A stretch of 64,000 nucleotides of DNA from a candidate division WOR-3 bacterium (lineage in GTDB: Bacteria; Hydrothermota; Tepidihabitantia; B3-TA06). Within the stretch, counting starts at the first letter, position 1. Each line of letters begins with the position of its first letter. Position numbers and translations under genes: made by a program. The DNA lies in contig JAFGSK010000044.1 of assembly GCA_016934635.1 (NCBI GenBank), positions 27,708 to 91,707 on the forward strand, written 5' to 3'. Under the pieces are notes generated by a model. That model did no database searches, was not told the DNA's origin, and saw only the letters and a program-made list of their open reading frames with translations. Shown here one piece after another: positions 1 to 64,000 of the stretch.

Positions 1-182
1 TGGAAGCGCTCATCTGCTTCCAGATCACGCCATAAAAGTTGAGTCATCTCTGCTGGAGAGATGATTACATCACCTGACCCTCGAAGTTCAAATTCATCTA
101 TCTGAACTCCTAGCTTGGCGTATCCCAGTTGAGTAAGAAATACGGCTAGTAAAACCAGGAGTCGCTTAAATGCCCACTCCAA
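1..182 (-). CDS. Partial secreted protein (5' end only; runs off the window)
   Basis: Hand translation from a TTG at 182 gives MEWAFKRLLVLLAVFLTQLGYAKLGVQIDEFELRG..., a signal-peptide-like N-terminus. The frame is open to the edge and overlaps the upstream stop. Confidence 0.55.
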   Translation of the reverse strand, partial: MEWAFKRLLVLLAVFLTQLGYAKLGVQIDEFELRGSGDVIISPAEMTQLLWRDLEADERF

Positions 183-1254
183 GTTGGAGATGAAGTGGTG
201 CAAGCCGCAATGTGTTTTCATGATTATCGTTCGTAAAGCCGGTTTCAAACTTGATAACCAGCGGTTCTATGGGATAACAGGCAACCCCTAGTCCTAATCG
301 TTGGCGATTGATATTTTTCCCTAGATCCAGGTCTTCATAACCAAGGTAATCGAAACGCAATGCAGGTATTGCATACTGAGAGATATGCAGTGCAAGTTGA
401 AGGTAAAAACCGTTTGTCCAGCTCGTATACTCTCCTGGATTGTCTACCATCTCTTCAAATCCGTAAAATATTGCATCTATTGCATTATCCCTGAACTCCA
501 GAAGTCCGGCAACGTATTCTCCGCGGAGTTCTACAATAGATACACTGGAGTGAACATCAAGTCCCACCAAACCCAGATTACGAATGCTTTCGTCGTCCCT
601 TGCACCGAAGTAACCGGAAGCGCCGAATTCTCCGAAGCGAGGGGAGATAAACGCGATACGTGCTCCGTATGAATTGGAGGTATTGTTGTCAGTCATCTGA
701 CGACTATCGCGGAGATCCTGACCATAACCCAGACCGTTGCATAGATATGCCGACAGGCTCACGGCTTCCAACTTGGCTATCTTCTGGGTCCACTGAATCC
801 GTGCACCCCAATCTACCCAAGGAGTAGGTATCGCTTCCCAACATATGTCCGGTGTAGTTATAAGAGTGTTGTTGTTCGGATTACTGAGTTCATTAAATAC
901 ACCGAAGGGGATTGGAAATCGACCCACCTGCAGGCGTACCGATTTCAAGAAAGAATAATCAACCCACGCGATCGGGGATAAGGTTTCTCCGGGTTGATAA
1001 TCGACTCCCAACTCGACGTTGACTTCGGGGGCTAGTTCAACCAATGCTGCTGCATGAAGATTATATTGACTGAAGTCAAAATATGATTCATTGATCTTTA
1101 TTACGCTTGCAAGATGTCCTGAAGGATATATCCCTACGCCACGTACAAATGTGATCGTTACCACGAACAGCAATACACCAACTAGCATCACTCTAAATTT
1201 TCTTGGCCTACCCAAACCATACCCCTTATTAAAGGTACTAATACACGGTCCCAC
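166..1254 (-). CDS. Outer-membrane beta-barrel porin-like protein (phosphate-selective porin O/P-like)
   Basis: AWVDY...LQVGRFPIPFG, DNNTSNSYGARI and GFYLQ...PALRFD motifs; amphipathic C-terminal strand LHLQLGVGI; GGAGGA SD before the GTG. Confidence 0.7.
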   Translation of the reverse strand: MGPCISTFNKGYGLGRPRKFRVMLVGVLLFVVTITFVRGVGIYPSGHLASVIKINESYFDFSQYNLHAAALVELAPEVNVELGVDYQPGETLSPIAWVDYSFLKSVRLQVGRFPIPFGVFNELSNPNNNTLITTPDICWEAIPTPWVDWGARIQWTQKIAKLEAVSLSAYLCNGLGYGQDLRDSRQMTDNNTSNSYGARIAFISPRFGEFGASGYFGARDDESIRNLGLVGLDVHSSVSIVELRGEYVAGLLEFRDNAIDAIFYGFEEMVDNPGEYTSWTNGFYLQLALHISQYAIPALRFDYLGYEDLDLGKNINRQRLGLGVACYPIEPLVIKFETGFTNDNHENTLRLAPLHLQLGVGI

Positions 1255-1420
1255 GGGTTCTCCTCCAAATGCGTTTATTTAGAATGATTGTAGGGAAAAA
1301 CAAGTGGATGTCAAGTCACTAAGACGTTGTTGAAAGGGTATTTTTACTAGTTAAAAGCCTTTTGGATTTGACTTTTCACTTCAGTTGTATATTCTTAGGG
1401 GATATGATAGGAGATTTAAC

Positions 1421-2902
1421 ATGCTAAGAAGGCTCGGTGTAATTCTCGCCCTTCTGAGTGGTTTGCGTGCATTCGAAGATGTCTCTTTTTCGGCAAGAAC
1501 ATTGGGTTTGGGGGGAGATCAAACCGCAGTTGTTGATGATGCCTTTTCATCCCTAGTAAATCCGGCGTTATCCGCACACTGGAAAAGACCAGTCGTCGCT
1601 CTTTCCTTACCGTACGGTTATATATTCAACTCATCCTTTATTTACGTTCAACCGGTAACTGGCCTGGGAACCGTCGGCGGCAGTCTTTTTTACAGAAACA
1701 TGACAGGAGTGAATTTCGGAGATCGTTTGACTGAAGCCGATGGCAGGTTTTTCATGGCAATACCGATAGGTAGATTTTTCTCATTCGGGGCATCGCTGGG
1801 ATCAGTCAGCCAGATCTACTCTTCTGAATCCGGTGGGTATCCTTTAGCCCGACAACGCTTTGAGCCGGGACCAATTCTGTCCTTCGGCGGAGCTATCTCT
1901 ATTCCATTAGGACTAAGTGCCGGTTTTTCTATATCGGAAATGTGGCTGGAAAGGAACCCATTACTCCAGGGCGGTGTTTCGTGGAAATCTGTTGTAAAGA
2001 ACGGTTTGATATCCTCTTACCTTATCGCAGGTAATGTAGCATACAGGGACGCCATAATTAAATTTCACAGCGGATGTGAACTGTTTCTTCTTAAAGATAT
2101 TATTGGGTTAAAGGCGGGTTTTCGCTACGGATCGGACACTCTCTCAGGGTTTTCACCTACGTTCGGTGTTACGATCCGTACACATCGAGTAGAAAAAACC
2201 GATTTTGAAATCCACTACGGTATGATCTTGGATGATATATCGTATGAGGGATTAGACATGGTTCACCAACTCAGTCTTGCAGTTGCGCTCGGTGACGCCC
2301 GCAAACAGGAGAAGGACAGCATTAAGATAGCCCAGGCGGAGCGAGCAAGGAAGCTCAGGGAGCAGAACCTGGCGCGAGAGATTGACCAACTGCGTGAGGA
2401 ACTTGCTAACATCTCCGAGGAACGCTCAGCCTTGGAAAAAGAACGTAAAGACATAGAAAGGCTTCGTGCCGAGGCATTGGCCGACTTAGGAAGGGTGAAT
2501 GGAATTAGAGTTGAAGAAGACTCGGTAACTATCCGAATCAGGCTTACCGAGCAGGCGCTTCGTTTTGAACCAGGTTCCGCAGAAATACCCTTCCCGAAGG
2601 GTTACCGTACCCTAAAGCGAGTGGGTGATTTCCTGTCTCACTATCCCAATAACAATGTTTCGATAAACGCTCACACTGACAGCTCAGATATCCCGGAAGA
2701 GACTCAAAAAGTCTTCAAAACAAACCGGGAACTTTCGAGTGCGCGGGCCGATGTCATCAAGCAATACCTTGTCGAGGTCACCGGGATATCTCAATCGCGA
2801 ATAACCGCCAAAGGCTTAGGCGATAGTGAACCTCTGAAGGATAACGAAACCGAGGAAGGTCGGGCATCCAACCGCAGGGTTGAGATCTCAGTAGCCCTTT
2901 AG
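1421..2902 (+). CDS. PorV/PorQ-like barrel fused to a coiled coil and an OmpA/MotB peptidoglycan-binding domain
   Basis: N-terminal SARTLGLGG...DAFSSLVNPA (PorV-family motif); heptad-rich segment; C-terminal HTD...NRELSSARA...GLGDSEP...NRRVEI. AGGAG SD supports ATG 1421. Confidence 0.8.
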   Translation: MLRRLGVILALLSGLRAFEDVSFSARTLGLGGDQTAVVDDAFSSLVNPALSAHWKRPVVALSLPYGYIFNSSFIYVQPVTGLGTVGGSLFYRNMTGVNFGDRLTEADGRFFMAIPIGRFFSFGASLGSVSQIYSSESGGYPLARQRFEPGPILSFGGAISIPLGLSAGFSISEMWLERNPLLQGGVSWKSVVKNGLISSYLIAGNVAYRDAIIKFHSGCELFLLKDIIGLKAGFRYGSDTLSGFSPTFGVTIRTHRVEKTDFEIHYGMILDDISYEGLDMVHQLSLAVALGDARKQEKDSIKIAQAERARKLREQNLAREIDQLREELANISEERSALEKERKDIERLRAEALADLGRVNGIRVEEDSVTIRIRLTEQALRFEPGSAEIPFPKGYRTLKRVGDFLSHYPNNNVSINAHTDSSDIPEETQKVFKTNRELSSARADVIKQYLVEVTGISQSRITAKGLGDSEPLKDNETEEGRASNRRVEISVAL

Positions 2903-3000
2903 GATGTTTTTAACATATCCGGAAGCGCTTACTTTTCTGATGAAGGCAGGTTTTCCCGTGCGTTATTTTGAATCTGTTTGTACGGAAGTAAAGAAGGTGT

Positions 3001-3044
3001 ATAAAGAAGTTCCCTGCGGCAGCGCATAAGGCTGCCGCAGGGAA
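3001..3044 (-). terminator. Intrinsic terminator of the 40-aa peptide gene (possibly bidirectional)
   Basis: 14-bp perfect stem TTCCCTGCGGCAGC/GCTGCCGCAGGGAA, followed by CTTCTTTAT on the minus strand. Confidence 0.8.
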
Positions 3045-3063
3045 AAGAGGAGGCATTAAGTGT

Positions 3064-3186
3064 TTAATTGCGATAACTTATGGCAGCATCCGCAGTCGGA
3101 GTCTGCCTGATCTTCGCTTCAAGCTTGCGAATCATCTCTTTCTTGAGACGTTCTTTTTCGTCTTTCGATTTTATCTTCAACTTCAT
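3064..3186 (-). CDS. Unannotated 40-aa basic peptide MKLKIKSKDEKERLKKEMIRKLEAKIRQTPTADAAISYRN
   Basis: AAGGAG SD, upstream sigma54 promoter and downstream terminator; below the ORF-track length cutoff. Confidence 0.75.
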   Translation of the reverse strand: MKLKIKSKDEKERLKKEMIRKLEAKIRQTPTADAAISYRN

Positions 3187-3210
3187 CTCACTCTCCTTTT
3201 CTCCATCTCA

Positions 3211-3226
3211 AGCAATTATCGTGCCA
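3211..3226 (-). promoter_or_regulatory. Sigma54 (-24/-12) promoter
   Basis: Minus strand TGGCACGATAATTGCT matches TGGCACG-N4-TTGCW exactly. IHF-like TAACAATAAGTTG at 3238-3250. Confidence 0.8.
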
Positions 3227-3400
3227 GATTTCTTTTTTAACAATAAGTTGTGATATTGAAGAATTTAGATGCGAATATCGGTAAATGCTTAATATGCGAA
3301 ATTGTCCAAAAGTATAATTGTGGTGTTCTTTTTAAGTACATGGAAAGACCGACCCAATTCGACCTTCAATCCGCCCCCCTTGTGTTTTTTTTGCGAGCGG

Positions 3401-3559
3401 TTACTCCTCGGGCGAAAAATCGTCTTTACCTGCTCCGCACACCGGGCATGTCCAGTCGTCGGGTAAATCCTCGAACGCGGTTCCCGCCGGGATGTCCGAA
3501 TCCGGATCGCCTACTGCAGGATCGTAAACGTATCCGCATATGTTACAGATGTATTTCAT
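3401..3559 (-). CDS. Rubredoxin
   Basis: [14 protein letters not shown]...WTCPVCG with two CxxC motifs; AAGGAG SD before ATG 3559. Confidence 0.97.
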
Positions 3560-3637
3560 TTGCTGCTCCTTTTTTCCAGATATCACAATTCAGCAGGTAC
3601 ACGGCATACCGTATCCCTACATACCCGTATTATACGC

Positions 3638-4090
3638 TTAAAAGATAATTTTCACAAGCTCACTCGGCTCCAGCCTGAACACGGAACCTTTACCCTGGAA
3701 AAAACCGTGCTCTTCGATAAGATGGATGTTCAGGTCGGCCCACTTGATCTCGTCGCCTGAATCGATCTTTAGGACGGTGGTAACCGTCTTGTTTGCCCTG
3801 AAGGCATGGGGCCAAGGACAAGCAATTACTCCCCGGACATCGGTTGTACAGGCCTTGATATTCTTGCCTATCTCCACCCAGTCACCCAGACCTTCATTCG
3901 CCCTGTCAGTGATCTCGTGCATCCTGGTCGCGATCCCGGTCATGGTATAGCCCAGTTTTTCCACCTCGGAGGCATCGGCGTCTAGAATCTCCCACAACGA
4001 TCTTTGATCGGTACCCAGGAAGCCGCGCGCTGACAATCTCGATGAGCGCAAGGTCTGCTCCAAGTATTCAAGCTGGGGTGGTTTCTTCAT
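3638..4090 (-). CDS. Hypothetical protein downstream of nqrF
   Basis: 150 aa, AAGGAGG SD, CPWPH and HLIEEHGFFQG motifs. Confidence 0.75.
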   Translation of the reverse strand: MKKPPQLEYLEQTLRSSRLSARGFLGTDQRSLWEILDADASEVEKLGYTMTGIATRMHEITDRANEGLGDWVEIGKNIKACTTDVRGVIACPWPHAFRANKTVTTVLKIDSGDEIKWADLNIHLIEEHGFFQGKGSVFRLEPSELVKIIF

Positions 4091-4117
4091 CTAAAACCTC
4101 CTTCAACCGTACAACCC

Positions 4118-4146
4118 GTAGGGGTAACTCCATGAGTCGCCCCTAC
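4118..4146. repeat. GTAG-family REP-like palindrome
   Basis: GTAGGGGTAACTCCATGAGTCGCCCCTAC, an imperfect palindrome directly after the nqrF stop. Confidence 0.7.
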
Positions 4147-4147
4147 A

Positions 4148-5263
4148 TTACGAAAATTTATCATAAAATATCCTATCCTCTGATATGCCTGCACCGGTCA
4201 GTACAGAAATCGATGCATCAATCATCCCCGGCGACCCGCAAAGATAAGCTTCGTATGATGCCGCATCCTTCTCGTTATCCAGATATCTCTTGACAACATC
4301 GGTGATCCGGCCTTGTGCCCCGTCCCACGACTCTCCCTGCTCAAGTTCGGATACCGCGGGCACGAAGCGGAAGTCCGGTATAGCCCGCTCCAGTGATTTC
4401 ATCTCCTCGGCCATAAACAAGTCCTTGAGTGAGCGGACCCCGAAAAAGAAAACGCCTTTGCGTTTGATTCCTTGGTTGACAAGGTGATGCATCATACACT
4501 TTATGGGGGCGATACCTGATCCACCGGCAATGAAAATCATGGGAGCCTGGGTGTCAGTCAACCTGAACTCACCGTGGGGACCGTTGATTAAAACCTCGTC
4601 TCCTTCGGCAAGGTGTTCGAATATGTAGGTGGTGCAGATGCCGCCCGGTACCAGTCGAACCACCAGTTCGATGGCGCCGGAATCGGCGGGATCGGATGAG
4701 ATGGAGTAGGCCCGGTACACCTCCGGGCTTCCCTTGTAGGCTGGCGCCCGGAACTGAACGTACTGGCCAGGGACGTATTTCATGGGTCCGGGAAGCTTGA
4801 GTCTCAGTTCTTTAATATCGTAGGTCAGATCGCGAATCCGCTCGCAGATGCAGCGGAACTCCTTGACAGCCAGGAGTTCGGCGGGAATTTCTATCTTTAT
4901 GTCCTGCCTGACCTTTACCTGGCAGGCAAGCCTGATTCCTTGTTCGCGCGCCTGGGAGTCAATGTAGGGTTCCTCGGTGGGCAGGAACGGACCTGCGCCC
5001 TCGGAAACCTTAACCTTGCAGTAGGCGCACGTTCCCCGTCCCCCGCAAGCAGAGGGAATGAATATCTTTGCCGAAGCCAGCGTTTCGAGAAGCGAACCCC
5101 CGCCCTTGACGGTAAACTCCTTGTCGCCGGAATTGACGTCTATGGAGACCTCGCCGTAGTTGGCGATGAACCGTTCGGCTATAACCAGTAGGAGAGCAAG
5201 GAAAGCGCCCACTGCGGAGATAACGCCTACCGATACCAACGCGGACCAGACGACTTCACTCAA
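4148..5263 (-). CDS. nqrF: NqrF-like NADH-oxidising subunit (TM anchor, 2Fe-2S, FAD and NAD binding)
   Basis: ACGGRGTCAYC...RLAC, RAYS, GGSGIAP, YLCGSPGMI and FYDKF motifs. TTG start at 5263 with GGAGG SD, coupled to the nqrE stop. Confidence 0.88.
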   Translation of the reverse strand: MSEVVWSALVSVGVISAVGAFLALLLVIAERFIANYGEVSIDVNSGDKEFTVKGGGSLLETLASAKIFIPSACGGRGTCAYCKVKVSEGAGPFLPTEEPYIDSQAREQGIRLACQVKVRQDIKIEIPAELLAVKEFRCICERIRDLTYDIKELRLKLPGPMKYVPGQYVQFRAPAYKGSPEVYRAYSISSDPADSGAIELVVRLVPGGICTTYIFEHLAEGDEVLINGPHGEFRLTDTQAPMIFIAGGSGIAPIKCMMHHLVNQGIKRKGVFFFGVRSLKDLFMAEEMKSLERAIPDFRFVPAVSELEQGESWDGAQGRITDVVKRYLDNEKDAASYEAYLCGSPGMIDASISVLTGAGISEDRIFYDKFS

Positions 5264-5948
5264 CCGGTTCCTCCACCACGATACGGGTAGTATCTTGATC
5301 CACCTGCCTGATCTCCTGGGTGACCGGTTTTGGCTCAGTCTGCTTGCGTTCCGAGGACAGCACCCCGGTGAAGCCGATGAACGCCAGGGCCATGAACCCG
5401 GCAATAATCAACGTTATCCCCGGGCCCTGCAGCCCCTCCGGAATCTTGGCGTTTGCCAGCTTCTCCCGGATACCGGCCATAGCCACAATAGCCAGCATCC
5501 AGCCCAGGCCGGAACCAAGGCCGAACGCAATCCCCTCCGCGAAGCTGTAATCGCGGATAACCATGAACAGCGATGCCCCCAGGATGGCGCAGTTGACTGT
5601 AATCAAGGGCAGGAATATACCCAGGTTCTGATAAAGAACCGGTGAGTACCGCTCGACGACCATCTCTACGAATTGCACGAAGGCGGCGATGATGACGATG
5701 AATACCAGAAATCTAAGATAGTAAAGATTGAAAGGCAGAAGAATGTAGCGAAACGCTACCCAGTCGAGAGCCACGGTGAAGGTCATCACGAAAACAACCG
5801 CTAATCCCAAGCCAACAGCTGTTTTGATCTGCCGAGATACGGACAGAAAGGAACACATCCCCAGAAAACGAGCAAGGAGGATGTTTTCGGTGAATACGGC
5901 GGCGAATAGAACGGTTACCAGATGCAGCAATTCAGCTCCAAAACTCAT
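5256..5948 (-). CDS. nqrE: NqrE/RnfA family membrane subunit
   Basis: ENILLARFLGMCSFL and LGIFLPLITVNCAILG. Likely start ATG 5948, overlapping the nqrD stop. Confidence 0.9.
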   Translation of the reverse strand: MSFGAELLHLVTVLFAAVFTENILLARFLGMCSFLSVSRQIKTAVGLGLAVVFVMTFTVALDWVAFRYILLPFNLYYLRFLVFIVIIAAFVQFVEMVVERYSPVLYQNLGIFLPLITVNCAILGASLFMVIRDYSFAEGIAFGLGSGLGWMLAIVAMAGIREKLANAKIPEGLQGPGITLIIAGFMALAFIGFTGVLSSERKQTEPKPVTQEIRQVDQDTTRIVVEEPVE

Positions 5949-6580
5949 TTCCCGCCTCCCGCCTTTTGTTCGCCTCGTTTCTTGATAGAACGAAACATCC
6001 ACACCATAACCGCCAGGGTGAAAAACGCGCCCGGAGGCATAACCATGATTATCCAGCGATCGAATCCCGGTGAAGATAAGAAAGGAACGGGAATACCCAG
6101 GATGGACCCCATTCCAAGTAATTCTCTGACTACGGATACGGCAAGCAGAACGAAGGAGTAGCCCAGGCCGGAGAAGAACCCGTCCAGCATGGATTTGAAA
6201 GGCGGGTTGGAGCCGGCAAACGCCTCGGCGCGCCCCATAATGATACAGTTGGTGATTATGAGCCCCACGTACGGTCCCAGTGAGCGACTCATGTCCGGCC
6301 AGTAAGCGGCCAGTACCCGGTCGAACAAAATAACGTAGAAGGCGATTATGAGTGTTTGCACCATCATCCTTACCCTGCGGGGGGTGATGTTTCGCAAAAG
6401 CGACACGGTGAATCCGGACAATGCGGTAGTGAACACCAGGGCGGCGCTCATCACCATGGTATTGAGCACCAGGTTGGTTACCGCCAGCGCGGAGCATATA
6501 CCCAGCACCTGGGTGAACACCGGGTTGTCCAGCCACAAGCCGTCCTTGACGATCTGCCCGGCGGACTTCTGCTGTGCCAT
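5945..6580 (-). CDS. nqrD: NqrD/RnfE family membrane subunit
   Basis: NPVFTQVLGICSALAVT, YVGLIITNCIIMGRAEAFA and PPGAFF motifs. Confidence 0.9.
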   Translation of the reverse strand: MAQQKSAGQIVKDGLWLDNPVFTQVLGICSALAVTNLVLNTMVMSAALVFTTALSGFTVSLLRNITPRRVRMMVQTLIIAFYVILFDRVLAAYWPDMSRSLGPYVGLIITNCIIMGRAEAFAGSNPPFKSMLDGFFSGLGYSFVLLAVSVVRELLGMGSILGIPVPFLSSPGFDRWIIMVMPPGAFFTLAVMVWMFRSIKKRGEQKAGGGK

Positions 6581-7197
6581 CACCGCACCCCCATCCTTTT
6601 CTGCCACTGGATCAACTGATCATTCATGAACCTGCCTACCCGGGTGGAGGTCTGGGTGGCTCCGGTCACCGCGTGCACCGAACTGGCATCCAGTTCCGCG
6701 CTGACCGCCCGCATCTCGATAGCCGGTCCTTCTACGGCCAGAACCTTATCCTCGAACTGGCTGCGAAACGGCTTTTTGACGATCTCTCCGCCCAGGCCCG
6801 GGGTCTCCTCCTGCTGGTAAAACGATATTCCGGTGATTGTCGATTTATCGGCGGCTATCCCGATCACGCCCTTGACCGGTGCCCAGAACCCCTGGCCTTC
6901 GACAGGCAAAAGATAGGCCGCCACACTATCTCCGATCATATATCTGAGGGCCCCGGCGGTCTCAGCGGTGGAATCGGCCACCACCTTCACGTACATCTCG
7001 TGAATCTGGCTAGTACCCATCCGTTCCGGAAGCGTTGCAGGAGAGGCTTCCAACGCGGCGCGCTCGAATGCAATCTTCTTGTTGTCATCCACCCGTGACT
7101 GGGTGAACGCGCCGAACACCACCAGGATCGACACGAATACCACCGATGCCCCGAACATAAAAAGGATCGGGTACCAGACCTTATCCTTGATACTCAT
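6580..7197 (-). CDS. nqrC: NqrC/RnfG family FMN-binding subunit
   Basis: N-terminal TM helix, GQGFWAP, ETPGLGGEI and the flavinylation motif AVTGATQTS. Confidence 0.9.
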   Translation of the reverse strand: MSIKDKVWYPILFMFGASVVFVSILVVFGAFTQSRVDDNKKIAFERAALEASPATLPERMGTSQIHEMYVKVVADSTAETAGALRYMIGDSVAAYLLPVEGQGFWAPVKGVIGIAADKSTITGISFYQQEETPGLGGEIVKKPFRSQFEDKVLAVEGPAIEMRAVSAELDASSVHAVTGATQTSTRVGRFMNDQLIQWQKRMGVR

Positions 7198-7230
7198 CGG
7201 TCCCCCTTAAGTGAGATAAAAACACGATCT

Positions 7231-7276
7231 GTAGGTGTAATTCATAACATGTAGTTGTGAAACTAATTGCCCCAAC
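7231..7276. repeat. Degenerate GTAG REP-like palindrome in the nqrB-nqrC spacer
   Basis: GTAGGTGTAATTCAT...AATTGCCCCAAC with an inner TTCATAAC/GTTGTGAA inverted repeat. Confidence 0.4.
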
Positions 7277-7298
7277 CATTTGAATAATCTGCGGAGAA

Positions 7299-8300
7299 TT
7301 ATCCATTCACACCTCCGGTTGCCAATCTCTCCTTCTTTTTCTTCTGAGTATGTTTGAACACGTGGTCCAGGATAGGCGCGAACATGTTGGCCAGCAGTAT
7401 GGAAAACATCAATCCGCCGTTGAACACCGAGAAGTTTCGGATGACGAAGGTCGAGGACGCGATTATCGCCCCGTAGACAAGCTGGGCGCCCAGGGTTTTT
7501 GGCGCCGACACCGGATCGGTAGCCATGAAAAACGCCCCGAACAGGAATCCTCCGCCCATTACCGCCACCAGTGCGCCCGGTGCGTTAGGCATCCCTGCCA
7601 GGTCGGCTGCCAGGTTGGCCAGGGCGTAGGTACCGATAGTCATTACCACTATTTTCCAGTTAGCGGTTCTGGTCGCGATGAGGTAGATTCCCCCGATCAA
7701 TATGGCGATGACTGATGTCACCCCCATGGTTCCGGCAATGTTTCCGATCAGAAGATCCAGCAGTCGGGGCGCCTCTGTCAGACCCTGTTTTAAAAGACCC
7801 ATGGGAGAGGCCGAGGTGATTAAGTCAGGCGTCGCGGTAGTCCACTGACCCAGCGCGCCCCAGGGAAAGGACGAGGCAGGCGACCAGGAAGCGGTCATGG
7901 CCACCGGAAAGGATATGTACACGAAGGCGCGACCCACCATGGCCGGATTGAAGATGTTGCGTCCGAAACCGCCGAACACCATCTTACCGAAAAGGATTGC
8001 GAACGCGATACCGATAACTACTACGTGCCAGGGTACGGTTGGGGGAAGTATCAAGGCGTAGATGATCCCGGACACGAACACCGCCTCGGACACCGGCTCC
8101 TTTGATCTGAGGTTGAACAAAAACTCGGTGAGAAAGGCAGCGGTTACCGAGACCGCGATCACCGCGGCCGAGCGCCAGCCGAAGAAGTATACTGAGGCGG
8201 CCATGCACGGAATCAAGGCGATAATTACGTTGCGCATTATCTTTTGTTTCAGGAGAATCTTCCTTGGCTTTTTTGCCTTCGCCATGCCTTTCTTATCCAC
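7299..8300 (-). CDS. nqrB: NqrB/RnfD family membrane subunit
   Basis: KMVFGGFGRNIFNPAMVGRAF, GAFFMATDPVSAP and ILLANMFAPILD motifs; RnfD-like length. Confidence 0.88.
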   Translation of the reverse strand: MDKKGMAKAKKPRKILLKQKIMRNVIIALIPCMAASVYFFGWRSAAVIAVSVTAAFLTEFLFNLRSKEPVSEAVFVSGIIYALILPPTVPWHVVVIGIAFAILFGKMVFGGFGRNIFNPAMVGRAFVYISFPVAMTASWSPASSFPWGALGQWTTATPDLITSASPMGLLKQGLTEAPRLLDLLIGNIAGTMGVTSVIAILIGGIYLIATRTANWKIVVMTIGTYALANLAADLAGMPNAPGALVAVMGGGFLFGAFFMATDPVSAPKTLGAQLVYGAIIASSTFVIRNFSVFNGGLMFSILLANMFAPILDHVFKHTQKKKKERLATGGVNG

Positions 8301-8305
8301 GTTTT

Positions 8306-8333
8306 AGGATATTCACCAGCATCTAATTGTCAA
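8306..8333 (-). promoter_or_regulatory. Sigma70 promoter of the nqrB operon
   Basis: TTGACA-N16-TATCCT, 5 nt before GTG 8300. Confidence 0.7.
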
Positions 8334-8338
8334 GAACC

Positions 8339-9547
8339 TTACAGTCTTTTTAAGAGTTTCATGCCTATCTCCGCTCCCCACTGGTGGGCCTGGGCAAGCA
8401 TGCTATCATCGGCAACGTACTTGACGCGCAGCGGTTCCGCCGCTATCTCAATCCCCATATCGGTAAGATAGGCGGTCAGATGTTTGCACGCCTCGCCTGA
8501 CCAGCCAAAGGAGCCGAACACCCCGCCCAAAAGATTCCTGGGTTTGAGTCCCTTGAGGTAGGTGAGGGCATCGGCCAGGGAAGGAAACATCTGGTTGTTG
8601 ATGGTGGGTGAGCCGACGATCAATGCGCCGGCCTCCAGTATCTCGGTGGCGATGTCGGAACGATGGGCGCCGGATAAGGGCAGAACCTTGGCCCGGCATC
8701 CTGACTCACGAACACCGTCGGCAATGGCGTCTGCCATGTGCTGGGTAGTGTGCCACATGGTGTCGTAAACTATTACCGCCTTGTCGACAGGCTTCTGCTC
8801 GGCCCATTTCACGTAGTTGCCGATGATCCAGGATATCTGCTCCGGTTTGCGCCATACCGGCCCGTGATCGGGACAGACATAGTTTATGGGTACACCCAGT
8901 CCCTGAACACTATCCAAGGCCTGAGCAATCGTCTGGGTATAAAGAAGAAGGATATTAGAGTAGTATTTGGCGGCCTCGGCGTAAAGGAGCGATTCGGGGA
9001 GCTGATCGGCAAAGCGCTCGGTGGACGCCATGTGCATACCGAATCCGTCCTGGGAGAACAAGAGCTTGTCTCGGTCCAGATAGGTCATCATGGAATCGGG
9101 CCAGTGAACCATCCGGGTTTCCACAGCGGACAGACTCATATTGCCTAGGTCTATCTTGTCGCCGGTCTTGACCGCCTGGATATCCCTGGAGTGATGGAAA
9201 TGTTCGGCTAACGCCTTGACGCCCATCACCGAAGCAAACACCTTCTCCGGCTTGAGCGCATCGATAGTCTGGATTAATGAACCGGAGTGGTCCATTTCCG
9301 AGTGGTTGGAAACGATAATCTCGATTTTATCAGGCTCGATTACCGAACGGATTCTTGACATCATCTCCGCAAAGAACGGCGCCTTGACGGTATCGATCAA
9401 CGCAGGCTTCTCGGCCGTAACTAAGTAGGCATTATAGGTAGTGCCACGTCTGGTGGCGTACCCGTGAAAATCCCTGATCCCCCAGTCCACAGCTCCCACC
9501 CAGTAGACGTTTTCCGAGATTTTTACGGCCTTGAAAGGCAGGTTCAT
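8339..9547 (-). CDS. fprA: Flavodiiron protein FprA (O2/NO reductase)
   Basis: GTTYNAYL, NHSEMDHSG, HWPDSM and PDHGP motifs, plus a C-terminal flavodoxin domain. Confidence 0.95.
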   Translation of the reverse strand: MNLPFKAVKISENVYWVGAVDWGIRDFHGYATRRGTTYNAYLVTAEKPALIDTVKAPFFAEMMSRIRSVIEPDKIEIIVSNHSEMDHSGSLIQTIDALKPEKVFASVMGVKALAEHFHHSRDIQAVKTGDKIDLGNMSLSAVETRMVHWPDSMMTYLDRDKLLFSQDGFGMHMASTERFADQLPESLLYAEAAKYYSNILLLYTQTIAQALDSVQGLGVPINYVCPDHGPVWRKPEQISWIIGNYVKWAEQKPVDKAVIVYDTMWHTTQHMADAIADGVRESGCRAKVLPLSGAHRSDIATEILEAGALIVGSPTINNQMFPSLADALTYLKGLKPRNLLGGVFGSFGWSGEACKHLTAYLTDMGIEIAAEPLRVKYVADDSMLAQAHQWGAEIGMKLLKRL

Positions 9548-9638
9548 CTATTCCTCCAACCCGTAACACACCACTTCTAAAGGGGTTAATAAATTGCAAT
9601 CACCAGGTTTGCTTCCGTTGGTTGTTAAGCAAGAGGTA

Positions 9639-10142
9639 TCATGTCTTTCTTGCCTGCTGTGCCCTTTGTAATAACCTCGATACAGCGTAACAGACCTTTA
9701 AGAGAAATGCCCGGTCCTCTTCTGAAAAGGCGTCAACCGTATGAGAATCGATATCCAATTCACCCATCACCTCTCCAAGATGCAGCATGGGAAGCACGAT
9801 CTCTGAACGAACAGTAGGGCTACAGGCAAGGTAGTTCGTTTCTTTTGAAACGTCGGGAACGATAAATGTTTTCTTGCGTGACGCGGCCTGACCGCATATA
9901 CCTTGTCCGAAGGCAATCCTTACGTGCTCGGTAGGTTCTCCTGCAAATGGCCCGAGTACGAGTTCCTGATCTGCATTGGGGTCGGTGAGATAAAAACCTA
10001 CCCAGTCGTAATAAGGCACTTCCTGCATCAGGACTTCGCAAATCGTCTGTAAAGCCGTATCCGGATCGTCCGAACTCCTGGTGGCCTGACTTACTTTATG
10101 TATTAGACTTGAGAATAATTCATTTTTTTGCTCTTCAGTCAT
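9639..10142 (-). CDS. msrC: GAF-domain protein, free methionine-R-sulfoxide reductase-like
   Basis: DWVGFY, LGPFAG, GQGICG, YLACS...SEIVLP and LDIDS motifs. Confidence 0.8.
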   Translation of the reverse strand: MTEEQKNELFSSLIHKVSQATRSSDDPDTALQTICEVLMQEVPYYDWVGFYLTDPNADQELVLGPFAGEPTEHVRIAFGQGICGQAASRKKTFIVPDVSKETNYLACSPTVRSEIVLPMLHLGEVMGELDIDSHTVDAFSEEDRAFLLKVCYAVSRLLQRAQQARKT

Positions 10143-10497
10143 TTTCTTTTTTCTCCTCAGGTTTGGAGATGATTTCGCGCCAACAGTCCACCGCTCTGCG
10201 AAGATGAGGGATAGTAATCGAACCAGCCACCATCAAAGCCACCATCATAGCTTCCTCCAACTCCGCCGAAGAGACCCCTTCCTCTGCGCAGCGCACCAGA
10301 TGATAGGTGATGCAGTCATCGCATCTGAGAACCATGGATGCCACCAGTCCCAGCAGCTCCTTGGTTCGTGCATCGAGTGCTCCAGTCTGATAGACGGTTA
10401 AATCAAGGTGATGGAATATCTTCATGTCCTTTCCCGCGAATTCCATCGCCTGCTTGTGAAGACGTTCTCGCTCTTTTTTGAAATTTTCGATATCCAT
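10135..10497 (-). CDS. Carboxymuconolactone decarboxylase/AhpD family protein
   Basis: GALDARTKELLGLVAS...RCDDCITYH. Confidence 0.9.
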   Translation of the reverse strand: MDIENFKKERERLHKQAMEFAGKDMKIFHHLDLTVYQTGALDARTKELLGLVASMVLRCDDCITYHLVRCAEEGVSSAELEEAMMVALMVAGSITIPHLRRAVDCWREIISKPEEKKEND

Positions 10498-10569
10498 CAG
10501 TAAACCCTAATTTGCTTAAACTTGATTTAGTATCAGCACCGATTTGTCTGTGTCAAGCCAATCCGGTGT

Positions 10570-11082
10570 TTATTCATCCCCATAGAAGTCGAACTCCTTT
10601 ACATCCAGCCAGAACCCGGATTTTGACACCGAATCCAGCTCGGCCTGAACCAGGGCAAGATGTCCTTCCTCTATCTCCAGAAAATGAGCGAACATCTTCT
10701 GTGCATCCCCGGGAAGCTCTGAAACCATCTTGCGATAGAACCCGGATGTTACCCGCTCGGCTTTTAAAGCCTGCTCAAGCATGTTAATCTCTGCACCGTA
10801 GTCATATCCAGACAGTTGTTCCTCCATCTTCTCGGTTCCCGCTTCTATCTTTTCTTTTGAAGGCAGGGCAGTTCGCAAACCTTCGACGGTTAATTCTCCT
10901 GAGGCCTCGAGTTCAGTCAGTTTTATATTCAGGTAGTCGAGGTGGTGCTGTTCCTCTAATGCCATGAGCTTGAATATACGCTTGCCATTATCGTCGGTTG
11001 CCTTCTGGAGAGCCTCTAGATACACGTCTCTCACCTTTGTTTCGTATTCAATCGCGGTCTTGATTGCCTCTTCAACGGTCAT
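10570..11082 (-). CDS. Rubrerythrin/ferritin-like diiron protein
   Basis: Duplicated E...EExH motifs (EEQHH, EEGH). Confidence 0.88.
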   Translation of the reverse strand: MTVEEAIKTAIEYETKVRDVYLEALQKATDDNGKRIFKLMALEEQHHLDYLNIKLTELEASGELTVEGLRTALPSKEKIEAGTEKMEEQLSGYDYGAEINMLEQALKAERVTSGFYRKMVSELPGDAQKMFAHFLEIEEGHLALVQAELDSVSKSGFWLDVKEFDFYGDE

Positions 11083-11134
11083 CGAATTCCTCCTAAGTTT
11101 TACTCATTTTACGTGTAATCATACGGTACGCAAG

Positions 11135-11590
11135 TTATCGTATGACAATATCGGGTCCGGATGTTTTAAATGAATCTGGATCGGCTACGAAATCTTCAAT
11201 CCTTGATTTTATTCCATCCCGTAACTTGCGGAACCCGTCCAACAGGTCCTCTTCGCTACCAGTTGCACCTACAGGGTCCGGAAATGGCCAGTGAAGGGAG
11301 GCGCCTGTCTTACCGACAAACGACGGGCAGTTATTTACGCCACATAGGCTGATAACGAAGTCGAATTCCTGCCCGGTGAACTCTTGCACGTGCTTGGAGC
11401 GATGGTTCGATACATCAATCCCCGACTCGTCCATCACCTGAATTACCCGGGGATGAACGTAGGATGGCACTGTTCCGGCGGAAAAAGCCTCGAAACGATG
11501 CCCACCAAGATGTCGGAGCAGACCCTCGGCCATCTGGGAACGGCAGGAGTTGCCCAGGCAGAGGAAGAGGACACGGATTTTATCGCTCAT
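11135..11590 (-). CDS. arsC: Arsenate reductase ArsC (LMW-PTP fold)
   Basis: CLGNSCRSQMAEG, ISLC...CP and HWPFPDP motifs. ATG 11590. Confidence 0.92.
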   Translation of the reverse strand: MSDKIRVLFLCLGNSCRSQMAEGLLRHLGGHRFEAFSAGTVPSYVHPRVIQVMDESGIDVSNHRSKHVQEFTGQEFDFVISLCGVNNCPSFVGKTGASLHWPFPDPVGATGSEEDLLDGFRKLRDGIKSRIEDFVADPDSFKTSGPDIVIR

Positions 11591-11731
11591 TGTTGTCCTT
11601 TGGAACGTAACAACCACGTTGTTGCGGCATAAAAAAGAACCATCCTTCGAATCGTTAGTCCACTGCACTTCATAACAAGAAATACAAAAGTATCCTTTGT
11701 CGAAAGGGAGTTTTCTAAGTCAGTAACGGAT

Positions 11732-11941
11732 CTAGGAACTGTTGTGGGGAAAGCCTAACTCAACCAGTCTCGTCGTAATATCCTCCCATGTAGCCGGGTC
11801 TTTCCAGCTAATCCTAGCCTCTCTGGTTGTTATATCTACCTTCACGTCTTCGACACCCTCTAATTTACATAGCTCTTCCCTTAAGGTAAGAATGCTGTAA
11901 TGTCCCCTTATCCCGGGTATGTGCACTATTTTTTTGCTCAT
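11732..11941 (-). CDS. HMA/CopZ-fold protein lacking CxxC
   Basis: Aligns by eye with the neighbouring CopZ-like ORF (REL..GV..V...W..PATWE.I...L.E); metal loop reads IRGHYS. Confidence 0.75.
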   Translation of the reverse strand: MSKKIVHIPGIRGHYSILTLREELCKLEGVEDVKVDITTREARISWKDPATWEDITTRLVELGFPHNSS

Positions 11942-11978
11942 CTGAACTCCTAACAGCCTTTACAATTCTGTTCATTAA

Positions 11979-12197
11979 TTAACAATTAACACTCTGGCGA
12001 ACCGGATAATCGATTTCACGAAGCTTTGCCTCGATTACCTCCCACGTTGCAGGCGAGCTCCACTTAATGTAAACCTCGTGCAGAGGGAGGTTTATGAGAA
12101 CCTTTTTCACCCCATCAATCTCTCCAAGTTCCCTTTTTATGCTTTCTACGCAATAGACGCAGCTTATATTCGGTACGAATACTGTCTTCTCGTTCAT
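11979..12197 (-). CDS. CopZ-like heavy-metal chaperone
   Basis: VPNISCVYCVESI. AGGAG SD before ATG 12197; an alternative leaderless start exists at 12308/12311. Confidence 0.85.
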   Translation of the reverse strand: MNEKTVFVPNISCVYCVESIKRELGEIDGVKKVLINLPLHEVYIKWSSPATWEVIEAKLREIDYPVRQSVNC

Positions 12198-12596
12198 CTT
12201 TATCGCTCCTGGCTCTCCTCGTTTGACCTTAAAAAAGGGATCTTTATAGTTATCGCGCACTTCCCCTAAAGTCTCGCCGTAGGTCTCTTTTCTGATGTAG
12301 CTTAGCATCATTATTATTATAGGATTTTTGTAGAGTTGGTCAAGGTCATATTCCTCATTCCTGGGCTAATATCGAATCAACCAGCATAACCCCCAAATAT
12401 ACATAACTTACAAGAATCGCTATTAATCTCACCCGGATAGAATCACTGTTGATGCGGTTTTTGATAAATGAGTTGTCCTATTGACTTGATGGATATTCCT
12501 CTTACAATAATATCGGTGCAAACGAGTGTTTTAGAAAGAGGAGTCAATAGGGCTGCAAGGTGCTTTATATCTGAACTTCTCCGATCCCCTTTACTT

Positions 12597-13292
12597 ATGT
12601 CAACGGATAACAGCGAATCTTCGTCTGGAAAGAAGAGGCAGACGAGGCCACCAGACCATACGCTAGATGCGTTTGGGTCCCCGGTTGCCTCCGATGCCGA
12701 GCTTCTGGCAGGAATTCGTGCCGGGGATATGCGGTCGTGCCGCTTGTTGGTTGAACGCTACCAGAGGCTCTTGTACAGTATTGCATACGGACTGGTTGGA
12801 GACCACAGCGAGGCGGATGACGCCGTGCAGGAGGTCTTCATCAGGTTCTTTGAAAAAGCGCATCGCAAGGTCCGTAAACCCGGAGCGCTCAAGACTTACC
12901 TCGCACGGAGTACGACTAACGAATGTATCGACAGGTTACGCCGCATGAAGCGCAAACCTACGGTTTCGTTAGACGGATTGGAAGCGGTTGAGACGATACC
13001 TTTCGAGGATGGTCGAACTCCTCAGGAAGACATGAGACGGAAGGAACTTGGGGAGTTAATCAACTGGGCGCTCGGTGAGTTATCGGTAAGACAAAGGAAG
13101 GTAATTATCCTTTCGCTTACCGAAGGACTGAGCTATACGGAGATCGCAGAAGTGCTCGAATGCGAAGAGGTGACGGTGCGAACTCATCTGCACCGTGCGC
13201 GAAAACGTCTACAAAAACTTCTGGGACCAAGGCTGCGCGAGTTGGAGGCAGGATTGATAAAGAGAAGGAAAAAAGGGACCAAAGATGTCTGA
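12597..13292 (+). CDS. ECF sigma-70 factor
   Basis: Region 2 ADDAVQEVF...YLARSTTNECID and region 4 GLSYTEIAEVL...TVRTHLHRAR. Start uncertain. Confidence 0.92.
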   Translation: MSTDNSESSSGKKRQTRPPDHTLDAFGSPVASDAELLAGIRAGDMRSCRLLVERYQRLLYSIAYGLVGDHSEADDAVQEVFIRFFEKAHRKVRKPGALKTYLARSTTNECIDRLRRMKRKPTVSLDGLEAVETIPFEDGRTPQEDMRRKELGELINWALGELSVRQRKVIILSLTEGLSYTEIAEVLECEEVTVRTHLHRARKRLQKLLGPRLRELEAGLIKRRKKGTKDV

Positions 13293-13815
13293 AAACGAAT
13301 GTCAGAAGGTAAGAGGGCTTCTTGCCGTATTCCTGGCTGACGGAATGGATGACGCTCAAAAAGCCAGCATCCGCAGGCATCTGGGGACTTGTGAATCGTG
13401 CCGGAAGGCTTTAGCCGCTGAAACCCGTCTGAATCGCGTCTTACGCCAGGCTATACGCCCCAGGGTCAATCCCTCCTACTGGGAACGCACCTGGCCCCGA
13501 ATCCAGGTCGCCCTGGTCGCCCGCAGGCAGCGCCGTCGAGGCCGGGTTCTGCGCTGGGTGCTGTCAGGCGCCGGTGCTCTTGCCGCCGCTGCCCTTCTGT
13601 TCATGACTACACATCTGCCCCCATTCTCGGTTACCAGATTGAGTACCCACGACGCATCCTTCTTTACCAAGCTACCGACCGATCCGCCCACCCTTCAAGA
13701 AGTCCTCGGAACTTCACAGGAATCCGAAGCCTCGACCGAACTGGCGATACTCAGCATGGGACACGCCTCGCCTTCCGAGCGGGTAATTCACTGGGAAAAC
13801 CTGGAGGGCTTCTGA
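13285..13815 (+). CDS. Zinc-binding anti-sigma factor (ZAS, zf-HC2)
   Basis: HLGTCESC (HxxxCxxC) followed by one TM helix; overlaps the sigma gene. Confidence 0.88.
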   Translation: MSENECQKVRGLLAVFLADGMDDAQKASIRRHLGTCESCRKALAAETRLNRVLRQAIRPRVNPSYWERTWPRIQVALVARRQRRRGRVLRWVLSGAGALAAAALLFMTTHLPPFSVTRLSTHDASFFTKLPTDPPTLQEVLGTSQESEASTELAILSMGHASPSERVIHWENLEGF

Positions 13816-13867
13816 GATGAACCCCGTGACTCCCGGTCGTAGCCGTTCTAACGATAAAGGAAAGGTG

Positions 13868-14659
13868 ATGCGGTTGTTGGTCACGGGTCTGGGAATCCTT
13901 ACACTTGCCTTTACGGCACTCTCATGTGCACGCAAGCCGGTCAAGCTGCGCTGGAAACTCGAAGCAGGTAAAACCTACGCTTTTCGGGCAGAGGTTACGG
14001 GTTCGTGGAGGATAGAAGGCTGGGAACAAGGGGAGCGCGGAGGAGATTACGGAAAGCTCTTCACCTCGGAAATGATGATTCTCGCTATAGAAGAAGATTC
14101 TTCGTTCAGTGTGCAGGAAACCATCGAGCTAATCCGCGAGGGAAAGAAGTTCAAACCGACCGTGGTAGTCTACCGCATGTCGCCCAACGGCAAGATTTAC
14201 GGCATCGAGAGTCTCGAAGCGGATACCGCGACCCAGGTTTTTGCGTCCCAGGAGCGGCGCGAGCAATTCCTCGAACAGACCCAACCCACCTATCCTGACC
14301 GTGAACTGGCTAAGGGCGACAACTGGGTGCAGGAAACCAAGGTGGTGTTGGACGACAGGGTTATCGCCGCCACAAACGAGTTCGAGGTCAAGGACTGGGA
14401 AAAGGTCGAAGACTACATGTGCCTGCGAATAGACTACAAGGGCCAGATGGTCGTTCCGCACAAGAAAGGCGAAGCCCAGCTTCTGGACAAAGGCGCGGCT
14501 CACGGAAGCATCTGGTTTGCGCCTGAGCAAGGGCTTCTTATCCAGCAGATAGATTCCGTAACCGTTGCGACCACTAGGGTGATGCCTGAGGGTGAGGAGA
14601 CCCCTGCAACGTACATAGTGGAGTACGTGCACATCTACCAGTTGGAAGAGATCGAGTAA
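13868..14659 (+). CDS. Lipoprotein in the ECF operon (DUF6263-like)
   Basis: Lipobox ALSC; LRWKLEAGKTY and YPDRELAKGDNW motifs. Confidence 0.7.
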   Translation: MRLLVTGLGILTLAFTALSCARKPVKLRWKLEAGKTYAFRAEVTGSWRIEGWEQGERGGDYGKLFTSEMMILAIEEDSSFSVQETIELIREGKKFKPTVVVYRMSPNGKIYGIESLEADTATQVFASQERREQFLEQTQPTYPDRELAKGDNWVQETKVVLDDRVIAATNEFEVKDWEKVEDYMCLRIDYKGQMVVPHKKGEAQLLDKGAAHGSIWFAPEQGLLIQQIDSVTVATTRVMPEGEETPATYIVEYVHIYQLEEIE

Positions 14660-14678
14660 CGTTCCTTCCTTACCGTAC

Positions 14679-14699
14679 AAGCGCCAAGGGCGCTTTTTT
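14679..14699 (+). terminator. Intrinsic terminator
   Basis: AAGCGCC-aag-GGCGCTT followed by a T run. Confidence 0.8.
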
Positions 14700-14756
14700 G
14701 TTGGCCTGTGAGTGGTTGCGCTTGACATTTGTCCTAAAGAACCTTAATATCTTTTT

Positions 14757-15431
14757 ATGGATACCGTATTCGTTGTCGATACCCTCGTTGACACGTTAAT
14801 CCAGCATACTACGGACACCCTGCTAGTGGCACAAGGTTCGAGTGGTTGGCAAATTGCAGGTGTGTTCGCGACAATTGCAATGGCAGTAGGTACAATCATC
14901 TTAGCTTTTTTTACCTATCTAGCTATTCGGAATAATAGCAAGTGGAATAAACGGATTGAAAAACGATCTTTGGAGTGGAACAAACGTATTGTAAGGATGC
15001 GAACGTTACCTTTTTTAGGTTTTGACGGGGGGAAGTATTATAGAAATTCAGAGCCACCTGGGTGTGTATCAAGTTTTAAACTCAGGGCTAAAAACATAGG
15101 TGTAGGTCCTATTTTATCACAGAACATACGTGCCACACAAGGAAGTGCTCAATTTAGTGCTGTGATCGAAGGTGCAGGAACTTTGCTTAAAGGACTTGGA
15201 GTTAATGAAGAAGAAGTAATTGTGTTTACCAAGAAAAATCCATCCGATAAATCGACCGGTTCTATTAAACTTCTCGTTGTATTATTGACGATCCTTGGAG
15301 AGACCATTAAGATTCATTACATAATCAATAAACCAATCGAGGAATCCTCTTTACCTGGGTTGGGACATCTAGAAATTGAAGGTGAAGTAATAAGACTTGG
15401 AACGGTACAAAAATGTATTGCTCGGATTTGA
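14757..15431 (+). CDS. AT-rich single-pass membrane protein, hypothetical
   Basis: TM helix at about residues 30-57; leaderless-type promoter upstream. Confidence 0.7.
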   Translation: MDTVFVVDTLVDTLIQHTTDTLLVAQGSSGWQIAGVFATIAMAVGTIILAFFTYLAIRNNSKWNKRIEKRSLEWNKRIVRMRTLPFLGFDGGKYYRNSEPPGCVSSFKLRAKNIGVGPILSQNIRATQGSAQFSAVIEGAGTLLKGLGVNEEEVIVFTKKNPSDKSTGSIKLLVVLLTILGETIKIHYIINKPIEESSLPGLGHLEIEGEVIRLGTVQKCIARI

Positions 15432-15492
15432 TGTGCGAAGATATCCTAAATCCTAGGAGGGGAACTGGAGGTGCATACGATTCAATCGGCGC

Positions 15493-16770
15493 TCAAAACT
15501 CGAAGTGCTTCTCAGCCAAAAATACGTGCTGGACCTTGCCCTTCAGGGTCTTTCCGAACCAGGGGGAGTTTTGCGACAGCGAGCGGTTGCTTTCCGCGTC
15601 GAACACCCAGCTTACACCGGGATCGAAAACCATCAGATCAGCAGGCTCGCCTTCCTTCAGTTCCAGCTTCCTGCCTAAAACCTCAGCCGGGCCGACGGTA
15701 AGCAGCGCAAGCAGGCGTTCAGGGGCGAGGGTGCGGGTGTCAATCAAGGCCTCCCAAAGGACCGAAAGCGCGGTCTGCAGGCCTATCATCCCTGCCGGAG
15801 CAAGATCCAGCTCCTGCTCCTTTTCCTCAAGGGGGTGCGGCGCGTGGTCGGTGGCAATCGCCTGAATAGTACCGTCCTTGAGCGCTGCGACGAGCGCCTT
15901 GCGGTCTTCCTCAGTCCGCAGGGGCGGGTTAACCTTAAAATTCGCGTCGAACTCACTCAGCTTCTCATCGGTAAGGAGCAGGTGATGGGGCGTCGCCTCG
16001 GCAGTCACCTTGACGTCTCTGGAACGAGCCTCGCGAACAAGTTGGACTCCGCGGGCGGTCGTGAGATGGGCTACGTGCAGGTGTGAACCGGTATACGCGG
16101 CAAGGGCGATGTCGCGTTCGAGCGCCACCTCCTCGGCTACCGAAGGGCGAACCTTGAGACCCAGCCTTGCAGACACCGTGCTTTCGTTCATTACGCCGTC
16201 AGCGCACATGGTCGGTTCCTCCGCGTGGGTTATGACCGGTAAGCCCAGCATACCTGCATACTCCAATGCCCTGCGCATCACCTCAGCGGAAACTATCCAG
16301 TCGCCGTCGTCTGAAACTGCTATGACCCCTCCTTCCTTGAGCATCCCGTATTCGGCAATCTCGACACCTTCGCGTTTCTTGGTAACGGTACCGATGGGCA
16401 GTATCCGGGCAAGCCCCAACTCCTCGGAGCGTTTGCTGATGAATGCCGCCTGCTCACGGGTGTCGGTGGGCGGGCAGGTGTTAGGCATTGCGCATACGGT
16501 GGTGAAGCCTCCGGCAAGGGCGGCCCAGGCGCCTGTTTCCAGGGTCTCGGTATCCTCACGCCCCGGCTCTCGCAGGTGCACGTGAAGGTCAATCAGGCCT
16601 GGTGAGATCAGCTTGTTCTCAGCCTCGATCGCCTTGGCGTCCGATTCGGGCGAGATCGTTGCGGCTATCTTCTTGATTCGACCTTCGGCAATCTCAATAT
16701 CGACTTTTTTTAATGCCTTCTCCTGAGGGAAGAAGGCGTATCCTCCATGAATTACATACCTATCGCTCAA
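15493..16770 (-). CDS. pyrC: Dihydroorotase
   Basis: DLHVHLREPG, MPNT, NPPLR and ATDHAPH motifs. TTG start about 16770. Confidence 0.95.
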   Translation of the reverse strand: MSDRYVIHGGYAFFPQEKALKKVDIEIAEGRIKKIAATISPESDAKAIEAENKLISPGLIDLHVHLREPGREDTETLETGAWAALAGGFTTVCAMPNTCPPTDTREQAAFISKRSEELGLARILPIGTVTKKREGVEIAEYGMLKEGGVIAVSDDGDWIVSAEVMRRALEYAGMLGLPVITHAEEPTMCADGVMNESTVSARLGLKVRPSVAEEVALERDIALAAYTGSHLHVAHLTTARGVQLVREARSRDVKVTAEATPHHLLLTDEKLSEFDANFKVNPPLRTEEDRKALVAALKDGTIQAIATDHAPHPLEEKEQELDLAPAGMIGLQTALSVLWEALIDTRTLAPERLLALLTVGPAEVLGRKLELKEGEPADLMVFDPGVSWVFDAESNRSLSQNSPWFGKTLKGKVQHVFLAEKHFEF

Positions 16771-17695
16771 GCTCGCCTCCTGCCAGTATATATAGTATAG
16801 CCATTCGTACGGCGACCCCGGCTCGCACCTGGGCCAGTACAACGGAGTGTGGACCGTCGGCAACCCTGGGTTCTATCTCTATGCCTCTGTTCATCGGCCC
16901 GGGATGCATAACCACTACGTCGGACTTTGCCTTCTTCAGTCGTTCGGCGGTAAGGCAGTAAAGCTTGCGGTACTCCCTTATGGACGGGAAAAGCCCTCTT
17001 CGCTGTCGCTCAAGCTGCATCCTGAGCATCATTATAATGTCTTTGCCCTCTAGCGCTCGGTCGAAATCGGCGGTGATTTCGAGGTCAGGATAGGCTTTGC
17101 CCAGCTCTTTCGGAATCAGGGTAGGAGGGCCGCATACGGAAACCTTGGCTCCAAGTGTGGAGAATCCGACGGCTGCCGAGCGGAAAACCCGGCTGTGGGT
17201 TATGTCACCGACGATAAGGATGCTCTTTCCTTCGAGTGAACCCAGGCGCTTGCGTGCGGAGAAAAGGTCCAGAAGCCCCTGGGTTGGGTGCTCGTGAGCG
17301 CCGTCGCCCGCGTTGATTACAAAGGCTTCAATACGGTCTGCGATAAACCTTGCCGCGCCCGGGCAGGAATGCCTGATGACCACCCCATCCACCCGCATCG
17401 ACTCGATCGTTCGTACCGTATCCAGCAGGGTCTCACCTTTCTGTACCGCCGAGGTCGATTTGCTGAAGCCGACTACGTCTGCAGAAAGGCGCTTGCCTGC
17501 CATGGCAAACGACATGGAGGTTCGGGTGGAAGGTTCGTAGAACATATTAAGGATAGTCTTGCCGCGCAGGGCAGGGACGAAGGGAATCGGTCTTTCCAGC
17601 ACCTCGTGGAAACGCTCGGCGGTATCCAGGATAAAGGTTAACTCCTCGACGGCCAACCCTTCCAGTCCGAGAAGATTCTTGTGTTTCCAGGTCAC
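16760..17695 (-). CDS. pyrB: Aspartate carbamoyltransferase catalytic subunit
   Basis: FYEPSTRT, HEHPTQGLLD and MHPGPMNRG motifs. Confidence 0.97.
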   Translation of the reverse strand: MTWKHKNLLGLEGLAVEELTFILDTAERFHEVLERPIPFVPALRGKTILNMFYEPSTRTSMSFAMAGKRLSADVVGFSKSTSAVQKGETLLDTVRTIESMRVDGVVIRHSCPGAARFIADRIEAFVINAGDGAHEHPTQGLLDLFSARKRLGSLEGKSILIVGDITHSRVFRSAAVGFSTLGAKVSVCGPPTLIPKELGKAYPDLEITADFDRALEGKDIIMMLRMQLERQRRGLFPSIREYRKLYCLTAERLKKAKSDVVVMHPGPMNRGIEIEPRVADGPHSVVLAQVRAGVAVRMAILYILAGGELER

Positions 17696-18246
17696 TGAGC
17701 CTCTCCGATGTTTTCCCGTTTTTTGATAAAGATTCCCTCACGCTGATCTGTTTCCTCGAAGTACACGTCGACAATCTCGTCGTGTGCGGCAGGTATCTTT
17801 CTGCCGATGAAATCGGCGCCAATGGGCAGTTCACGGTGTACCCTGTCTACAAGAACAGCGAGTTGAATCATCCTGGGCCTGCCGAAATCGAGCAGCTCAG
17901 TTAGTGCCGCGCGCACGGTGCGACCGGTATAGAGAACGTCGTCAACCAGTACGATTATCTTACCGTCGATTTTAAAAGGGATCGAAGATGCCTGGACTAT
18001 GGGCATATCTGCGGCAAGTTTGAGATCGTCTCTATAAAGGGTAATATCAATCGCCCCCACTGGTATCTTTTCCGCTTCCAAACGCTCTAGTTTAGCTGCC
18101 AGTCTTTGGGCCAGCACGTCCCCCCGCCTGACAATCCCGACGAGAACCAGATTTTTCACTCCCCTGTTGCGTTCGATTATCTGAGTTGCGATGCGTATAA
18201 CCATGCGGTTGATTTCCGCTGCATCGGCCAACTGGTGTTCAGACAT
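17692..18246 (-). CDS. pyrR: PyrR regulator / uracil phosphoribosyltransferase
   Basis: IDITLYRDD, LVDDVLYTGRT and HRELPI motifs. Confidence 0.95.
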   Translation of the reverse strand: MSEHQLADAAEINRMVIRIATQIIERNRGVKNLVLVGIVRRGDVLAQRLAAKLERLEAEKIPVGAIDITLYRDDLKLAADMPIVQASSIPFKIDGKIIVLVDDVLYTGRTVRAALTELLDFGRPRMIQLAVLVDRVHRELPIGADFIGRKIPAAHDEIVDVYFEETDQREGIFIKKRENIGEAQ

Positions 18247-18487
18247 CTGGGGTTTCTTTTGGCTTTTGTTTCTTTAATCGAAGGATGAGGGCCAAAGGAA
18301 CAAGAACACAGTAGCCCAGAACCATAAGGATTGGGGCAAGGACGGTCGAACCGCGCCAGAGTTGCCAGAATCCTAACCCGATGGCTACTACGCCCGCTGC
18401 AAGAAGCAACCAATTGATGAGTTGGTAGCGAGGCGACTGCAAGGCTACGACACTCTTCATTCTGGTCTTTTCCATCCTTTTTTTCAT
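18239..18487 (-). CDS. Small two-TM membrane protein (DUF3098-like)
   Basis: Two hydrophobic helices, LAPILMVLGY motif; overlaps both neighbours. Confidence 0.65.
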   Translation of the reverse strand: MKKRMEKTRMKSVVALQSPRYQLINWLLLAAGVVAIGLGFWQLWRGSTVLAPILMVLGYCVLVPLALILRLKKQKPKETPDV

Positions 18488-20178
18488 TTTATCTCCTTAA
18501 TTTCATTTTTGTAGATAGTATAGATGCGTACTGCCGGATCTTCTGGATCGGTAAGATACAAAAGACGACCCAGTATCCCCCGTCGATCCTGCAACTTACG
18601 CATTGCCTGGCATAACGAAAGGTCTTTACCTTCCTTCAAGGCGTCGTATAGAAATCCGTAGGCATCATAGCCTAGGGTGGCAGCCCAATCAGGGTCCTTA
18701 CCGTATTGATTGTTGTACTTGCCGTAGAAGGTATTTAATTCCATCTCACTTCCGAGTTTTCCAGATGTCGCTGCAAACCACACCCCTTCAAACGGCGTGT
18801 CTCCTCTACGCAGGATTTCTCTATCGGCGAAATCGTCTATCCCGAGCATGTTGACTTTCATCCTGTAGTAGGCGATTTGGGGAACAACTGACAGGAGCTG
18901 CTGCCGGTCAAAAGGCAGGAAGATTGCTTGCGCTCCTTTATGTCGAATCTCGAGGAAGGTTTGTTTCATTTCTACCACAGTGTCGGTCAACGGGTAGGAA
19001 TAAAGTACCGACCCGCCTTCGGCGCTTACCGTTGTAGCAAAGATATCCGCCAAGGCTTTACCTTGCTCGGTTTGAGGGTAGAGTATCCCGAATTTTTGAA
19101 GCCCCTTTCGGGCGGCGTATCGGGCAATCTCGCGAGTTTCCTCTTCGGCATAGGAATTCAATTGAAAAAGGCAATCGTTCAGATACAGAAGATTGGGATC
19201 GGTGGAGGTGGGAGAAATCATTGCGACTCCGGCCTGACTTGCGATCTTTGCGGTTGCGTTAACCTCTGCTGAGGTCAGTGGGCCGATGATCGCTTTTGCA
19301 CCCTTGCTTATGAGGTACTGAACCCCTTTAGCGGCTTCACCGGGGTCGGAATGAGTATCGTACAGCTCAAGATGGAGTGTAGTCATGCCCTCTTCCTTGT
19401 GGGCAAGCTCCACACCCTCTTTCACCATATGCCCGAATTCACTGAAATCCCCGGATAGAGGCAGGAGAAGACCGCAAACGAACTTGCCCTTAAGTACCGC
19501 AGCCGATGTCTCCATACCTCCAATTTTATCTATGTAAGGACTGTGTGGGAACCGGCGTCTCAACTCGGCAAAGTATGTGTCTGAAGATGCATAATCTTCC
19601 ACCTCGTAAGCCCGGGTTCCCAGGCGGTAAAGCAGCCATTCCGCAGCTTCGGTTTCGCCGTAGCGTTTGTAAAGAGCGCTCAAAACGCTGTAGTCTTCTT
19701 CACGCCCCAGAAGGTTTTTTGCACCTGAGGAGGCTCGGTTTCGCTCTGTAGGATTCTCGGTAGAAAGATAGGTTTCTATGTAGGCGGTAAGCGCCTGAGG
19801 GTATAGTTTCAGATACTCGTAACCCTCGGCAAGGATTATCTGGCTTTTTAAAACAAGAGGGGATTTCGGAAAGTACTTCTCAAGCTTCTGGGCCGAGCCG
19901 ACCGCATGCTGCCAGTCCTTCTTTTTTGTAAAACAAAGGGAAGCCATGTAGTAGGCGTCGTCTACAAGAACGGAACGTGGATAGCCCTTTATTAGTGCAG
20001 AGCATTCTTTTATCGCCTCGTCGTAGGAGGCTTTCTTGTAATATTCCTCGGCATGCTCGAATATGGCCAATGCTTCGGCTTCGTAGCGGTCGCGATTAAT
20101 CAAAAGCCACCTGCAGCCTCCTGAAGCGATGAGGAAAAAAAGTGCAACAAGTAACAAGACTATCTTTGTTTTCTTCAT
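18484..20178 (-). CDS. Lipoprotein with BamD-like TPRs and a type I periplasmic-binding domain (LpoA/LppC-like)
   Basis: Lipobox-like SGGC, TPR helices ending YPRS/FPKS, GLLLPLSG, IIGPLTS and LGYDA motifs. Confidence 0.8.
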   Translation of the reverse strand: MKKTKIVLLLVALFFLIASGGCRWLLINRDRYEAEALAIFEHAEEYYKKASYDEAIKECSALIKGYPRSVLVDDAYYMASLCFTKKKDWQHAVGSAQKLEKYFPKSPLVLKSQIILAEGYEYLKLYPQALTAYIETYLSTENPTERNRASSGAKNLLGREEDYSVLSALYKRYGETEAAEWLLYRLGTRAYEVEDYASSDTYFAELRRRFPHSPYIDKIGGMETSAAVLKGKFVCGLLLPLSGDFSEFGHMVKEGVELAHKEEGMTTLHLELYDTHSDPGEAAKGVQYLISKGAKAIIGPLTSAEVNATAKIASQAGVAMISPTSTDPNLLYLNDCLFQLNSYAEEETREIARYAARKGLQKFGILYPQTEQGKALADIFATTVSAEGGSVLYSYPLTDTVVEMKQTFLEIRHKGAQAIFLPFDRQQLLSVVPQIAYYRMKVNMLGIDDFADREILRRGDTPFEGVWFAATSGKLGSEMELNTFYGKYNNQYGKDPDWAATLGYDAYGFLYDALKEGKDLSLCQAMRKLQDRRGILGRLLYLTDPEDPAVRIYTIYKNEIKEIK

Positions 20179-20684
20179 TCCCTGGCTTCCCTTAAGCGTT
20201 GCTTTGTAAGTTCTATGTAGTGGCTTCCGGCTTCACGTATCATCTGGATGGTAGACGGATCAAGACTGCGTTTGACAACCGCGGGTACTCCCACAACCAG
20301 ACTGTGTTCAGGGACCTTCATCCGTTCGCGGACCACGGCACCTGCGGCAACCACCGAACCGCGGCCTATGTGTGCGCCGTCCAGGACGACCGCTCCCATA
20401 CCTATAAGGCAATCGTCCTCAATTACGCAACCGTGGATAATCGCACCGTGCCCTACAGTTACCCTATCTCCTATGATTACAGGAAGCTCGTGGGTTACGT
20501 GCAGTGCGCAGTTATCCTGGATATTCGTCTCGTTGCCTATCTTGATGTAGTTGAGATCACCTCTGATCACCGCATTGTACCACACGCTGGAAAGCTCGCC
20601 CAGTTCCACCTGACCGATGAGATGAGCGCCTGCCGCGATGAAACAGCGCTTGGCTACGATACCTGGTCTTTGGGAGTCAGCCAT
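20175..20684 (-). CDS. Gamma-carbonic anhydrase family protein (YrdA-like)
   Basis: RGDLNYI, NIQDNCALH and VGHGAIIHGC hexapeptide repeats. Confidence 0.93.
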   Translation of the reverse strand: MADSQRPGIVAKRCFIAAGAHLIGQVELGELSSVWYNAVIRGDLNYIKIGNETNIQDNCALHVTHELPVIIGDRVTVGHGAIIHGCVIEDDCLIGMGAVVLDGAHIGRGSVVAAGAVVRERMKVPEHSLVVGVPAVVKRSLDPSTIQMIREAGSHYIELTKQRLREARE

Positions 20685-20816
20685 CTAGCCTGGATTGTAC
20701 ACCATTACTTATAGGAAGTCAAGGTTTTGCATCTGATGATAATGTAATCTATCGTTGAGTTTTGACCCTCAAGCAGCTATATCCGTCGGTTTAATGACTG
20801 AAGTCTCCGAGTCATA

Positions 20817-21746
20817 CTAATACGCTATCACCGCCTTTGCCGTTTCTCGAACTTCAGGAGTGTTAAGGCATACAAAGTAAGTGCCCGAGGGTAACCGGGA
20901 ACCGTCCCAGGAAAGAAAGTGATTCCCAGCTTCGCGAAAACTCGAGTGGAGGATTTCGAGCTTGCGACCCACGCAATCCCAGAGGGTTACTTCGACCCAT
21001 CCGGGCTGCGCTAGGGTGTAGCGAATCTCATCTTCATATACTTGGATGGAGGTTTGTACTATATCGCAATCGCAAGGTTTCAGTTCGACTATATCGCCTG
21101 AGGGGAAGCTACCTTTAATCCTGAGAATCAGGTCCGCAGTATCACCCATCGGCTTGGGGTGATCTTGGACGGTAACATTATCCCAAGAACGCCAGCCCTG
21201 ATCCTGGGTATAGAGCCACGAAACATGATGCAGGGGTTTAACCAGGTCGTACTGAAAGACAGGCTTGTTCGCCTTCTGGAATTCGACAGCGAAGTAGAAA
21301 CTGCCGGATTGAACAACCATATCCAAGTCACTGACATCGAACCAATTGAACCACAGAGGAAGTTCAGCCGAAGCCGTCCTCTGCCCGATCTGGTCACCTG
21401 GACCTTGTGCACCTTCTTCGTAGAAGATAAGCTTACAGGATTCGGTGTAAGTGCTGTCTTCAAGAGAACCTACAGGAACATAGGAAGCCTCGAGTATCCT
21501 GAACGGGTAGTTCGGAGGCGTAAATTTTACCGCCAGACGGTCTCCAGGGTTAACCAAAAGATACCAGGTGCATAAATAAATATTAAATTGGTCTGCCTCG
21601 TCTTCTGCAAGCTCAAAAGTGTCAAGGTCGTCTGCTTGCAAATTAGACCTCATGTAGAAGGTGTTTACCTCCTTTGGCGAGAACGTAAAACCAGACATCT
21701 CACCAAAGCACAGACAAAGGGCGGTAAAAATCCAGATTCTCTTCAT
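20817..21746 (-). CDS. Secreted protein with a T9SS-type C-terminal sorting domain (paralogue A)
   Basis: Signal peptide; C-terminus IRYTL...WDGSRLPSGTYFVCL...KAVI. Confidence 0.8.
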   Translation of the reverse strand: MKRIWIFTALCLCFGEMSGFTFSPKEVNTFYMRSNLQADDLDTFELAEDEADQFNIYLCTWYLLVNPGDRLAVKFTPPNYPFRILEASYVPVGSLEDSTYTESCKLIFYEEGAQGPGDQIGQRTASAELPLWFNWFDVSDLDMVVQSGSFYFAVEFQKANKPVFQYDLVKPLHHVSWLYTQDQGWRSWDNVTVQDHPKPMGDTADLILRIKGSFPSGDIVELKPCDCDIVQTSIQVYEDEIRYTLAQPGWVEVTLWDCVGRKLEILHSSFREAGNHFLSWDGSRLPSGTYFVCLNTPEVRETAKAVIAY

Positions 21747-21863
21747 AAATCCTCCTAGGTATAATTTTCGCAGCAATGCTACAACAATCCAGGAGCCGGT
21801 CAAGCTTTACGTGCCACTGGATCGGTCTAATGTAGCCACATTGGGGTTATTTAAAGTTCCGAG

Positions 21864-22772
21864 TTAATGCTTACTTGTCATCACCACTTTTGCCGTTTTC
21901 CGCACTTGGGGAGTGTTAAGGCAGAAAAAGTAAGTACCCGAGGGTAACCGCGAACTATCCCAAAGCAAAGAGTGACTTCCAGTCTCTTCAAAACCACTGT
22001 AGAGGGTTTCGAGCCTCCGTCCTGATGCGTCCCAAAGTGAAATCTCAACGTCTGCATATGTAGGCAATGTGTACCGGATAACGCCTGATGAAACTGTAAT
22101 TGTAACCTCAGGGACGGGGTCGGTGACCAAGTCTGGTTCTAACTCTACTATGCCTGCATCAGGTGCTAGACCCTTAACCCGCAGGATCATATCTACGCTG
22201 TCACCAAGCTTTCCCGACATTCCAGTTACATTTATCTGTTCCCAAGAGTACCAGGTCCCGTCATCGTAGAACCAGGAGGAATGGTGCAGTGGACGATTAC
22301 AATCATACTCGAAGAAAGGACCCTCTGTATGTACCAGTTCAACCGCGACATAGAAACTGCCCGAGTTAATTACAACGTTGAGATCACTTGCATCGACCCA
22401 ACGCACCCATGCATAATCGAGAGCAACCGTTTTATGTGCAATCTCTTTGCCAGGTGACTCTGTCCCATCTTGAAAGAAGCAGAGCTTGCATTGCTGGTCA
22501 TAGGTTTCCCCTAATGCGCCGTATGCCGCTTCGAGTACGGTGAAAGGGTAGCTGGGTGGTGTATACTTAACTCCCATCCTGTCCCCGGGATCAAGCTCTA
22601 AATGCCACCAGCCCAGACCTTCCTCGTCGGCCTGCAGAGTAACGGTGTCCATGTCAGCCTTACGAAACTGAAACGTGTTACTTGTATTTCCTATGTCGGT
22701 GATGGATATAGTCAAACCTGGTATTACCCAAATCAGCACATAGATAACGGTCAAGCTAAAGGTTCTTTTCAT
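21864..22772 (-). CDS. Secreted protein with a T9SS-type C-terminal sorting domain (paralogue B)
   Basis: Same architecture as paralogue A; shares PGDR.V..TPP.YPF, PLHH.SW and LPSGTYF. Confidence 0.8.
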   Translation of the reverse strand: MKRTFSLTVIYVLIWVIPGLTISITDIGNTSNTFQFRKADMDTVTLQADEEGLGWWHLELDPGDRMGVKYTPPSYPFTVLEAAYGALGETYDQQCKLCFFQDGTESPGKEIAHKTVALDYAWVRWVDASDLNVVINSGSFYVAVELVHTEGPFFEYDCNRPLHHSSWFYDDGTWYSWEQINVTGMSGKLGDSVDMILRVKGLAPDAGIVELEPDLVTDPVPEVTITVSSGVIRYTLPTYADVEISLWDASGRRLETLYSGFEETGSHSLLWDSSRLPSGTYFFCLNTPQVRKTAKVVMTSKH

Positions 22773-23051
22773 AAATCCTCCTCTGTTCATCGTCGCGATA
22801 GAAAATTATCGCCGACAATAGTTATCGGAAATAAGAATAAGCTTTTTTTAAGGCTAGTCAAGTTCAGTTCTAAGACTTCCGGTGTTTAGCTAATTCGATT
22901 AAGGTTTGATCTTAACTAGACAAAGATTCTCTTTTTTGTTCTTTTGACCGGGCTTGACAGCCCTGCTCCTTTCAGTATGATTGCCCTATGAAACGTTTGT
23001 TGTCAATAGTTTGCTTTAAATCGAAAAATCTAACCGAAAAGAAGGTGAAGA

Positions 23052-24245
23052 ATGCAAGAGGCTCCTGAGAGGAAACATCGTACAGGAACGATTATTATTT
23101 TCGTGGTAATGGGTGTCGTATTAATCGGAGGTTTCGTTTTTTTAGGGACTTACCTCTTCAGCGGGAACAGACTGACAGGTCTGTTTACTAAAAGCGTAAA
23201 AGAGAAACCAGAAGATACACTCGCGGTGATTGATCCGGCTCTACTCGCTTACTAAGACTCGTTAGAATTATACGAATCGTACATCGATAAGAATCCTGAG
23301 GTTCCCGAGGCCTGGATTATCAAGGGGTATTACCTGTCTCGACTGGGTCGAAACCAGGAGGCTCTTACTGCATACGAAGAGGCAATAAGGCTTGAGCCTG
23401 ATAATGCCGAAACTTACTATTCAAAAGGTGTTATTCTTAATGTGTTACTGCATTACGAGGAAGCACTTGCCGCCTTTGATCAGGCTATAAGCTTATACCC
23501 GGATTACATGGACGCACGTTATAACCGGGGATGTATGTTAACCACACTGAATCGAGACGAAGAAGCGATAAAGGAGTATAAGAAGGTCTTGGAACTCGAC
23601 TCCACACATCCGGAATCTTACCATATGATGGGCCTGAGCCTTGCGAAACTCGACCGCTCAGAAGAAGCGATAGAGGCCCTCAAGCACTCAATCAGGGTTG
23701 CGCCTGATAACCATCTGGCGCATGGCTTATTGGGAATGCTTTACCTTAAACTCGGAAGATTCGAGGAGGCTGTGGATGCATCCAAGAAGGCAATAGAATT
23801 AGATTCTCAGTACTTGTTCGCATACTCAACCCTTGCATTTTCACTCAACAAATTGAAGCGCTACCCGCAATCCCTGGAAGCCTGTGAACAGATGATAGCC
23901 TTGAATCCTGATCTGGCCTCCGCTTATGATCTCAAGGCGACAATCCTGGGTAATATGTCCAGAAATATGAAAAAAAAGGAGGAGCGCATGAGACTCGAAG
24001 AGGCAGAAACGAACGTTCGTAAGGCGATTGATCTTTCAGACGGGATGGTTGGTTACTACAATCTTGCCTGCGTCCAGACAAGATTGGGTCAGCACGAGAA
24101 GGCCCTGGAAAGCCTTCGTAAAAGCAAGGAGTTTTCCACCGACTTCAATCCCGAGTGGGCCTGGGAGGACCCTGATCTTGATAACCTGCGCAAGGAGCCT
24201 TTCCGCGAGGAGTTTATTAAGATCGTGGGATCGCCCTCGAAATAA
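23052..24245 (+). pseudogene. Membrane-anchored TPR protein interrupted by one in-frame TAA
   Basis: The two track ORFs share a frame. After TAA 23253-23255 the frame stays open through TPRs (EAWIIKGYYLSRLGRNQEAL) to the C-terminal YNLAC...DPDLDNLR. Confidence 0.8.
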
Positions 24246-24302
24246 ATCTCTATCTGCATTATCAATTCTGTTGGAATAGGTATTTATTTACGAAGACAGC
24301 GC

Positions 24303-24608
24303 TTAGAATTCAGGCAAATTCACCATGTTGTCACCTCTCTTTTGAGATTTATCCGTTCGGATGAACTTCTCACCGTCAACCTTCACAAGCCTTACGTTCG
24401 CTTCTTTTTGCCATTTGCCTTCGATGTTTTTAAAGATCGCAGCCATGGTGTAGCCCTTATCAAGCAGGTATATAACCTTGGAACGGGAAATATCCACAGA
24501 TTCACTTATGCTGTCCCCCTTATCTATACAACATCGTACACCTTCTATTATGGTGCGGTCACCGTTATACTTGACCGCCGAGATTAGATAATCCGCCCAT
24601 TTAGCCAT
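24303..24608 (-). CDS. DUF3892 domain protein
   Basis: WADYLISAVKY...KFIRTD...DNMVNLPEF; TTGACA/TATACT promoter and AAGGAG SD. Confidence 0.85.
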   Translation of the reverse strand: MAKWADYLISAVKYNGDRTIIEGVRCCIDKGDSISESVDISRSKVIYLLDKGYTMAAIFKNIEGKWQKEANVRLVKVDGEKFIRTDKSQKRGDNMVNLPEF

Positions 24609-24745
24609 ACCTTTGCTCCTTATATTATTAGTATAGCCTCCTAAATTTCACTTGTCAAGAGGTTAATTGCATTAAGCGATTGTGTGTCATTGCCTTGGGA
24701 AATGAAGCTGGTAAAAATCGTAAGGGGAGAAATAAGGTTTAGAGT

Positions 24746-24771
24746 TGTAACTTTTTACCTATCTCACCGTC
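24746..24771 (+). promoter_or_regulatory. Candidate ECF-sigma promoter
   Basis: TGTAAC-N16-CGTC, resembling SigX/SigM-type ECF consensus. Confidence 0.45.
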
Positions 24772-24870
24772 TTCTATTTATGTATGGTAGGATCTGGTTA
24801 CGTGTGGTGAGAACGGGGCTCGTTGCCCCAGAATAAGCAAGTATGTTACGTCGTGCGAAGGAGTAGCGTG

Positions 24871-25158
24871 ATGAGGTACGTAAAAAAACCGACACCTGTG
24901 GATGTAGTCTCAGCGCTCATAAGCCTGAATTACAACATCACGGAACACAACTCGGAACGGTTGGTATTAAGCGATAACAGGCATAGGGTTCCTATAAACA
25001 AAGCTCTGTTCAGCAGTTACGCGGAGCCAGTATTGCGTCGCTGGTTAGAGCTCGCTTTTTCCGAACAGGATCAGGATCTTTTACTTGAGAAGATGGTTCT
25101 AAACAAGTCGGTAGCCAGGGTCGTGCAATGGCTGGAAACGCCTCCGTTGAGGGTTTAA
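24871..25158 (+). CDS. Hypothetical protein
   Basis: AAGGAG SD, 95 aa, hairpin downstream at about 25186-25212. Confidence 0.6.
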   Translation: MRYVKKPTPVDVVSALISLNYNITEHNSERLVLSDNRHRVPINKALFSSYAEPVLRRWLELAFSEQDQDLLLEKMVLNKSVARVVQWLETPPLRV

Positions 25159-25282
25159 TAAATTTGAAGTACAAGATTAAGCAACCCGGATCTGGGACAG
25201 ATCGGTTTCTTTCATCCAGTCTCTGATTCAGGCAACATTCACAACCCTATTAATATACATCATTTGCAAAGGGAGGTTATCA

Positions 25283-25450
25283 ATGCAGAAACTTGAACAG
25301 AAGCTTGATCGAGAAGAAAACCGCAAGCTCCTTACCGAGATACTTGCTTCCAAAGGTGTTATAGGTAAGATCAAATCCATAGTAGAGAAGGAAACCGGGG
25401 TCGTTATCATCGTCGATTCCATGGGAACAGAAAAGAGAAGAGGATACTGA
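25283..25450 (+). CDS. Unannotated 55-aa protein MQKLEQKLDREENRKLLTEILASKGVIGKIKSIVEKETGVVIIVDSMGTEKRRGY
   Basis: GGGAGG SD; hand translation. Confidence 0.65.
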   Translation: MQKLEQKLDREENRKLLTEILASKGVIGKIKSIVEKETGVVIIVDSMGTEKRRGY

Positions 25451-25619
25451 ATTAAGGTAACTATCCCGGGATCAAAGGTCCGTTTTCGGAAAACTTGAAA
25501 CCCCATATTATTTTATATGCGTGAGTGCAATAATGAGGTTGACAAACCATTCGCCCGGGTTAAGATTTTTTACAAGGATGCCCATCGTAAATAGAGCATA
25601 GGACATTTTTGGAGTACCT

Positions 25620-25790
25620 GTGGATGATATGAAATGTGTCGAGTGTGGGAAAGGCGTAGACAAGAAATGGTTGAAAAAAAGTAACGTGGTTGTCCCCTTA
25701 TGTCCGGAATGTTACGAAAAGGTGAAGCACCTTTTCGAGGAGTTCGATCCTCAAGCCAGCAAGGTTTCCACTAGATGTAACTCAAAGTGA
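25620..25790 (+). CDS. Unannotated 56-aa C4 zinc-finger microprotein
   Basis: KCVECGK...LCPECYEK; GGAG SD; TTGACA-N16-TAAGAT upstream. Confidence 0.7.
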   Translation: MDDMKCVECGKGVDKKWLKKSNVVVPLCPECYEKVKHLFEEFDPQASKVSTRCNSK

Positions 25791-26078
25791 CCTTCCCGAT
25801 CGAGACGAAAAATACACTTGGTAATTCCTAAAGGCTCGAACTAAATTCCGAGCTCAGGTGAATCCCATAACACCCATACAATCGGGGAAAAGGTCCTGTA
25901 ACGAATGTGGTATTCTGAATCTGATCGTTTGAGGTGACTAAAGAAATCGTATCAAGATACTCAACTTTGATTGGCTTGATTAATCTTCGTATTCATGTCC
26001 TGGATCGACGCTATTGACTCGGGGGATACTCGGGGTATAGTCCTAAAAACAAGCAAAGGTATTTTCAAAGGAGGCAGG

Positions 26079-28115
26079 ATGTGCCCTTTAACGATTTTGA
26101 CGCTGATTCTTTCTGCGGGAGTGACCGTGGATTCCAGGCTTGACGGTTACGACGTCGCCTCAGAGCAGCCCGATCTAGGTTACCTTATGGGCGAGCAGGA
26201 ACTTGCACGGCTTGATGAAATAGGGTTTTTTCTTAGATCCACCCATGACGAAACCATCTACGAGGTTTACTCCGATTACACCGAATCACCTTACACACCG
26301 ATCTTCGTATCTACAGACCTTCCGTATCATACCATGCACATGATGGTCGATTACACGGTCAGGATCATCGAGATAGAAGAGCTTCTGCCCAAGCTGGAGG
26401 CCCTGACCAGAGGTATGTTAGAGCATGCTGAGAAAGGATATAAGAAGGCTCCGAAAGAACTAAGGGAAGCGGCAAAAATAACCTACATTTACTTTGCAGT
26501 TGCTGCAAGGCTTCTTGAAATGGATATCGAGATAAAGGATGCCGATTGCATGAACAAGGTTGAGACCGAACTTGCCAGGATCGACAGGCATTCGGGGATA
26601 GATCGCATTTCGTTTATGGAGGATGTGTCAGAGGATTATTCACAGTACGCACCAAGAGGACACTACACACGGTCGGATGACTTCCGCCGCTACTTCAAGG
26701 CGATGATGTGGTACGGCCGCCTGCCCTTCACGGTACCCGACGATCCGTCAAGCTCAGTTACATATCTGCAGGCGGCGATTCTCGAGGCCTCCTATCTTTG
26801 CGAAGACTCTGAACTTACCCAGCTCTGGGAAGACATATACGAGCCCACCGCCTTTTTCTTCGGGGCTGCCGAGGATATAACACCCGGTTTACTCATTGAA
26901 GAGACCCGTGATTTTTTTGCTGAAGATGTATCGGAGAACTATCTGGTCGATGAAGAGAAGATGCTTGAGTTTGCAAACTACCTTACCGAAAGCAATCAGC
27001 CGAAGATCGTCTCCGGGCTGGTCCCTTCATTGGGCACGGGTGAACCCGTAAAAGCCCCTGTTACAGTCCGTTTCATGCCCCAGAGGTTCGTGCCGGATTC
27101 GTATATCTTCTCCGAACTGGTCTTCGATAAGGTACTCTCGTATCAGGGAGATGGGGAACCTTTTACCTTGGGGCAAACCCAGCTCGGGCCTATGCGGGTT
27201 TTCCCTCGCGGTCTTGATCTTTTGGCCGTACTGCGGTGGAACCAGGCATACCAGATACTTGCCGATGAAGGTGATACAGACTACATGAAGTACTCCGAGC
27301 AGTTCGAGAAGATGATTAAGTGGTATGCCGGGCTTCCGGTTCGTGACAAGGAATCCTCGATCTACTTCAGATGGTTTGATTTCTTTCTTACCTATAGAGA
27401 CGGTACCCCGCCGCCGCTGGTAGACGGGGAAGCCTGGGAGCGAAAAAAGATAGTGACAGCGCTTGGTTCGTGGTCAGAACTGCGTCACGATGCAATCCTT
27501 TATGCCAAACAGAGTTATACCGGGTTTGCAATGGCCGCAGAACCCGGTGAGGAGCTTCCACCGCCGCCGCCGCTGCATCTTGCTTTAATTGAAGACGCAG
27601 GAGGTCTTTATGCACGGATGGCTGAGTGCGCCCGCGTGATCGCTGAATTCTCAAATGAAGAAAATCCGGAACACCCGATTCGAGAAACCTTCCTGTACTT
27701 TGCCGAGGTTCTTGACAGACTCGATACGCTGTCAGATAAACAACAAGACGGCCTGAGTGCCGAGGAACACGAGTGGCTCTGGAAGGTTGCAGGCAAACTT
27801 TCATACATGCCTTCAAGACTGGGTGAGGTGGTTACGGACGAAACGGATGAACGTGCAGCCTTGATAGCAGACGTGCACTCAGATCCCAACTCAGGACTCG
27901 TTCTGGAAGAGGGAACCGGTGATCCGGCAAGAATATACGTTATCTGCAGGATAGACGGCAAAACATACGTGGCCCAGGGTGGGGCATACACCTACTTTGA
28001 ATTCAAGCACCCGATGTCGGACAGATTGACTGACGAGGCTTGGCACGACCTCCTGGATTCAAGCAAGAGGCCGGAGATGCCTTCCTGGACCGATCCTGTG
28101 TTCGTAGAGAGGTGA
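26079..28115 (+). CDS. DUF3160 domain secreted protein (paralogue 1)
   Basis: DYSQYAPRGHYT, YFKAMMWYGR, WSELRHDAILYAKQS and RLTDEAW motifs. GGAGG SD before ATG 26079. Confidence 0.88.
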   Translation: MCPLTILTLILSAGVTVDSRLDGYDVASEQPDLGYLMGEQELARLDEIGFFLRSTHDETIYEVYSDYTESPYTPIFVSTDLPYHTMHMMVDYTVRIIEIEELLPKLEALTRGMLEHAEKGYKKAPKELREAAKITYIYFAVAARLLEMDIEIKDADCMNKVETELARIDRHSGIDRISFMEDVSEDYSQYAPRGHYTRSDDFRRYFKAMMWYGRLPFTVPDDPSSSVTYLQAAILEASYLCEDSELTQLWEDIYEPTAFFFGAAEDITPGLLIEETRDFFAEDVSENYLVDEEKMLEFANYLTESNQPKIVSGLVPSLGTGEPVKAPVTVRFMPQRFVPDSYIFSELVFDKVLSYQGDGEPFTLGQTQLGPMRVFPRGLDLLAVLRWNQAYQILADEGDTDYMKYSEQFEKMIKWYAGLPVRDKESSIYFRWFDFFLTYRDGTPPPLVDGEAWERKKIVTALGSWSELRHDAILYAKQSYTGFAMAAEPGEELPPPPPLHLALIEDAGGLYARMAECARVIAEFSNEENPEHPIRETFLYFAEVLDRLDTLSDKQQDGLSAEEHEWLWKVAGKLSYMPSRLGEVVTDETDERAALIADVHSDPNSGLVLEEGTGDPARIYVICRIDGKTYVAQGGAYTYFEFKHPMSDRLTDEAWHDLLDSSKRPEMPSWTDPVFVER

Positions 28116-28654
28116 TGAGAGTTAAGATCATCCTCATCTTATGCGGAGTTCAATCCTTGATAGCCGGCATCTGGGTCGCAGGTTTGGGCGGCGGAAGTGC
28201 AATTTACCTGGCAGGTGATCAACCGCAAGACCTCTATGAAACCCTGAGAGCCTGGCGAGTAGAGGCTGAGGCAGGTTACTATGCAGGCAAGGAGGGTTTT
28301 AACGTACTCGTGAACTATGCAGAAAATCTGGCTAAGCATCAAGGTTCGTCTACTCTCACTCGTGATCTGCATCTGGCACTTTTGGGTGAGTATCGACTTA
28401 TCATGTTGAATAAGGCAGGAAACTTACAGGGCACTCTTGGATTGGGTCCTTCCCTGCATCGACTTCACTTCTATTCCGCTAATGAAGTATTGAAACGGTC
28501 GCCAAGATTCAACGTAGACACTGAGGTGGCCGTTCTATGGTTTACATCCCGTCATCTCTTGATTCGTGGACAAGCCTCCTATTCGTTTCCTCCGCTTACT
28601 CCTTTCAGTGGCAGTCAACTAAGTTTAACCCTGCGTTTCAACTATCGCTCCTAA
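28115..28654 (+). CDS. Small outer-membrane beta-barrel protein
   Basis: Signal peptide, amphipathic strands, ends LTLRFNYRS; TGATG coupling to the DUF3160 gene. Confidence 0.65.
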   Translation: MRVKIILILCGVQSLIAGIWVAGLGGGSAIYLAGDQPQDLYETLRAWRVEAEAGYYAGKEGFNVLVNYAENLAKHQGSSTLTRDLHLALLGEYRLIMLNKAGNLQGTLGLGPSLHRLHFYSANEVLKRSPRFNVDTEVAVLWFTSRHLLIRGQASYSFPPLTPFSGSQLSLTLRFNYRS

Positions 28655-28767
28655 CGCCCTTTATTAACCTGACTTTATACAAACCTGGAAAACCATCAGG
28701 GATTTAATGTTTGACAACCTTCTCCACTCCGTTCACCTATAACGAATCCAATTAGGAGGATTTATGA

Positions 28768-28908
28768 GTGTACTTAATAATAGCAATAGTAACCAGCCTC
28801 GGAACTTTCCTGCCCGTTATTCCGTACGTTCAATGGGCAGCATTAGTTTTCGGGGTACTTGCCCGAGGTTACACAAAGTGGTTGACAACCAGACTTCACC
28901 CGATATAA
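28768..28908 (+). CDS. Unannotated 46-aa membrane microprotein MYLIIAIVTSLGTFLPVIPYVQWAALVFGVLARGYTKWLTTRLHPI
   Basis: AGGAGG SD 8 nt before the GTG; hydrophobic sequence. A competing ATG frame also exists. Confidence 0.45.
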   Translation: MYLIIAIVTSLGTFLPVIPYVQWAALVFGVLARGYTKWLTTRLHPI

Positions 28909-28909
28909 T
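28882..28909 (+). promoter_or_regulatory. Consensus sigma70 promoter of the ferredoxin gene
   Basis: TTGACA-N16-TATAAT. Confidence 0.8.
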
Positions 28910-28931
28910 TCCATACTAAGGAGGTTCATTA

Positions 28932-29114
28932 ATGGCCGTTAAAGTAGACCAAGAAGCATGCATCGGATGCGGAGTATGCGCCGACATCTGTCCACAGGTA
29001 TTTGAGATGAAGGACGACCTGGCTGTCGTTGTCGAAGGCGCCAACTGTGACGAAGCAGGTTGTTGTCAAGAAGCAGCCGACTCTTGCCCTACCGAAGCAA
29101 TCAGCCTAGATTAA
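28932..29114 (+). CDS. Single-cluster [4Fe-4S] ferredoxin
   Basis: CIGCGVCADICP...CPTEAI; AAGGAGG SD. Confidence 0.95.
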   Translation: MAVKVDQEACIGCGVCADICPQVFEMKDDLAVVVEGANCDEAGCCQEAADSCPTEAISLD

Positions 29115-29140
29115 CGCCTAAAGGAGATAAAAAGTTTACG

Positions 29141-29171
29141 ACGCGGTGAAGTCCTCTTCACCGCGTTTATT
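29141..29171 (+). terminator. Ferredoxin terminator
   Basis: 11-bp stem ACGCGGTGAAG/CTTCACCGCGT followed by TTATT. Confidence 0.8.
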
Positions 29172-29175
29172 GATT

Positions 29176-29230
29176 AAAAGAAGACCGCCCCCGGACGGGG
29201 GCGGTACAGGAGGTGTTTCTGAGGAGGGCT
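29176..29230 (-). ncRNA. Candidate sRNA with two CCUCCU anti-SD motifs
   Basis: Perfect TTGACA-N16-TATAAT at 29264-29237, no ORF, 9-bp GC hairpin followed by CTTCTTTT. Confidence 0.65.
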
Positions 29231-29440
29231 GATTCTATTATAGTCATCGGAAACTCCCTGTCAAGCTGAGGTACTATCGAGAATTCAGCAGGATACCTAT
29301 CCATATCTCTTAATAAGCTACCAAAAGAGACTTGCAGCTAAAAAGGATTCAATCCAATCAACAATGGGGAAAAGCCAAAAAGACGAATTGAATTATAAAC
29401 AATCTGCTTGACAATAAACCCAATCGGTCTATGCTTGAGT

Positions 29441-30439
29441 ATGGATTATCGGAAAGCAGGGGTCAATATCAAATGGCTTAATAAGGTCAAAAAGCGCATG
29501 GGACGGGCGGTAAAAACCACCTACACCGAAAACGTAGTTACCGAGTACGGTCATTTCGGCGGAGGATTTCGTCTTAATGGGTATCTTAAACCGGTACTGG
29601 TTGCTTCGACCGACAGCGTCGGAACAAAAGTCAAGGTGGCCCAGGCTGCAGGCCGTTACGGAACGGTTGGAGCTGATATCGTCAATCATTCGGTGAACGA
29701 TCTGTTATGTACGGGCGCAAAACCTCTGTTCTTCCTCGATTACCTGGCATTTTCCGAGCTTGATTCGGGAAAGGTGGCAGATATTGTGGTAGGGATAGCC
29801 AAGGCTTGCAGAAAGGAAAGGATAGCGCTAATAGGAGGAGAAACAGCCCAACTTCCAGGGGTTTACAAAAAAGGGGATTTCGATCTTGTAGGAACAATCG
29901 TCGGGGCAGTCGAGGAAGGAAAGATCATAGACGGCAACCAGATAAAAGCAGGTGACGTGGCTGTGGGACTTCGCTCCACTGGACTTCATACAAACGGCTA
30001 CTCCCTGGCAAGAAGGGTGTTGATTGAAAAAAAAGGTGCACTGGGAATCGAAGCCAAGGTTCCCGGCACCTCCAAAACGATCGCCCAAGCCTTACTTGCG
30101 GTACACCGTTCCTATCAAGCCGAGGTGGAACCGGTCAAGCACTTGCTGAAAGGCATCGCCCACATCACCGGCGGAGGATTTCCCGACAACATTGCACGTC
30201 TGTTGCCCGATAATCTAGATTGTGTTATCGAGACGAAGGCATGGAACCCCATACCTATTTTTTCATTGATTCAAGAACAAGGAAATGTAGATACTAATGA
30301 GATGTACAGTGTATTTAACATGGGTATCGGAATAGTACTATTTACAAGACCAAACGTTGCTGAGGAAGTTAAGAAAGCTACCCGGGGTAAGGTCATAGGT
30401 AGAGTGGAAAAAGGAGCAGGCAAGGTACACCTTATATGA
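29441..30439 (+). CDS. purM: Phosphoribosylformylglycinamidine cyclo-ligase
   Basis: YRKAGV, DSVGTK, GGETA, GLHTNGYSL, HITGGG and FNMGIG motifs. Confidence 0.96.
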   Translation: MDYRKAGVNIKWLNKVKKRMGRAVKTTYTENVVTEYGHFGGGFRLNGYLKPVLVASTDSVGTKVKVAQAAGRYGTVGADIVNHSVNDLLCTGAKPLFFLDYLAFSELDSGKVADIVVGIAKACRKERIALIGGETAQLPGVYKKGDFDLVGTIVGAVEEGKIIDGNQIKAGDVAVGLRSTGLHTNGYSLARRVLIEKKGALGIEAKVPGTSKTIAQALLAVHRSYQAEVEPVKHLLKGIAHITGGGFPDNIARLLPDNLDCVIETKAWNPIPIFSLIQEQGNVDTNEMYSVFNMGIGIVLFTRPNVAEEVKKATRGKVIGRVEKGAGKVHLI

Positions 30440-30837
30440 GCAGTGAACTTTCCAGGCTTGCCAGACTGCAGTCGGTGGTAAATCGCGACAAACGCTATCG
30501 GTTAGAGGCCTACGTATTCGTGATACAAGCCCTGTATCGCAGGATGCAAAACCTTAAGGAGAACACCGGAGAGCGTCGTCACCTTACCGCGGTAGAGCTC
30601 CTGGAAGGTATCAGGGAACTGGGTTGGGAACGTTACGGACGGCTTGCAAAGGAGGTGTTCGAGCACTGGGGGGTACGGGCTACCGATGATTTCGGAGAGA
30701 TTGTGTTTAACCTCATAGAAGCAGGGGAGTTCACAAAAACCGACGAGGACAAGCGGGAGGATTTTAATGCCATATTTGATTTTGAAGACCTCATCAAGCG
30801 ATACCCAATAGGGGATGGAAGAGAAACTAAAAGCTGA
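30436..30837 (+). CDS. Minf_1886-family conserved protein
   Basis: RYRLEAYVFV...HLTAVELL...WGVRATDDFGEIVFNLI. Confidence 0.8.
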   Translation: MSSELSRLARLQSVVNRDKRYRLEAYVFVIQALYRRMQNLKENTGERRHLTAVELLEGIRELGWERYGRLAKEVFEHWGVRATDDFGEIVFNLIEAGEFTKTDEDKREDFNAIFDFEDLIKRYPIGDGRETKS

Positions 30838-32770
30838 GTTTTCTGCACAAGGCTCGATCCTTTCCAAGCTTCCCCTTTACGAAAAAAGGGAGAGTCAACT
30901 CAGGATGGCCCTTGCGGTAGGCCAGGCATTAACTTCAAAAACAAACCTGATGGTTGAGGCCGGTACAGGGATCGGCAAGAGTTTCGCGTATCTCATACCA
31001 TTGATTGAGTGGTGCAAATCAACCGAGGCCAAGGCAGTCATTGCTACAGGTACAAAGGTACTTCAGAATCAGCTGGTATCAAAGGATTTACCCTTCCTGG
31101 CAGAGCATTCGGATACGGGCTTCAAGTTTGAGGTACTTTACGGTCAGGAGAACTTCTTCTGTCGACGCAGGGCTGGCGCGATTGCGCAGTACGGTTTGTT
31201 CGACGACGATGAACAAATCTCAAAGCTTAGTGAGATTTCTCGGTGGGCTAAAGAAGAATCCGGAATATTCGAGGACTACCCGGAACCGATACCTGCCGCA
31301 TTGAAACAGCAGATTTCGAGGCGATCAGAGGCCTGCCCCCGTCGAAACTGCTCCTACTACGACCAATGTCCTTTCTACCGCAAACGCAGGGCCGCCGAGG
31401 ATGCAGACATCCTGGTTGTCAACCACCACCTGTTCTTCGCCCATCTGGAATCGGCTGGAAAGCTCTTACCGGAGTTCGGCGCTGCAATCTTCGACGAGGC
31501 ACACAGACTTGAACAAGTGGCGTCTTCCTACTTCGGTCTGCACCTGACCTCAATAGGACTATCCATGCTTCTTTCGCGTATATACAATCAACGCAGGGGT
31601 ACAGGGATCCTTACCAAGCTTTCGGATTTTACGAAACGGAAGTCTTCCGTAACTGCTCTTGTCGAGGAAACACGACAGGCCTCGAACATGTTCTTCACGA
31701 ACCTTGCCGGAATTCTTGGCACCTACGAGTACAAGAAGCGAATACGTACGCCTGACTGTGTCTCCAACGATCTCGCCAAACCATTGACTGATCTGGGTAA
31801 CTTCTGCTTCGAGACGGCAAAAGACGTTGACGAGGAGGACTTATCCTTCGAGCTTATTTCACTCGGTGACCGCGTAAGGGTGGCCCTGAACGCGGTAGTA
31901 GGTTTCCTCGAAATGAATGATCCCAACGCGGTATACTGGATCGAGGCTGCACAAAAGTCCGACAGGATTTCGATCCACTCCGCCCTTATAGACGTAGCCC
32001 GGCACCTCGAGGACTCTCTGTGGACCCAGGACTGGGTAAACATTCTCACCTCGGCGACACTGACCGTGGGTAAAAGCTTCGGTTTTACCTCAGAAAGGAT
32101 AGGCTTCCGAGGCAAGGCCTTAAGACTCGGCTCGCCCTTCGATTACGAGCATAATGCCGTGTGTTACATTGCTCACGATTTGCCTCCACCTCAGCAAAAA
32201 AACTGGATGGACAGGATGCCTGCACGAGTTCAGGAACTCATAGATGCAAGTGACGGAAGGGCACTCGTACTCTTCACAAGCTACGCAACCCTAAACAAAA
32301 CGGTTGAACTACTCGAGGAGAAACTATCAAAAAAACACACGGTTCTCGTCCAGGGACGTATGACCCGCAACCAGCTTTTAGAGGAGTTCAAGGATGACAC
32401 ATCTTCGGTGCTTTTTGCAACCCAGTCCTTTTGGGAAGGGGTGGACATCCCAGGTGAGGCTCTTGTACTTCTGATTATTACTCGTTTACCGTTCGAGGTG
32501 CCGGACGATCCGAGGTCCGAGGCTATCCTTGAAGAATACCGTAAACAGGCTCAGGAGCCGTTCACTGCTTATCAGCTTCCAGTATCGGTCCTCAGGTTCA
32601 GGCAAGGCATCGGCAGACTCATCCGCCGGGATTCGGATTACGGGGTAATCGCTGTGCTCGATTCGCGAATCGTGAAAAAAGCCTACGGGAGGCTGTTCAT
32701 GGAGTCGCTTCCGCCTGCGCCTGTGACATTCAATCTATTCGAGGTTAAAAATTTTTTTGAGAACCACTAA
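30815..32770 (+). CDS. dinG: ATP-dependent DNA helicase, DinG/YoaA family (Fe-S)
   Basis: EAGTGIGKS, Cys cluster, DEAH, LTSAT, SFWEGVD and QGIGRLIR motifs. Confidence 0.93.
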   Translation: MEEKLKAEFSAQGSILSKLPLYEKRESQLRMALAVGQALTSKTNLMVEAGTGIGKSFAYLIPLIEWCKSTEAKAVIATGTKVLQNQLVSKDLPFLAEHSDTGFKFEVLYGQENFFCRRRAGAIAQYGLFDDDEQISKLSEISRWAKEESGIFEDYPEPIPAALKQQISRRSEACPRRNCSYYDQCPFYRKRRAAEDADILVVNHHLFFAHLESAGKLLPEFGAAIFDEAHRLEQVASSYFGLHLTSIGLSMLLSRIYNQRRGTGILTKLSDFTKRKSSVTALVEETRQASNMFFTNLAGILGTYEYKKRIRTPDCVSNDLAKPLTDLGNFCFETAKDVDEEDLSFELISLGDRVRVALNAVVGFLEMNDPNAVYWIEAAQKSDRISIHSALIDVARHLEDSLWTQDWVNILTSATLTVGKSFGFTSERIGFRGKALRLGSPFDYEHNAVCYIAHDLPPPQQKNWMDRMPARVQELIDASDGRALVLFTSYATLNKTVELLEEKLSKKHTVLVQGRMTRNQLLEEFKDDTSSVLFATQSFWEGVDIPGEALVLLIITRLPFEVPDDPRSEAILEEYRKQAQEPFTAYQLPVSVLRFRQGIGRLIRRDSDYGVIAVLDSRIVKKAYGRLFMESLPPAPVTFNLFEVKNFFENH

Positions 32771-32779
32771 GGAGAAATT

Positions 32780-33313
32780 GTGAACATAGACTGGGAATCC
32801 ATCGCCAAACATGAACAGCGGGGCCATTATTCCTGCATACCATCGGCAATTGAGATGGTGCTCAAACTTCTCGGTAAAGTAGAGGATAACTATTACGATC
32901 TTCAGAAGAAGTGGAAGGCAAAACCCGGGGAAGATTTCTCTGTATATCACGGGAAAGCTATCGAAGGTCTCGCATTCACTCACAGATTCGCCGGCATCGA
33001 GCATCCACGGGGGGATGATTTCCCCTTAAAGGAGCTTTTTTCGACCATAGATACTGAACTAGCCGAAGCCAGGTTCGTCATAGCGTCCCTGCCCAACCTT
33101 GTTCACTCCCAAAGTTACGGTGGATACCTGCTGAACGGTTTTCACATGTGGGTAATATACGCTCGCACCGACCACGATTATCTCGCTTTATCCAAGGCGT
33201 TCCGGTCCGAGCTGGATGAGGTCGCCCGGGTTATTGTCGTCACCGACGAGGTGAAACATCGAGTAAGGATCGTACAGGGAACTGATATCTTGACTTATAG
33301 GCCAGTGGATTGA
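32780..33313 (+). CDS. Hypothetical protein, possibly C39/papain-like
   Basis: EQRGHYSCIPSAIEMVL (Q-x5-C) and FHMWVI; AAGGAG SD. Confidence 0.6.
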   Translation: MNIDWESIAKHEQRGHYSCIPSAIEMVLKLLGKVEDNYYDLQKKWKAKPGEDFSVYHGKAIEGLAFTHRFAGIEHPRGDDFPLKELFSTIDTELAEARFVIASLPNLVHSQSYGGYLLNGFHMWVIYARTDHDYLALSKAFRSELDEVARVIVVTDEVKHRVRIVQGTDILTYRPVD

Positions 33314-33325
33314 TCTTAGGTTGAG

Positions 33326-33439
33326 CTTGATTCAAAGAAAGCCAAGAACGCCTACGGCAGGTTGTTAATGGACTCGCTTCCGCCGGCGCCTGTTTCTTTT
33401 AATCTGTTAGAGGTGCAGCGATTTTTTGAGAAGCACTGA
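33326..33439 (+). repeat. Diverged duplicate of the last 38 codons of dinG (32657-32770)
   Basis: LDSKKAKNAYGRLLMDSLPPAPVSFNLLEVQRFFEKH* versus LDSRIVKKAYGRLFMESLPPAPVTFNLFEVKNFFENH*. Confidence 0.9.
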
Positions 33440-33497
33440 TTCTTTTTTTAGAATAGGGTTGATTCTTTGTGATAAGCCGCGGTAACGTTAATTACCC

Positions 33498-34415
33498 TTA
33501 CTTACCGGTTAACTTCCTGTAAGATAACTCGAACAGTTGAAGAAAATCACCCGTCTTGGTTTTGGATGGTTCTATATAATACACCGCTTCTTTCCATTGC
33601 GACTCATATCTCGTCATCTGAATATTAACCCTCCTGGCCTCTTCTTGTGAGAGTTTGAAGAAAAACGCAAAGGTTTTTGTACCGATCCATTTTATCCCGA
33701 AGGCATTGAAAAAACCGGCTTTGAAACCGCAATAGTACTTGTTGTATTTGAGTTCAAGATTCCACCCTTTTCGCTTTGCTAAAGAATTCACCTCTTCTAC
33801 GTATTTGACAAACGCCTTTGCGCTTTCTTTGTTGAATTCATGTAAGTAGTATTCTCTGTCGTATGATTGAAGCCCTGAGACCGGAGACGTTCTTCCTCGT
33901 TTCATTTCAGGTTCTAGTTTATCAACGAGTAGCAGTTGATCATCGTCATGCATCCATCTTCTTATCTCTATCAAATCAACCTGGTAATTAATTCTTTCCA
34001 CAATACTTAAGGTTGAACGCTTAATGCCAGGGGCAATAACAATTATACGAACTTGAAAACCATCCCAGCTAATGTTTATTTCCTCAGGCTTATCTTCGCA
34101 CTCCAACCAAAGTGTTTTAATAGAATCTGGATTTGTCTCAGCCCAAAAAGCATACTCAAGTACCTGAGATATTATGGACGGGTCAACGGTAACGTTTTTC
34201 ATCTCTATTATACAAACATTGCCGTCGTTGTCGATGCCCACAATATCAGGGATACCCGGTTTTTTCCCACCACGCACCTGTCTTTTGATTAGGAATATGT
34301 CCTCTAGAATTTCCGGTGTTTCGAATACGATTTTTTCAAACTCCTCCTCGCTTTTGAATGGGGTGGATAGAAGGTTTTTAGTCTCATTTTGTGTCTTCCA
34401 AAATAAATTTGCCAT
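33498..34415 (-). CDS. PD-(D/E)XK nuclease, NucS/DUF91-like, AT-rich
   Basis: IPDIVGIDNDGNVCIIEMKN...QVLEY. Confidence 0.75.
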   Translation of the reverse strand: MANLFWKTQNETKNLLSTPFKSEEEFEKIVFETPEILEDIFLIKRQVRGGKKPGIPDIVGIDNDGNVCIIEMKNVTVDPSIISQVLEYAFWAETNPDSIKTLWLECEDKPEEINISWDGFQVRIIVIAPGIKRSTLSIVERINYQVDLIEIRRWMHDDDQLLLVDKLEPEMKRGRTSPVSGLQSYDREYYLHEFNKESAKAFVKYVEEVNSLAKRKGWNLELKYNKYYCGFKAGFFNAFGIKWIGTKTFAFFFKLSQEEARRVNIQMTRYESQWKEAVYYIEPSKTKTGDFLQLFELSYRKLTGK

Positions 34416-34595
34416 AATATTCTTATACAGAAATAAGGTATCTTGTCAAGACACCTGGTTTAATCAGCCTCCTTTATCTTCCACATCAAGTGGGGTATCC
34501 TGTGTGTCGATGTGTCGGGAAAAGCGGGACCGAACGAAATATAATCTTGACTCTCGTGTATAACAGTGTATAGTGGTTGAAACTAGGAGGCAAAC

Positions 34596-36608
34596 ATGCG
34601 TCTATTGTTAATCGCAGCCTTTACTATATGTGTAGGATTTGCGACTGCTTGTGCCGGTAAGCTGGACGGTCTCGACCTTTCGAAGACCCAGTACGATATT
34701 AACTACCGGCTAAAGGGGGACGGTCTTGACAAGATGGATGAGTTAGGGTTCGTGCTTTATCCCACCATGGAAGAGGAGATATACGATCTCTACGGCAGCT
34801 TCACCAGATCCTCCACAACACCTATATTCATCTCGGCAGACCTGCCCTACCATACACTGCACCTAATGGTCGACTACACCGTAAGGATAATGGAGTTGGA
34901 GGAGCTCCTGCCGAAGCTTGAGGAGTTGACTGAAGGCATGCTGGCTGAAGCCGAACGGGATTACAAAAAAACCTCCGCTGATCTCAAGGAAGCGGCAAGA
35001 GCCGAATTCATCTACTTTGCGGTTGCTGCCAAGCTCCTTGAGCTGGATGTCGAGCTTGCAGCCCAGGACGCAAAACTCGTCAAGAAAGAGCTCGAAAAGA
35101 TCGAAAGACACTCAGGTCTTGAAGACGTTTCGTTCCTGCCGGAGATAAAAGAGGACTACTCCCAGTACGTACCCCGAGGCCACTACACTCGGTCGGAGGA
35201 GTTCGGACGCTACTTCAAGGCGATGATGTGGTTCGGCAGGCTGCCCCTGCACATACCCAAGGAGGATAAACCTCTTTTACCAATGCAGACAGCCCTGCTC
35301 ATATCACTTAACCTTGAGGATAACGATGATCTTAAGACCCTTTGGAAAGAGATATACGAACCCACCGCCTTCTTCTTCGGTTGCGCGGACGATTTGACCC
35401 CTGAGCAGTTGATCGAGGCCGCTGATGATTTCTACACCGAAAAGCTGAACCCAGATGTCTTTGCTGACGAGACAAGGCTGCGCGAGTTCGCCCAAGAACT
35501 CAGAAGTGACTTCAAACCGAAGATTCTTTCAGAGTTCGCACTGTCTACAGGAAAGGAACAGATAGAAATCCCCGTGTCTATGCGCTTCATGCCCCAGCGG
35601 TTCGTCCCGGATTCCTACATCTTCTCCCAGCTCACATTCGACAGGGTGACAGCCTATCAAGGGAAACCTGAACCTAAGCCCTTCACATGGGGCATGACTG
35701 CGGTCGGTGCGATGCGCGTATTCCCGCGGGGGCTGGATGCGATGGGAGTTCTGGGCTGGGAAACAGCTGAGGAAATCCTGAGAAAAGACGGGGATACCGA
35801 GTACATGGGCTACGAAGAACAGTACCAAAAGATGGTCAAATGGTACAATGGTCTGCCGGAAGAGGAACGCAAATCCTCGGTATACTTCAGGTGGTTCGAG
35901 CTGTTCAGGCTTTACCGCGAGGCATGTGCCCCGAAGAAGGTTGATGCCTGCGCCTGGGAGAGCAAGAAGCTTTTGACCGCACTGGGTTCGTGGACCGAGC
36001 TTCGCCACGACGCGATACTTTACGCCAAACAGAGCTACACCGCGGTCGGAACCGCCGCCCCTCCCCCACCTCTGCGACTTGCGTACGTCGAGGAAGCGCC
36101 CGAACTTTACGAAGCAATGGCGGAATGCGCACGGGTGATTGCAGGTTTTGCCGAGGAAGGAAGCAGAATCGCCGATTCTTACGAGAGTTTTGCCATAACA
36201 CTCGATAATCTGGCGGATTATGCCAGAAAGCAGCAAAAGGGGCAAAACTTGAGTGCTGAGGAGCACTCCTACCTGTGGTACGTTTCTTCCACACTCCGTA
36301 ACCTTCCTTACAATCTTGGAAACGTCGTTTTGTCTGACGCAGACCAGCGCATGGCGCTCGTTGCTGACGTTCACACCGACCTGAACTCAAGCCAGGTGCT
36401 TGAGGAAGCAACAGGCAGCCCAGCACGGATTCTCGTGCTGGTCGAAATTGACGGCAAATCCTACGTTGCGCAGGGCGGGACCTTTTCTTACTTTGAATTC
36501 AAGCATGACATGGCAGACAGGCTGACCGACGAGGCGTGGCAGCAGATGGTACAAGATGGAAAAACTCCGGATATGCCTACCTGGACTGAGGTTATATTCG
36601 CGGAGTAG
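34596..36608 (+). CDS. DUF3160 domain lipoprotein (paralogue 2)
   Basis: Lipobox-like ATAC; same motifs as 26079-28115. Confidence 0.88.
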   Translation: MRLLLIAAFTICVGFATACAGKLDGLDLSKTQYDINYRLKGDGLDKMDELGFVLYPTMEEEIYDLYGSFTRSSTTPIFISADLPYHTLHLMVDYTVRIMELEELLPKLEELTEGMLAEAERDYKKTSADLKEAARAEFIYFAVAAKLLELDVELAAQDAKLVKKELEKIERHSGLEDVSFLPEIKEDYSQYVPRGHYTRSEEFGRYFKAMMWFGRLPLHIPKEDKPLLPMQTALLISLNLEDNDDLKTLWKEIYEPTAFFFGCADDLTPEQLIEAADDFYTEKLNPDVFADETRLREFAQELRSDFKPKILSEFALSTGKEQIEIPVSMRFMPQRFVPDSYIFSQLTFDRVTAYQGKPEPKPFTWGMTAVGAMRVFPRGLDAMGVLGWETAEEILRKDGDTEYMGYEEQYQKMVKWYNGLPEEERKSSVYFRWFELFRLYREACAPKKVDACAWESKKLLTALGSWTELRHDAILYAKQSYTAVGTAAPPPPLRLAYVEEAPELYEAMAECARVIAGFAEEGSRIADSYESFAITLDNLADYARKQQKGQNLSAEEHSYLWYVSSTLRNLPYNLGNVVLSDADQRMALVADVHTDLNSSQVLEEATGSPARILVLVEIDGKSYVAQGGTFSYFEFKHDMADRLTDEAWQQMVQDGKTPDMPTWTEVIFAE

Positions 36609-36637
36609 AGATTCGACCGTATTAATGGAATTAAACC

Positions 36638-36663
36638 GTAGGGGCTGACCTTCAGATCAACAC
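36638..36663. repeat. Degenerate GTAG REP-like element
   Basis: GTAGGGGCTGACCTTCAGATCAACAC after the DUF3160 stop. Confidence 0.45.
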
Positions 36664-36791
36664 GTATATTTACATGATCGACGAAAAAAAATCTGTGCTT
36701 ACGAACCCTTCGAAATCTCTGACTTGACATGTGAGGATATGCTGGTCCTTTTAATGCTTGACACGGAATTCAAATCCGGTATGCTCGTTCC

Positions 36792-37367
36792 ATGAGGCGT
36801 GATCCCGTATCGACCTGGCGGCTGGTTGTGTGTTTTCTCATTTGTTTTTTCCTGGCAGGAGTCGCCGAGATAATAATCCAGGCGATAAGCCTTGGCCAAC
36901 TATCGTGGCTGAGGATACTCAAGACGGCAACGGCGGTAGGGTTCGTCGGCTTCACGGTCATAGCGCTTTCCGAAAAAGGTTTCTTCTATGCCCTGATAGC
37001 CGCCGCAGGAGGAGCCATGGTGACAGGTATCTTCTCCAACTACATCGTCTCCAAGATAATCCAGATCCTGCTTATATTCGCCTTTGAAATCCTTCTCGTC
37101 GCAATCATCTTTACAGTAGACCGGATAGCCAAACCCAGAAGGCTTTTTCGACTGCTTTTGGGCTTAGCAGGTGGGTTACTGGCTTCAGCTCTGGCGGCAG
37201 GCATAGCAGGCTCTGTCATACCTTCAATCCCAGGCTTCTGGCAGGGAATCGTTAAGAACTTCAATCTAATCGGGGAGTTTGGGGCAATCCCTGCGTTAGC
37301 CTTGTTTTTCACAAGGCTCCTGTTGGGTGAAAGAAAAAATATCAAACCAGAAGAGGAGTTGGAATGA
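36792..37367 (+). CDS. Polytopic membrane protein (about 6 TM)
   Basis: Hydrophobic helices; GFFYAL motif shared with the next gene. Confidence 0.75.
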   Translation: MRRDPVSTWRLVVCFLICFFLAGVAEIIIQAISLGQLSWLRILKTATAVGFVGFTVIALSEKGFFYALIAAAGGAMVTGIFSNYIVSKIIQILLIFAFEILLVAIIFTVDRIAKPRRLFRLLLGLAGGLLASALAAGIAGSVIPSIPGFWQGIVKNFNLIGEFGAIPALALFFTRLLLGERKNIKPEEELE

Positions 37368-37909
37368 AGAAGTCTACGAGTTGGCTCAAGATTATTTTGG
37401 TTCTGGGGATCGCTTTTTTGGTGGCAGCTTTGCTCCACGGCCTGCTGCAGGGTCAGTGGTTCGCGGGTCTGGCGCTCAAGGCGGCCTTCCTGGCAACGGT
37501 ACTGGGTTTCGTGGTCCTTGCCTGGGACGAGGCAGGATTCTTTTTCGCCCTTGGTAGTGCCGTTATACTTTCTCTGATGGCTGCCGTAACCGGCAGCCCG
37601 CCCCTGCTTAACGGCTTGTACACACTTATCTTCTTCACGTTGTTCGCAGGCCTTATGTTCCTGGGCGACTGGGTAAGCCGCAAGATACTTGTGTTGCGAG
37701 CTGTGGTGAGCCTGGCCGGAGGAGTGGTTGCCGGTGTTATCCTGGTTTATCTTCTTCCTCTAATAGTTTCAGGCATACCCCCGTTCATGCAGGGCCTTTC
37801 GGATAAGGCCGAGATAATCTCCTACATCGAGATTTCAGGTGGAGTTGCAGTTGCTGTACTGGTAGCTCGTCTCATCGGCGGAACCAAGAAGGAAAGCGAA
37901 AAGAAGTAA
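37364..37909 (+). CDS. Polytopic membrane protein, paralogue of 36792-37367
   Basis: ATGA overlap; shared GF.V.A..E.GFF.AL and LAGG motifs. Confidence 0.75.
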   Translation: MKKSTSWLKIILVLGIAFLVAALLHGLLQGQWFAGLALKAAFLATVLGFVVLAWDEAGFFFALGSAVILSLMAAVTGSPPLLNGLYTLIFFTLFAGLMFLGDWVSRKILVLRAVVSLAGGVVAGVILVYLLPLIVSGIPPFMQGLSDKAEIISYIEISGGVAVAVLVARLIGGTKKESEKK

Positions 37910-37955
37910 GGCCAGCCAGAAGGCCGGCCTTAGGTTTAATCAACTCTTCTGTATT

Positions 37956-39134
37956 TTACTCTTCTTCAGGTACATCTGAGAAGGAAACCGCAACCGAAGC
38001 GCGGTGAACCGGGGCAAGATACCAGTGCCACTCGAAGCTGTAATCGACGAAGATATTGTAGACTATGTCTTTGTAATAGGTGGTATCGTTAGCCATTAAA
38101 CGAGTAGTCTTCTTGTCGACTACCCTGGAACTGAAAGGAACCTTCAAACCCATTCCGGCTGAAGGGCCGCGACTGTTCCGGTTGGACAGGATCTCTCGTA
38201 TCAGATCCCCGGTCTCCATGGTAGAAGTCGAATCTTCTTCGTCGCCAAGCGAAGGTGCCGTATTGAGTCCCAAGCCTCCGCGCAGGAACAACTCTACATC
38301 GCTGATCCCTATTGCATACTCAAGACCTAAGGCGCCCTTGGCGGCCTGGTCAGAGAGATGGAAGAAATCTGCCTCCAGTGTCAGTCGTGACGCATCGGTG
38401 TCAACCAAATCAAGGGCGATTCCTCCACCGAAGGTAAAGGGCAGACCGAAGGTCTCGGATTGAAAGTTAGCGGGTATATCCTCGGTTTGCAGGGTATCCT
38501 TGTTGGTATTGAAGAAAAGCCCTGAGCCTTTATAGGCCATGTCAGGACCGAAATTCTGGACAACGAAACCGATCCTCAGATTACTGAAGGGAAGCTCATA
38601 GGTGGCGCCAACATCCATACCCAATCCCCACGCAGCCACATTGTGAAGCGTGAGGTCGATCACCTTTACGGTTGCGCCTGCAGTAAACTTCTCAGTCATC
38701 TTCCGGGCGTAACTCAAACCTACGGCGTAGTTGTTGGCAGAGTAATAATTCCCGGTTCCTTGCTGATCTTCGTAGGTTGTTATCTCGATTGGTCCGGACA
38801 GATGGGCGAGTATTTGAACGCCCACTGCATCCATGGCTCCAACCGGCATCCCGACTGCGACGTTTTCCTCGAGCATGCCTGCGAAGAGCATGGCCTGGCC
38901 AAAGGAAGCAGAAGGGGCTTCCATCTTGGCTATACCGGCCGGATTCCAGTATAGAGCATCCGGACCGTCGGCCAGCGCCGTATATGCACAACCCATAGCT
39001 ATCGGCCGTGCCCCGGCACCCATGCTCAAAAATGACGCTGACGCACCGGCTCCGCCAAGGCGCGCAGAAACAGGAACCGAAATTACAACCAGAGCCAGTA
39101 TACCGAGGATTAGGAGTTTTTTCTCGCGTTTCAT
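37956..39134 (-). CDS. PorV/PorQ family outer-membrane protein
   Basis: SFLSMGAGARPIAMG.AY.A.ADGPDALYWNPAGIA, D.GATY and QNFGPDM motifs. Likely start ATG 39134. Confidence 0.9.
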   Translation of the reverse strand: MKREKKLLILGILALVVISVPVSARLGGAGASASFLSMGAGARPIAMGCAYTALADGPDALYWNPAGIAKMEAPSASFGQAMLFAGMLEENVAVGMPVGAMDAVGVQILAHLSGPIEITTYEDQQGTGNYYSANNYAVGLSYARKMTEKFTAGATVKVIDLTLHNVAAWGLGMDVGATYELPFSNLRIGFVVQNFGPDMAYKGSGLFFNTNKDTLQTEDIPANFQSETFGLPFTFGGGIALDLVDTDASRLTLEADFFHLSDQAAKGALGLEYAIGISDVELFLRGGLGLNTAPSLGDEEDSTSTMETGDLIREILSNRNSRGPSAGMGLKVPFSSRVVDKKTTRLMANDTTYYKDIVYNIFVDYSFEWHWYLAPVHRASVAVSFSDVPEEE

Positions 39135-39145
39135 CTCTTCCTCCT

Positions 39146-42100
39146 TTACCTTACGATGGCGAATTTGCCCCAGGCTTTTTCGCCATCCTCGGTTTCTACC
39201 TGCCAGATGTATAACCCGCTCGTGCAATCAAGGCCTTCCTCGGTCAAGAGGTCCCAGTTCTCGGAACCTGCCCCGCCGTAAAGGCCGACGCCGTCGTGCT
39301 CAATGGTTCTTATGAGTAATCCTGCGGTGTTGAAGATACGTATCTTACACTTTTCAGGCAGGTATTGGAAGACTACGTGCCGATCGTACTGGGTGCGATC
39401 CCATGGGGCGCGGACGTAGTATGGGTTTGGAACAACCTTGATGTCTTTCAGGGTTATGCTGGTATCGGTGGTGTCTATGAACGAGGTGTCGGTCGTGAAC
39501 TCAAACAGGTCCTCAAGGGTGGTGGAACCGATGGTCTTGATCAGGAACTGCTCTCCAGCCTTTGGATTAATCACGAGCTGAATCGTATCCTCAGTAGTAT
39601 CGTTGACTGTCTGGATATTCGTCACCGTATCTTTGAAAAATACGGTCAAGTTGGGATTCCCAGGGGCAAAATTCGGGTAATAGATACTGAATTTATTTCC
39701 GTCTTCAATCGGCCAGCCCCTCGTACTCAGCCATAGAACAATATCCTTGTTCGGGTTTTGGTCGATTAATACAAGGGTGTCATCTACACGCACCCGCTGA
39801 ACCGAGATGGGACATGTTTGGTCAGTACAGTCTTTACCGTTGGGGTCGATGGTGACAAGATAGCTCTGCACCATCGGGACAGGTTCACCTGCATCGTCGC
39901 CTTCCCAACTAACATCGAAGTCCATATCGGTAGGTTCTTGTTCGTCCTTCTTGATCCAGCCGGTCTCGTAATCGTCGATTATCTCCTCTATGTCCAGGGT
40001 ATCTATGGATATACCGGCTATTTGAATGAAGAGCCCGTCCAGTACCGGGCCGCTGAACTCGCCTGAACGCATGACGAAGTCGTCAAGAACAACGGAATCA
40101 CGGGTCATGTCTTTGACGTAAGCCAGACGGATTGTCCCGGTTGCAGGGTCTTCTTTGAAGCCGACCCTGTAGGTATGACCTGTTATCTGTTCCGGCGATA
40201 CGACGCTGTCGGCAACCAGGGCGCTGCCTTCGCCTGCAATACGTCTTGCCGGAGTACAGGTCGATGTCTTCCACCTCATCGGGTTGCTTCGCGGAACCGC
40301 CCAGTAGGTCTTGCCGGACTTTCCGCCTTCCAGTGATTCGACACCCTCGGTTGGTTGAGGCCGTGAGTAGGAGGTCACCGAGTAATAGTATATCTGACCG
40401 TTGTGGACATTCTCGTCGATGTAGAAGTGGCGTATTCCTTCCTGACCTCCAAGTGCTTCTGCAGGGTAGGTCATGATTACGAATTCCTCGCCGTGTACAG
40501 GTTCAAGGATGTCCCCTGGTTCCGCCTGGGCTGGATCGCCATCCTTGATCATGCACTGTACGCCGTCAATAAGGATTATATCGCCGGAATTGTAGATATA
40601 AGGAGGGTCTGTCAGAGGCTTCACACCGCCGTCTAGTCCGGTAAGTATACAAAAACCGCCTTCGTCAAGGGCGTTCTCGTTGTAATTCAAGACCTTCAGC
40701 TCAGCCAGATCGTAGACTGTATAGCCAATGCCTGAATCTACAATAGTTGAGTCGAACGAGATTGTATAGATGTTGTAGCCGTAGCCTATCTTGTCTAAAT
40801 CCACTCCGGAATGATAACCCAGATATTCGATGGTTGATTTGGTTGGACCAACAAAATGCCCGACTATAACCGTATCCGGGTTGTAGGAACCTGCAAGATC
40901 GTAGTCGGCCATGAGTTCCCAAGTCTCTGAGATTCCGGAAAGACTGCGGTAGACGCGGTACCCTTCGAATGTATTTTGACCGCTCATTGGATCGGTGTAG
41001 TTCTCAGGATCACTGTTCCAGTTCAGGTAAACCGTGCTGTCGCCCGGGATTACCGTAAGTGCCGGGTTGGGTGGAGGGGAGTAACCGAAGTAACCGTTCT
41101 CGAACTGAATCTTGGCTGCAATTGCCTTCTCCCTCAATTCGTCAAGGGAGTAAGCCAGGATAATTGCATAGGTGATTTCGAGTTGGTCTCCGGTTTCGAG
41201 GTACGGCATCAGTGAATCCACAGGTCCGCAGTTCAGAAGCATCCTTACGTCGTTGGGATTTTCCCAGGTAACGAATTCCCTGGAAGCCATGTATGAGTAT
41301 TTCAGGCTGTCCGTTCCGTCGTTGTCGATATCGAATCCGTTTTGCCACGTCTCAAATCCGGTAAGACCGATTTCGACCCCGCGGTTGTCCTCAGGGGTCT
41401 CAAGCAATACGCAGCCGATATAACCTGCCGGGGTCACCCAACCCGACTCTGAACCGCCAGCATCATAGGTGTAGCCCATGTTGAGTCCCTCGTCGAATCC
41501 AATCAGATCATCCCAGCAACCGTCGTCACCAGCGACATTTCCGCCGGTTCCAACGTCGTTGTCCATGAAGAGTGAGATGTATACCGAATCGAGCGTGAAG
41601 TCGTTCATGTTTTGTATCTTGTAGTTAAAGTACACAAAGTCTTTGTTGTAGTTATAGTTCCAGCAGTATGTTCGCTGTTCGATCCTGATGCCTTGACCCC
41701 ATATATCGTAAGGTCCCATGCTCCTGATCCAGATCACCGCCGCGTCCTGGGCAGGAATCCAGTCTCCTGCACAGGCGTATGTATCCTGAAACGAGATGAT
41801 ATCACCATTATCCGGATCAACCTCAGGCATCGAGATGGCCCTTCTCTTTTCATTGATGGCGGTATCTGCAAACGGCCACAAGGTCTGGTACTCCAAAGGC
41901 GTGGTTCCGCCCTGGGCAAAGAGATTGCCGCCTTGACCCACAAAACCGTACCCATCAGGGATAACCATGTCGCTGAAGTAAAAGCCGCGGTTGCTAATAT
42001 CCTGCATACCGCCTGCGTTCTCCATCTCAGGCGCTGCCATAGCTCCAAGATCACTATAGAAACCGCCTTTGGAAACGTTAGGTCTGTAAGACCCGCCGCT

Positions 42101-42490
42101 TCCGCCTACTTCAGCTGGGTACCAGCTGCCCACCCACAGGCCGAACGCAAACCCGTAGAACTGCTCGGATCCTGCCGGGAACTCTATGTTATCACCCCTT
42201 CCGTTGTCTCTGTGAGGAAGTCCCCAGTACGGATGTTCGTCAGCCGGGTGGCGTTTGAATACACCGCCTTGCAAGGTGTTACTAATTGGAATATCACTGA
42301 TGTTTCCACCGTCAACGAACCAGGTCATCCAGAACCAGGCAGGCTCATTGGTAGTCTCTGTCAGAAGACGAACAGGTTTTGGCTCCTTGACGTATTCCAA
42401 ATTCTGTTCGTAATTCATCTTGGCAAACGCCGGTAATGCAAGGGTTGCAAGGAGCGTTAAAACCAAGAAGGTTTTTCTTGTTTCCATCAT
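39146..42490 (-). CDS. Large secreted protein with an FN3-like module and a T9SS-like C-terminal domain
   Basis: Signal peptide; PGDSTVYLNW, FEGYRVYRS and YYYSVTSY; CTD IKVVPNPY...IRIFNTAG...WDL...SGLY...GKFAIVR. Confidence 0.88.
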   Translation of the reverse strand: MMETRKTFLVLTLLATLALPAFAKMNYEQNLEYVKEPKPVRLLTETTNEPAWFWMTWFVDGGNISDIPISNTLQGGVFKRHPADEHPYWGLPHRDNGRGDNIEFPAGSEQFYGFAFGLWVGSWYPAEVGGSGGSYRPNVSKGGFYSDLGAMAAPEMENAGGMQDISNRGFYFSDMVIPDGYGFVGQGGNLFAQGGTTPLEYQTLWPFADTAINEKRRAISMPEVDPDNGDIISFQDTYACAGDWIPAQDAAVIWIRSMGPYDIWGQGIRIEQRTYCWNYNYNKDFVYFNYKIQNMNDFTLDSVYISLFMDNDVGTGGNVAGDDGCWDDLIGFDEGLNMGYTYDAGGSESGWVTPAGYIGCVLLETPEDNRGVEIGLTGFETWQNGFDIDNDGTDSLKYSYMASREFVTWENPNDVRMLLNCGPVDSLMPYLETGDQLEITYAIILAYSLDELREKAIAAKIQFENGYFGYSPPPNPALTVIPGDSTVYLNWNSDPENYTDPMSGQNTFEGYRVYRSLSGISETWELMADYDLAGSYNPDTVIVGHFVGPTKSTIEYLGYHSGVDLDKIGYGYNIYTISFDSTIVDSGIGYTVYDLAELKVLNYNENALDEGGFCILTGLDGGVKPLTDPPYIYNSGDIILIDGVQCMIKDGDPAQAEPGDILEPVHGEEFVIMTYPAEALGGQEGIRHFYIDENVHNGQIYYYSVTSYSRPQPTEGVESLEGGKSGKTYWAVPRSNPMRWKTSTCTPARRIAGEGSALVADSVVSPEQITGHTYRVGFKEDPATGTIRLAYVKDMTRDSVVLDDFVMRSGEFSGPVLDGLFIQIAGISIDTLDIEEIIDDYETGWIKKDEQEPTDMDFDVSWEGDDAGEPVPMVQSYLVTIDPNGKDCTDQTCPISVQRVRVDDTLVLIDQNPNKDIVLWLSTRGWPIEDGNKFSIYYPNFAPGNPNLTVFFKDTVTNIQTVNDTTEDTIQLVINPKAGEQFLIKTIGSTTLEDLFEFTTDTSFIDTTDTSITLKDIKVVPNPYYVRAPWDRTQYDRHVVFQYLPEKCKIRIFNTAGLLIRTIEHDGVGLYGGAGSENWDLLTEEGLDCTSGLYIWQVETEDGEKAWGKFAIVR

Positions 42491-42503
42491 TCCTCCTAAT
42501 GCC

Positions 42504-45500
42504 CTAGAAACTTACTCGGACACCGAAACGCATGATGCGTGGGTCACCATAGTTGCCGGGGTTCTGCCCATAGAAGGCTTCCCAATCCGCTAAATCGGCT
42601 TCCCAATCCTGTTCCGGTACCAGGAAACCATTCCGTGCATAATTACGGTAAAGGGCAGGTTCAAAGACCGGCGCATCGCCGTGATCATCCGCCAGACCCG
42701 TGTTGGAGTAAACGTAAACTACGTTTTCCCAGTCGAACACATTGGTGACGTCGAAATAAAATCCCAAGCGTGTCCGTCCAAGGAAACCTTCCTTTCTGCT
42801 GAGCCCGAACCATTTCTCAAGCCTGAGATCCAAAGATTTTACAGGAGGAGTACGACGCGTGCCAAGTGGAATGGGATTGCCTTTCGAGTCTGTGGCCCAG
42901 TAGGGGTGGCCGGATGCTGCGGAAAACATGACGTTGAAGTTAAAATCACCTAACGCTCGAACAAGGAAGGGGGCGTCCGGTTTTGATACGGGCAGGTTGA
43001 AGTTGAGATTCGCCTTAACGGAATGAGGAACATCGAACTCCAATGGATACTCATGCTTGGGCGGTTGAAGGGTAGAGCCGCGGTAGCGGTAGTAGAATTC
43101 CCTTCCCGATGAGCCGGTGCCCTTGGCGTCCATAAAGGTATAAACAACGTATCCAGAGAAGTAGGTTCCCCTCTGGCGAACCTTTCTGACTCCTATATCC
43201 ACTCCTTTGATCTTAGCAAAATCCTCAATCTGGTATACGGTGTAACTTGCCAGTTTGCGTTTGTAAAGGGTGGTAACTTCACGTGTAGCCAGAAGATTCT
43301 CCTGATCCCGGTAGTAGGCCTTGAGTGTCAATGCCCAGTTTTTTCCCTCATCCAAAGCCTGTTCATATCCTGCTTCATAAAAGATAGTCTTCTCAGGCGG
43401 AAGATTCGGATTCCCTAGCAGAGGTACACCGGTAGTGATATCGGCTTCCATGTTCTGATAGAGCTCGCTCAGTACGACGGGCTGGAACATGTGTCCGTAA
43501 GAGGCGTACATATTGGCCTTATCCGAGACGGCAAAGGAAAGTGACAGCCGAGGACTGAATTGAAGCTTGGCATCTGTAGGCGCTTTTCCGGAATCTATGT
43601 TGTCTTCATCGATGTAGTACTCCGATTTAGGATCGAAATAATCGAATCTGAGACCGGCATCGAGTTCAAGATCCTCGTATCTTATCACGTCTGAGATATA
43701 AGCCGCAAGACTGATGGGTTTTACGTGATAGTCGTCAGAATAAGGATTCTCATTGATGAACTGGATGCTGGAATACTCGAGATCGTTAAAGGTGCCGTTA
43801 ACACCAACCTCGATGCGGTTTATGGTGTCGGGCAGCCATGTAACCGATATATCCCCCTGGTAGTTTGTTGTCGACCGCTCAGACCACACAGGTGAGTAGT
43901 AATAGGAGAAACGGCGGAACAAAGGATCGGAGTTGTAGCGGCAGTAATACATGTTGCCCGAACCCTCAAGGCTGTCCTCGTAAGGATTCTCAACCTCAAT
44001 GGTGTCTCCGGTGGCCTGATCGATAATTATCGAATCCCAGTCTCGCCACAACTCGTAGTAGTGTCTGTATAAATCGTAGTCGAACAGGTGGTAGTGGACG
44101 CCTACCGTATCGTAGGTTGTATCGGCGCCTTCTATATTGATAACGACCGAAGGCCTCCACTCATTTACCTCGTACCAGCGTTCGTTTAGCGCCTCGAGTG
44201 CATCGGCCCAGCTGAACCAGGAAAATGCCTTGTCGCCTTCCTTATAGAAGCCTCTCGGATTCACGTATTCGTTATAAAAAAGCCAGACCAACGAATCAGG
44301 ATAATCGACGGAAAGGGTATCAGGGAAAAGCGCGGAATAACGCTGCTTGACATTGATCGTATCTCCTTCGTTGGTAAGGAAAAGAAACAGGTTTTCGTCA
44401 GGGATGGTGAAGGTCATCGTGCTGGGATCGAAAAGGGTTTTCCAGGTCTTGTCGGTAAAGAGTATCGTATCCCGGACTGCGCCCATCTTTACCCTTATCG
44501 TGTCACCGACCACGACATCACCCGGGTAAAAGGTATCGGTTTCCGTATATATCGTATCTTCGAGGACAATAGTATCGCTAAGCGATTCCCACCATCCTTG
44601 GGAAGAATCCATTGCCCAGCCGACCCAGGCCAACTGCTGCCGACCGAGCTGTTTAAAATCGTTGTAGTGAGCGCCGTCCTGGTATGAAAAAGAGGTGTGC
44701 GTGTTGAAGGTTCCTATGTTGATGTTGTATATCAGCTTCTCCGATAAGGAATGGTTGACATTGAGATTCAACTGATAGTTACCTCTCTGGGTGCGTGGTC
44801 CGAACTGTTCCAGCCAAACGCCCTTACTCATACTATGCACGTAGCTGTGATACCAGAGATCGGAGTAGTTGCCGGAAAGGGTAAATTTGGGTAGGCCTCC
44901 GGTCTTTAACGTATCTTTTCTTCCCATCGGCGCCCAGGTCAGCTTCAGAGTGCCGTTGAGACGGTGCTGATCCCTGAAAGGAAGACGGTTCTCGTGATCG
45001 GTCCAATTCCCGGAAACAAAGAAAGTCGCGCTTTCGCGTCCCGGGATAAGCGGTCCTCCGAACGCCGCCGAGGCCTTCTGGTGAAACATGTTCTCGTTAG
45101 GGAACTTGATAGGGTCTTTGCTCGTTCGTATCCCGCCGTCAGTCTCGTATTCCAGTATACCGGTATATCTCTTGGTGCCTTCGCGGGTAACGATCTCGAC
45201 GACTCCGCCCATCGCGTTGCCGTATTTTGCATTGAAGTTACCGGTATTGACCCTGACCTCTTGAATGGAGTTGTTATCGATGTCCACACCGGATTGGCCT
45301 GTTACAGGATCGTTGGCGTTGATACCGTCTACCATGTAAACGAGCTCATTTTCGCGTCCGCCCAGAACGTGGATCTCGTCCGAGCCGGCAGCGCCTATGT
45401 TGACGGCTCCAGGTTCAATGCTAACCACGTCACCCATACCGTGGACTCCGGCGATTGTCTTTATCTCTTCGCCTGTTCTGGTTGGTTCTTTTGAACCCGT

Positions 45501-45890
45501 GAAAAACCGCTCTGTTGGGTTTATTACAACCACATCAATCCTGACGGCTACGTCGGTTCTGAGTTTGGGGTATAGACTGACCGTTTGACTTGAAGATATC
45601 TTGACATTATCAACTATGTACGATTTGTAGCCCATACAGGAGAACTCAACTTTGTATACACCGGGATAGATGTTGGAGATCAGGAAGTTTCCATTCCCAT
45701 CGGCGTAAGTTCCTCCAACCGATTTTCCATCAGGGGTTGTTACCTGGACTGCCGTAAAGCCCAGTCCTTTTCCAGTTGAGGCATCCTTGACTTGTCCTTT
45801 GAGTACCCCTGAGATGTCGACCCCGAAAGCCAGGCCGGGGCCGAGGAGTACAACAATTACGGTCAGAATGCCCAATATTCTTCGTTTCAC
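42504..45890 (-). CDS. TonB-dependent receptor with an N-terminal carboxypeptidase-regulatory-like domain
   Basis: Plug GGRENE..YMVDGI..NDP and FNAKYGNAMGGVV; AGLRFDYF, GNPNLPPEKT; ends PRIMRFGVRVSF. Confidence 0.93.
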   Translation of the reverse strand: MKRRILGILTVIVVLLGPGLAFGVDISGVLKGQVKDASTGKGLGFTAVQVTTPDGKSVGGTYADGNGNFLISNIYPGVYKVEFSCMGYKSYIVDNVKISSSQTVSLYPKLRTDVAVRIDVVVINPTERFFTGSKEPTRTGEEIKTIAGVHGMGDVVSIEPGAVNIGAAGSDEIHVLGGRENELVYMVDGINANDPVTGQSGVDIDNNSIQEVRVNTGNFNAKYGNAMGGVVEIVTREGTKRYTGILEYETDGGIRTSKDPIKFPNENMFHQKASAAFGGPLIPGRESATFFVSGNWTDHENRLPFRDQHRLNGTLKLTWAPMGRKDTLKTGGLPKFTLSGNYSDLWYHSYVHSMSKGVWLEQFGPRTQRGNYQLNLNVNHSLSEKLIYNINIGTFNTHTSFSYQDGAHYNDFKQLGRQQLAWVGWAMDSSQGWWESLSDTIVLEDTIYTETDTFYPGDVVVGDTIRVKMGAVRDTILFTDKTWKTLFDPSTMTFTIPDENLFLFLTNEGDTINVKQRYSALFPDTLSVDYPDSLVWLFYNEYVNPRGFYKEGDKAFSWFSWADALEALNERWYEVNEWRPSVVINIEGADTTYDTVGVHYHLFDYDLYRHYYELWRDWDSIIIDQATGDTIEVENPYEDSLEGSGNMYYCRYNSDPLFRRFSYYYSPVWSERSTTNYQGDISVTWLPDTINRIEVGVNGTFNDLEYSSIQFINENPYSDDYHVKPISLAAYISDVIRYEDLELDAGLRFDYFDPKSEYYIDEDNIDSGKAPTDAKLQFSPRLSLSFAVSDKANMYASYGHMFQPVVLSELYQNMEADITTGVPLLGNPNLPPEKTIFYEAGYEQALDEGKNWALTLKAYYRDQENLLATREVTTLYKRKLASYTVYQIEDFAKIKGVDIGVRKVRQRGTYFSGYVVYTFMDAKGTGSSGREFYYRYRGSTLQPPKHEYPLEFDVPHSVKANLNFNLPVSKPDAPFLVRALGDFNFNVMFSAASGHPYWATDSKGNPIPLGTRRTPPVKSLDLRLEKWFGLSRKEGFLGRTRLGFYFDVTNVFDWENVVYVYSNTGLADDHGDAPVFEPALYRNYARNGFLVPEQDWEADLADWEAFYGQNPGNYGDPRIMRFGVRVSF

Positions 45891-46132
45891 GTCAACCTCC
45901 TTGTCTTGGGTTGGGTGAGTTCTTTAACTTTAATTCATTCTTCTCTTGGAATACGCATGAAAAAATGCTGGACTGACCTCCTTGTAGTTGACACACGTTT
46001 ACACTTTTGCCTAAAACCATCTTAATCCGTCCTTTAATCCGGGCAACCCTAGAAAGCCCGTTGTGTTTTTTAAAGGAATCCGCTAAAGGAGGGTGACGAT
46101 CTGACTCCTTCGTGCAGACTTCCTCTACTTTG

Positions 46133-46160
46133 AGTATAGTTTTCTTTTCGCACTTGTCAA
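46133..46160 (-). promoter_or_regulatory. Sigma70 promoter of the TBDR operon, with a ~235-nt leader
   Basis: TTGACA-N16-TATACT. Confidence 0.7.
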
Positions 46161-46248
46161 GGGGGAAGGGCTTTTAGAAAACTCGCCAACCTGCCAAGCG
46201 CAACTTGCTAATGAGCGAAAACTTCCTGACGCGAGCAAATATCGATGA

Positions 46249-46571
46249 CTACGGTGCGCTCCAGACAGCGCCTTCTCCTTCTTTTTTCAGCTTTATTGAC
46301 GGATTACCATCAATAACGACAGTTGTGCGGCCTGAATTATACAGCTCCAGTTTTCCACCATAGGCACCGCCGCCCAATCTGGCCTCTGGCCTGCCGCCGC
46401 GTTCGGAACGACAACGAACTCCTTTGCCTCGATCCGGTTAGGGACTGTATACTGCCCCATAAAGATACCTGCAATAAAGAGCAGACCCAGGGTAATACCC
46501 ACGATCTTGAATATCCTCGTCTGACGTTCTGAACGATGGATTCGCTTTGTTAGTTCCTCGACAGATGACAC
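46249..46571 (-). pseudogene. Frameshifted small membrane-anchored protein
   Basis: After EFVVV the -1 frame reads SERGGRPEARLGGGAYGGKLELYN...AVWSAP*. One T appears to be missing near 46407. Confidence 0.6.
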
Positions 46572-46625
46572 ATCACCTCCTTACGTTAATTATCCCCGAT
46601 AGTATCCGTGCAGTCCGGGCCCCTG

Positions 46626-46696
46626 CGGTACTGCGAAGCAGTACCGTGGAGTGGTTTGTCGCAGTCCCCAAAGAAACACTCCGTGTTTCTTTGGGG
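46626..46696. repeat. Two adjacent perfect hairpins
   Basis: CGGTACTGC-gaa-GCAGTACCG and CCCCAAAGAAACAC-tcc-GTGTTTCTTTGGGG. Confidence 0.8.
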
Positions 46697-46701
46697 CTAA
46701 G

Positions 46702-47250
46702 TTAATATTCAATACCCTTCCTTGCCTTTACACCCTGCTTATAGTAGTGCTTGATCTCGAGCATCTCCGTAACCAGGTCCGCTGACATCACAAGTTCCGC
46801 AGGTGCACCTCTTCCGGTGCAAACCACATCGAGACCGTGAGGTCGATCGATTATCGCCTTCATTACCTTTGCCGTATCGATAAGACCTGCAGAAAGAATC
46901 ACGTTTATCTCATCCAGGATGAGTAAATCGACTAGCTCTTCACCTTTCAGGTATTCGAGGGCAGACTTCCAGCCCTTTAAAGCCTGACTAACGTGCTCAG
47001 CGTTGTCTTCGCCCTCCTTGATCCAGCCCTCTGCACCGAACTGCATACATGCAACACCGAGCTTTTTCAACGAGTCGAACTCTGAAGAGGAACCCGGCTT
47101 GGCAAACTGGATGAACGCGACCTCGAGCCCCTGTGCCGCGGCGCGAACAGCAAGCCCCACGGCCGCGGTCGTCTTGCCCTTGCCAGGACCGGTGTAAACC
47201 TGAAGCAGACCTAAGGCAGAGTCGGATTCGGAATGTTCTTTTTCTTGCAT
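46702..47250 (-). CDS. cobO: Cob(I)alamin adenosyltransferase CobO/BtuR
   Basis: YTGPGKGKTTAAVG, LILDEI, TGRGAP, ADLVTEM and KGIEY motifs. Confidence 0.95.
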   Translation of the reverse strand: MQEKEHSESDSALGLLQVYTGPGKGKTTAAVGLAVRAAAQGLEVAFIQFAKPGSSSEFDSLKKLGVACMQFGAEGWIKEGEDNAEHVSQALKGWKSALEYLKGEELVDLLILDEINVILSAGLIDTAKVMKAIIDRPHGLDVVCTGRGAPAELVMSADLVTEMLEIKHYYKQGVKARKGIEY

Positions 47251-47416
47251 AGATAAGGATACAGGGAGGAATGGGTGGAGTCAAGTTGACAACTTTGAGG
47301 AGATAGGGTCTTAAAATAGCAAGCGCCAGAACAGGGTGACCATAATACTTTCAAGGAAAGGATATGAGTGAAAGGTAATCCACGGGCACTTCTCGGTACA
47401 GCCTGATTAGAATTAG

Positions 47417-48526
47417 TTAATAGCTTTTCAAAAGATCAGCCCATTCTCTGCGATCCCTGAGTCTGGAGCCATATTTATCTAAAACTTCTCCGACATTAAT
47501 CATGAATTTTCTTCGTCCTACTTCACCTAGGAAAACGAATATCGTGGGGAGAAGCTCGGTCAGTCTCAAGATATAAATATTCTGACCACTTGCGAACTCC
47601 TTTTTAATGAGATCTTCGATTTTTGATCCATTCTCTGCTACCACACCTTTCTGAGCCAGGAAAAGAATTTCAGAAACACTTCGGGAACGAATCATTGGAA
47701 GTTTATCCTGGATTTGAGTGAAGGATAATTGTTTATCTTTAACTTCAACCGCTATAACAATCTCCCCGTCTGAATCGCAGCATTCGATATCGGCAACTAG
47801 TCCTGATGTAGAATCCGCGGCATTAATGTTGAACCTTCTAACCTTTGAGAAAATATTGAAAACTTCACCCACTGTCTCGAGTAACGCTGTAGAAACGCTT
47901 AACACTCGATCACCACCTGAACCAACCTTAATGAATTCATCGATCATAGCCAGTAATTGATCTGCGCTTATTCTTTTAGGAACCGAGTAAGTAACCTCCG
48001 TTTGGATAAGGCGTTTGTAAATCTCCTGAAGGACTTGTCTAAAAATAGCCTGTGTGTATTTTTCATTTCCTTCCTCTTCTATCGTCTCAACAATTAGACA
48101 GAGATCGTCCCAACCCACCTTATCCTTTTGTTGATTGCGATATTTCAACGACAATTCAGGACATCGTAATGGATTATTCACGTAAGGTTCAGGAGAGCCT
48201 CCTAAAACGTTTTCGTTGTCTTTGTCAAAAGGTACAATTACTTTGTGGGCAACCGATCTGGCGTCAAACGCTCCAACTCCGCCACGACCTGTCTGAAGAC
48301 ATCTAGCATCAAGCATCGGATTGGCTAATTTAGCAACAACTTGAGTTGGAAGCACGTATCGATAGCTCTTTGTTTTACTATTAATCGATCTGTTAATTGT
48401 GTCAGTGATGTCTTTGGATAGTTTATATTCCGTTTCTAGAAATCCTTCGGAAGAGAAAACCTTATCCCATTCTCCCTTAAGAATACTACTGCATTTTTCA
48501 ACCAATTCAGATATGCTCGAAACCAT
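47417..48526 (-). CDS. Type II restriction endonuclease, SacI family
   Basis: FDARSVAHKVIVPF...SPEPYVNNPLR and AADSTSGLVADIE...EVKD motifs; AT-rich. Confidence 0.8.
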   Translation of the reverse strand: MVSSISELVEKCSSILKGEWDKVFSSEGFLETEYKLSKDITDTINRSINSKTKSYRYVLPTQVVAKLANPMLDARCLQTGRGGVGAFDARSVAHKVIVPFDKDNENVLGGSPEPYVNNPLRCPELSLKYRNQQKDKVGWDDLCLIVETIEEEGNEKYTQAIFRQVLQEIYKRLIQTEVTYSVPKRISADQLLAMIDEFIKVGSGGDRVLSVSTALLETVGEVFNIFSKVRRFNINAADSTSGLVADIECCDSDGEIVIAVEVKDKQLSFTQIQDKLPMIRSRSVSEILFLAQKGVVAENGSKIEDLIKKEFASGQNIYILRLTELLPTIFVFLGEVGRRKFMINVGEVLDKYGSRLRDRREWADLLKSY

Positions 48527-48529
48527 GAA

Positions 48530-49381
48530 TTAATAGTTCATCCAGAGAGCCTCTTGACGCGGCTTCTTTATTGAGTGACATATCTTTTTAGGTGCATCAG
48601 CACGTCGCCAACTACAGTATAAATCATCCATTAGCTTGCATCGGTATCCGGAAATCGCAACCTTTCCTTTGCACTCCCTCAATACCATAGCTAACTTTTT
48701 GTGTTCCTTCTCGGTCATTTCAAACCCGTATGCTTTGGAATCCCCCCTGCTTTCATGGGGGTACGGCGGATCACAATAAAATAAAGTGTCTTTGTCATCG
48801 TAAAGATTAATTACTTCAATTGCCGGTCTATTCTCAATCTGAACACGCAGAAGTCTTGTTGCGATATCTGGTAGTTTCTCTACGCTACCCAACCATCTGG
48901 AAACCACACCTGACATCCCCGCTCTCGATGTCCTCTTGCAATTTGCCCATCTGCCTAAAGAAGCAGTTTGTGCAAGACCTGTACGAACCTGACGGGCCCT
49001 GACAAAAAATCTCCGTGCCCTTTCCAGATCGGATAACTTCTCTTCGGATTCCGATACGGCTAATGCAAACTCTTCCCTGGAAAAGGGGGTGAGACCTATC
49101 GCTTCAATGAGTTGTTCCTTTTGCTCTCTGAGAACCCGGAAGAAATTTACTACCTCACCGTCGATATCGTTGTACGTCTCTACATGAGAGGGTTCTCTGT
49201 TGAGTAAAACTGCGGCCGAACCGCCAAATGGTTCACAGTAATGATGCGCCTTTGGAAGGAAGGGAAGTAACCACTTGAGGTGACTATACTTACCTCCGTA
49301 CCACCCGAAAGCTATCAACTTCTTCCTACTTAATTCTGGATACTGGATTTCTAAAAGAGATTTATCCCGGCTATCATTCAT
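48530..49381 (-). CDS. D12-class N6-adenine DNA methyltransferase
   Basis: WYGGKY, EPFGGSAAV, NDID and YCDPPY motifs. Confidence 0.92.
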   Translation of the reverse strand: MNDSRDKSLLEIQYPELSRKKLIAFGWYGGKYSHLKWLLPFLPKAHHYCEPFGGSAAVLLNREPSHVETYNDIDGEVVNFFRVLREQKEQLIEAIGLTPFSREEFALAVSESEEKLSDLERARRFFVRARQVRTGLAQTASLGRWANCKRTSRAGMSGVVSRWLGSVEKLPDIATRLLRVQIENRPAIEVINLYDDKDTLFYCDPPYPHESRGDSKAYGFEMTEKEHKKLAMVLRECKGKVAISGYRCKLMDDLYCSWRRADAPKKICHSIKKPRQEALWMNY

Positions 49382-49491
49382 CGTATAATCATATGTTTAA
49401 TTAATCCTAAGTCAAGTTCAATTTAATAAGTTGACAACCTCCGATTCTCACCTATTATCTAATCTAGTTTGTTATTTAAGGAGGAAATCCT

Positions 49492-50055
49492 ATGTGGATA
49501 TTATGGGTATTTCTGGGGCTGATAGTCCTTCTGGTTATAATTGCCATCGGCATTTATAATGCCCTGGTAGTCAAGCGCAACCGCGTACGAAATGCCTGGC
49601 ACCAGATAGACGTTCAGCTCCGACGAAGATACGACCTCATACCCAACATCGTTGAGACGGTCAAGGGCTACGCCAAGCACGAGCGCGAGACCCTCGAAAA
49701 CGTCATTGCCGCGCGCAAGCTGGGTATGGACGCAAAGACCGTTCAGGATGCAGCCAAAGCCAACAACATGTTGACAGATACGTTGAAGTCCTTGTTCGCG
49801 GTGGCCGAGGCGTATCCTGATCTCAAGGCCAACCAGAACTTCATGGCCCTGCAGGAAGAGCTTCGTTCGACCGAAGACAAGCTGGCCTACTCGCGTCAGT
49901 TCTACAACGACGTTACAATGGACTACAACACCGCGACCGAGAAGTTCCCGGCGGTGATATTCGCGCGCATGTTCGGCTTCAAGCGCTTCGAGTTCTGGGA
50001 GATACCTGAGGAAGAAAAGGCCGCCCGCGGCCCGGTAGAAGTCAAGTTCGACTAG
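49492..50055 (+). CDS. lemA: LemA family protein
   Basis: [14 protein letters not shown] and [12 protein letters not shown] motifs. Confidence 0.96.
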
Positions 50056-50079
50056 TAGGCCTCAAACATACGTACGACG

Positions 50080-51345
50080 ATGCAACCGCGCAGGCATCTT
50101 TATAACCTTATAGCGGCCAACAAGTGGAAGACCTTCTTCTTCGTGCTGCTTTTTGCAATAATCATCGCCTTCATCGGCGTGGTTATCATATTCCTGTTAA
50201 CAGAAACCTGGACCGGATTCATTATCTGGTGCGCTATCCTTGGTCTATTTCTCATCGGTTATAACCTCGTCTTCTTCTTCTCATCAAAGAAGCTTGCCCT
50301 TGCCGCCAATGGGGCACGCAAGGCCGATCCTGAGCAGTACAAGAGGTTGCACAACGTCGTGGAGGAGATGTCCATCGCCTCAGGGCTACCCAAGCCCGAG
50401 GTATACATAGTCAACGACCCGTCGCCTAACGCTTTCGCGACGGGCAGAAATCCAAAACACGCCGCAGTTGCCGTAACGACCGGCTTATACGAGATGATGG
50501 ACCGTGCCGAGCTTCAGGGCGTAATCGCCCACGAGATGTCCCACATCAAGAACCACGACATCCTGCTTATGACCATCGTAGCCATCATGGTTGGCGCCGT
50601 TGTCCTTGGCCGGGACATAATGCTGCGCTGGGGACTCTTCTTCGGCGGAGGTCGTTCCCGCTCATCGGGCAGAGGCGGCGGATACACGGTCATCATCCGT
50701 TTTCTTATTATTATCGCTCTGTTGATCCTTGCCTCGATTGCGGTACTTCTCATACGCGCGGCAATATCGAGACAGCGCGAGTATCTAGCCGACGCCTCGG
50801 GTGCGATGATGACCCGCAATCCCGAAGGCCTTGCACGCGCTCTCGAGAAGATAGGCGGCACGTACCAGAAGATTCAACGCAAGACTTCGGCCACCGCACA
50901 CCTCTACATCTCCTCGCCCGAGTGCAAAGACAGGCTCAACCCCCAAAAACCGCATAAGAAGATCAAATCGAACGCCTGGTCTACCCATCCTCCTATACAA
51001 TTAAGGGTGGAGCGTTTGCGTCAGCTCGATCCGACATCGGAGTACGCCCAACGCCTTGCCTGGGCGCGTGACGAGGCTGATCCGCCCTCCTCCCATTTCA
51101 CCTCGACTGCTTCCGGGGCAGCGATTCCAGGTGGTGGTGTTACGGGTGGAAGTGTTACGGGTACGGGTGGTGTTACGGGTACGGGGATGGGGCTGGTTGC
51201 CGAGGCAGAAAGTTCAGAGGGGCGTTCGGAACCTCAATCCGGTCCACCTGCCCAGAATCAAGGTTCTCCTCAGAAAGACCCGCCCACCGACGAGGACCCC
51301 TCAAAGGTCGAGCGGATAATAGACGATTACTTTGAAGAAAACTGA
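50080..51345 (+). CDS. htpX: HtpX-like M48 zinc metalloprotease with a low-complexity tail
   Basis: PNAFATG, AHEMSH, SRQREYLAD and STHPP motifs. Confidence 0.93.
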   Translation: MQPRRHLYNLIAANKWKTFFFVLLFAIIIAFIGVVIIFLLTETWTGFIIWCAILGLFLIGYNLVFFFSSKKLALAANGARKADPEQYKRLHNVVEEMSIASGLPKPEVYIVNDPSPNAFATGRNPKHAAVAVTTGLYEMMDRAELQGVIAHEMSHIKNHDILLMTIVAIMVGAVVLGRDIMLRWGLFFGGGRSRSSGRGGGYTVIIRFLIIIALLILASIAVLLIRAAISRQREYLADASGAMMTRNPEGLARALEKIGGTYQKIQRKTSATAHLYISSPECKDRLNPQKPHKKIKSNAWSTHPPIQLRVERLRQLDPTSEYAQRLAWARDEADPPSSHFTSTASGAAIPGGGVTGGSVTGTGGVTGTGMGLVAEAESSEGRSEPQSGPPAQNQGSPQKDPPTDEDPSKVERIIDDYFEEN

Positions 51346-51405
51346 AGCCGTACTCTGACGTCAATCCTCCGTCAAGCCGACAACATGAATTATGTGGATG
51401 GATGA

Positions 51406-52977
51406 TTATTGCATTACAACTACCTTTTTGCTTTGAGCCCCGAACGGAGTACTCACCCTCACGAAGTACACCCCTGCCGGAGCGTCGAAGGTAAATGTGT
51501 ATTCGCCTTCGTTCAGGATTTCGTTGCAGAGGTTTTCAAAAAGCCTTCCAGAGGCATCGAAGACATCTACCCTGGTCATGCCGGATTGCGGCAGTCCAAG
51601 CTGAACCGAAACCATATCTTGGAATAGAGATTTCGTCTCAAGTACAATTGGTTCAGGGGGGAATTCCTCGGGTTCGGTGACAGAGGAATAACCCCTCATT
51701 TCCAGGGTAGCGTCGCCCAGAAGGCACATCCCCATGAACCAGGCCTTTGCCGAACCGAAGTCCGGGAAAAAAGTCAACCAGTAGTTGGTCCATACCCGGA
51801 ACGCATCCCCCCAGGAGTATCCTTCGGCGAGAGGTTGATTGAAAAAAGAAAAATGAAGCATCGAACCGGTCTTGGTCGAGCCGACCACTGCGAGTCCGTT
51901 CCCGAAGAGGTTATATACGCTCCCCATGCAATTGGTCTCCACCCATCGGCAGTTAGAGCAGGCAAAAAGGTTGTAGAAACCGAACTTGGGATCTGAGACA
52001 CATATCTCCCAGTTGTAAACCATGTCGGCATATCCGATGTTAGCCTTTTGAAAGTAATGCGCTTCAGGACTCGAATGAACGCATACCGTCAGAAAAAGCC
52101 CTTGCTCTTTAATACGAGACCTGTAATCTTTCGCATCGGTGATGAATGTATCGCGAATCTCTTCGTAGTCTTCAGTGACAAGGTTCATCTCAGTATCATA
52201 GTAACCTTGGGACCAATCCTGATCTATGTAAAACAGGCCCTTTGACGGCAATCTGAACGTCTCTTGCCGGTAGCCGTGAACCCTTTCAAAGTAATCGGCG
52301 TATATATCCAACTCTGAATCATATGAAATACTGGAGGCGTCTATCCTGGCCACCCAGATCTCGGCTTCCAGGGGACCGGTATGCGAATCAAAGACGCCGT
52401 CCGAGCCTTGATTCATTGGACCGGGACCTGCATATACCGAATCGTCTCTCCACTCACCGTCGAGATCTGAAAGATACAGATCGCACGGAAACTCCTCGTA
52501 TTGCTCTTCGTCAAGGTCAAATATTCCGTTGTCGTTCCAATCGTCGTTGAGCTGGAACCATGGAACCGGCTGGTCTCCCACAAGCACGGCACCAACAAGT
52601 CCTGAGTTAAGCCTTTCAGCGAGGTACGCTCTCAGCGCCTCGACCGTACCGGCCGTGGAAAAGATACTCATTTCCACCGAGTAACCGGCGTCCTGGAGGT
52701 CTTGGGTGTATTGATCCAGATGAAACTTGAGGTTTCGAGCGATGTCCGGCGTAACAACGACGGCTATCAGGCCGTCGCTGACGGACCTTGTTCGGGAAGC
52801 CCGCCGGTAAATCACGCTGGGACCGCCCTTAAGGCTCCCGGTTTCAGGATGCAGCGAACGCCATTCACTGTAGGTCACGTAATCCGGATCAGACCTCAAG
52901 TCCCTGGTCAACTTGACGTCCGACTCGGCCCAACTGGAAGTCATAAACAATATAATGAATATTATAATTTTCTTCAT
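51406..52977 (-). CDS. Secreted C25 (gingipain-like) cysteine peptidase with a CTD
   Basis: GAVLVGD, PCDLYLSDLDG, EIWVARI, candidate dyad in VHSS and FACS, LLGD; CTD AGVYFVRV...KKVVV. Confidence 0.72.
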   Translation of the reverse strand: MKKIIIFIILFMTSSWAESDVKLTRDLRSDPDYVTYSEWRSLHPETGSLKGGPSVIYRRASRTRSVSDGLIAVVVTPDIARNLKFHLDQYTQDLQDAGYSVEMSIFSTAGTVEALRAYLAERLNSGLVGAVLVGDQPVPWFQLNDDWNDNGIFDLDEEQYEEFPCDLYLSDLDGEWRDDSVYAGPGPMNQGSDGVFDSHTGPLEAEIWVARIDASSISYDSELDIYADYFERVHGYRQETFRLPSKGLFYIDQDWSQGYYDTEMNLVTEDYEEIRDTFITDAKDYRSRIKEQGLFLTVCVHSSPEAHYFQKANIGYADMVYNWEICVSDPKFGFYNLFACSNCRWVETNCMGSVYNLFGNGLAVVGSTKTGSMLHFSFFNQPLAEGYSWGDAFRVWTNYWLTFFPDFGSAKAWFMGMCLLGDATLEMRGYSSVTEPEEFPPEPIVLETKSLFQDMVSVQLGLPQSGMTRVDVFDASGRLFENLCNEILNEGEYTFTFDAPAGVYFVRVSTPFGAQSKKVVVMQ

Positions 52978-52989
52978 GGGTTTTCCTTT

Positions 52990-54687
52990 CTACCCTTCAT
53001 ACCGGTTTGTTACCGGCATTCTGCGACCAAAACCAAAAGCCCTGGGGGTGATTTTAAGGATCGGTGCCGCCTGGCGGCGTTTGAACTCGGCTTTATCGAT
53101 GCGACGGATAACCGAATGAACCAGTTCTTCATCGAATCCTTTCTCACGGATCTCCTTGGAAGACAGGTTTTCTTCAACATACAGTTCAAGAACCTGGTCA
53201 AGGAGTTCGTATGGCGGCAGATCATCCTGGTCACGCTGACCTGGTGCAAGCTCCGCAGATGGCGCGCGTTGTAAAATACCTGCGGGAATCTGATCGGTTC
53301 CCTCTCTTGCGTTGTACCAGCGTACAAGCTCGTAAACCAACGTTTTGGGTACGTCGCCGATGGGCGCCAGGCCGCCTGCCATATCGCCGTATAAGGTGGC
53401 GTAACCGGTGGCCAGTTCTGACTTGTTTCCCGTAGCCAGGACAAGATGGCCGAATTTATTAGAGAAGGCCATGAGTAAGTTACCCCGAATGCGCGCCTGG
53501 ATGTTCTGCACGGTGACGTCAGGCTTCGAGATGTCCATGTATTCTGCAAGGCTCTTCTTGTATGCCTCCACCAGATCATCGATGGGTAAGGGCTCGGTCT
53601 TTATCCTGAGGTTGTTAGTTAAAAGAAGTGCATCCTTCAGACTCTGCTTCGATGTATAACGTGACGGCATCACTAGACCTAACACGTTTTCCGAACCCAG
53701 AGCCTCGGCTGTCAGGACGGCCACCAGGGCGGAATCTATGCCGCCGGAGATTCCCAAGACCACCTTTGTGAAACCGTTCTTATGTACGTAATCGCGCAAA
53801 CCCAGAACCAACGCGTGCCAGATTTCTTCCGATTCCCCAATCTCATGCTGGATTTCCCTGGTACCTCCGTCATAAATCAACAAATCCTCCTCAAATCCCC
53901 TGGCCAGGGCAACTACCTTCCCCTCTTCGGTTACCACCACAGAGCGGCCGTCGAATATCAAATCGTCCTGTCCGCCCACCGCGTTCACGTACACCAGGGG
54001 TAATCCGACTTCCCCGGCCCTCCTTGAGAGCATGTCCAGCCTGGATTGAAACTTGCGCGCATAGAAAGGGGATGCTGAGATATTCACAACCAGGTCGGCT
54101 CCAAGCCCTTTCATACATGAAGCGGGGCCTTGCTCAACCCATATATCCTCACAGATCGTAATGCCTGCTTTTACTCCACTCGACAATTCTGTTACAGAAT
54201 CAGATGTTACACTGCATTCGGCAGACTTTGGCATGCTGGGGGGTCCAGAAAAATACCTCATTTCATCAAACACGTCATAGTCAGGAAGGTGTGTCTTATG
54301 AATACGGCGCTCTATTTTTCCGTTCCTAAGCAGAACAGCCGAGTTAAAGAGCTTCCATCGAACGTTCGCTCGAGCGGAGAGATCATACAGATCATGATTA
54401 TGTGTTGGATCTCGAGGAAGAAAATGTACGCAACCTACGATCACCGGTACGTCTGAAGTAACTGCTGCAATCTCCTCGAGCCTCTCCCGCTGTTCTTCAA
54501 GGAATCTCGTCTTGAGCAGAAGATCCTTGGGCGGGTAGCCGATCAACGACAGTTCAGGGAAGACGATGAGTTCTGCACCCTCGGATTGTGCTTTATTGAT
54601 CCATTCGGTGATCTTCCGCGCGTTGCCGCGCAGGTCGCCCACGGTCGAGTTTATCTGGCACAGCGCGATCTTAGGAAATCTATTCAC
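52990..54687 (-). CDS. nadE: Glutamine-dependent NAD+ synthetase
   Basis: Nitrilase domain (FPEL, ICEDIW) followed by GISGGIDS, QARIRG, TGNKSE and PSAEL. Confidence 0.97.
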   Translation of the reverse strand: MNRFPKIALCQINSTVGDLRGNARKITEWINKAQSEGAELIVFPELSLIGYPPKDLLLKTRFLEEQRERLEEIAAVTSDVPVIVGCVHFLPRDPTHNHDLYDLSARANVRWKLFNSAVLLRNGKIERRIHKTHLPDYDVFDEMRYFSGPPSMPKSAECSVTSDSVTELSSGVKAGITICEDIWVEQGPASCMKGLGADLVVNISASPFYARKFQSRLDMLSRRAGEVGLPLVYVNAVGGQDDLIFDGRSVVVTEEGKVVALARGFEEDLLIYDGGTREIQHEIGESEEIWHALVLGLRDYVHKNGFTKVVLGISGGIDSALVAVLTAEALGSENVLGLVMPSRYTSKQSLKDALLLTNNLRIKTEPLPIDDLVEAYKKSLAEYMDISKPDVTVQNIQARIRGNLLMAFSNKFGHLVLATGNKSELATGYATLYGDMAGGLAPIGDVPKTLVYELVRWYNAREGTDQIPAGILQRAPSAELAPGQRDQDDLPPYELLDQVLELYVEENLSSKEIREKGFDEELVHSVIRRIDKAEFKRRQAAPILKITPRAFGFGRRMPVTNRYEG

Positions 54688-54870
54688 AATCCTGAGTATA
54701 GATAGTGTTCAATGACTGTCAACACGCCGAGGGCGAGCGACAGCCATAAGGATCTGCCTGGAATCATCTGCAACGTGATTGGATACGGCGCTTCCCTCAT
54801 ATTACGTCCCCAACATCCGTCTTAACCAAGGGAATTTCTGGATTCTTACCGACTGAACCGGAATCCGGGA

Positions 54871-57258
54871 TCAATTACCTACCGGCTTATCCCACTCGTA
54901 TATAGTACAGGCTGGCAATGCTCGCTTGAGCCGTGATAGTCCTTCCTGACCCATGTCCTCAATAATGAATCCATCCAAATAAAGACGCTTCAGTTTCGGA
55001 AGATTAGCAAGTTCCAACAATGTCTCCCAGTCGTAGTAGAAGTGATACGATTCTGAAATATCCAAAACCTCAAGATTAGTTAGTTCTGATAGGGCTTTTA
55101 CTTCTTCATCATCAAGTCCATTGTTGTGGATATACAGGTTTCTCAGATTCTTCAATTTAGCAATCTGGATGATCCCTTTCAAACCGATGTCGTTATTTGA
55201 AAGATTCAGTTTTTCCAGATTGTCTAATCCGCCAATCCAGCGTATGTCGGAAGAGTAAAGATCGTTATTGTTTAGATCAAGAACCCTCAAGTTCTTCAGG
55301 TTGGCGAGCCAGGCAAGACCTTCACCCCGGGTGTTTATTTCTTCGAGGTAAAGTTCTTCGATACTCGAAAGCGACGCAAGCTGCCTGAGACCTTCATCTG
55401 ATATATACGTATTACTGAGGTTAAGCGACCTAAGATTCTCGATTTTTGCCAGATGTTTAATCGCGTTGTCCGTAATCAGGTTTTCAGACAGATCAAGGTA
55501 AGACAAGTGAGGGAGGTTGGACAAATACTTCAACTGACCGTTCCAGATAAAGCCGGACGAGAGATCCAAACCTCTCAAATTCACGAAGCTTGCGATATGC
55601 TTGAGCGTGCCTAAACCGAGAAGCGAATTCGTTAACCCAAGTTCCCTTAAGTAAGGTGTCTGGTAAAGATACTCGATACCTTGTCCGGTTATTTTAGATC
55701 CGTCAAGATTAAAAGCCCTTAACCCAGGCATGTCATTTAACCATCTCAATTCATCGTCAGAGACGGCGTCGGTTTTCAAATTTAGAACCCTGAGTTCCTT
55801 AACGCTTCCTGCAGTGATTGTTCGTAGAGGGTCATAGTCGTAAATCTCATTGATTCCCAGGCTTATCAACTTAAGATAAGGATAATCCAGGTCCGGAACC
55901 GATGTTAAACTGTTTATTTGTCTTGCATGATAATACATTAATGAATCACCATCCCTGCTCATTATAGTAAGAAAGAATCTTTCCTGCGCCTTTTCGACGT
56001 AATTAACCGTTATTATCGCTTGTGCAATTGTATCGGGCAGCGGAAAATCGAATCCTTCTTTATAGTTGACTTTTACTGCGGGCCTACCGTTGACTTCAAC
56101 CACATAAACACCTTCGGATTCAGTATATGTCTCGTAATCGATCTTTTCTTCACCTTGCCAGATATAGGGCAGATTCCCGAACCATAAGAAATCCTTACCC
56201 GGCTCTCTGCCTGACATGAATTCGGTTGATACAGTCAACCCCTCCTGTTTGATAACCGTTTTCTCTACACCTGATTCGGGTAAGAGCGGCAGTTCTGGTC
56301 CCTTCGGCGCTTTAGGCAGCAGGATGCTCACGGTCAGGAGCAAAGCGAGCGCCACGAAGGCCGAAATACCCAAAAGAACCTGAAGGAACGGAGAAAAGGA
56401 TACTCTACTTGCAGAGCTTTCTGAGCCGTAGTCTTCACTTAAAACGTCTGCAGACGCATGTCTGATCTCTGGGATGCGGTGGCGCTTCAGGCGCTTCGCT
56501 ATCCGCACGGCCTCCCTTGCGTCAACCTCCCTCAGTGCCATAAGAAGCTCGGCGCACAGATGAGGACGCCTTTCCGGTTCTCGAAGCTCGGATCTCAGCA
56601 TGGATAGACATGTACTCCTGTCTAAAAGATGCAAGGTCGACAAGGAACGCAAGGCATCCACCCTTGCCTGTGTCGGTGATCCGGTATCCTTGAGTTTGCC
56701 GATGAGTTCCTTGCGTTCTCGCTCCATAGGAAAATGGGTATTGCAGTGGGGGCAAATCTCTGCATCCAATGGAGCATGATGACCGCAGTATGGGCATTGC
56801 TTGGAAGACCCGGCTCTCCTTCTCTCTTCTCCACCACGGACCGACTTTATAACACCCATTATTATCCCTTTGATGATAGCTGAGACTATCATGAACCCTA
56901 TATACAAAGCACCTGCAGTACCGACCATTGCAACCATCATGATAATATACGTATTCGGGAACAATTCATAGGTAGCTGTCAGGAGTATAAAAATACCGGC
57001 AAACACGACGGCGAATACAGACCAGATAATCGCAGTAGGGTTCGCTCCCTTCTTCCTGAACAGGTACAGTAAAGCGGTAATAGACGCCAAAGCCAGGAAT
57101 CCATAGATTACGAATTTGACCCATTCGTAATCCCAGTCGATGTAGGAAAAGAAATTCATGTGAGCAAGCCAGAGAAGTATCCCGCCCCAGATTGAAATCC
57201 ATACACCACCTCTTACGATCGACTCAATTACGCTCAGGTTCTTGGATTTTGCGGCCAA
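54871..57258 (-). CDS. Membrane protein: about 4 TM, zinc ribbon, HEAT-like helices, TM, leucine-rich repeats
   Basis: CPYC...CPHC and about 12 LxxLxLxxN repeats. Confidence 0.85.
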   Translation of the reverse strand: MAAKSKNLSVIESIVRGGVWISIWGGILLWLAHMNFFSYIDWDYEWVKFVIYGFLALASITALLYLFRKKGANPTAIIWSVFAVVFAGIFILLTATYELFPNTYIIMMVAMVGTAGALYIGFMIVSAIIKGIIMGVIKSVRGGEERRRAGSSKQCPYCGHHAPLDAEICPHCNTHFPMERERKELIGKLKDTGSPTQARVDALRSLSTLHLLDRSTCLSMLRSELREPERRPHLCAELLMALREVDAREAVRIAKRLKRHRIPEIRHASADVLSEDYGSESSASRVSFSPFLQVLLGISAFVALALLLTVSILLPKAPKGPELPLLPESGVEKTVIKQEGLTVSTEFMSGREPGKDFLWFGNLPYIWQGEEKIDYETYTESEGVYVVEVNGRPAVKVNYKEGFDFPLPDTIAQAIITVNYVEKAQERFFLTIMSRDGDSLMYYHARQINSLTSVPDLDYPYLKLISLGINEIYDYDPLRTITAGSVKELRVLNLKTDAVSDDELRWLNDMPGLRAFNLDGSKITGQGIEYLYQTPYLRELGLTNSLLGLGTLKHIASFVNLRGLDLSSGFIWNGQLKYLSNLPHLSYLDLSENLITDNAIKHLAKIENLRSLNLSNTYISDEGLRQLASLSSIEELYLEEINTRGEGLAWLANLKNLRVLDLNNNDLYSSDIRWIGGLDNLEKLNLSNNDIGLKGIIQIAKLKNLRNLYIHNNGLDDEEVKALSELTNLEVLDISESYHFYYDWETLLELANLPKLKRLYLDGFIIEDMGQEGLSRLKRALPACTIYEWDKPVGN

Positions 57259-57491
57259 CTCTTCCTCCTAGCTTACGAGATACTACACTGAAAACACCTG
57301 TCGTCAAGTTATCAATAAACGAATCAATCGTTCTCTTAGCTGTATCGGGCTCGCACTCGTTTTACTGTCTCACAACCTTCACGTTTTCAATCGACTGTTA
57401 AAATTACTCAAGGTGATACGTAGATCGGACACCCGCGCCTTTTGCCTAGACACCGCTATTAACGCAAGGTTCCGAGATCGGGAAACGAGGA

Positions 57492-58487
57492 CTATTCAAG
57501 TATCTCCTCCGCCGCCTTGCGCACTACTGCGAACTTGTCATTCTTCATCCTTTCTGCAAACTGCAATGCCTTCCTGCGATCCTGCCTTGCCAGCGCTCGC
57601 AGCAATACTACCATCAAATCCGGACCGGACATAGGGTTCCCGGCCTCCTCTTCCAGCACCTTTATGATCTCCCTCTTGTCAAGGCTGCCGGATTCTAAAA
57701 GGTAGTTGAATGCCGTGACGCGGTGAGAAGTCGGTGCCGTCTTTTCTTGAAATGTTCATTTAGCAAGTTCGTTGGTCCTCGTTGCGGGAAAGGTCTGCCC
57801 ACATATATCACAATTTTTTTCAGCGAACTCCATCTCGTATCCACACTACGGGCATCTCTTGGTGAATTCCTTGACCTTAGGTCTAAGAAAGTTTTTTGTG
57901 AAGTAATTGGAGTATATTGTCCAAACAGCCAGGTTAATCCCTGCCATAACCAGCCAGTAAACCCCAATATCGTCGATGATAATCAATTCCTCGTAGGAAA
58001 GCTCCACGGTACGGTTCAAGATGAAGCCGACTATGCCTCCTGCAAGCAGGGCAACCATCACAATCCCGACCCTTCTATTCATGTATATTGACAGCCTGCC
58101 TCTCCTTTTCTTGCGGAAAAGATAACTGGCGATCATCCAGCCAATAACCATGGCCGGAAAAACGAAAGCGAATACTTTCTCGATGGTTTCAAGGAAATAA
58201 AACCGCTGGAACATCAAAAATAGCAGCCCTCCCTCTCCCGCAAAACAGGACAGGGCGGCAACCCAGATCACCGCCATCCTTGCCTATCTTACGCGGGCGA
58301 TCAATAATCCCAGCAGTCCAAGATAAAAGGCGATTGCGGCGACATTGATCAGGATTGAGCATGTTTCCTTCCAGCCCAAAGAAAGCAAAGGACGCACCAC
58401 AACGACCAAACCCCACAATCCCCAAGCCACCATTTCGATTACTGTGATTTGAGGTTCACTGGGTTTTTGCTCTTTCATCTCAGCCAA
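57492..58487 (-). pseudogene. Paralogue of the N-terminal half of 54871-57258, broken by three in-frame stops
   Basis: A single frame with TAG 58284-6, TAG 57846-8 (CP*C) and TGA 57756-8. Read-through aligns by eye with the zinc-ribbon/HEAT region of the neighbour. Confidence 0.8.
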
Positions 58488-58763
58488 TCGTTCCTCTTTC
58501 CCGAAGTATACCGCCTAAACATATGTTGTCAACCGGATTCATCAGGAGAATCCCTGCATTATTCGAGAGTTGGGATAGGTTGATGAGGCCATAAGTCTCA
58601 GTCGCTCAATCGATTGTGAAAAGAACACGGAATTACACCGTATTTAACGGAATAAAATACACCAAATTCGAGTATAAGCTTAAGGTAGTCTGGTAAGTGT
58701 AGGCTTCCAAAAATCAACAAATGATACCTTAAACGTCGGGTTTGCCCGAAAGGAGGATAAGTC

Positions 58764-59573
58764 ATGAGGTATCCAATCATCTTCTTACTGATAGGCGGAC
58801 TTACTGTGTCTGTCTTTCCCCAAGAAATCTTCAGAACCAATCTCGAAGGTGTGGCTGTGCAGAACTTTACAGCAAGTCAGCCCATCGACGGTTTCAGCGT
58901 GGAAGGCCCGGACGAAGAGGGCTACGTGTATCTGGTGGCTCATTCAGGCTGCGAGTCCGGCAAGATCGTCAGAAACCGCTGGCAGGGCACCGGGTTTCAA
59001 CCATTGAGCATGTCCGAGGGCGAGTATCTGACAGGCTTCGATGTACGAGGACCTGATGAGAACGGCTACGTATATCTTAACGCTCTGGGATCAGAAGGTA
59101 CCTCAGGTGATATTCTCAGGAGTCTGTGGTCCAGAATCTCATTTTGTCCTTTACCGGAATCATTGCTGGAAGGCATAACGAGCCTTAAAGTCTCAGGTCC
59201 TGACGAGGAAGGCTGTGTATATCTGAGTGCAGGTAATTCTGTAATTGATCCTGACGCTTCCAATCAAACTCGGATTGAATATCCCGAATTCGCACTCGGA
59301 GAGATCCCTAATCCTGTGACCGGCGTTATCCGCATCTCGTACTCGCTGGCTGAATCTTGCCGTACAAACATCGTCGTCTACGATCCGTCGGGAAGGCTTG
59401 TGGTGACCCTGGTTGACGGCGAAATACCGACCGGGAATCACTCCTTGACCTGGAACGGGATTAACGAGTCCGGGCAACTTGTGAACTCCGGCGTGTATTT
59501 CGTGAAGATGAACGCCGTCGATAAGGCAACCGGTGGGTTCACAGCCACCCGAAAACTTGTCCTGGTAAAGTAA
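58764..59573 (+). CDS. Secreted triple-repeat protein with an FlgD-Ig/T9SS CTD
   Basis: Signal peptide; three GPDE.G.VYL.A repeats; PNP...YDPSGRLV...WNG...SGVYF...KLVLVK. Confidence 0.85.
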   Translation: MRYPIIFLLIGGLTVSVFPQEIFRTNLEGVAVQNFTASQPIDGFSVEGPDEEGYVYLVAHSGCESGKIVRNRWQGTGFQPLSMSEGEYLTGFDVRGPDENGYVYLNALGSEGTSGDILRSLWSRISFCPLPESLLEGITSLKVSGPDEEGCVYLSAGNSVIDPDASNQTRIEYPEFALGEIPNPVTGVIRISYSLAESCRTNIVVYDPSGRLVVTLVDGEIPTGNHSLTWNGINESGQLVNSGVYFVKMNAVDKATGGFTATRKLVLVK

Positions 59574-59599
59574 CAGATCAAAAACAAAGAGAGGATAAA

Positions 59600-61075
59600 G
59601 TGAAAAAAAGATTAGTATTAATTACTGCCTGCATACTTGTTCTTGCAGGAGGGTTTTTTGCCGCAGCTGGCAACGAAACTGAGACAGCACCCGTATCTCA
59701 ATCAGGTTGGATCGAAGGCACCCACCCGGTGGAAACCGAGGCATCCGAAGGCGGAAAAATAATGACCGTCGACACCTGGTGGCGTACGTCCGGTAACGCA
59801 GAAACCACTCCGGGTACACACTTCCTCGGAACCACTGACAGCACCGCTCTGGAGATAAAGGTCGACGAGGAAAGAGCGATGCGTATAGAGCCCGCCTCCT
59901 ACTCACCTAATATTGTAGGAGGGTCTTCCTGGAACAGCGTGGGTTCCGGATCGTACGGTAACGTTATCAGCGGCGGAGGAAGGTATTTCTACCCGAACCA
60001 GATAACGGACGGCGCGAATTATGCCGCCATCGGTGGAGGTTACCGGAATTCCGCTAGCGACTGGTGTACAACGATCGGCGGTGGATACTACAACAGTGCA
60101 AGCGATCAAGAGGCGACTGTCGGCGGTGGATTTCAAAACAACGCAAGCGGCAATTACAGCGCCGTTGGAGGAGGTCTTTATAATTCAGCGAGCGGCCCTC
60201 GGAGTATGGTCAGCGGCGGTCAGGATAACCTGGCGAGTGGATCTTTTTCCGTTGTTGGAGGCGGCGAAGATAATACTGCAAGTGAGAGGTACGCCACAGT
60301 CGGCGGAGGTTTGGACAATATAGCAAGCGGCGATAACACTACGGTCGGCGGCGGCTACAGCAATGAAGCGAACTATGATTATTCAACCGTCGGCGGAGGT
60401 TTCGATAACACCTCAAGCGGTTATGCCGCCACCGTTGCCGGAGGAAGAAACAATACGGCAAGCGGTTATGCGGCTGTGATCCCCGGAGGCTACAACAACC
60501 AGGCGTCGGGTTCATACTCCTTTGCAGCAGGATACCGGGCGAAAGCCAACTCCAACGGTTCCTTTGTCTGGGGTGACTACCAGGCTTCCGATATCGTATC
60601 GACCGGGAGTAACGAGTTTATTGTTCGAGCCAATGGCGGCATATGGTTCGGCACCAACTCCTCGCCGTCCACGCCTACAGATCGTTTCATAAACACCTCG
60701 ACCGGAGCCTACCTTTCTTCGGGCGGAACCTGGACCAACGCATCTGACCGGAATCTCAAGGAAGGGTTTCAGCCGGTCGACGAGGTAGAGATCCTCGCCA
60801 AGGTAGCCGAGCTTCCCATTACCTCCTGGAACTACAAGTCCGAAGACCCATCCGTCACTCACATAGGCCCGGTGGCCCAGGATTTCCACGCAGCATTCAA
60901 TCTGGGCAATGACGATCGGTCCATCTCCACGGTTGACGCCTCGGGAGTTGCCCTGGTGTCCATCCAGGCATTGTACAAGGAGAACTTGGAACTCAAGAGT
61001 CAACTTGAAACCCAAGAGAAGTATCTGGAAGACCTCGAGGCACGTCTTGAAACCCTTGAGGAAATCTCAAAGTGA
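59600..61075 (+). CDS. Secreted fibre/adhesin: 14-aa GG repeats plus a peptidase S74 intramolecular chaperone
   Basis: Signal peptide, VGGG..N.ASG repeats, SDRNLK, HIGPVAQDF and a terminal coiled coil. Confidence 0.88.
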   Translation: MKKRLVLITACILVLAGGFFAAAGNETETAPVSQSGWIEGTHPVETEASEGGKIMTVDTWWRTSGNAETTPGTHFLGTTDSTALEIKVDEERAMRIEPASYSPNIVGGSSWNSVGSGSYGNVISGGGRYFYPNQITDGANYAAIGGGYRNSASDWCTTIGGGYYNSASDQEATVGGGFQNNASGNYSAVGGGLYNSASGPRSMVSGGQDNLASGSFSVVGGGEDNTASERYATVGGGLDNIASGDNTTVGGGYSNEANYDYSTVGGGFDNTSSGYAATVAGGRNNTASGYAAVIPGGYNNQASGSYSFAAGYRAKANSNGSFVWGDYQASDIVSTGSNEFIVRANGGIWFGTNSSPSTPTDRFINTSTGAYLSSGGTWTNASDRNLKEGFQPVDEVEILAKVAELPITSWNYKSEDPSVTHIGPVAQDFHAAFNLGNDDRSISTVDASGVALVSIQALYKENLELKSQLETQEKYLEDLEARLETLEEISK

Positions 61076-61085
61076 GGAGGCAAAA

Positions 61086-62678
61086 ATGAAACCGAAACTT
61101 TCAACAATATTCGCCTTGATCCTGATACTTGCTGGCGGACTTCCCGCCGCATCAGGTATGGGATCGGACGAAACGGTTCCGATGATTCAATCCGGATGGA
61201 TTGAAGGCACCAGACCTGTGGAAACCGAGGCGTCCGAAGGCGGAAAGATAATGACCGTCGACACCTGGTGGCGAACAGCCGGCAACTCGGAAACCGTCCC
61301 TGGAACTCATTTCTTGGGAACAATCGACAACAAGGCGTTGGAGATAAGAGTCAATAATCAGCGGGCATTCCGGCTGGAACCGAACTACTCCGCACCCAAC
61401 GTTATCGGCGGGTACTCGGGTAACTCGATAGCCTCGGGCAAATGCGGTTCGACCATTTCAGGCGGCGGCGTTCAATACGGAGTTAACGCTATCAACGATA
61501 ACTACAGCACTATCGGCGGGGGAAAAGGCAACTCGACCGACAGTATTTATGCGACGGTATCCGGCGGCTGGGTTAATATTGCGGGTGGATACGGTGCATC
61601 GGTAGGAGGTGGTTCATCCAACAGTGCGGATGCACGCTACTGTGTAGTGTCCGGCGGGTACGACAACGAGGCTGACAGCAACTACGCTTCGATCGGCGGC
61701 GGATACCACAATCTGGCGAATGGTCAATACGCCAGGGTCGATGGCGGCAGGAACAATACCGCAGATTCTCAATACTGTTTTGTCGGTGCCGGCTACTCCA
61801 ATCTGGCAAGCGACCGTTACGCGACCATAGGAGGCGGCTACGACAATTCTGCGGAAGCGGATTACACCTTCATAGGAGGCGGCTATATTAACAAAGCCAG
61901 AGGCAACTATGCTGTAGCTTCCGGCGGAAGATTCAGTTATGCCGACGGCGATTACTCGGTAGTGGCCGGAGGCAACGGAAACGACGCCGTCGGCAACTAT
62001 TCCGTAGTATGCGGCGGATTCTCCAACGAAGCAACGGGCGGCTACAGTACTATCGGCGGGGGATATTCTTGTGAAGCAAGTGGAATTCACGCAACAGTAC
62101 CCGGAGGGAACGACAACGAAGCCAATGGGTATTCCTCCTTTGCCGCAGGATATAAGGCCAGGGCTAACCATAGCGGTAGTTTTGTGTGGGCAGATTACCA
62201 AAACGGCGAGGAGATTGCTTCTACCGGAAACGACCAGTTCATCGTTAGAGCTGAGGGTGGCGTATGGTTCGGCACACACTCTTCACCGAGCTGGCCCACA
62301 GGCAGCTTCATAGCAACCTCCACCGGTGCCTACCTGTCCTCGGGCGGCACCTGGACCAACGCCTCTGACCGCAACCTCAAGGAAGGTTTCCAACCGGTCG
62401 ACCAGGACGACATCCTGGAAAAAGTCGCCGAGCTTCCCATAACCTCCTGGAACTACAAGTCGGAAAACAACTCGGTCAAGCACATCGGGCCCGTGGCCCA
62501 GGACTTCCACGCCGCGTTCGGTGTCGGTACGGATGACAAGTCTATCTCAACGATTGATGCAGACGGCGTGGCATTGGTGGCTATCCAGGCGCTTTACAAG
62601 GAGCTTAAGGAAAAGGACGCCGAGATTGCGGAACTAACTGCTCGTCTGGAAGCTTTGGAGGCATCACAAAACAAGTAA
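61086..62678 (+). CDS. Second secreted S74 fibre/adhesin paralogue
   Basis: GGAGG SD before ATG 61086; same architecture with more repeats. Confidence 0.88.
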   Translation: MKPKLSTIFALILILAGGLPAASGMGSDETVPMIQSGWIEGTRPVETEASEGGKIMTVDTWWRTAGNSETVPGTHFLGTIDNKALEIRVNNQRAFRLEPNYSAPNVIGGYSGNSIASGKCGSTISGGGVQYGVNAINDNYSTIGGGKGNSTDSIYATVSGGWVNIAGGYGASVGGGSSNSADARYCVVSGGYDNEADSNYASIGGGYHNLANGQYARVDGGRNNTADSQYCFVGAGYSNLASDRYATIGGGYDNSAEADYTFIGGGYINKARGNYAVASGGRFSYADGDYSVVAGGNGNDAVGNYSVVCGGFSNEATGGYSTIGGGYSCEASGIHATVPGGNDNEANGYSSFAAGYKARANHSGSFVWADYQNGEEIASTGNDQFIVRAEGGVWFGTHSSPSWPTGSFIATSTGAYLSSGGTWTNASDRNLKEGFQPVDQDDILEKVAELPITSWNYKSENNSVKHIGPVAQDFHAAFGVGTDDKSISTIDADGVALVAIQALYKELKEKDAEIAELTARLEALEASQNK

Positions 62679-62697
62679 TTACACCCCCGAATAACAC

Positions 62698-62726
62698 AAA
62701 GGCTGGTCTGGGACCAGCCTTTTTTT
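62698..62726 (+). terminator. Intrinsic terminator (likely bidirectional)
   Basis: AAAGGCTGGTC-tgg-GACCAGCCTTT followed by a T run. Confidence 0.85.
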
Positions 62727-62741
62727 AATAAATTGAACTCG

Positions 62742-64000
62742 CTATCTGAGAAGAACCAACTTCTCAGTCAGCACAAAACCCTCAGTTTCCAGACGGCAGA
62801 AATACAGTCCGGGCGCAGCCTGAGCTGAGTTCCAAGATACCGTGTATGTCCCGTCAAGTTGAGTACCGGTGAATATGGTCGTGACTTTACGACCGTCTGT
62901 TGTGTAGATGGAAAGGTTAACCCGCGACTCACGCGGGATCGTATACCTGATTTGATAATTATCCTCAGTGGAAATCGACATAATATCCAGTCGGGTAACC
63001 GAACCTTTCCTAACCGGTGATTCGGCAATACCCGAGACCGCGTTTGAATATCCTGACCAGTTCATGCACTCGTCTCGAGCCTTAACCATGAATACGCCTG
63101 TGTAACCGGGTTCGAGCACGAAGGTCTCCTTTGAGCCCGGGGAGGAGGGTGCAGGCGGATTGGAAACGCTTTCGGCCTTGTTGTACCACCAGTCGAACGT
63201 GTCTGTCCCAACGGGTTCATTAGAGTAGCGGACCTCGTAGAGATAGGCGTTCCCCTGGGTGCCGTCGTCGCCCGGCGCTGTCCAGGAAAGCTTAATGCCT
63301 CCATTAACCTCTATTTCGAGGTCTGTGATGTCTGCGGGAGGTTCATCGTCGTCTGCGAAGATGTCACCCTGGGTTATACCGTACATAGACGGGCGAAGTT
63401 TCATGCCCGCGGTCGTCCCGATCGTATCGCCCGTTATGCGGTGCACCGCGATAGCCCGGCAATCGTAATGGCTGTAAATATCGGAATTAAAAACGTAATA
63501 ACTGCCGCTGAAGTAATAACCTTCACGAACCTTGGTGGCTGATGTCGTACTCCACTCCATGGGATCAAGGTAGACGACCTGTCCCGAAGGAGGGTCAAGT
63601 GTTATCTCAGCATCGGGTATGGGTGTACCGTTCAGGTTGAGTACCCTGCCGAAGACGAATGCCTTTAATGTATCCTGCTCGAACCCGAACGTATCCCTGG
63701 CATATTCTTTTAAGTACTCCCAATCTGCGCGTTCAATCAGAAAAACAGGTTCCACTTCCAGACCCTCGTCATCCGGGATCACGAAATGACAGTAGGTGGC
63801 AAGGTGACTTGTATCTATCGAAGCATACGCTTCAGTGGTGCCTTCGAAGTTTGCGACTATGTTCAGATGACCTGTGGATGTGCCTGTGTATCTGTAAAAT
63901 CCGTACTCGTTGGTGGTGGTGTTGGCGATTCCACAGAGATGGACCGACACACCCGATCCGATGGGGTTCTGGGTTCTCCAGTTCACGAGTGTCCCCTGTA
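62742..64000 (-). CDS. Partial secreted protein with an FN3 module and a CTD (5' end outside the window)
   Basis: LSWTAPGDDG...YEVRYS...ARDE..NWS; CTD PGLYFCRL...KLVLLR. Confidence 0.8.
   Translation of the reverse strand, partial: QGTLVNWRTQNPIGSGVSVHLCGIANTTTNEYGFYRYTGTSTGHLNIVANFEGTTEAYASIDTSHLATYCHFVIPDDEGLEVEPVFLIERADWEYLKEYARDTFGFEQDTLKAFVFGRVLNLNGTPIPDAEITLDPPSGQVVYLDPMEWSTTSATKVREGYYFSGSYYVFNSDIYSHYDCRAIAVHRITGDTIGTTAGMKLRPSMYGITQGDIFADDDEPPADITDLEIEVNGGIKLSWTAPGDDGTQGNAYLYEVRYSNEPVGTDTFDWWYNKAESVSNPPAPSSPGSKETFVLEPGYTGVFMVKARDECMNWSGYSNAVSGIAESPVRKGSVTRLDIMSISTEDNYQIRYTIPRESRVNLSIYTTDGRKVTTIFTGTQLDGTYTVSWNSAQAAPGLYFCRLETEGFVLTEKLVLLR

Follow-up and report, generated by a model that had tools for sequence, protein, structure and literature searches.

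A probable sigma-54-dependent small-protein gene with a conserved candidate anti-Shine-Dalgarno motif in an uncultured bacterial lineage

Results

A compact unit on the minus strand

In the 64-kb stretch of DNA analysed here (the window), a small gene occupies positions 3317-3001 of the minus strand. Its neighbours encode a porin, an OmpA-like protein, rubredoxin, Nqr/Rnf subunits, a flavodiiron protein and a GAF protein, and further rubrerythrin, an LMW phosphatase and an ECF sigma factor. Matches of the neighbouring NqrF-like protein came from mixed phyla and gave no clear taxonomic placement. The first-pass annotation had read this place as a complete sigma-54 small-ORF unit with an AAGGAG Shine-Dalgarno (SD) sequence, a CCTCCT in the 3′UTR and a 14-bp terminator, and each of these parts was found on the minus strand (Table 1). 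Including its candidate activator site, the whole unit measures ~320 bp, and the predicted transcript is ~195 nt long.

As sigma-54 transcripts usually start ~12 nt after the -12 element, the transcription start was placed by this rule, giving a predicted 5′UTR of ~14 nt; the same rule applied to the orthologues predicts leaders of 14-26 nt. An SD core (GGAG/GGAGG) is found at the matching place in 11 of 12 homologous loci, with AGGAA in the remaining one (L008). A terminator hairpin stands at the same place in every orthologue with a stem sequence that differs each time, and its U-tract CTTCTTTAT is weak in the source genome. No part of the window reached a gathering score in Rfam; a 13-bit chance match was all that turned up near the gene, and the peptide mRNA has no Rfam match of its own. 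No RNA run was found to cover 2700-3700, and contigs from two metatranscriptomes of the source's study likewise missed the gene: one set gave no aligned contig and the other a single one, over the rubredoxin gene. A DNA contig of relative X2 matches 3128-3200 and then runs into a diverged stretch that still carries TGGCACGGTAATTGCT.

Table 1. Features of the small-protein unit, in 5′ to 3′ order of the gene (window coordinates)
Feature	Position	Strand	Sequence	Remark
Upstream palindrome	3302..3317		TTATACTTTTGGACAA	Candidate upstream activator sequence (UAS), 91 nt 5′ of the -24 element
IHF-like site	3238..3250	-	CAACTTATTGTTA	Probably fortuitous
Sigma-54 -24/-12 promoter	3211..3226	-	TGGCACGATAATTGCT	GG at 3225-3224, GC at 3213-3212
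Predicted transcription start	3198..3202	-		Inferred from sigma-54 geometry, ~12 nt past the -12 C
SD sequence	3193..3198	-	AAGGAG	6 nt 5′ of the ATG
40-aa ORF, stop included	3064..3186	-	MKLKIKSKDEKERLKKEMIRKLEAKIRQTPTADAAISYRN	Basic, predicted helical small protein; ATG at 3186, TAA at 3066..3064
3′UTR motif, anti-SD-like (CCUCC)	3047..3057	-	AATGCCTCCTC	Contains CCTCCT; 6 nt past the stop codon, 2 nt ahead of the hairpin
Intrinsic terminator	3001..3044	-		14-pair hairpin 3044..3010 and U-poor tail CTTCTTTAT

The ORF is conserved at the protein level

Homologues of the ORF, 36-42 aa in length, occur in nine of the ten genomes of one family and, together with paralogues in G000 and G001, make up 12 full genomic copies. 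All 12 show the full layout of palindrome, promoter, SD, ORF and terminator (the palindrome within two mismatches in 11), as do 4/4 true metagenome loci. The tenth family genome (G006) retains a truncated remnant, in which a 212-nt deletion took the palindrome, the promoter and 23 codons. Conservation of the ORF in relatives, which the first-pass annotation had named as a check, is thus borne out, and the pattern of substitution is that of protein-level purifying selection. Over 36 aligned codons in 12 loci, pS was 0.39-1.0 and pN was 0.10-0.44 (ranges that leave out three near-identical pairs), and dN/dS was 0.04-0.47 for those diverged pairs for which it could be computed.

These data also bear on the idea that the locus encodes a non-coding sRNA only, with a fortuitous ORF whose conservation would reflect RNA sequence or structure. 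The short transcript, the minimal leader and a seed-like motif beside the terminator, which resembles apparently ORF-less small RNAs elsewhere in the genome, would all suit such an RNA. However, the encoded sequence persists across loci whose synonymous sites are largely saturated. All 12 loci retain start codon, SD and frame, and only one internal change of length was seen, a one-codon, in-frame insertion in two of them. We therefore regard an sRNA without a coding function as highly improbable.

The peptide is basic (pI 10.2; ~9.5-10 in most members), and conservation spans its whole length, with A32, A34 and Y38 nearly invariant and a C-terminal tail ADAAxxY. AlphaFold 2 (AF2) predicts a helix over residues 8-28 (block pLDDT 85-92), and both a signal peptide and a hydrophobic stretch are absent. 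Public protein sets contain homologues called as unnamed or hypothetical proteins, several of them with wrongly extended starts. The first-pass annotation had called the gene an orphan, which does not hold: the source genome carries a paralogue on contig C10, and the upstream palindrome is common to other sigma-54 promoters (see below).

Outside its own family the peptide appears isolated. Relatives were found in 0/261 other genomes of the phylum, and a profile search of 1.84 billion representatives gave nine matches, all of them family members or 37-39-aa look-alikes. A search of 5.8 billion proteins returned 18 unnamed matches and nothing usable for function. Against Pfam, the best match was DUF1866 at an E value of 0.055, below the cut-off; NCBIfam gave no match to the peptide, and in PHROGs one of 20 members matched (E 0.0034), with nothing usable. 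The best E value among PDB sequences was 0.068, Foldseek found no structural match to the peptide model in the PDB, and the ESM Atlas held no usable match.

As a small stand-alone peptide under tight transcriptional control, the product had been proposed to be a RiPP or signalling-peptide precursor, with a conserved leader and a modified, exported C-terminal core. In both genomes of genus g1, moreover, a type-2 paralogue lies 5′ of a gene for a secreted S8 subtilase. However, a terminator and a sigma-70-like promoter stand between paralogue and subtilase gene and make them separate units. The contrast between leader and core was not seen either, as the C-terminal part, including A32, A34 and Y38 and the tail ADAAxxY, belongs to the conserved parts. 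None of the 20 family members has a Cys; they hold one to four Ser/Thr and zero to two Gly, and a double-Gly site is absent. The whole peptide is modelled as a charged helix, and it has neither a signal peptide nor a hydrophobic stretch. The first-pass annotation had itself pointed out that no modifying enzyme is adjacent, and we found no maturation enzyme within ~10 kb; radical SAM, YcaO, LanB/C/M-type and transporter genes are missing among the neighbours. C39 peptidase (PF03412), PqqD-type RRE (PF05402) and YcaO (PF02624) were not found in the genome, which is 90.7% complete, so that their absence is not proven. The RiPP reading is thus largely refuted and scarcely credible as an account of this gene; the product probably serves as a small regulator, not as the precursor of a modified peptide.

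A conserved sigma-54 promoter and its machinery

The window contains a single TGGCAY-N5-TTGCW site, the promoter TGGCACGATAATTGCT. Shuffled windows contained a mean of 0.07 such sites, with at least one in 7 of 100, and a single site in one window is therefore only marginally non-random. The promoter is credible because it is kept upstream of all homologous loci and because such sites are in excess genome-wide, not because of the one site in the window. It takes the form TGGCA[CT]-N5-TTGCT, 24-36 nt 5′ of the start codon, in 12/12 genomic and 4/4 true metagenome loci. Throughout the genome, TGGCA[CT]-N5-TTGC[AT] occurs at 36 sites against ~6.4 expected from base composition, and the stricter TGGCACG-N4-TTGCT at 16 sites against 0.4 expected.

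The matching machinery is encoded in the same genome. A PF04552 match of 141.5 bits on contig C60 identifies rpoN, and 12 strong PF00158 matches, each of at least 204 bits, correspond to enhancer-binding proteins (bEBPs). With rpoN and bEBPs present and the ORF conserved under purifying selection, none of the sequence-based grounds on which the first-pass annotation would have dropped the gene applies. Overall, this locus is very probably a real, translated sigma-54-dependent small-protein gene.

An IHF site had also been proposed as part of the unit. Although CAACTTATTGTTA fits 12 of 13 positions of the complement of the IHF consensus (YAANNNNTTGATW), sites with at most one mismatch occupy the palindrome-promoter interval of just 2 of 12 loci, compared with 11% of shuffled intervals, and the site is therefore no better than chance. 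An IHF-assisted promoter was rejected, as the consensus is not conserved between UAS and promoter in the homologous loci.

An upstream palindrome links the gene to surface-protein promoters

UASs of sigma-54 promoters are typically located ~80-150 bp from the promoter. At a comparable distance, -85 to -91 from TGGCAC, 11 of 12 loci, among them both paralogue types, contain a palindrome within two mismatches of the family consensus TTATC-N6-GATAA, and the palindrome is likewise present in 4/4 true metagenome loci. We consider it a candidate bEBP site. It lies outside the coordinates of the first-pass annotation, where it was overlooked.

Three of the five perfect palindromes in the source genome are situated 72-119 nt 5′ of sigma-54 promoters. 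A composite pattern of palindrome and promoter gave 12 matches, spread over 8 of the 11 family genomes; the reversed control gave 0. Other members of this regulon are SBBP and FlgD_ig proteins with signal peptides. As the palindrome also precedes the sigma-54 promoters of these genes for secreted surface proteins, the gene appears to belong to a small regulon, and the small protein would be one output of a sigma-54 regulon related to the cell surface.

Sigma-54 systems are known to use negative feedback through partners encoded in the regulon, as when PspA acts on PspF. The small protein might in the same manner bind the bEBP that activates its own gene. Within the regulon, the UAS-promoter pair of its gene is the best conserved, and the predicted amphipathic helix has no enzymatic potential, both of which would suit a modulator. 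However, in sequence the protein resembles no such regulator, and a search for the cognate bEBP, in which an autoregulatory palindrome was sought 5′ of the 12 bEBP genes, gave no convincing site. We thus consider feedback on the activator an improbable role for the protein.

A 3′UTR motif complementary to Shine-Dalgarno sequences

Just ahead of the terminator, the transcript carries the 11-mer AAUGCCUCCUC, which is identical in nine of ten type-1 orthologues (L009 reads AATGTCTCCTG) and recurs in the G006 remnant and in 4/4 metagenome loci. It is located 6-21 nt past the stop codon in the orthologues, between flanks that vary in length and sequence. The lineage uses SDs of the GGAGG type, to which the CCUCC in the 11-mer is exactly complementary. 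Calculated duplex energies between the 11-mer and its own leader ranged from -7.0 to -13.3 kcal/mol in 10/10 orthologues, and folds of the full transcripts predicted pairing of motif and leader with a probability of 0.30-0.96 in 8/10.

Cognate combinations of leader and motif had a mean energy of -9.75 kcal/mol compared with -10.46 kcal/mol for non-cognate ones (permutation p 0.88). As cognate pairs are not stabler than non-cognate pairs, leader and motif show no co-evolution that exceeds generic SD:anti-SD complementarity. The 11-mer is invariant, so leader-motif co-variation could hardly show.

Alternatively, the conserved AUG-CCU-CCU might be a re-initiation mini-ORF (Met-Pro-Pro...), on which a ribosome stalled beside the terminator hairpin would modulate termination, or read-through antisense into the convergent OmpA-like gene. 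The AUG, 6-21 nt past the stop, is invariant in 10/10 orthologues, and CCU CCU comes next in nine of them. Yet no SD precedes this AUG, L009 reads Met-Ser-Pro, and the frames beyond Pro-Pro are unrelated and lack a stop inside the transcript. The third position of both Pro codons is invariant, indicating that the constraint on CCU CCU acts on nucleotides rather than codons, and a translated mini-ORF is hardly tenable.

As to pairing in trans, perfect complements of the 11-mer are not enriched: 11 genomes contain 38, of which ~10 are the opposite strand of the motif itself, and the reversed control gave 31. Of the 30 inspected among the 38, none lay at a conserved translation start. In the source genome, the 10-mer AGGAGGCATT is found at six plausible ribosome-binding sites, as expected for any SD-containing word. 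Genome-wide, CCTCC lies at most 25 nt 5′ of 18 of 321 terminators, about twice the background of 2.75% (binomial p 0.004). The genome also encodes small RNAs that show no obvious ORF and are built of CCUCC motifs and a terminator. One lies in the window, and together they show that the module does not need an SD in cis to be used.

Could the unit encode a small protein only, with an 11-mer that serves an RNA-level purpose other than SD pairing? It might be bound by an RNase or an RNA-binding protein, stabilise the 3′ end or form part of the termination signal. This would agree with the missing leader-motif co-evolution, with the missing conserved perfect target and with the only two-fold enrichment of CCTCC near terminators. 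The AAUG part of the 11-mer points the same way, being conserved although pairing with the gene's own SD neither requires nor explains it. Type-2 paralogues, furthermore, are without the 11-mer (L002 retains only GCCUCC, L017 nothing), so that the protein can evidently do without it. Against it stand the exact complementarity of CCUCC to the SDs of the lineage, the predicted folds that put the motif on its own SD in most orthologues, and the apparently ORF-less small RNAs of the same motif-terminator design. Hfq and CsrA, as candidate binders, were not found in the genome (90.7% complete). A protein-only unit is therefore possible but rather doubtful, and we lean towards SD pairing as the way in which the 3′ motif acts; if it does, cis-only, trans-only and combined pairing are roughly equally probable.

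A separate idea, that purine-rich sigma-54 RNAs serve as CsrA sponges, was set aside, as CsrA was not found and the C33 RNA lacks DNA-level conservation in the family.

Discussion

Nearly everything known of small proteins and dual-function RNAs comes from model bacteria in culture. The unit described here is a cleanly delimited and comparatively well-supported case from an uncultured lineage, in which every regulatory element, from activator site, promoter and SD through ORF and anti-SD motif to terminator, can be read from the sequence. The gene represents a new lineage-restricted small-protein family, partly mis-started or skipped by automatic annotation, and is a candidate dual-function mRNA; its candidate operator sequence would define a sigma-54 regulon of surface proteins. 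Should the motif be inert and the role of the protein mundane, it would be just another lineage-specific hypothetical small protein.

On balance, we favour a composite model of a lineage-specific sigma-54/UAS small-protein gene that is an output of the surface regulon and carries an SD-pairing 3′ motif. In this model, a bEBP bound at TTATC-N6-GATAA would, once activated, turn on sigma-54 RNA polymerase. The promoter would yield a self-contained transcript of ~195 nt with a minimal leader of ~14 nt, essentially the SD alone. Translation would then produce a basic, Cys-free cytoplasmic protein of 36-42 residues, presumably one long amphipathic helix with the tail ADAAxxY. At the 3′ end of the transcript, the 11-nt C-rich motif AAUGCCUCCUC, directly ahead of the terminator, would most likely pair with SD sequences. 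In cis, as in icaR, it could fold onto its own SD once the RNA is finished, so that translation lasts only for a pulse; in trans, it could target SDs on other mRNAs, and the transcript would then be a dual-function mRNA/sRNA like RNAIII or SR1; both may also occur. The unit thereby offers a compact natural test case for a 3′-terminal anti-SD that acts in cis, in trans or in both ways.

The closest known system is the icaR mRNA of Staphylococcus aureus, for which a 3′UTR UCCCCUG motif is reported to pair with the mRNA's own SD (PMC3868564). Its authors leave open whether UCCCCUG also acts in trans, and mention that RNAIII and RsaE use a C-rich motif of the same kind in trans (PMC3868564). In both systems, then, a C-rich 3′UTR motif complements the SD of its own mRNA, predicted 5′-3′ pairing would block ribosome loading, and the same ambiguity between cis and trans arises. 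In contrast, icaR is described as a gene of normal size with the motif 260 nt past the stop codon in a long 3′UTR (PMC3868564). Our mRNA measures ~195 nt, the motif lies 6-21 nt past the stop and directly ahead of the terminator, and no co-variation is seen; the promoter class differs as well, and the pairing here is predicted from sequence.

Dual-function RNAs offer a second comparison. They encode peptides of a few dozen residues, and SgrS/SgrT is one example. SR1/SR1P has been described as another (PMC3526287). Like these two and RNAIII/delta-haemolysin, the present unit joins, on a short transcript, a conserved peptide with a separate C-rich or seed segment suited to initiation regions. 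Unlike them, it encodes a protein of unrelated sequence, would depend on sigma-54 and a bEBP, and comes from an uncultured candidate phylum with neither Hfq nor CsrA found in the genome, and no conserved target emerged among the perfect 11-mer complements inspected. A dual-function RNA, the second option of the first-pass annotation, is nonetheless a live possibility, as the CCUCCU is part of an 11-mer identical in nine of ten orthologues. A fuller version would be a sigma-54 dual-function riboregulator that silences targets in trans through AAUGCCUCCUC, an anti-SD seed resembling the 16S tail, and produces a basic helical micro-protein, is co-activated with the surface-protein genes and forms a node of a CCUCC-seed sRNA network; we think this unlikely. 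Such a network would span both sigma-54- and sigma-70-driven small RNAs, and the micro-protein might assist it or feed back on it.

Regulatory RNAs linked to sigma-54 are also known, including Qrr and GlmY. GlnZ is reported to derive from the glnA 3′UTR (PMC9731577), and an RpoN-dependent flagellar sRNA is described for Campylobacter jejuni (PMC11187230). An enhancer-dependent promoter leads in each case, as here, to a short regulatory transcript or the regulatory 3′ end of an mRNA. Those RNAs are, however, non-coding or processed from long mRNAs, whereas the predicted primary transcript of our unit is a complete small-protein gene; in the open-access literature we found no published sigma-54-driven small ORF of this kind.

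One tiny RNA of the genome scored 25 bits against the alpha-proteobacterial mmgR family (RF00519; E 0.019), below its gathering score of 41, and no membership is claimed for it; the peptide mRNA has no match in Rfam. The likeness to mmgR and to the RsaE-type UCCC sRNAs consists in single-stranded CCUCC-type motifs beside the terminator.

A conserved small-protein gene behind a sigma-54 promoter

The elements listed in the first-pass annotation of the peptide gene were all present on the minus strand of the window (see table). Across its 64 kb the window has one match to the sigma-54 consensus, compared with a mean of 0.07 in shuffled sequences, where 7 of 100 had at least one; taken alone, this single site is only suggestive. 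Because comparable IHF-like sites occurred in 2/12 homologous intervals and in 11% of shuffled intervals, the annotated IHF-like site (3250..3238; 12 of 13 consensus positions matched) is regarded as chance. The peptide gene is syntenic, flanked on one side by the end of an nqr/rnf-type operon and on the other by a convergent gene for an OmpA-domain outer-membrane protein. The latter (window 1385-2902, plus strand) encodes 505 aa with a C-terminal OmpA domain, and in most genomes of the family it runs convergently with the peptide gene. A 150-aa ORF without a Pfam match (MKKPPQLEYLEQTLRSSRLSARGF...; window 3638-4090, minus strand) lies directly 3' of the NqrF-like gene, an order kept in the own genome and in the extracted loci L008 and L009.

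Features of the peptide gene and of short CCUCC RNAs (window positions unless a contig is named)
Feature	Position	Strand	Basis or context
Upstream palindrome TTATC-N6-GATAA, here TTATACTTTTGGACAA	3317..3302	minus	unit alignment
Sigma-54 -24/-12 promoter TGGCACGATAATTGCT	3226..3211	minus	sequence read
SD AAGGAG	3198..3193	minus	sequence read
40-codon ORF MKLKIKSKDEKERLKKEMIRKLEAKIRQTPTADAAISYRN	ATG 3186, TAA 3066..3064	minus	sequence read
3' motif AATGCCTCCTC	3057..3047	minus	sequence read
Terminator: 14-pair hairpin, then CTTCTTTAT	hairpin 3044..3010	minus	sequence read
Tiny RNA, about 55 nt: GCCCUCCUCAGAAACACCUCCUGU + GC-rich hairpin + U-tract	29264..29176	minus	sequence read
C4 tandem copies (L113-L115)	C4:5786-6320, at about 5786, 5935, 6303	plus	sigma-70-like promoters

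Conservation of the ORF in relatives, proposed as a check with the annotation, was borne out: tblastn and profile searches found homologues in nine of the ten other genomes of the family, with a second copy in the own genome (contig C10) and in a same-genus genome. In all 12 full genomic loci, TGGCA[CT]-N5-TTGCT stands 24-36 nt 5' of the start codon and is accompanied by an SD, an ORF of 36-42 aa and a terminator hairpin, the stem of which has a different sequence from genus to genus. An unbiased pattern scan of metagenome contigs, with the coding core only as query, returned five stretches: one chance match in an unrelated ORF and four true members, all with the layout of the genomic loci. 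Of the unit, the tenth genome (G006; locus L015, G006:C5:89632-92673) retains just the final 14 codons together with the 3' motif and terminator. Compared with a near-identical relative (L004 of G003), it shows a clean deletion of 212 nt, bounded by two copies of the 9-nt repeat AGAATCCGC, that took out the palindrome (activator site), promoter, SD and first 23 codons, with flanks otherwise about 99% identical; either the loss is recent or the assembly collapsed here.

Beyond the family, nothing convincing was found at class level (one weak match, E 0.01, among 121 other genomes), and at phylum level none of 261 other genomes had a match with E ≤0.001. Among 1.84 billion representative proteins, a profile search gave nine matches, all of 37-73 aa, and a 5.8-billion-protein collection gave 18, unnamed or 'hypothetical'. 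Several of these 18 have N-terminal extensions that read through the promoter, and the starts of those entries are therefore mis-called. Pfam, NCBIfam, PHROGs, PDB sequences, Foldseek and ESM Atlas yielded nothing usable. Judged by the databases searched, this is a new protein family, restricted to a single family within an uncultured candidate phylum.

Coding selection and properties of the product

Substitution analysis covered 36 aligned codons in 12 loci, with three near-identical pairs left out of the figures. Synonymous differences were close to or past saturation (pS 0.39-1.0), pN was 0.10-0.44, and dN/dS was 0.04-0.47 for pairs where it could be computed. The sole internal length change was a one-codon in-frame insertion. 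Saturated synonymous sites, low pN and in-frame-only length change exclude a fortuitous ORF in a non-coding RNA, and a purely non-coding RNA is barely credible against this pattern, which indicates that the peptide gene codes for protein. A Met-Pro-Pro mini-ORF, another candidate reading, is likewise extremely improbable.

The product is basic, with a pI >9 in 17 of 20 members (the exceptions being 6.1, 6.1 and 8.1). AlphaFold2 with the family alignment predicted a confident helix over residues 8-28 (block pLDDT 85-92; mean pLDDT 76), then a break, after which a short helix is predicted with low confidence for the conserved ADAAxxY tail. The first-pass proposal of a RiPP precursor fails each testable criterion, including product properties: Cys is absent from all 20 members, Gly is limited to 0-2 per member, and no member has a hydrophobic segment. 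Its only favourable point is an S8 subtilase gene downstream of a type-2 paralogue (the second copy), but that gene has its own promoter and lies past a terminator. Our best guess is that the protein is a regulatory binding partner, for example one feeding back on the activator, or else a helper that binds nucleic acids.

A putative palindrome regulon

The own genome (3.33 Mb in 90 contigs, 90.7% complete, with the window as contig C67) encodes rpoN and 12 strong enhancer-binding proteins (bEBPs), both of which had been named as checks on the promoter. TGGCA[CT]-N5-TTGC[AT] occurs at 36 sites, compared with about 6.4 expected from base composition, and the stricter TGGCACG-N4-TTGCT at 16, compared with 0.4 expected. 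Judged by coordinates, most bEBP genes adjoin a sigma-54-consensus promoter.

Alignment of the units brought out a palindrome, TTATC-N6-GATAA, that the first-pass annotation had not seen. It lies 85-91 nt 5' of the -24 element in 11 of 12 loci, both paralogue types included. The own genome has only five perfect palindromes, three of which stand 72-119 nt 5' of sigma-54 promoters (the C10 paralogue, C50:31538 and C56:9581); one-mismatch palindromes precede two further sigma-54 promoters (C33:8497 and C41:2196). Across the family, the composite pattern (perfect palindrome, 60-90 nt, sigma-54 consensus) had 12 matches in 8 of 11 genomes, whereas the reversed control had none. The non-peptide matches were promoters for proteins that have a signal peptide and either SBBP beta-propeller repeats or FlgD-Ig-like domains. 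In the own genome, the sigma-54 promoter at G000:C56:9581(-) (L110), whose TTATCCATAAGGATAA palindrome is perfect, drives an ORF of 78-86 aa (MIDIKDRGRAIEIPVTKDIIDLLENVGF...) with a gene for a 167-aa lipoprotein after it; the small protein from this ORF is another putative regulon member. We infer a small, surface-related regulon under the control of one bEBP, with the peptide gene as its most consistently conserved member.

The type-2 paralogues are diverged copies at G000:C10:26579-26822 (L002; GTG start) and G001:C383 (L017). They have the palindrome and sigma-54 promoter of the peptide gene but not its 3' 11-mer, and their neighbours are a divergent arginyl-tRNA synthetase gene on one side and, on the other, a gene for a secreted S8 subtilase with a fervidolysin-type prodomain.

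Possible cis or trans action of the 3' anti-SD-like motif

The 11-mer AAUGCCUCCUC is identical in nine of ten type-1 orthologues (the loci other than type 2) and reads AAUGUCUCCUG in the tenth. Nucleotide conservation is higher in this motif than in the coding region; the gap of 6 to 21 nt between stop codon and motif is unalignable, and the hairpin downstream also differs. CCUCC is complementary to the GGAGG-type SDs used in the lineage, and CCTCC is about two-fold enriched genome-wide within 25 nt 5' of strong terminators (18/321 vs a background of 2.75%, binomial p 0.004).

Predicted transcripts (184-208 nt, inferred start to terminator) were folded for the ten orthologues, giving pairing probabilities between the motif and the first 25 nt of 0.81, 0.62, 0.80, 0.04, 0.96, 0.59, 0.60, 0.30, 0.01 and 0.74; leader/motif duplex energies were -7.0 to -13.3 kcal/mol. 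These modelled values favour pairing with the gene's own SD in cis. Counted against specific cis pairing are the lack of advantage of cognate over non-cognate leader/motif pairs (-9.75 vs -10.46 kcal/mol, permutation p 0.88), a conserved AAUG that is superfluous for it, and the absence of the 11-mer from type-2 paralogues. The cis version has a precedent in icaR, where, in the account of its 3'UTR in PMC3868564, UCCCCUG pairs with the SD of its own mRNA, blocking ribosome loading and forming an RNase III substrate. That account also leaves trans action of the motif open, and has such C-rich motifs of RNAIII and RsaE acting in trans (PMC3868564).

Trans action would be favoured by several short predicted transcripts in the own genome that have no obvious ORF and little beyond CCUCC motifs and a terminator. 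Two or three lie 3' of sigma-54 promoters (C83:19493(-), C7:186807(+) and perhaps C18:24123(-)); the -24/-12 sequence at C83 is identical to the peptide gene's, and two copies lie about 90-105 nt downstream of perfect sigma-54 promoters. Sigma-70-like promoters precede three tandem copies on C4 and one RNA in the window. This tiny RNA, with TTGACA-16-TATAAT about 7 nt 5' of it, carries a pair of anti-SD-like CCUCC motifs and lacks an ORF, a design shared with the C4 copies. The multi-copy family (C83, C7, C18, C4) ends in CCCUCCUCCCACAC-UUAUCCUGU plus a hairpin; its top Rfam score was 25 bits against mmgR (RF00519), below the gathering score of 41, which leaves the family unassigned. Perfect 11-mer complements were not enriched: the 11 genomes have 38, of which about 10 are simply the opposite strand of the motif itself, vs 31 for the reversed control. 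None of 30 inspected lay at a conserved translation start. Both results tell against trans action. Neither Hfq nor CsrA was found in this 90.7% complete genome. A motif that is inert or acts in another way is an unlikely though serious alternative.

Most likely, an activated bEBP on the palindrome would drive sigma-54 transcription from about position 3200, ribosomes would load on the nascent, minimal leader to make the basic helical protein, and the anti-SD of the completed 3' end would then occupy an SD, either in the same transcript or in a different mRNA. Sigma-54 regulon members, small proteins, 3'UTR anti-SD elements and dual-function RNAs are already known kinds, and the peptide gene is well supported by its sequence as an instance of them; none of the papers listed in open-access full-text searches describes these kinds in combination. 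The gene offers a compact model for cis/trans anti-SD action.

At G000:C33:8497(+), C41:2196(+), C6:103110(+) and C25:11089(-), strongly purine-rich stretches crowded with GGAGG/GGGA lie 3' of sigma-54 promoters; those on C33 and C25 have terminators at their ends. The C33 RNA lacks DNA-level conservation within the family. It is conceivable that such purine-rich RNAs are a counterpart or sponge of the CCUCC RNAs.

Follow-up and report, generated by a model that had tools for sequence, protein, structure and literature searches.

The comparisons reported here support the view that three adjacent genes of a WOR-3 genome, encoding a TonB-dependent transporter (T), a large secreted protein (C), and a PorV/PorQ-family barrel (V), form a conserved and co-diverging unit. 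On balance, the three proteins appear to constitute an outer-membrane nutrient-uptake unit that lacks SusD and does the job of SusC/SusD, in which C would be exported by the T9SS and tethered by V. The T-C-V unit seems to be an undescribed substitute for SusC/SusD in nutrient capture; the preliminary description of this DNA had known of no experimental characterization, and no description of the unit was found in the literature searched.

The genes occupy part of a 64-kb window (the whole stretch of DNA that was analyzed), and the coordinates of all features are listed in Table 1. T, C, and V lie on the minus strand in a tight operon. The open reading frame of V was listed as 37956-39227 (423 aa from a TTG codon) in a frame that overlaps the end of C; translation likely starts at Met32 (MKREKK, position 39134), which leaves gaps of 13 nt between T and C and 11 nt between C and V. 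The open reading frames and the family matches thus agree with the arrangement proposed at the outset, that is, a 1128-aa transporter, a 1114-aa secreted protein, and a PorV-family barrel separated by 11-13 nt. Direct reading of the sequence located an AAGGAGG ribosome-binding site before the GTG start of T, and the operon's own expression signals in the non-coding region upstream. The neighboring genes are btuR, a restriction-modification pair, and two unknown convergent genes. A role in cobalamin uptake, considered because of btuR, was rejected: a stem-loop directly after btuR separates this gene from the upstream region of the triad, and a cobalamin riboswitch is not indicated because no Rfam family matched anywhere in the window. 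It had also been stated that five other CTD cargo proteins are encoded in the window; such proteins are present, but the standard-CTD open reading frames number four at E <= 0.01.

Table 1. Positions of the T-C-V genes, their domains, and related features in the 64-kb window.
Feature	Position	Strand	Remark
T, TonB-dependent transporter	42504..45890	-	1128 aa, GTG start
N-terminal extension of T, carboxypeptidase-regulatory-like Ig domain, residues 28-106	45573..45809	-	PF13620, 47.1 bits
Insertion of T (~265 residues), residues 403-667, between barrel strands 7 and 8	43890..44684	-	DSSP of model
C, secreted protein, almost all-beta, unnamed family	39146..42490	-	1114 aa
Domain 1 of C, about residues 50-470	41081..42343	-	beta-sandwich; also found alone
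Variant C-terminal domain of C, about residues 1010-1114	39149..39463	-	PNPY...GKFAIVR
V, PorV/PorQ-family 14-strand-type barrel	37956..39134	-	392 aa from Met32 (likely start)
Upstream non-coding region with the operon's own expression signals	45891..46260	-	sequence read directly
Standard-CTD open reading frame	20817-21803		ordinary-CTD match, E <= 0.01
Standard-CTD open reading frame	21864-22790		ordinary-CTD match, E <= 0.01
Standard-CTD open reading frame	51406-52977		ordinary-CTD match, E <= 0.01
Standard-CTD open reading frame	58764-59573		ordinary-CTD match, E <= 0.01

Both profile and fold show T to be a complete TonB-dependent transporter, plug and 22-strand barrel included. It comprises a signal peptide, an Ig-like N-terminal extension, a disordered linker (residues 114-133) with a candidate TonB box (a hydrophobic DVVVI stretch), the plug, and the barrel. 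The extension was matched by CarboxypepD_reg at residues 30-106 (strands at 28-106 in the model) and resembles two isolated N-terminal domains of known structure, 9hfj_A ('SusC homolog', 2.8e-7) and 6ytc_A (5.9e-6); SusC-type transporters likewise carry an Ig-like N-terminal extension. The Plug family (PF07715) matched at 140-230 with 23.6 bits, just below its cut-off of 23.9, and the plug occupies about residues 137-250 in the AlphaFold model (pLDDT 79.8), in which 22 barrel strands were counted; the TonB barrel family (PF00593) matched at 629-1027 with 87.3 bits. Profile A4 of T aligned over plug and barrel with Cir (8.6e-27), PhuR, and PfeA. Foldseek returned classic TonB-dependent transporters (probability 1.00, TM normalized to target 0.63-0.80), with FusA (4zgv_A, E 2.2e-27) as the best match and FusA, PqqU, PfeA, and BtuB as the nearest folds. 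On the other hand, the SusC/RagA family TIGR04056 gave no match to T at E <= 0.1, and its best genome-wide score (44.9 bits vs a cut-off of 368.25) was located outside T. Strand parity, with the 22 strands numbered from the C-terminal end, suggests that the long insertion between strands 7 and 8 lies outside the cell; residues 432-483 of this insertion are modeled with low confidence, and segments within 407-657 are missing from the short transporters of a sister clade.

A carboxypeptidase-regulatory N-terminal domain is also found in Oar-type receptors, and secretion of PopC through such a TonB-dependent channel has been described for Myxococcus. By analogy, T could be a TonB-dependent exporter of C with V as the receiving anchor, and the blank searches for GldL, GldM, and GldN in the host genome would fit such a role, although the same searches were equally blank in all 14 control genomes. 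This reading is very improbable. Searches of Pfam and NCBIfam with T gave no Oar-type family at E <= 0.1, and the tail of C is of the T9SS type, being homologous to the ordinary CTDs, whose profile gave 245 domain rows in this genome. In addition, the check for sprA was positive in the host genome (90.7% complete), where SprA scored 363.7 bits summed (cut-off 200) and PorU 434.9 (cut-off 420). The same triad is also carried by Ignavibacteria, which presumably possess a complete T9SS.

With regard to C, the signal peptide ends near AFA|K and is without a lipobox cysteine. No Pfam family was found in C, a PDB sequence search with its profile yielded nothing meaningful, and an Atlas search with a homologue (P0026) reached unnamed clusters only; profile A1 of C collected 1567 cluster representatives at E <= 1e-30. 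In the AlphaFold model (pLDDT 81.8, pTM 0.72), the top Foldseek match of the protein was PorZ (5m11, TM 0.11-0.15). Domain 1 recurs alone with an ordinary CTD in a 571-aa paralogue (PF13860/PF18962) on contig C83 of this genome. Its beta-sandwich was matched to GH94 phosphorylases with a Foldseek probability of 1.00, but with TM <= 0.21 and an rmsd of about 9 A, and is thus a lead only, for a carbohydrate-binding-type sandwich. The N-terminal parts of C range from 584 to 1341 aa among loci across the phylum and other FCB phyla.

The last ~105 residues of C appear to be a homologous but divergent relative of T9SS type A CTDs. The tail aligns with the ordinary CTDs of the genome (hhalign probability 95.6%, E 1.3e-8) and shows the motifs VVPNPYYxRAxWD, KCxIRIFNxAG, SGLYIxQV, and GKFAIxR (alignment A3), the invariant PNP...W stretch having a pLDDT below 50 in the model. 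As had been noticed from the letters alone, it differs from the ordinary CTDs of the window: it carries an 8-residue insertion and reaches only E 0.0015 against the profile of this genome's ordinary CTDs. The type A sorting-domain models PF18962 and TIGR04183 did not match C (P0002), and among 43 orthologues TIGR04183 matched 4 and PF13860 matched 3. In the PDB, the tail profile found PorZ (5m11_A, 3.2e-4) and PorU (6za2_A, 5.3e-4), so that, among solved structures, PorZ and PorU seem to have the tails most similar to it. It is unlike cleaved type A tails. The PorZ model NF052228 covered C at model positions 662-757 of 757 only, with 20 bits (cut-off 260), and no full-length match including the two beta-propellers was found with this model. 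The same model matched 33/43 orthologues, the matched part being the tail in the query and not stated for the others. The tails of PorZ and PorU are described as retained, the former in PorQ and the latter in PorV (PMC10202324).

V belongs to the PorV/PorQ family, as first proposed: it scored 136.1 bits against NF033709 (cut-off 90), and its profile A2 matched F. johnsoniae PorV (6h3i_F) at E 8.9e-32. It fell below the equivalog cut-offs for PorV proper (NF033710, 40.8 vs 250) and PorQ proper (NF033711, 76.2 vs 220), as well as below that for PorV2 (82.4 vs 325). The family cut-off was exceeded at 11 places in the genome, and a profile of the cognate V gave 488.7 bits here and 130.4 for the next paralogue. 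It is hardly conceivable that V instead serves as a FadL-type channel for some hydrophobic compound and has no connection with the tail of C, as weak matches to Toluene_X/TodX might suggest (E 3e-4 in Pfam and 1.5e-4 in the PDB); the PorV match is better than that to TodX by about 27 orders of magnitude, V lies above the NF033709 cut-off, and it strictly co-occurs with the variant tail. V probably holds the tail of C. Mutual information between V and the tail was higher in true pairs than in shuffled ones (top 10, 0.36 vs about 0.15), and in the top pairs R28 and D32 of the tail, which belong to the variant insertion, are coupled with acidic and histidine residues of V; this co-variation was set aside because it is confounded by shared descent.

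The gene order, the conservation of which across FCB genomes had been left as a check, is widely retained. T-C-V was present in 22/27 loci of close homologues, the other 5 being truncated by the end of the contig where the missing gene would lie, and in all 20 distant WOR-3 loci, which were selected only by a tail match from other families of the phylum. An alignment query retrieved related loci where a single-sequence query retrieved none. Among 77 loci of other FCB-group phyla, whose record titles name Zixibacteria, Gemmatimonadota, Eisenbacteria, Calditrichota, Fermentibacteria, Marinimicrobia, KSB1, Latescibacterota, Ignavibacteria, Balneolales, and others, 60 showed this order, 12 were cut by contig ends, and the remaining 5 were paralogues that lacked the variant tail and had neither T nor V. 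In the loci examined, the variant tail was found only together with T and V. In this genome the relation is one to one, a single variant tail being accompanied by one cognate V and one cognate T, compared with the 245 domain rows of the ordinary-CTD profile and the 11 places above the PorV-family cut-off. A total of 105 unique C-V pairs were collected (83 with a complete T), with median gaps of about 18 nt (T-C) and 12 nt (C-V).

The trees of T, C, and V are congruent, which had been the other comparison called for. All three contain the same deep two-clade split (support 1.0, 0.978, and 1.0), and 43 to 53 of 81 bipartitions are shared between trees, compared with at most 2 after label shuffling. 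Any three genes that are linked and inherited vertically should show such congruence, and what goes beyond it is only the clean separation of paralogues: both clades occur within single genomes with their partners unmixed (loci L109 and L140, loci L090 and L129, and in tandem in L045).

The linkage of the three genes might also reflect mere co-regulation, with V acting as a transient dedicated shuttle and C being subsequently released or LPS-linked by PorU, independently of T. PorV is indeed a shuttle in Bacteroidota (PMC10202324), PorU is present in the genome, and the standard-CTD enzymes adjoining triads in relatives are ordinary secreted cargo. Such a shuttle is nevertheless unlikely. Many other PorV-family barrels are available for general duty, yet the variant tail always brings its own; the tail resembles those that PorZ and PorU keep rather than the cleaved type A; and the paralogous sets stay strictly apart in all three trees.

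A further alternative is that the triad belongs to the housekeeping equipment of the T9SS, namely a PorQ-PorZ-like attachment module for processing or anchoring other cargo, and not an importer. In its favor, both the tail search and the whole-protein fold search give PorZ first, V scores better with the PorQ model than with the PorV equivalog, and a match occurs in 232/272 genomes of the phylum. Moreover, this genome contains a single copy, and no hydrolase or sugar-transporter genes were found among the triad's neighbors, so the uptake role of this copy rests on its relatives. Against this alternative, which is quite unlikely, stand the confinement of the PorZ match to the tail, the variable N-terminal parts of C, the fact that T is a complete transporter with a plug, and the copy numbers and gene neighborhoods in other genomes. 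In one class, 125/125 genomes carry 1 to 33 triads (a count that includes the unpublished genomes G392 and G396). The cultured Rosettibacter primus has 10 triads in SusD-less polysaccharide-utilization-like operons containing GH13, CBM20, GH3, GH88, GH28, GH106, PL9, PL1, and GH31 genes as well as sugar transporters; amylases and pectate lyases are among the enzymes, and different substrate-specific enzymes accompany each copy.

As for the absence of SusD from the operon, which was part of the original observation, searches with PF07980 and PF14322 gave no match in the whole genome, while the Bacteroides thetaiotaomicron control was positive. In the favored nutrient-uptake reading, Sec would carry C across the inner membrane, and SprA, the T9SS translocon, would take it through the outer one. 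Its PorZ/PorU-like tail would then stay uncut and docked in its own barrel V, which would tether C at the cell surface beside T. Finally, the variable N-terminal domains of C would capture a polymer or oligomer and hand it over to T for TonB-driven import. An uptake role fits the completeness of T, the 13 TonB_C matches above cut-off in the genome, and the copy numbers and catabolic operons of other genomes, and T9SS export fits the presence of SprA and PorU. The blank searches for GldL, GldM, and GldN, whose controls were silent as well, and the GldK-like matches, which reached at most 74.6 bits (cut-off 350), count against such export. The proposal made at the outset, of a private PorV that anchors the cargo beside its transporter as a lid or enzyme, is supported in part. 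A stronger version, proposed tentatively and judged less likely than not, is that the three proteins assemble into a stable ternary machine, in which T9SS-delivered C, with its tail in V, serves as the substrate-capturing lid of T, and that this is a general solution of FCB bacteria, maybe older than SusC/SusD. T may, however, not need a lid, since it has a putative extracellular insertion of its own.

Several known systems share parts of this design. SusC/SusD (RagA/RagB) also consists of a TonB-dependent transporter with an Ig-like extension encoded beside a large surface partner, and both systems are multi-copy and central to operons that also encode substrate-specific glycoside hydrolases and lyases. 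However, T lies outside the SusC family, C, which is 3 to 4 times larger, is neither a SusD nor a lipoprotein, and V is an obligatory third gene. In Porphyromonas gingivalis, the PorQ-PorZ and PorV-PorU pairs combine a PorZ/PorU-like CTD with a PorV/PorQ-family barrel, as C and V do; in contrast, the resemblance of C to PorZ is restricted to the tail, V is below both equivalog cut-offs, and the C-V pair always comes with a gene for a TonB-dependent transporter, in multiple copies and in catabolic operons. Type B CTD cargo, such as SprB of Flavobacterium johnsoniae with SprF, was reported to be secreted or anchored only with a dedicated PorP/SprF barrel encoded beside it (PMC10202324). SprB/SprF and C-V both have a special tail class and a dedicated adjoining PorV-like barrel, whereas the tail of C is homologous to type A-like rather than type B tails, V is of the PorV/PorQ and not the PorP/SprF family, and a transporter belongs to T-C-V but not to SprB/SprF pairs. 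A private PorV-like barrel for a cognate tail is therefore not wholly new, but an extension of a principle published for PorQ-PorZ and for PorP/SprF with type B tails (PMC10202324). For non-SusC transporters of Bacteroides, a conserved adjoining surface partner has been proposed on the outer face, including the non-SusD lids BtuG, XusB, HmuY, DUF4249, and others (10.1101/2023.03.17.533168, Price et al.). These lids are lipoproteins that use the Bacteroidota lipoprotein export signal, and that preprint makes no mention of the T9SS or PorV (10.1101/2023.03.17.533168); C differs in having no lipobox, a T9SS tail, and its own barrel.

If the uptake reading is true, PorV-like barrels would have a second role as permanent anchors that build transporter complexes. 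SusC/SusD is how Bacteroidia take up polymers, and T-C-V is a candidate answer to how this may proceed without SusD in WOR-3, Marinimicrobia/SAR406, Calditrichota, Zixibacteria, Gemmatimonadota, and Ignavibacteria; it would also mark polymer-utilization loci in metagenomes where SusD-based prediction finds none. The ternary version, if true, would provide TonB-dependent transporters with an extracellular partner in FCB phyla without Bacteroidia-type lipoprotein export, and SusC/SusD may then be a later, lipoprotein-based replacement of an older T-C-V. Cultured carriers, such as Rosettibacter primus, make the unit open to experiment now. In the starch operon of Melioribacter roseus, Mros0761-0759 were named 'SusC, SusD, SusE' (PMC3534657), and these genes may be a T-C-V triad that was named by position.

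On the minus strand, reading the window for ORFs gives three co-directional genes, which encode a TonB-dependent transporter (T), a large secreted protein with a variant T9SS C-terminal sorting domain (the tail, or CTD; C) and a PorV/PorQ-family barrel (V), and most likely constitute a three-part uptake unit. By sequence reading, AAGGAGG lies 6 nt before the GTG start of T. The true start of V is most likely Met32 (MKREKK, position 39134); from this start, 13 nt separate T from C and 11 nt separate C from V, in agreement with the tight operon (gaps of 11-13 nt) of the preliminary description. Since a stem-loop follows btuR upstream, no Rfam family (cobalamin riboswitch included) is matched in the whole window, and two unknown genes downstream are convergent with it, the operon stands alone.

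Coordinates of the operon, its neighbours and related features (window positions unless a contig or locus is named; C followed by a number is a contig of the same genome, L a compared locus, P a homologue of C)
Feature	Position	Strand	Remarks
T	42504-45890	-	1128 aa, GTG start
C	39146-42490	-	1114 aa
V	37956-39227 (listed ORF)	-	overlaps end of C; 392 aa from Met32
btuR	46702-47250		upstream of operon; stem-loop directly after it
Possible short ORF	46280-46570	-	between btuR and T
SacI-type restriction endonuclease	within 47417-49381	-	PF09566, 1.8e-34
D12-class N6-adenine methyltransferase	within 47417-49381	-	PF02086; adjoins the endonuclease
DUF3160 protein	34596-36608	+	full length, 670 aa; E 2.6e-161
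ORFs with standard T9SS tails	20817-21803, 21864-22790, 51406-52977, 58764-59573
PorV/PorQ-family places	C59:6286-9450 (L061), C66:5112-7040, C2:39333-41120, C50:19295-21082, C42:9542-11569, C41:9177-11063
Domain 1 paralogue	C83:1475-4845 (L058)		571 aa
Baseplate_J-matching C orthologues	L033, L035-L039		P0005-P0007, P0009, P0011-P0013, P0018, P0019
Extra lipoprotein gene	L041:6383-8149		also WOR-3 loci L042-L044, L046-L049, L055, L056
680-870-aa protein after V	L094:10122-12170, L127:10032-12194, L124:8663-10804, L117:10865-13474		about 20 more loci

According to Pfam, T has a carboxypeptidase-regulatory-like domain at its N-terminus, a plug (23.6 bits, just below the cut-off of 23.9) and a TonB-dependent barrel (87.3 bits). 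A profile of its 43 orthologues matches Cir, PhuR and PfeA, as well as isolated N-terminal domains of SusC-type transporters, and its AlphaFold model (pLDDT 79.8, pTM 0.77) resembles classic TonB-dependent transporters (probability 1.00, FusA first, TM normalised to target 0.63 to 0.80). [quoted passage not shown] Its insertion of ~265 residues (403-667), most of which is missing from shorter sister-clade transporters, would lie in an extracellular loop if 22 strands are numbered backwards from the C-terminal end. The genome of the window (the own genome below) has TonB and no SusC-family transporter over cut-off; the lack of a SusD lipoprotein, noticed earlier beside T, extends to the whole genome, where no SusD domain occurs.

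C has a signal peptide, lacks a lipobox and matches no Pfam family. Its model is nearly all beta (pLDDT 81.8, pTM 0.72) and finds PorZ first in Foldseek (E 2.4e-7); GH94 phosphorylases are aligned over ~455 columns with probability 1.00, although TM does not exceed 0.21. This alignment is no more than a hint that domain 1 (about residues 50-470) could be a carbohydrate-binding-type sandwich. An own-genome paralogue (41.5% identity over 491 columns) comprises this domain only plus an ordinary CTD (PF13860, PF18962); ahead of it are two shorter ORFs of 181 and 229 aa, which resemble fragments of another copy. In addition, 9 of 43 aligned orthologues of C, each about 1200 aa, match Baseplate_J (Pfam, best E 7.5e-17), their extra length apparently lying in the C-terminal half, and four of the C orthologues match TIGR02243.

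The last ~105 residues of C share homology with the own genome's ordinary CTDs (hhalign 95.6%, E 1.3e-8), whose profile yields 245 domain rows there, and are set apart from them by an insertion of 8 residues and by invariant motifs of their own. The CTD of C had been held to differ from those of five other cargo proteins in the window; against the ordinary-CTD profile of the own genome it reaches only E 0.0015, versus 1e-9 to 3e-23 for the other ORFs with standard tails, of which this profile finds four rather than five. At E <= 1, the only PDB matches of the C-tail profile are the tails of PorZ (5m11_A, 3.2e-4) and PorU (6za2_A, 5.3e-4), and the models for PorZ, PorU and generic type A are matched by 33/43, 15/43 and only 4/43 orthologues. 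PorZ and PorU are described in a review as the T9SS proteins that keep their tails, bound to PorQ and PorV, and cognate PorV-like barrels are proposed there to protect such retained tails (PMC10202324). The invariant PNPYY..W stretch, with pLDDT below 50 in the monomer model of C, would fit a segment becoming ordered only when bound to another protein. As to export, the check for sprA suggested earlier found SprA, and PorU too, in the own genome (90.7% complete), where GldL, GldM and GldN are unmatched, with controls likewise silent, and GldK-like matches are sub-threshold; that T itself exports C is very improbable.

V passes the PorV/PorQ family model (136.1 against a cut-off of 90) and falls below the equivalog cut-offs of PorV, PorQ and PorV2, and a profile of 106 V orthologues matches Flavobacterium johnsoniae PorV at 8.9e-32; a FadL-type lipid channel is a scarcely credible reading of this barrel. 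The own genome (3.3 Mb) has 17 PorV/PorQ-family rows, with 11 places over cut-off. Several rows fall within long open frames (595-1058 aa), which may represent either natural fusions of a barrel with a passenger or gene joins that went unrecognised; in the C59 frame a full PorV-like region at the N-terminus is combined with an end resembling a CTD (PF13860 and CHU_C, each slightly below cut-off).

The C of the window (P0002) has 54 database relatives, with WOR-3 and TA06 as source names, and is matched at E <= 1e-10 by 232/272 genomes of its phylum. The order T-C-V, on whose conservation the preliminary description had let its proposal depend, is strictly kept: it occurs in 22/27 loci with full-length homologues, the contig of each of the other five breaking off on the side where the gene is missing; in 20/20 loci from other families of the phylum chosen by tail match only (C of 691 to 1117 aa); and in 60 of 77 loci kept from an alignment-based scan of contigs (516 relatives), 12 being broken by contig ends and 5 having domain 1 alone in common, without variant tail, T or V. 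Record titles of the scanned relatives include Zixibacteria, Gemmatimonadota, Eisenbacteria, Calditrichota, Fermentibacteria, Marinimicrobia, KSB1, Latescibacterota, Ignavibacteria (including cultured Rosettibacter primus), Balneolales and Bacteroidetes- or Cytophagia-labelled MAGs; Bacteroidia proper are not in this sample of triad loci. At E <= 1e-30 the C profile matches 1567 cluster representatives, a number that rises to 10878 at E <= 1e-3; the C-terminal ~400 residues are the common core.

The pooled set holds 105 unique C-V pairs, 83 with complete T. Patristic distances in the trees for T, V and the core of C (84 triads) correlate at 0.85 to 0.87, as those of any linked and vertically inherited genes would be expected to do. 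As to the tree congruence asked for earlier, 43 to 53 of 81 bipartitions are common to the trees (at most 2 after label shuffling), and one deep split into clades I and II appears in all three (support 1.0, 0.978 and 1.0). Both clades occur within single genomes (L109/L140, L090/L129, and in tandem in L045) with partners never exchanged, which reaches beyond the correlation expected from linkage. In the own genome the variant tail, its cognate T and its cognate V each occur exactly once (V with 488.7 bits, versus 130.4 for the next paralogue). That V is a transient shuttle and C works independently of T is unlikely.

Triad copies are numerous elsewhere: 4 to 20 in five genomes, and 1 to 33 in 125/125 genomes of one class (G392 and G396, both unpublished, among them). 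That the triad is a housekeeping part of the T9SS, similar to PorQ/PorZ, is quite unlikely. In Rosettibacter primus, 10/11 tail matches are triads, the eleventh and weakest having no partners. Its triads lie in co-directional operons with two GH13 amylases and a CBM20 protein, GH3 with CBM9, GH88 with GH28, GH106, PL9 with PL1, GH31, an ABC sugar-binding protein and a sodium-solute symporter; clostripain-family peptidases adjoin sister-clade WOR-3 loci, and GH53 an Ignavibacteriaceae locus. In these operons of relatives, genes are arranged as in polysaccharide utilisation loci, and T-C-V takes the position of SusC/SusD.

In the most likely scheme, C would be exported through SprA and its PorZ/PorU-like tail retained in the private barrel V, which would tether C beside T; substrate captured by C would then be imported through T, powered by TonB. 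Full-text literature searches yielded no account of such a triad. The accessible text of a preprint on non-SusD lids in Bacteroides deals with lipoproteins only and leaves T9SS unmentioned (10.1101/2023.03.17.533168). Three genes of a Melioribacter roseus starch operon, called 'SusC, SusD, SusE' in the paper on its genome (PMC3534657), may be a T-C-V triad.

With regard to additional genes, ten of the 27 close-homologue loci have between C and V a gene, absent from the window, for a ~590-aa lipoprotein with a lipobox cysteine, PKD-like repeats and an NHL six-bladed propeller. Clade I loci (from Calditrichota, Marinimicrobia and Gemmatimonadota, among others) encode after V a conserved protein of unknown type, 680-870 aa long and ending in a standard PF18962 tail; it has no counterpart in the window and may belong to the unit as its fourth component. 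In the window itself, the possible short ORF starts after GGAGGTGATGTG and, read by eye, has a hydrophobic stretch, and a type II restriction-modification pair lies just upstream of btuR.
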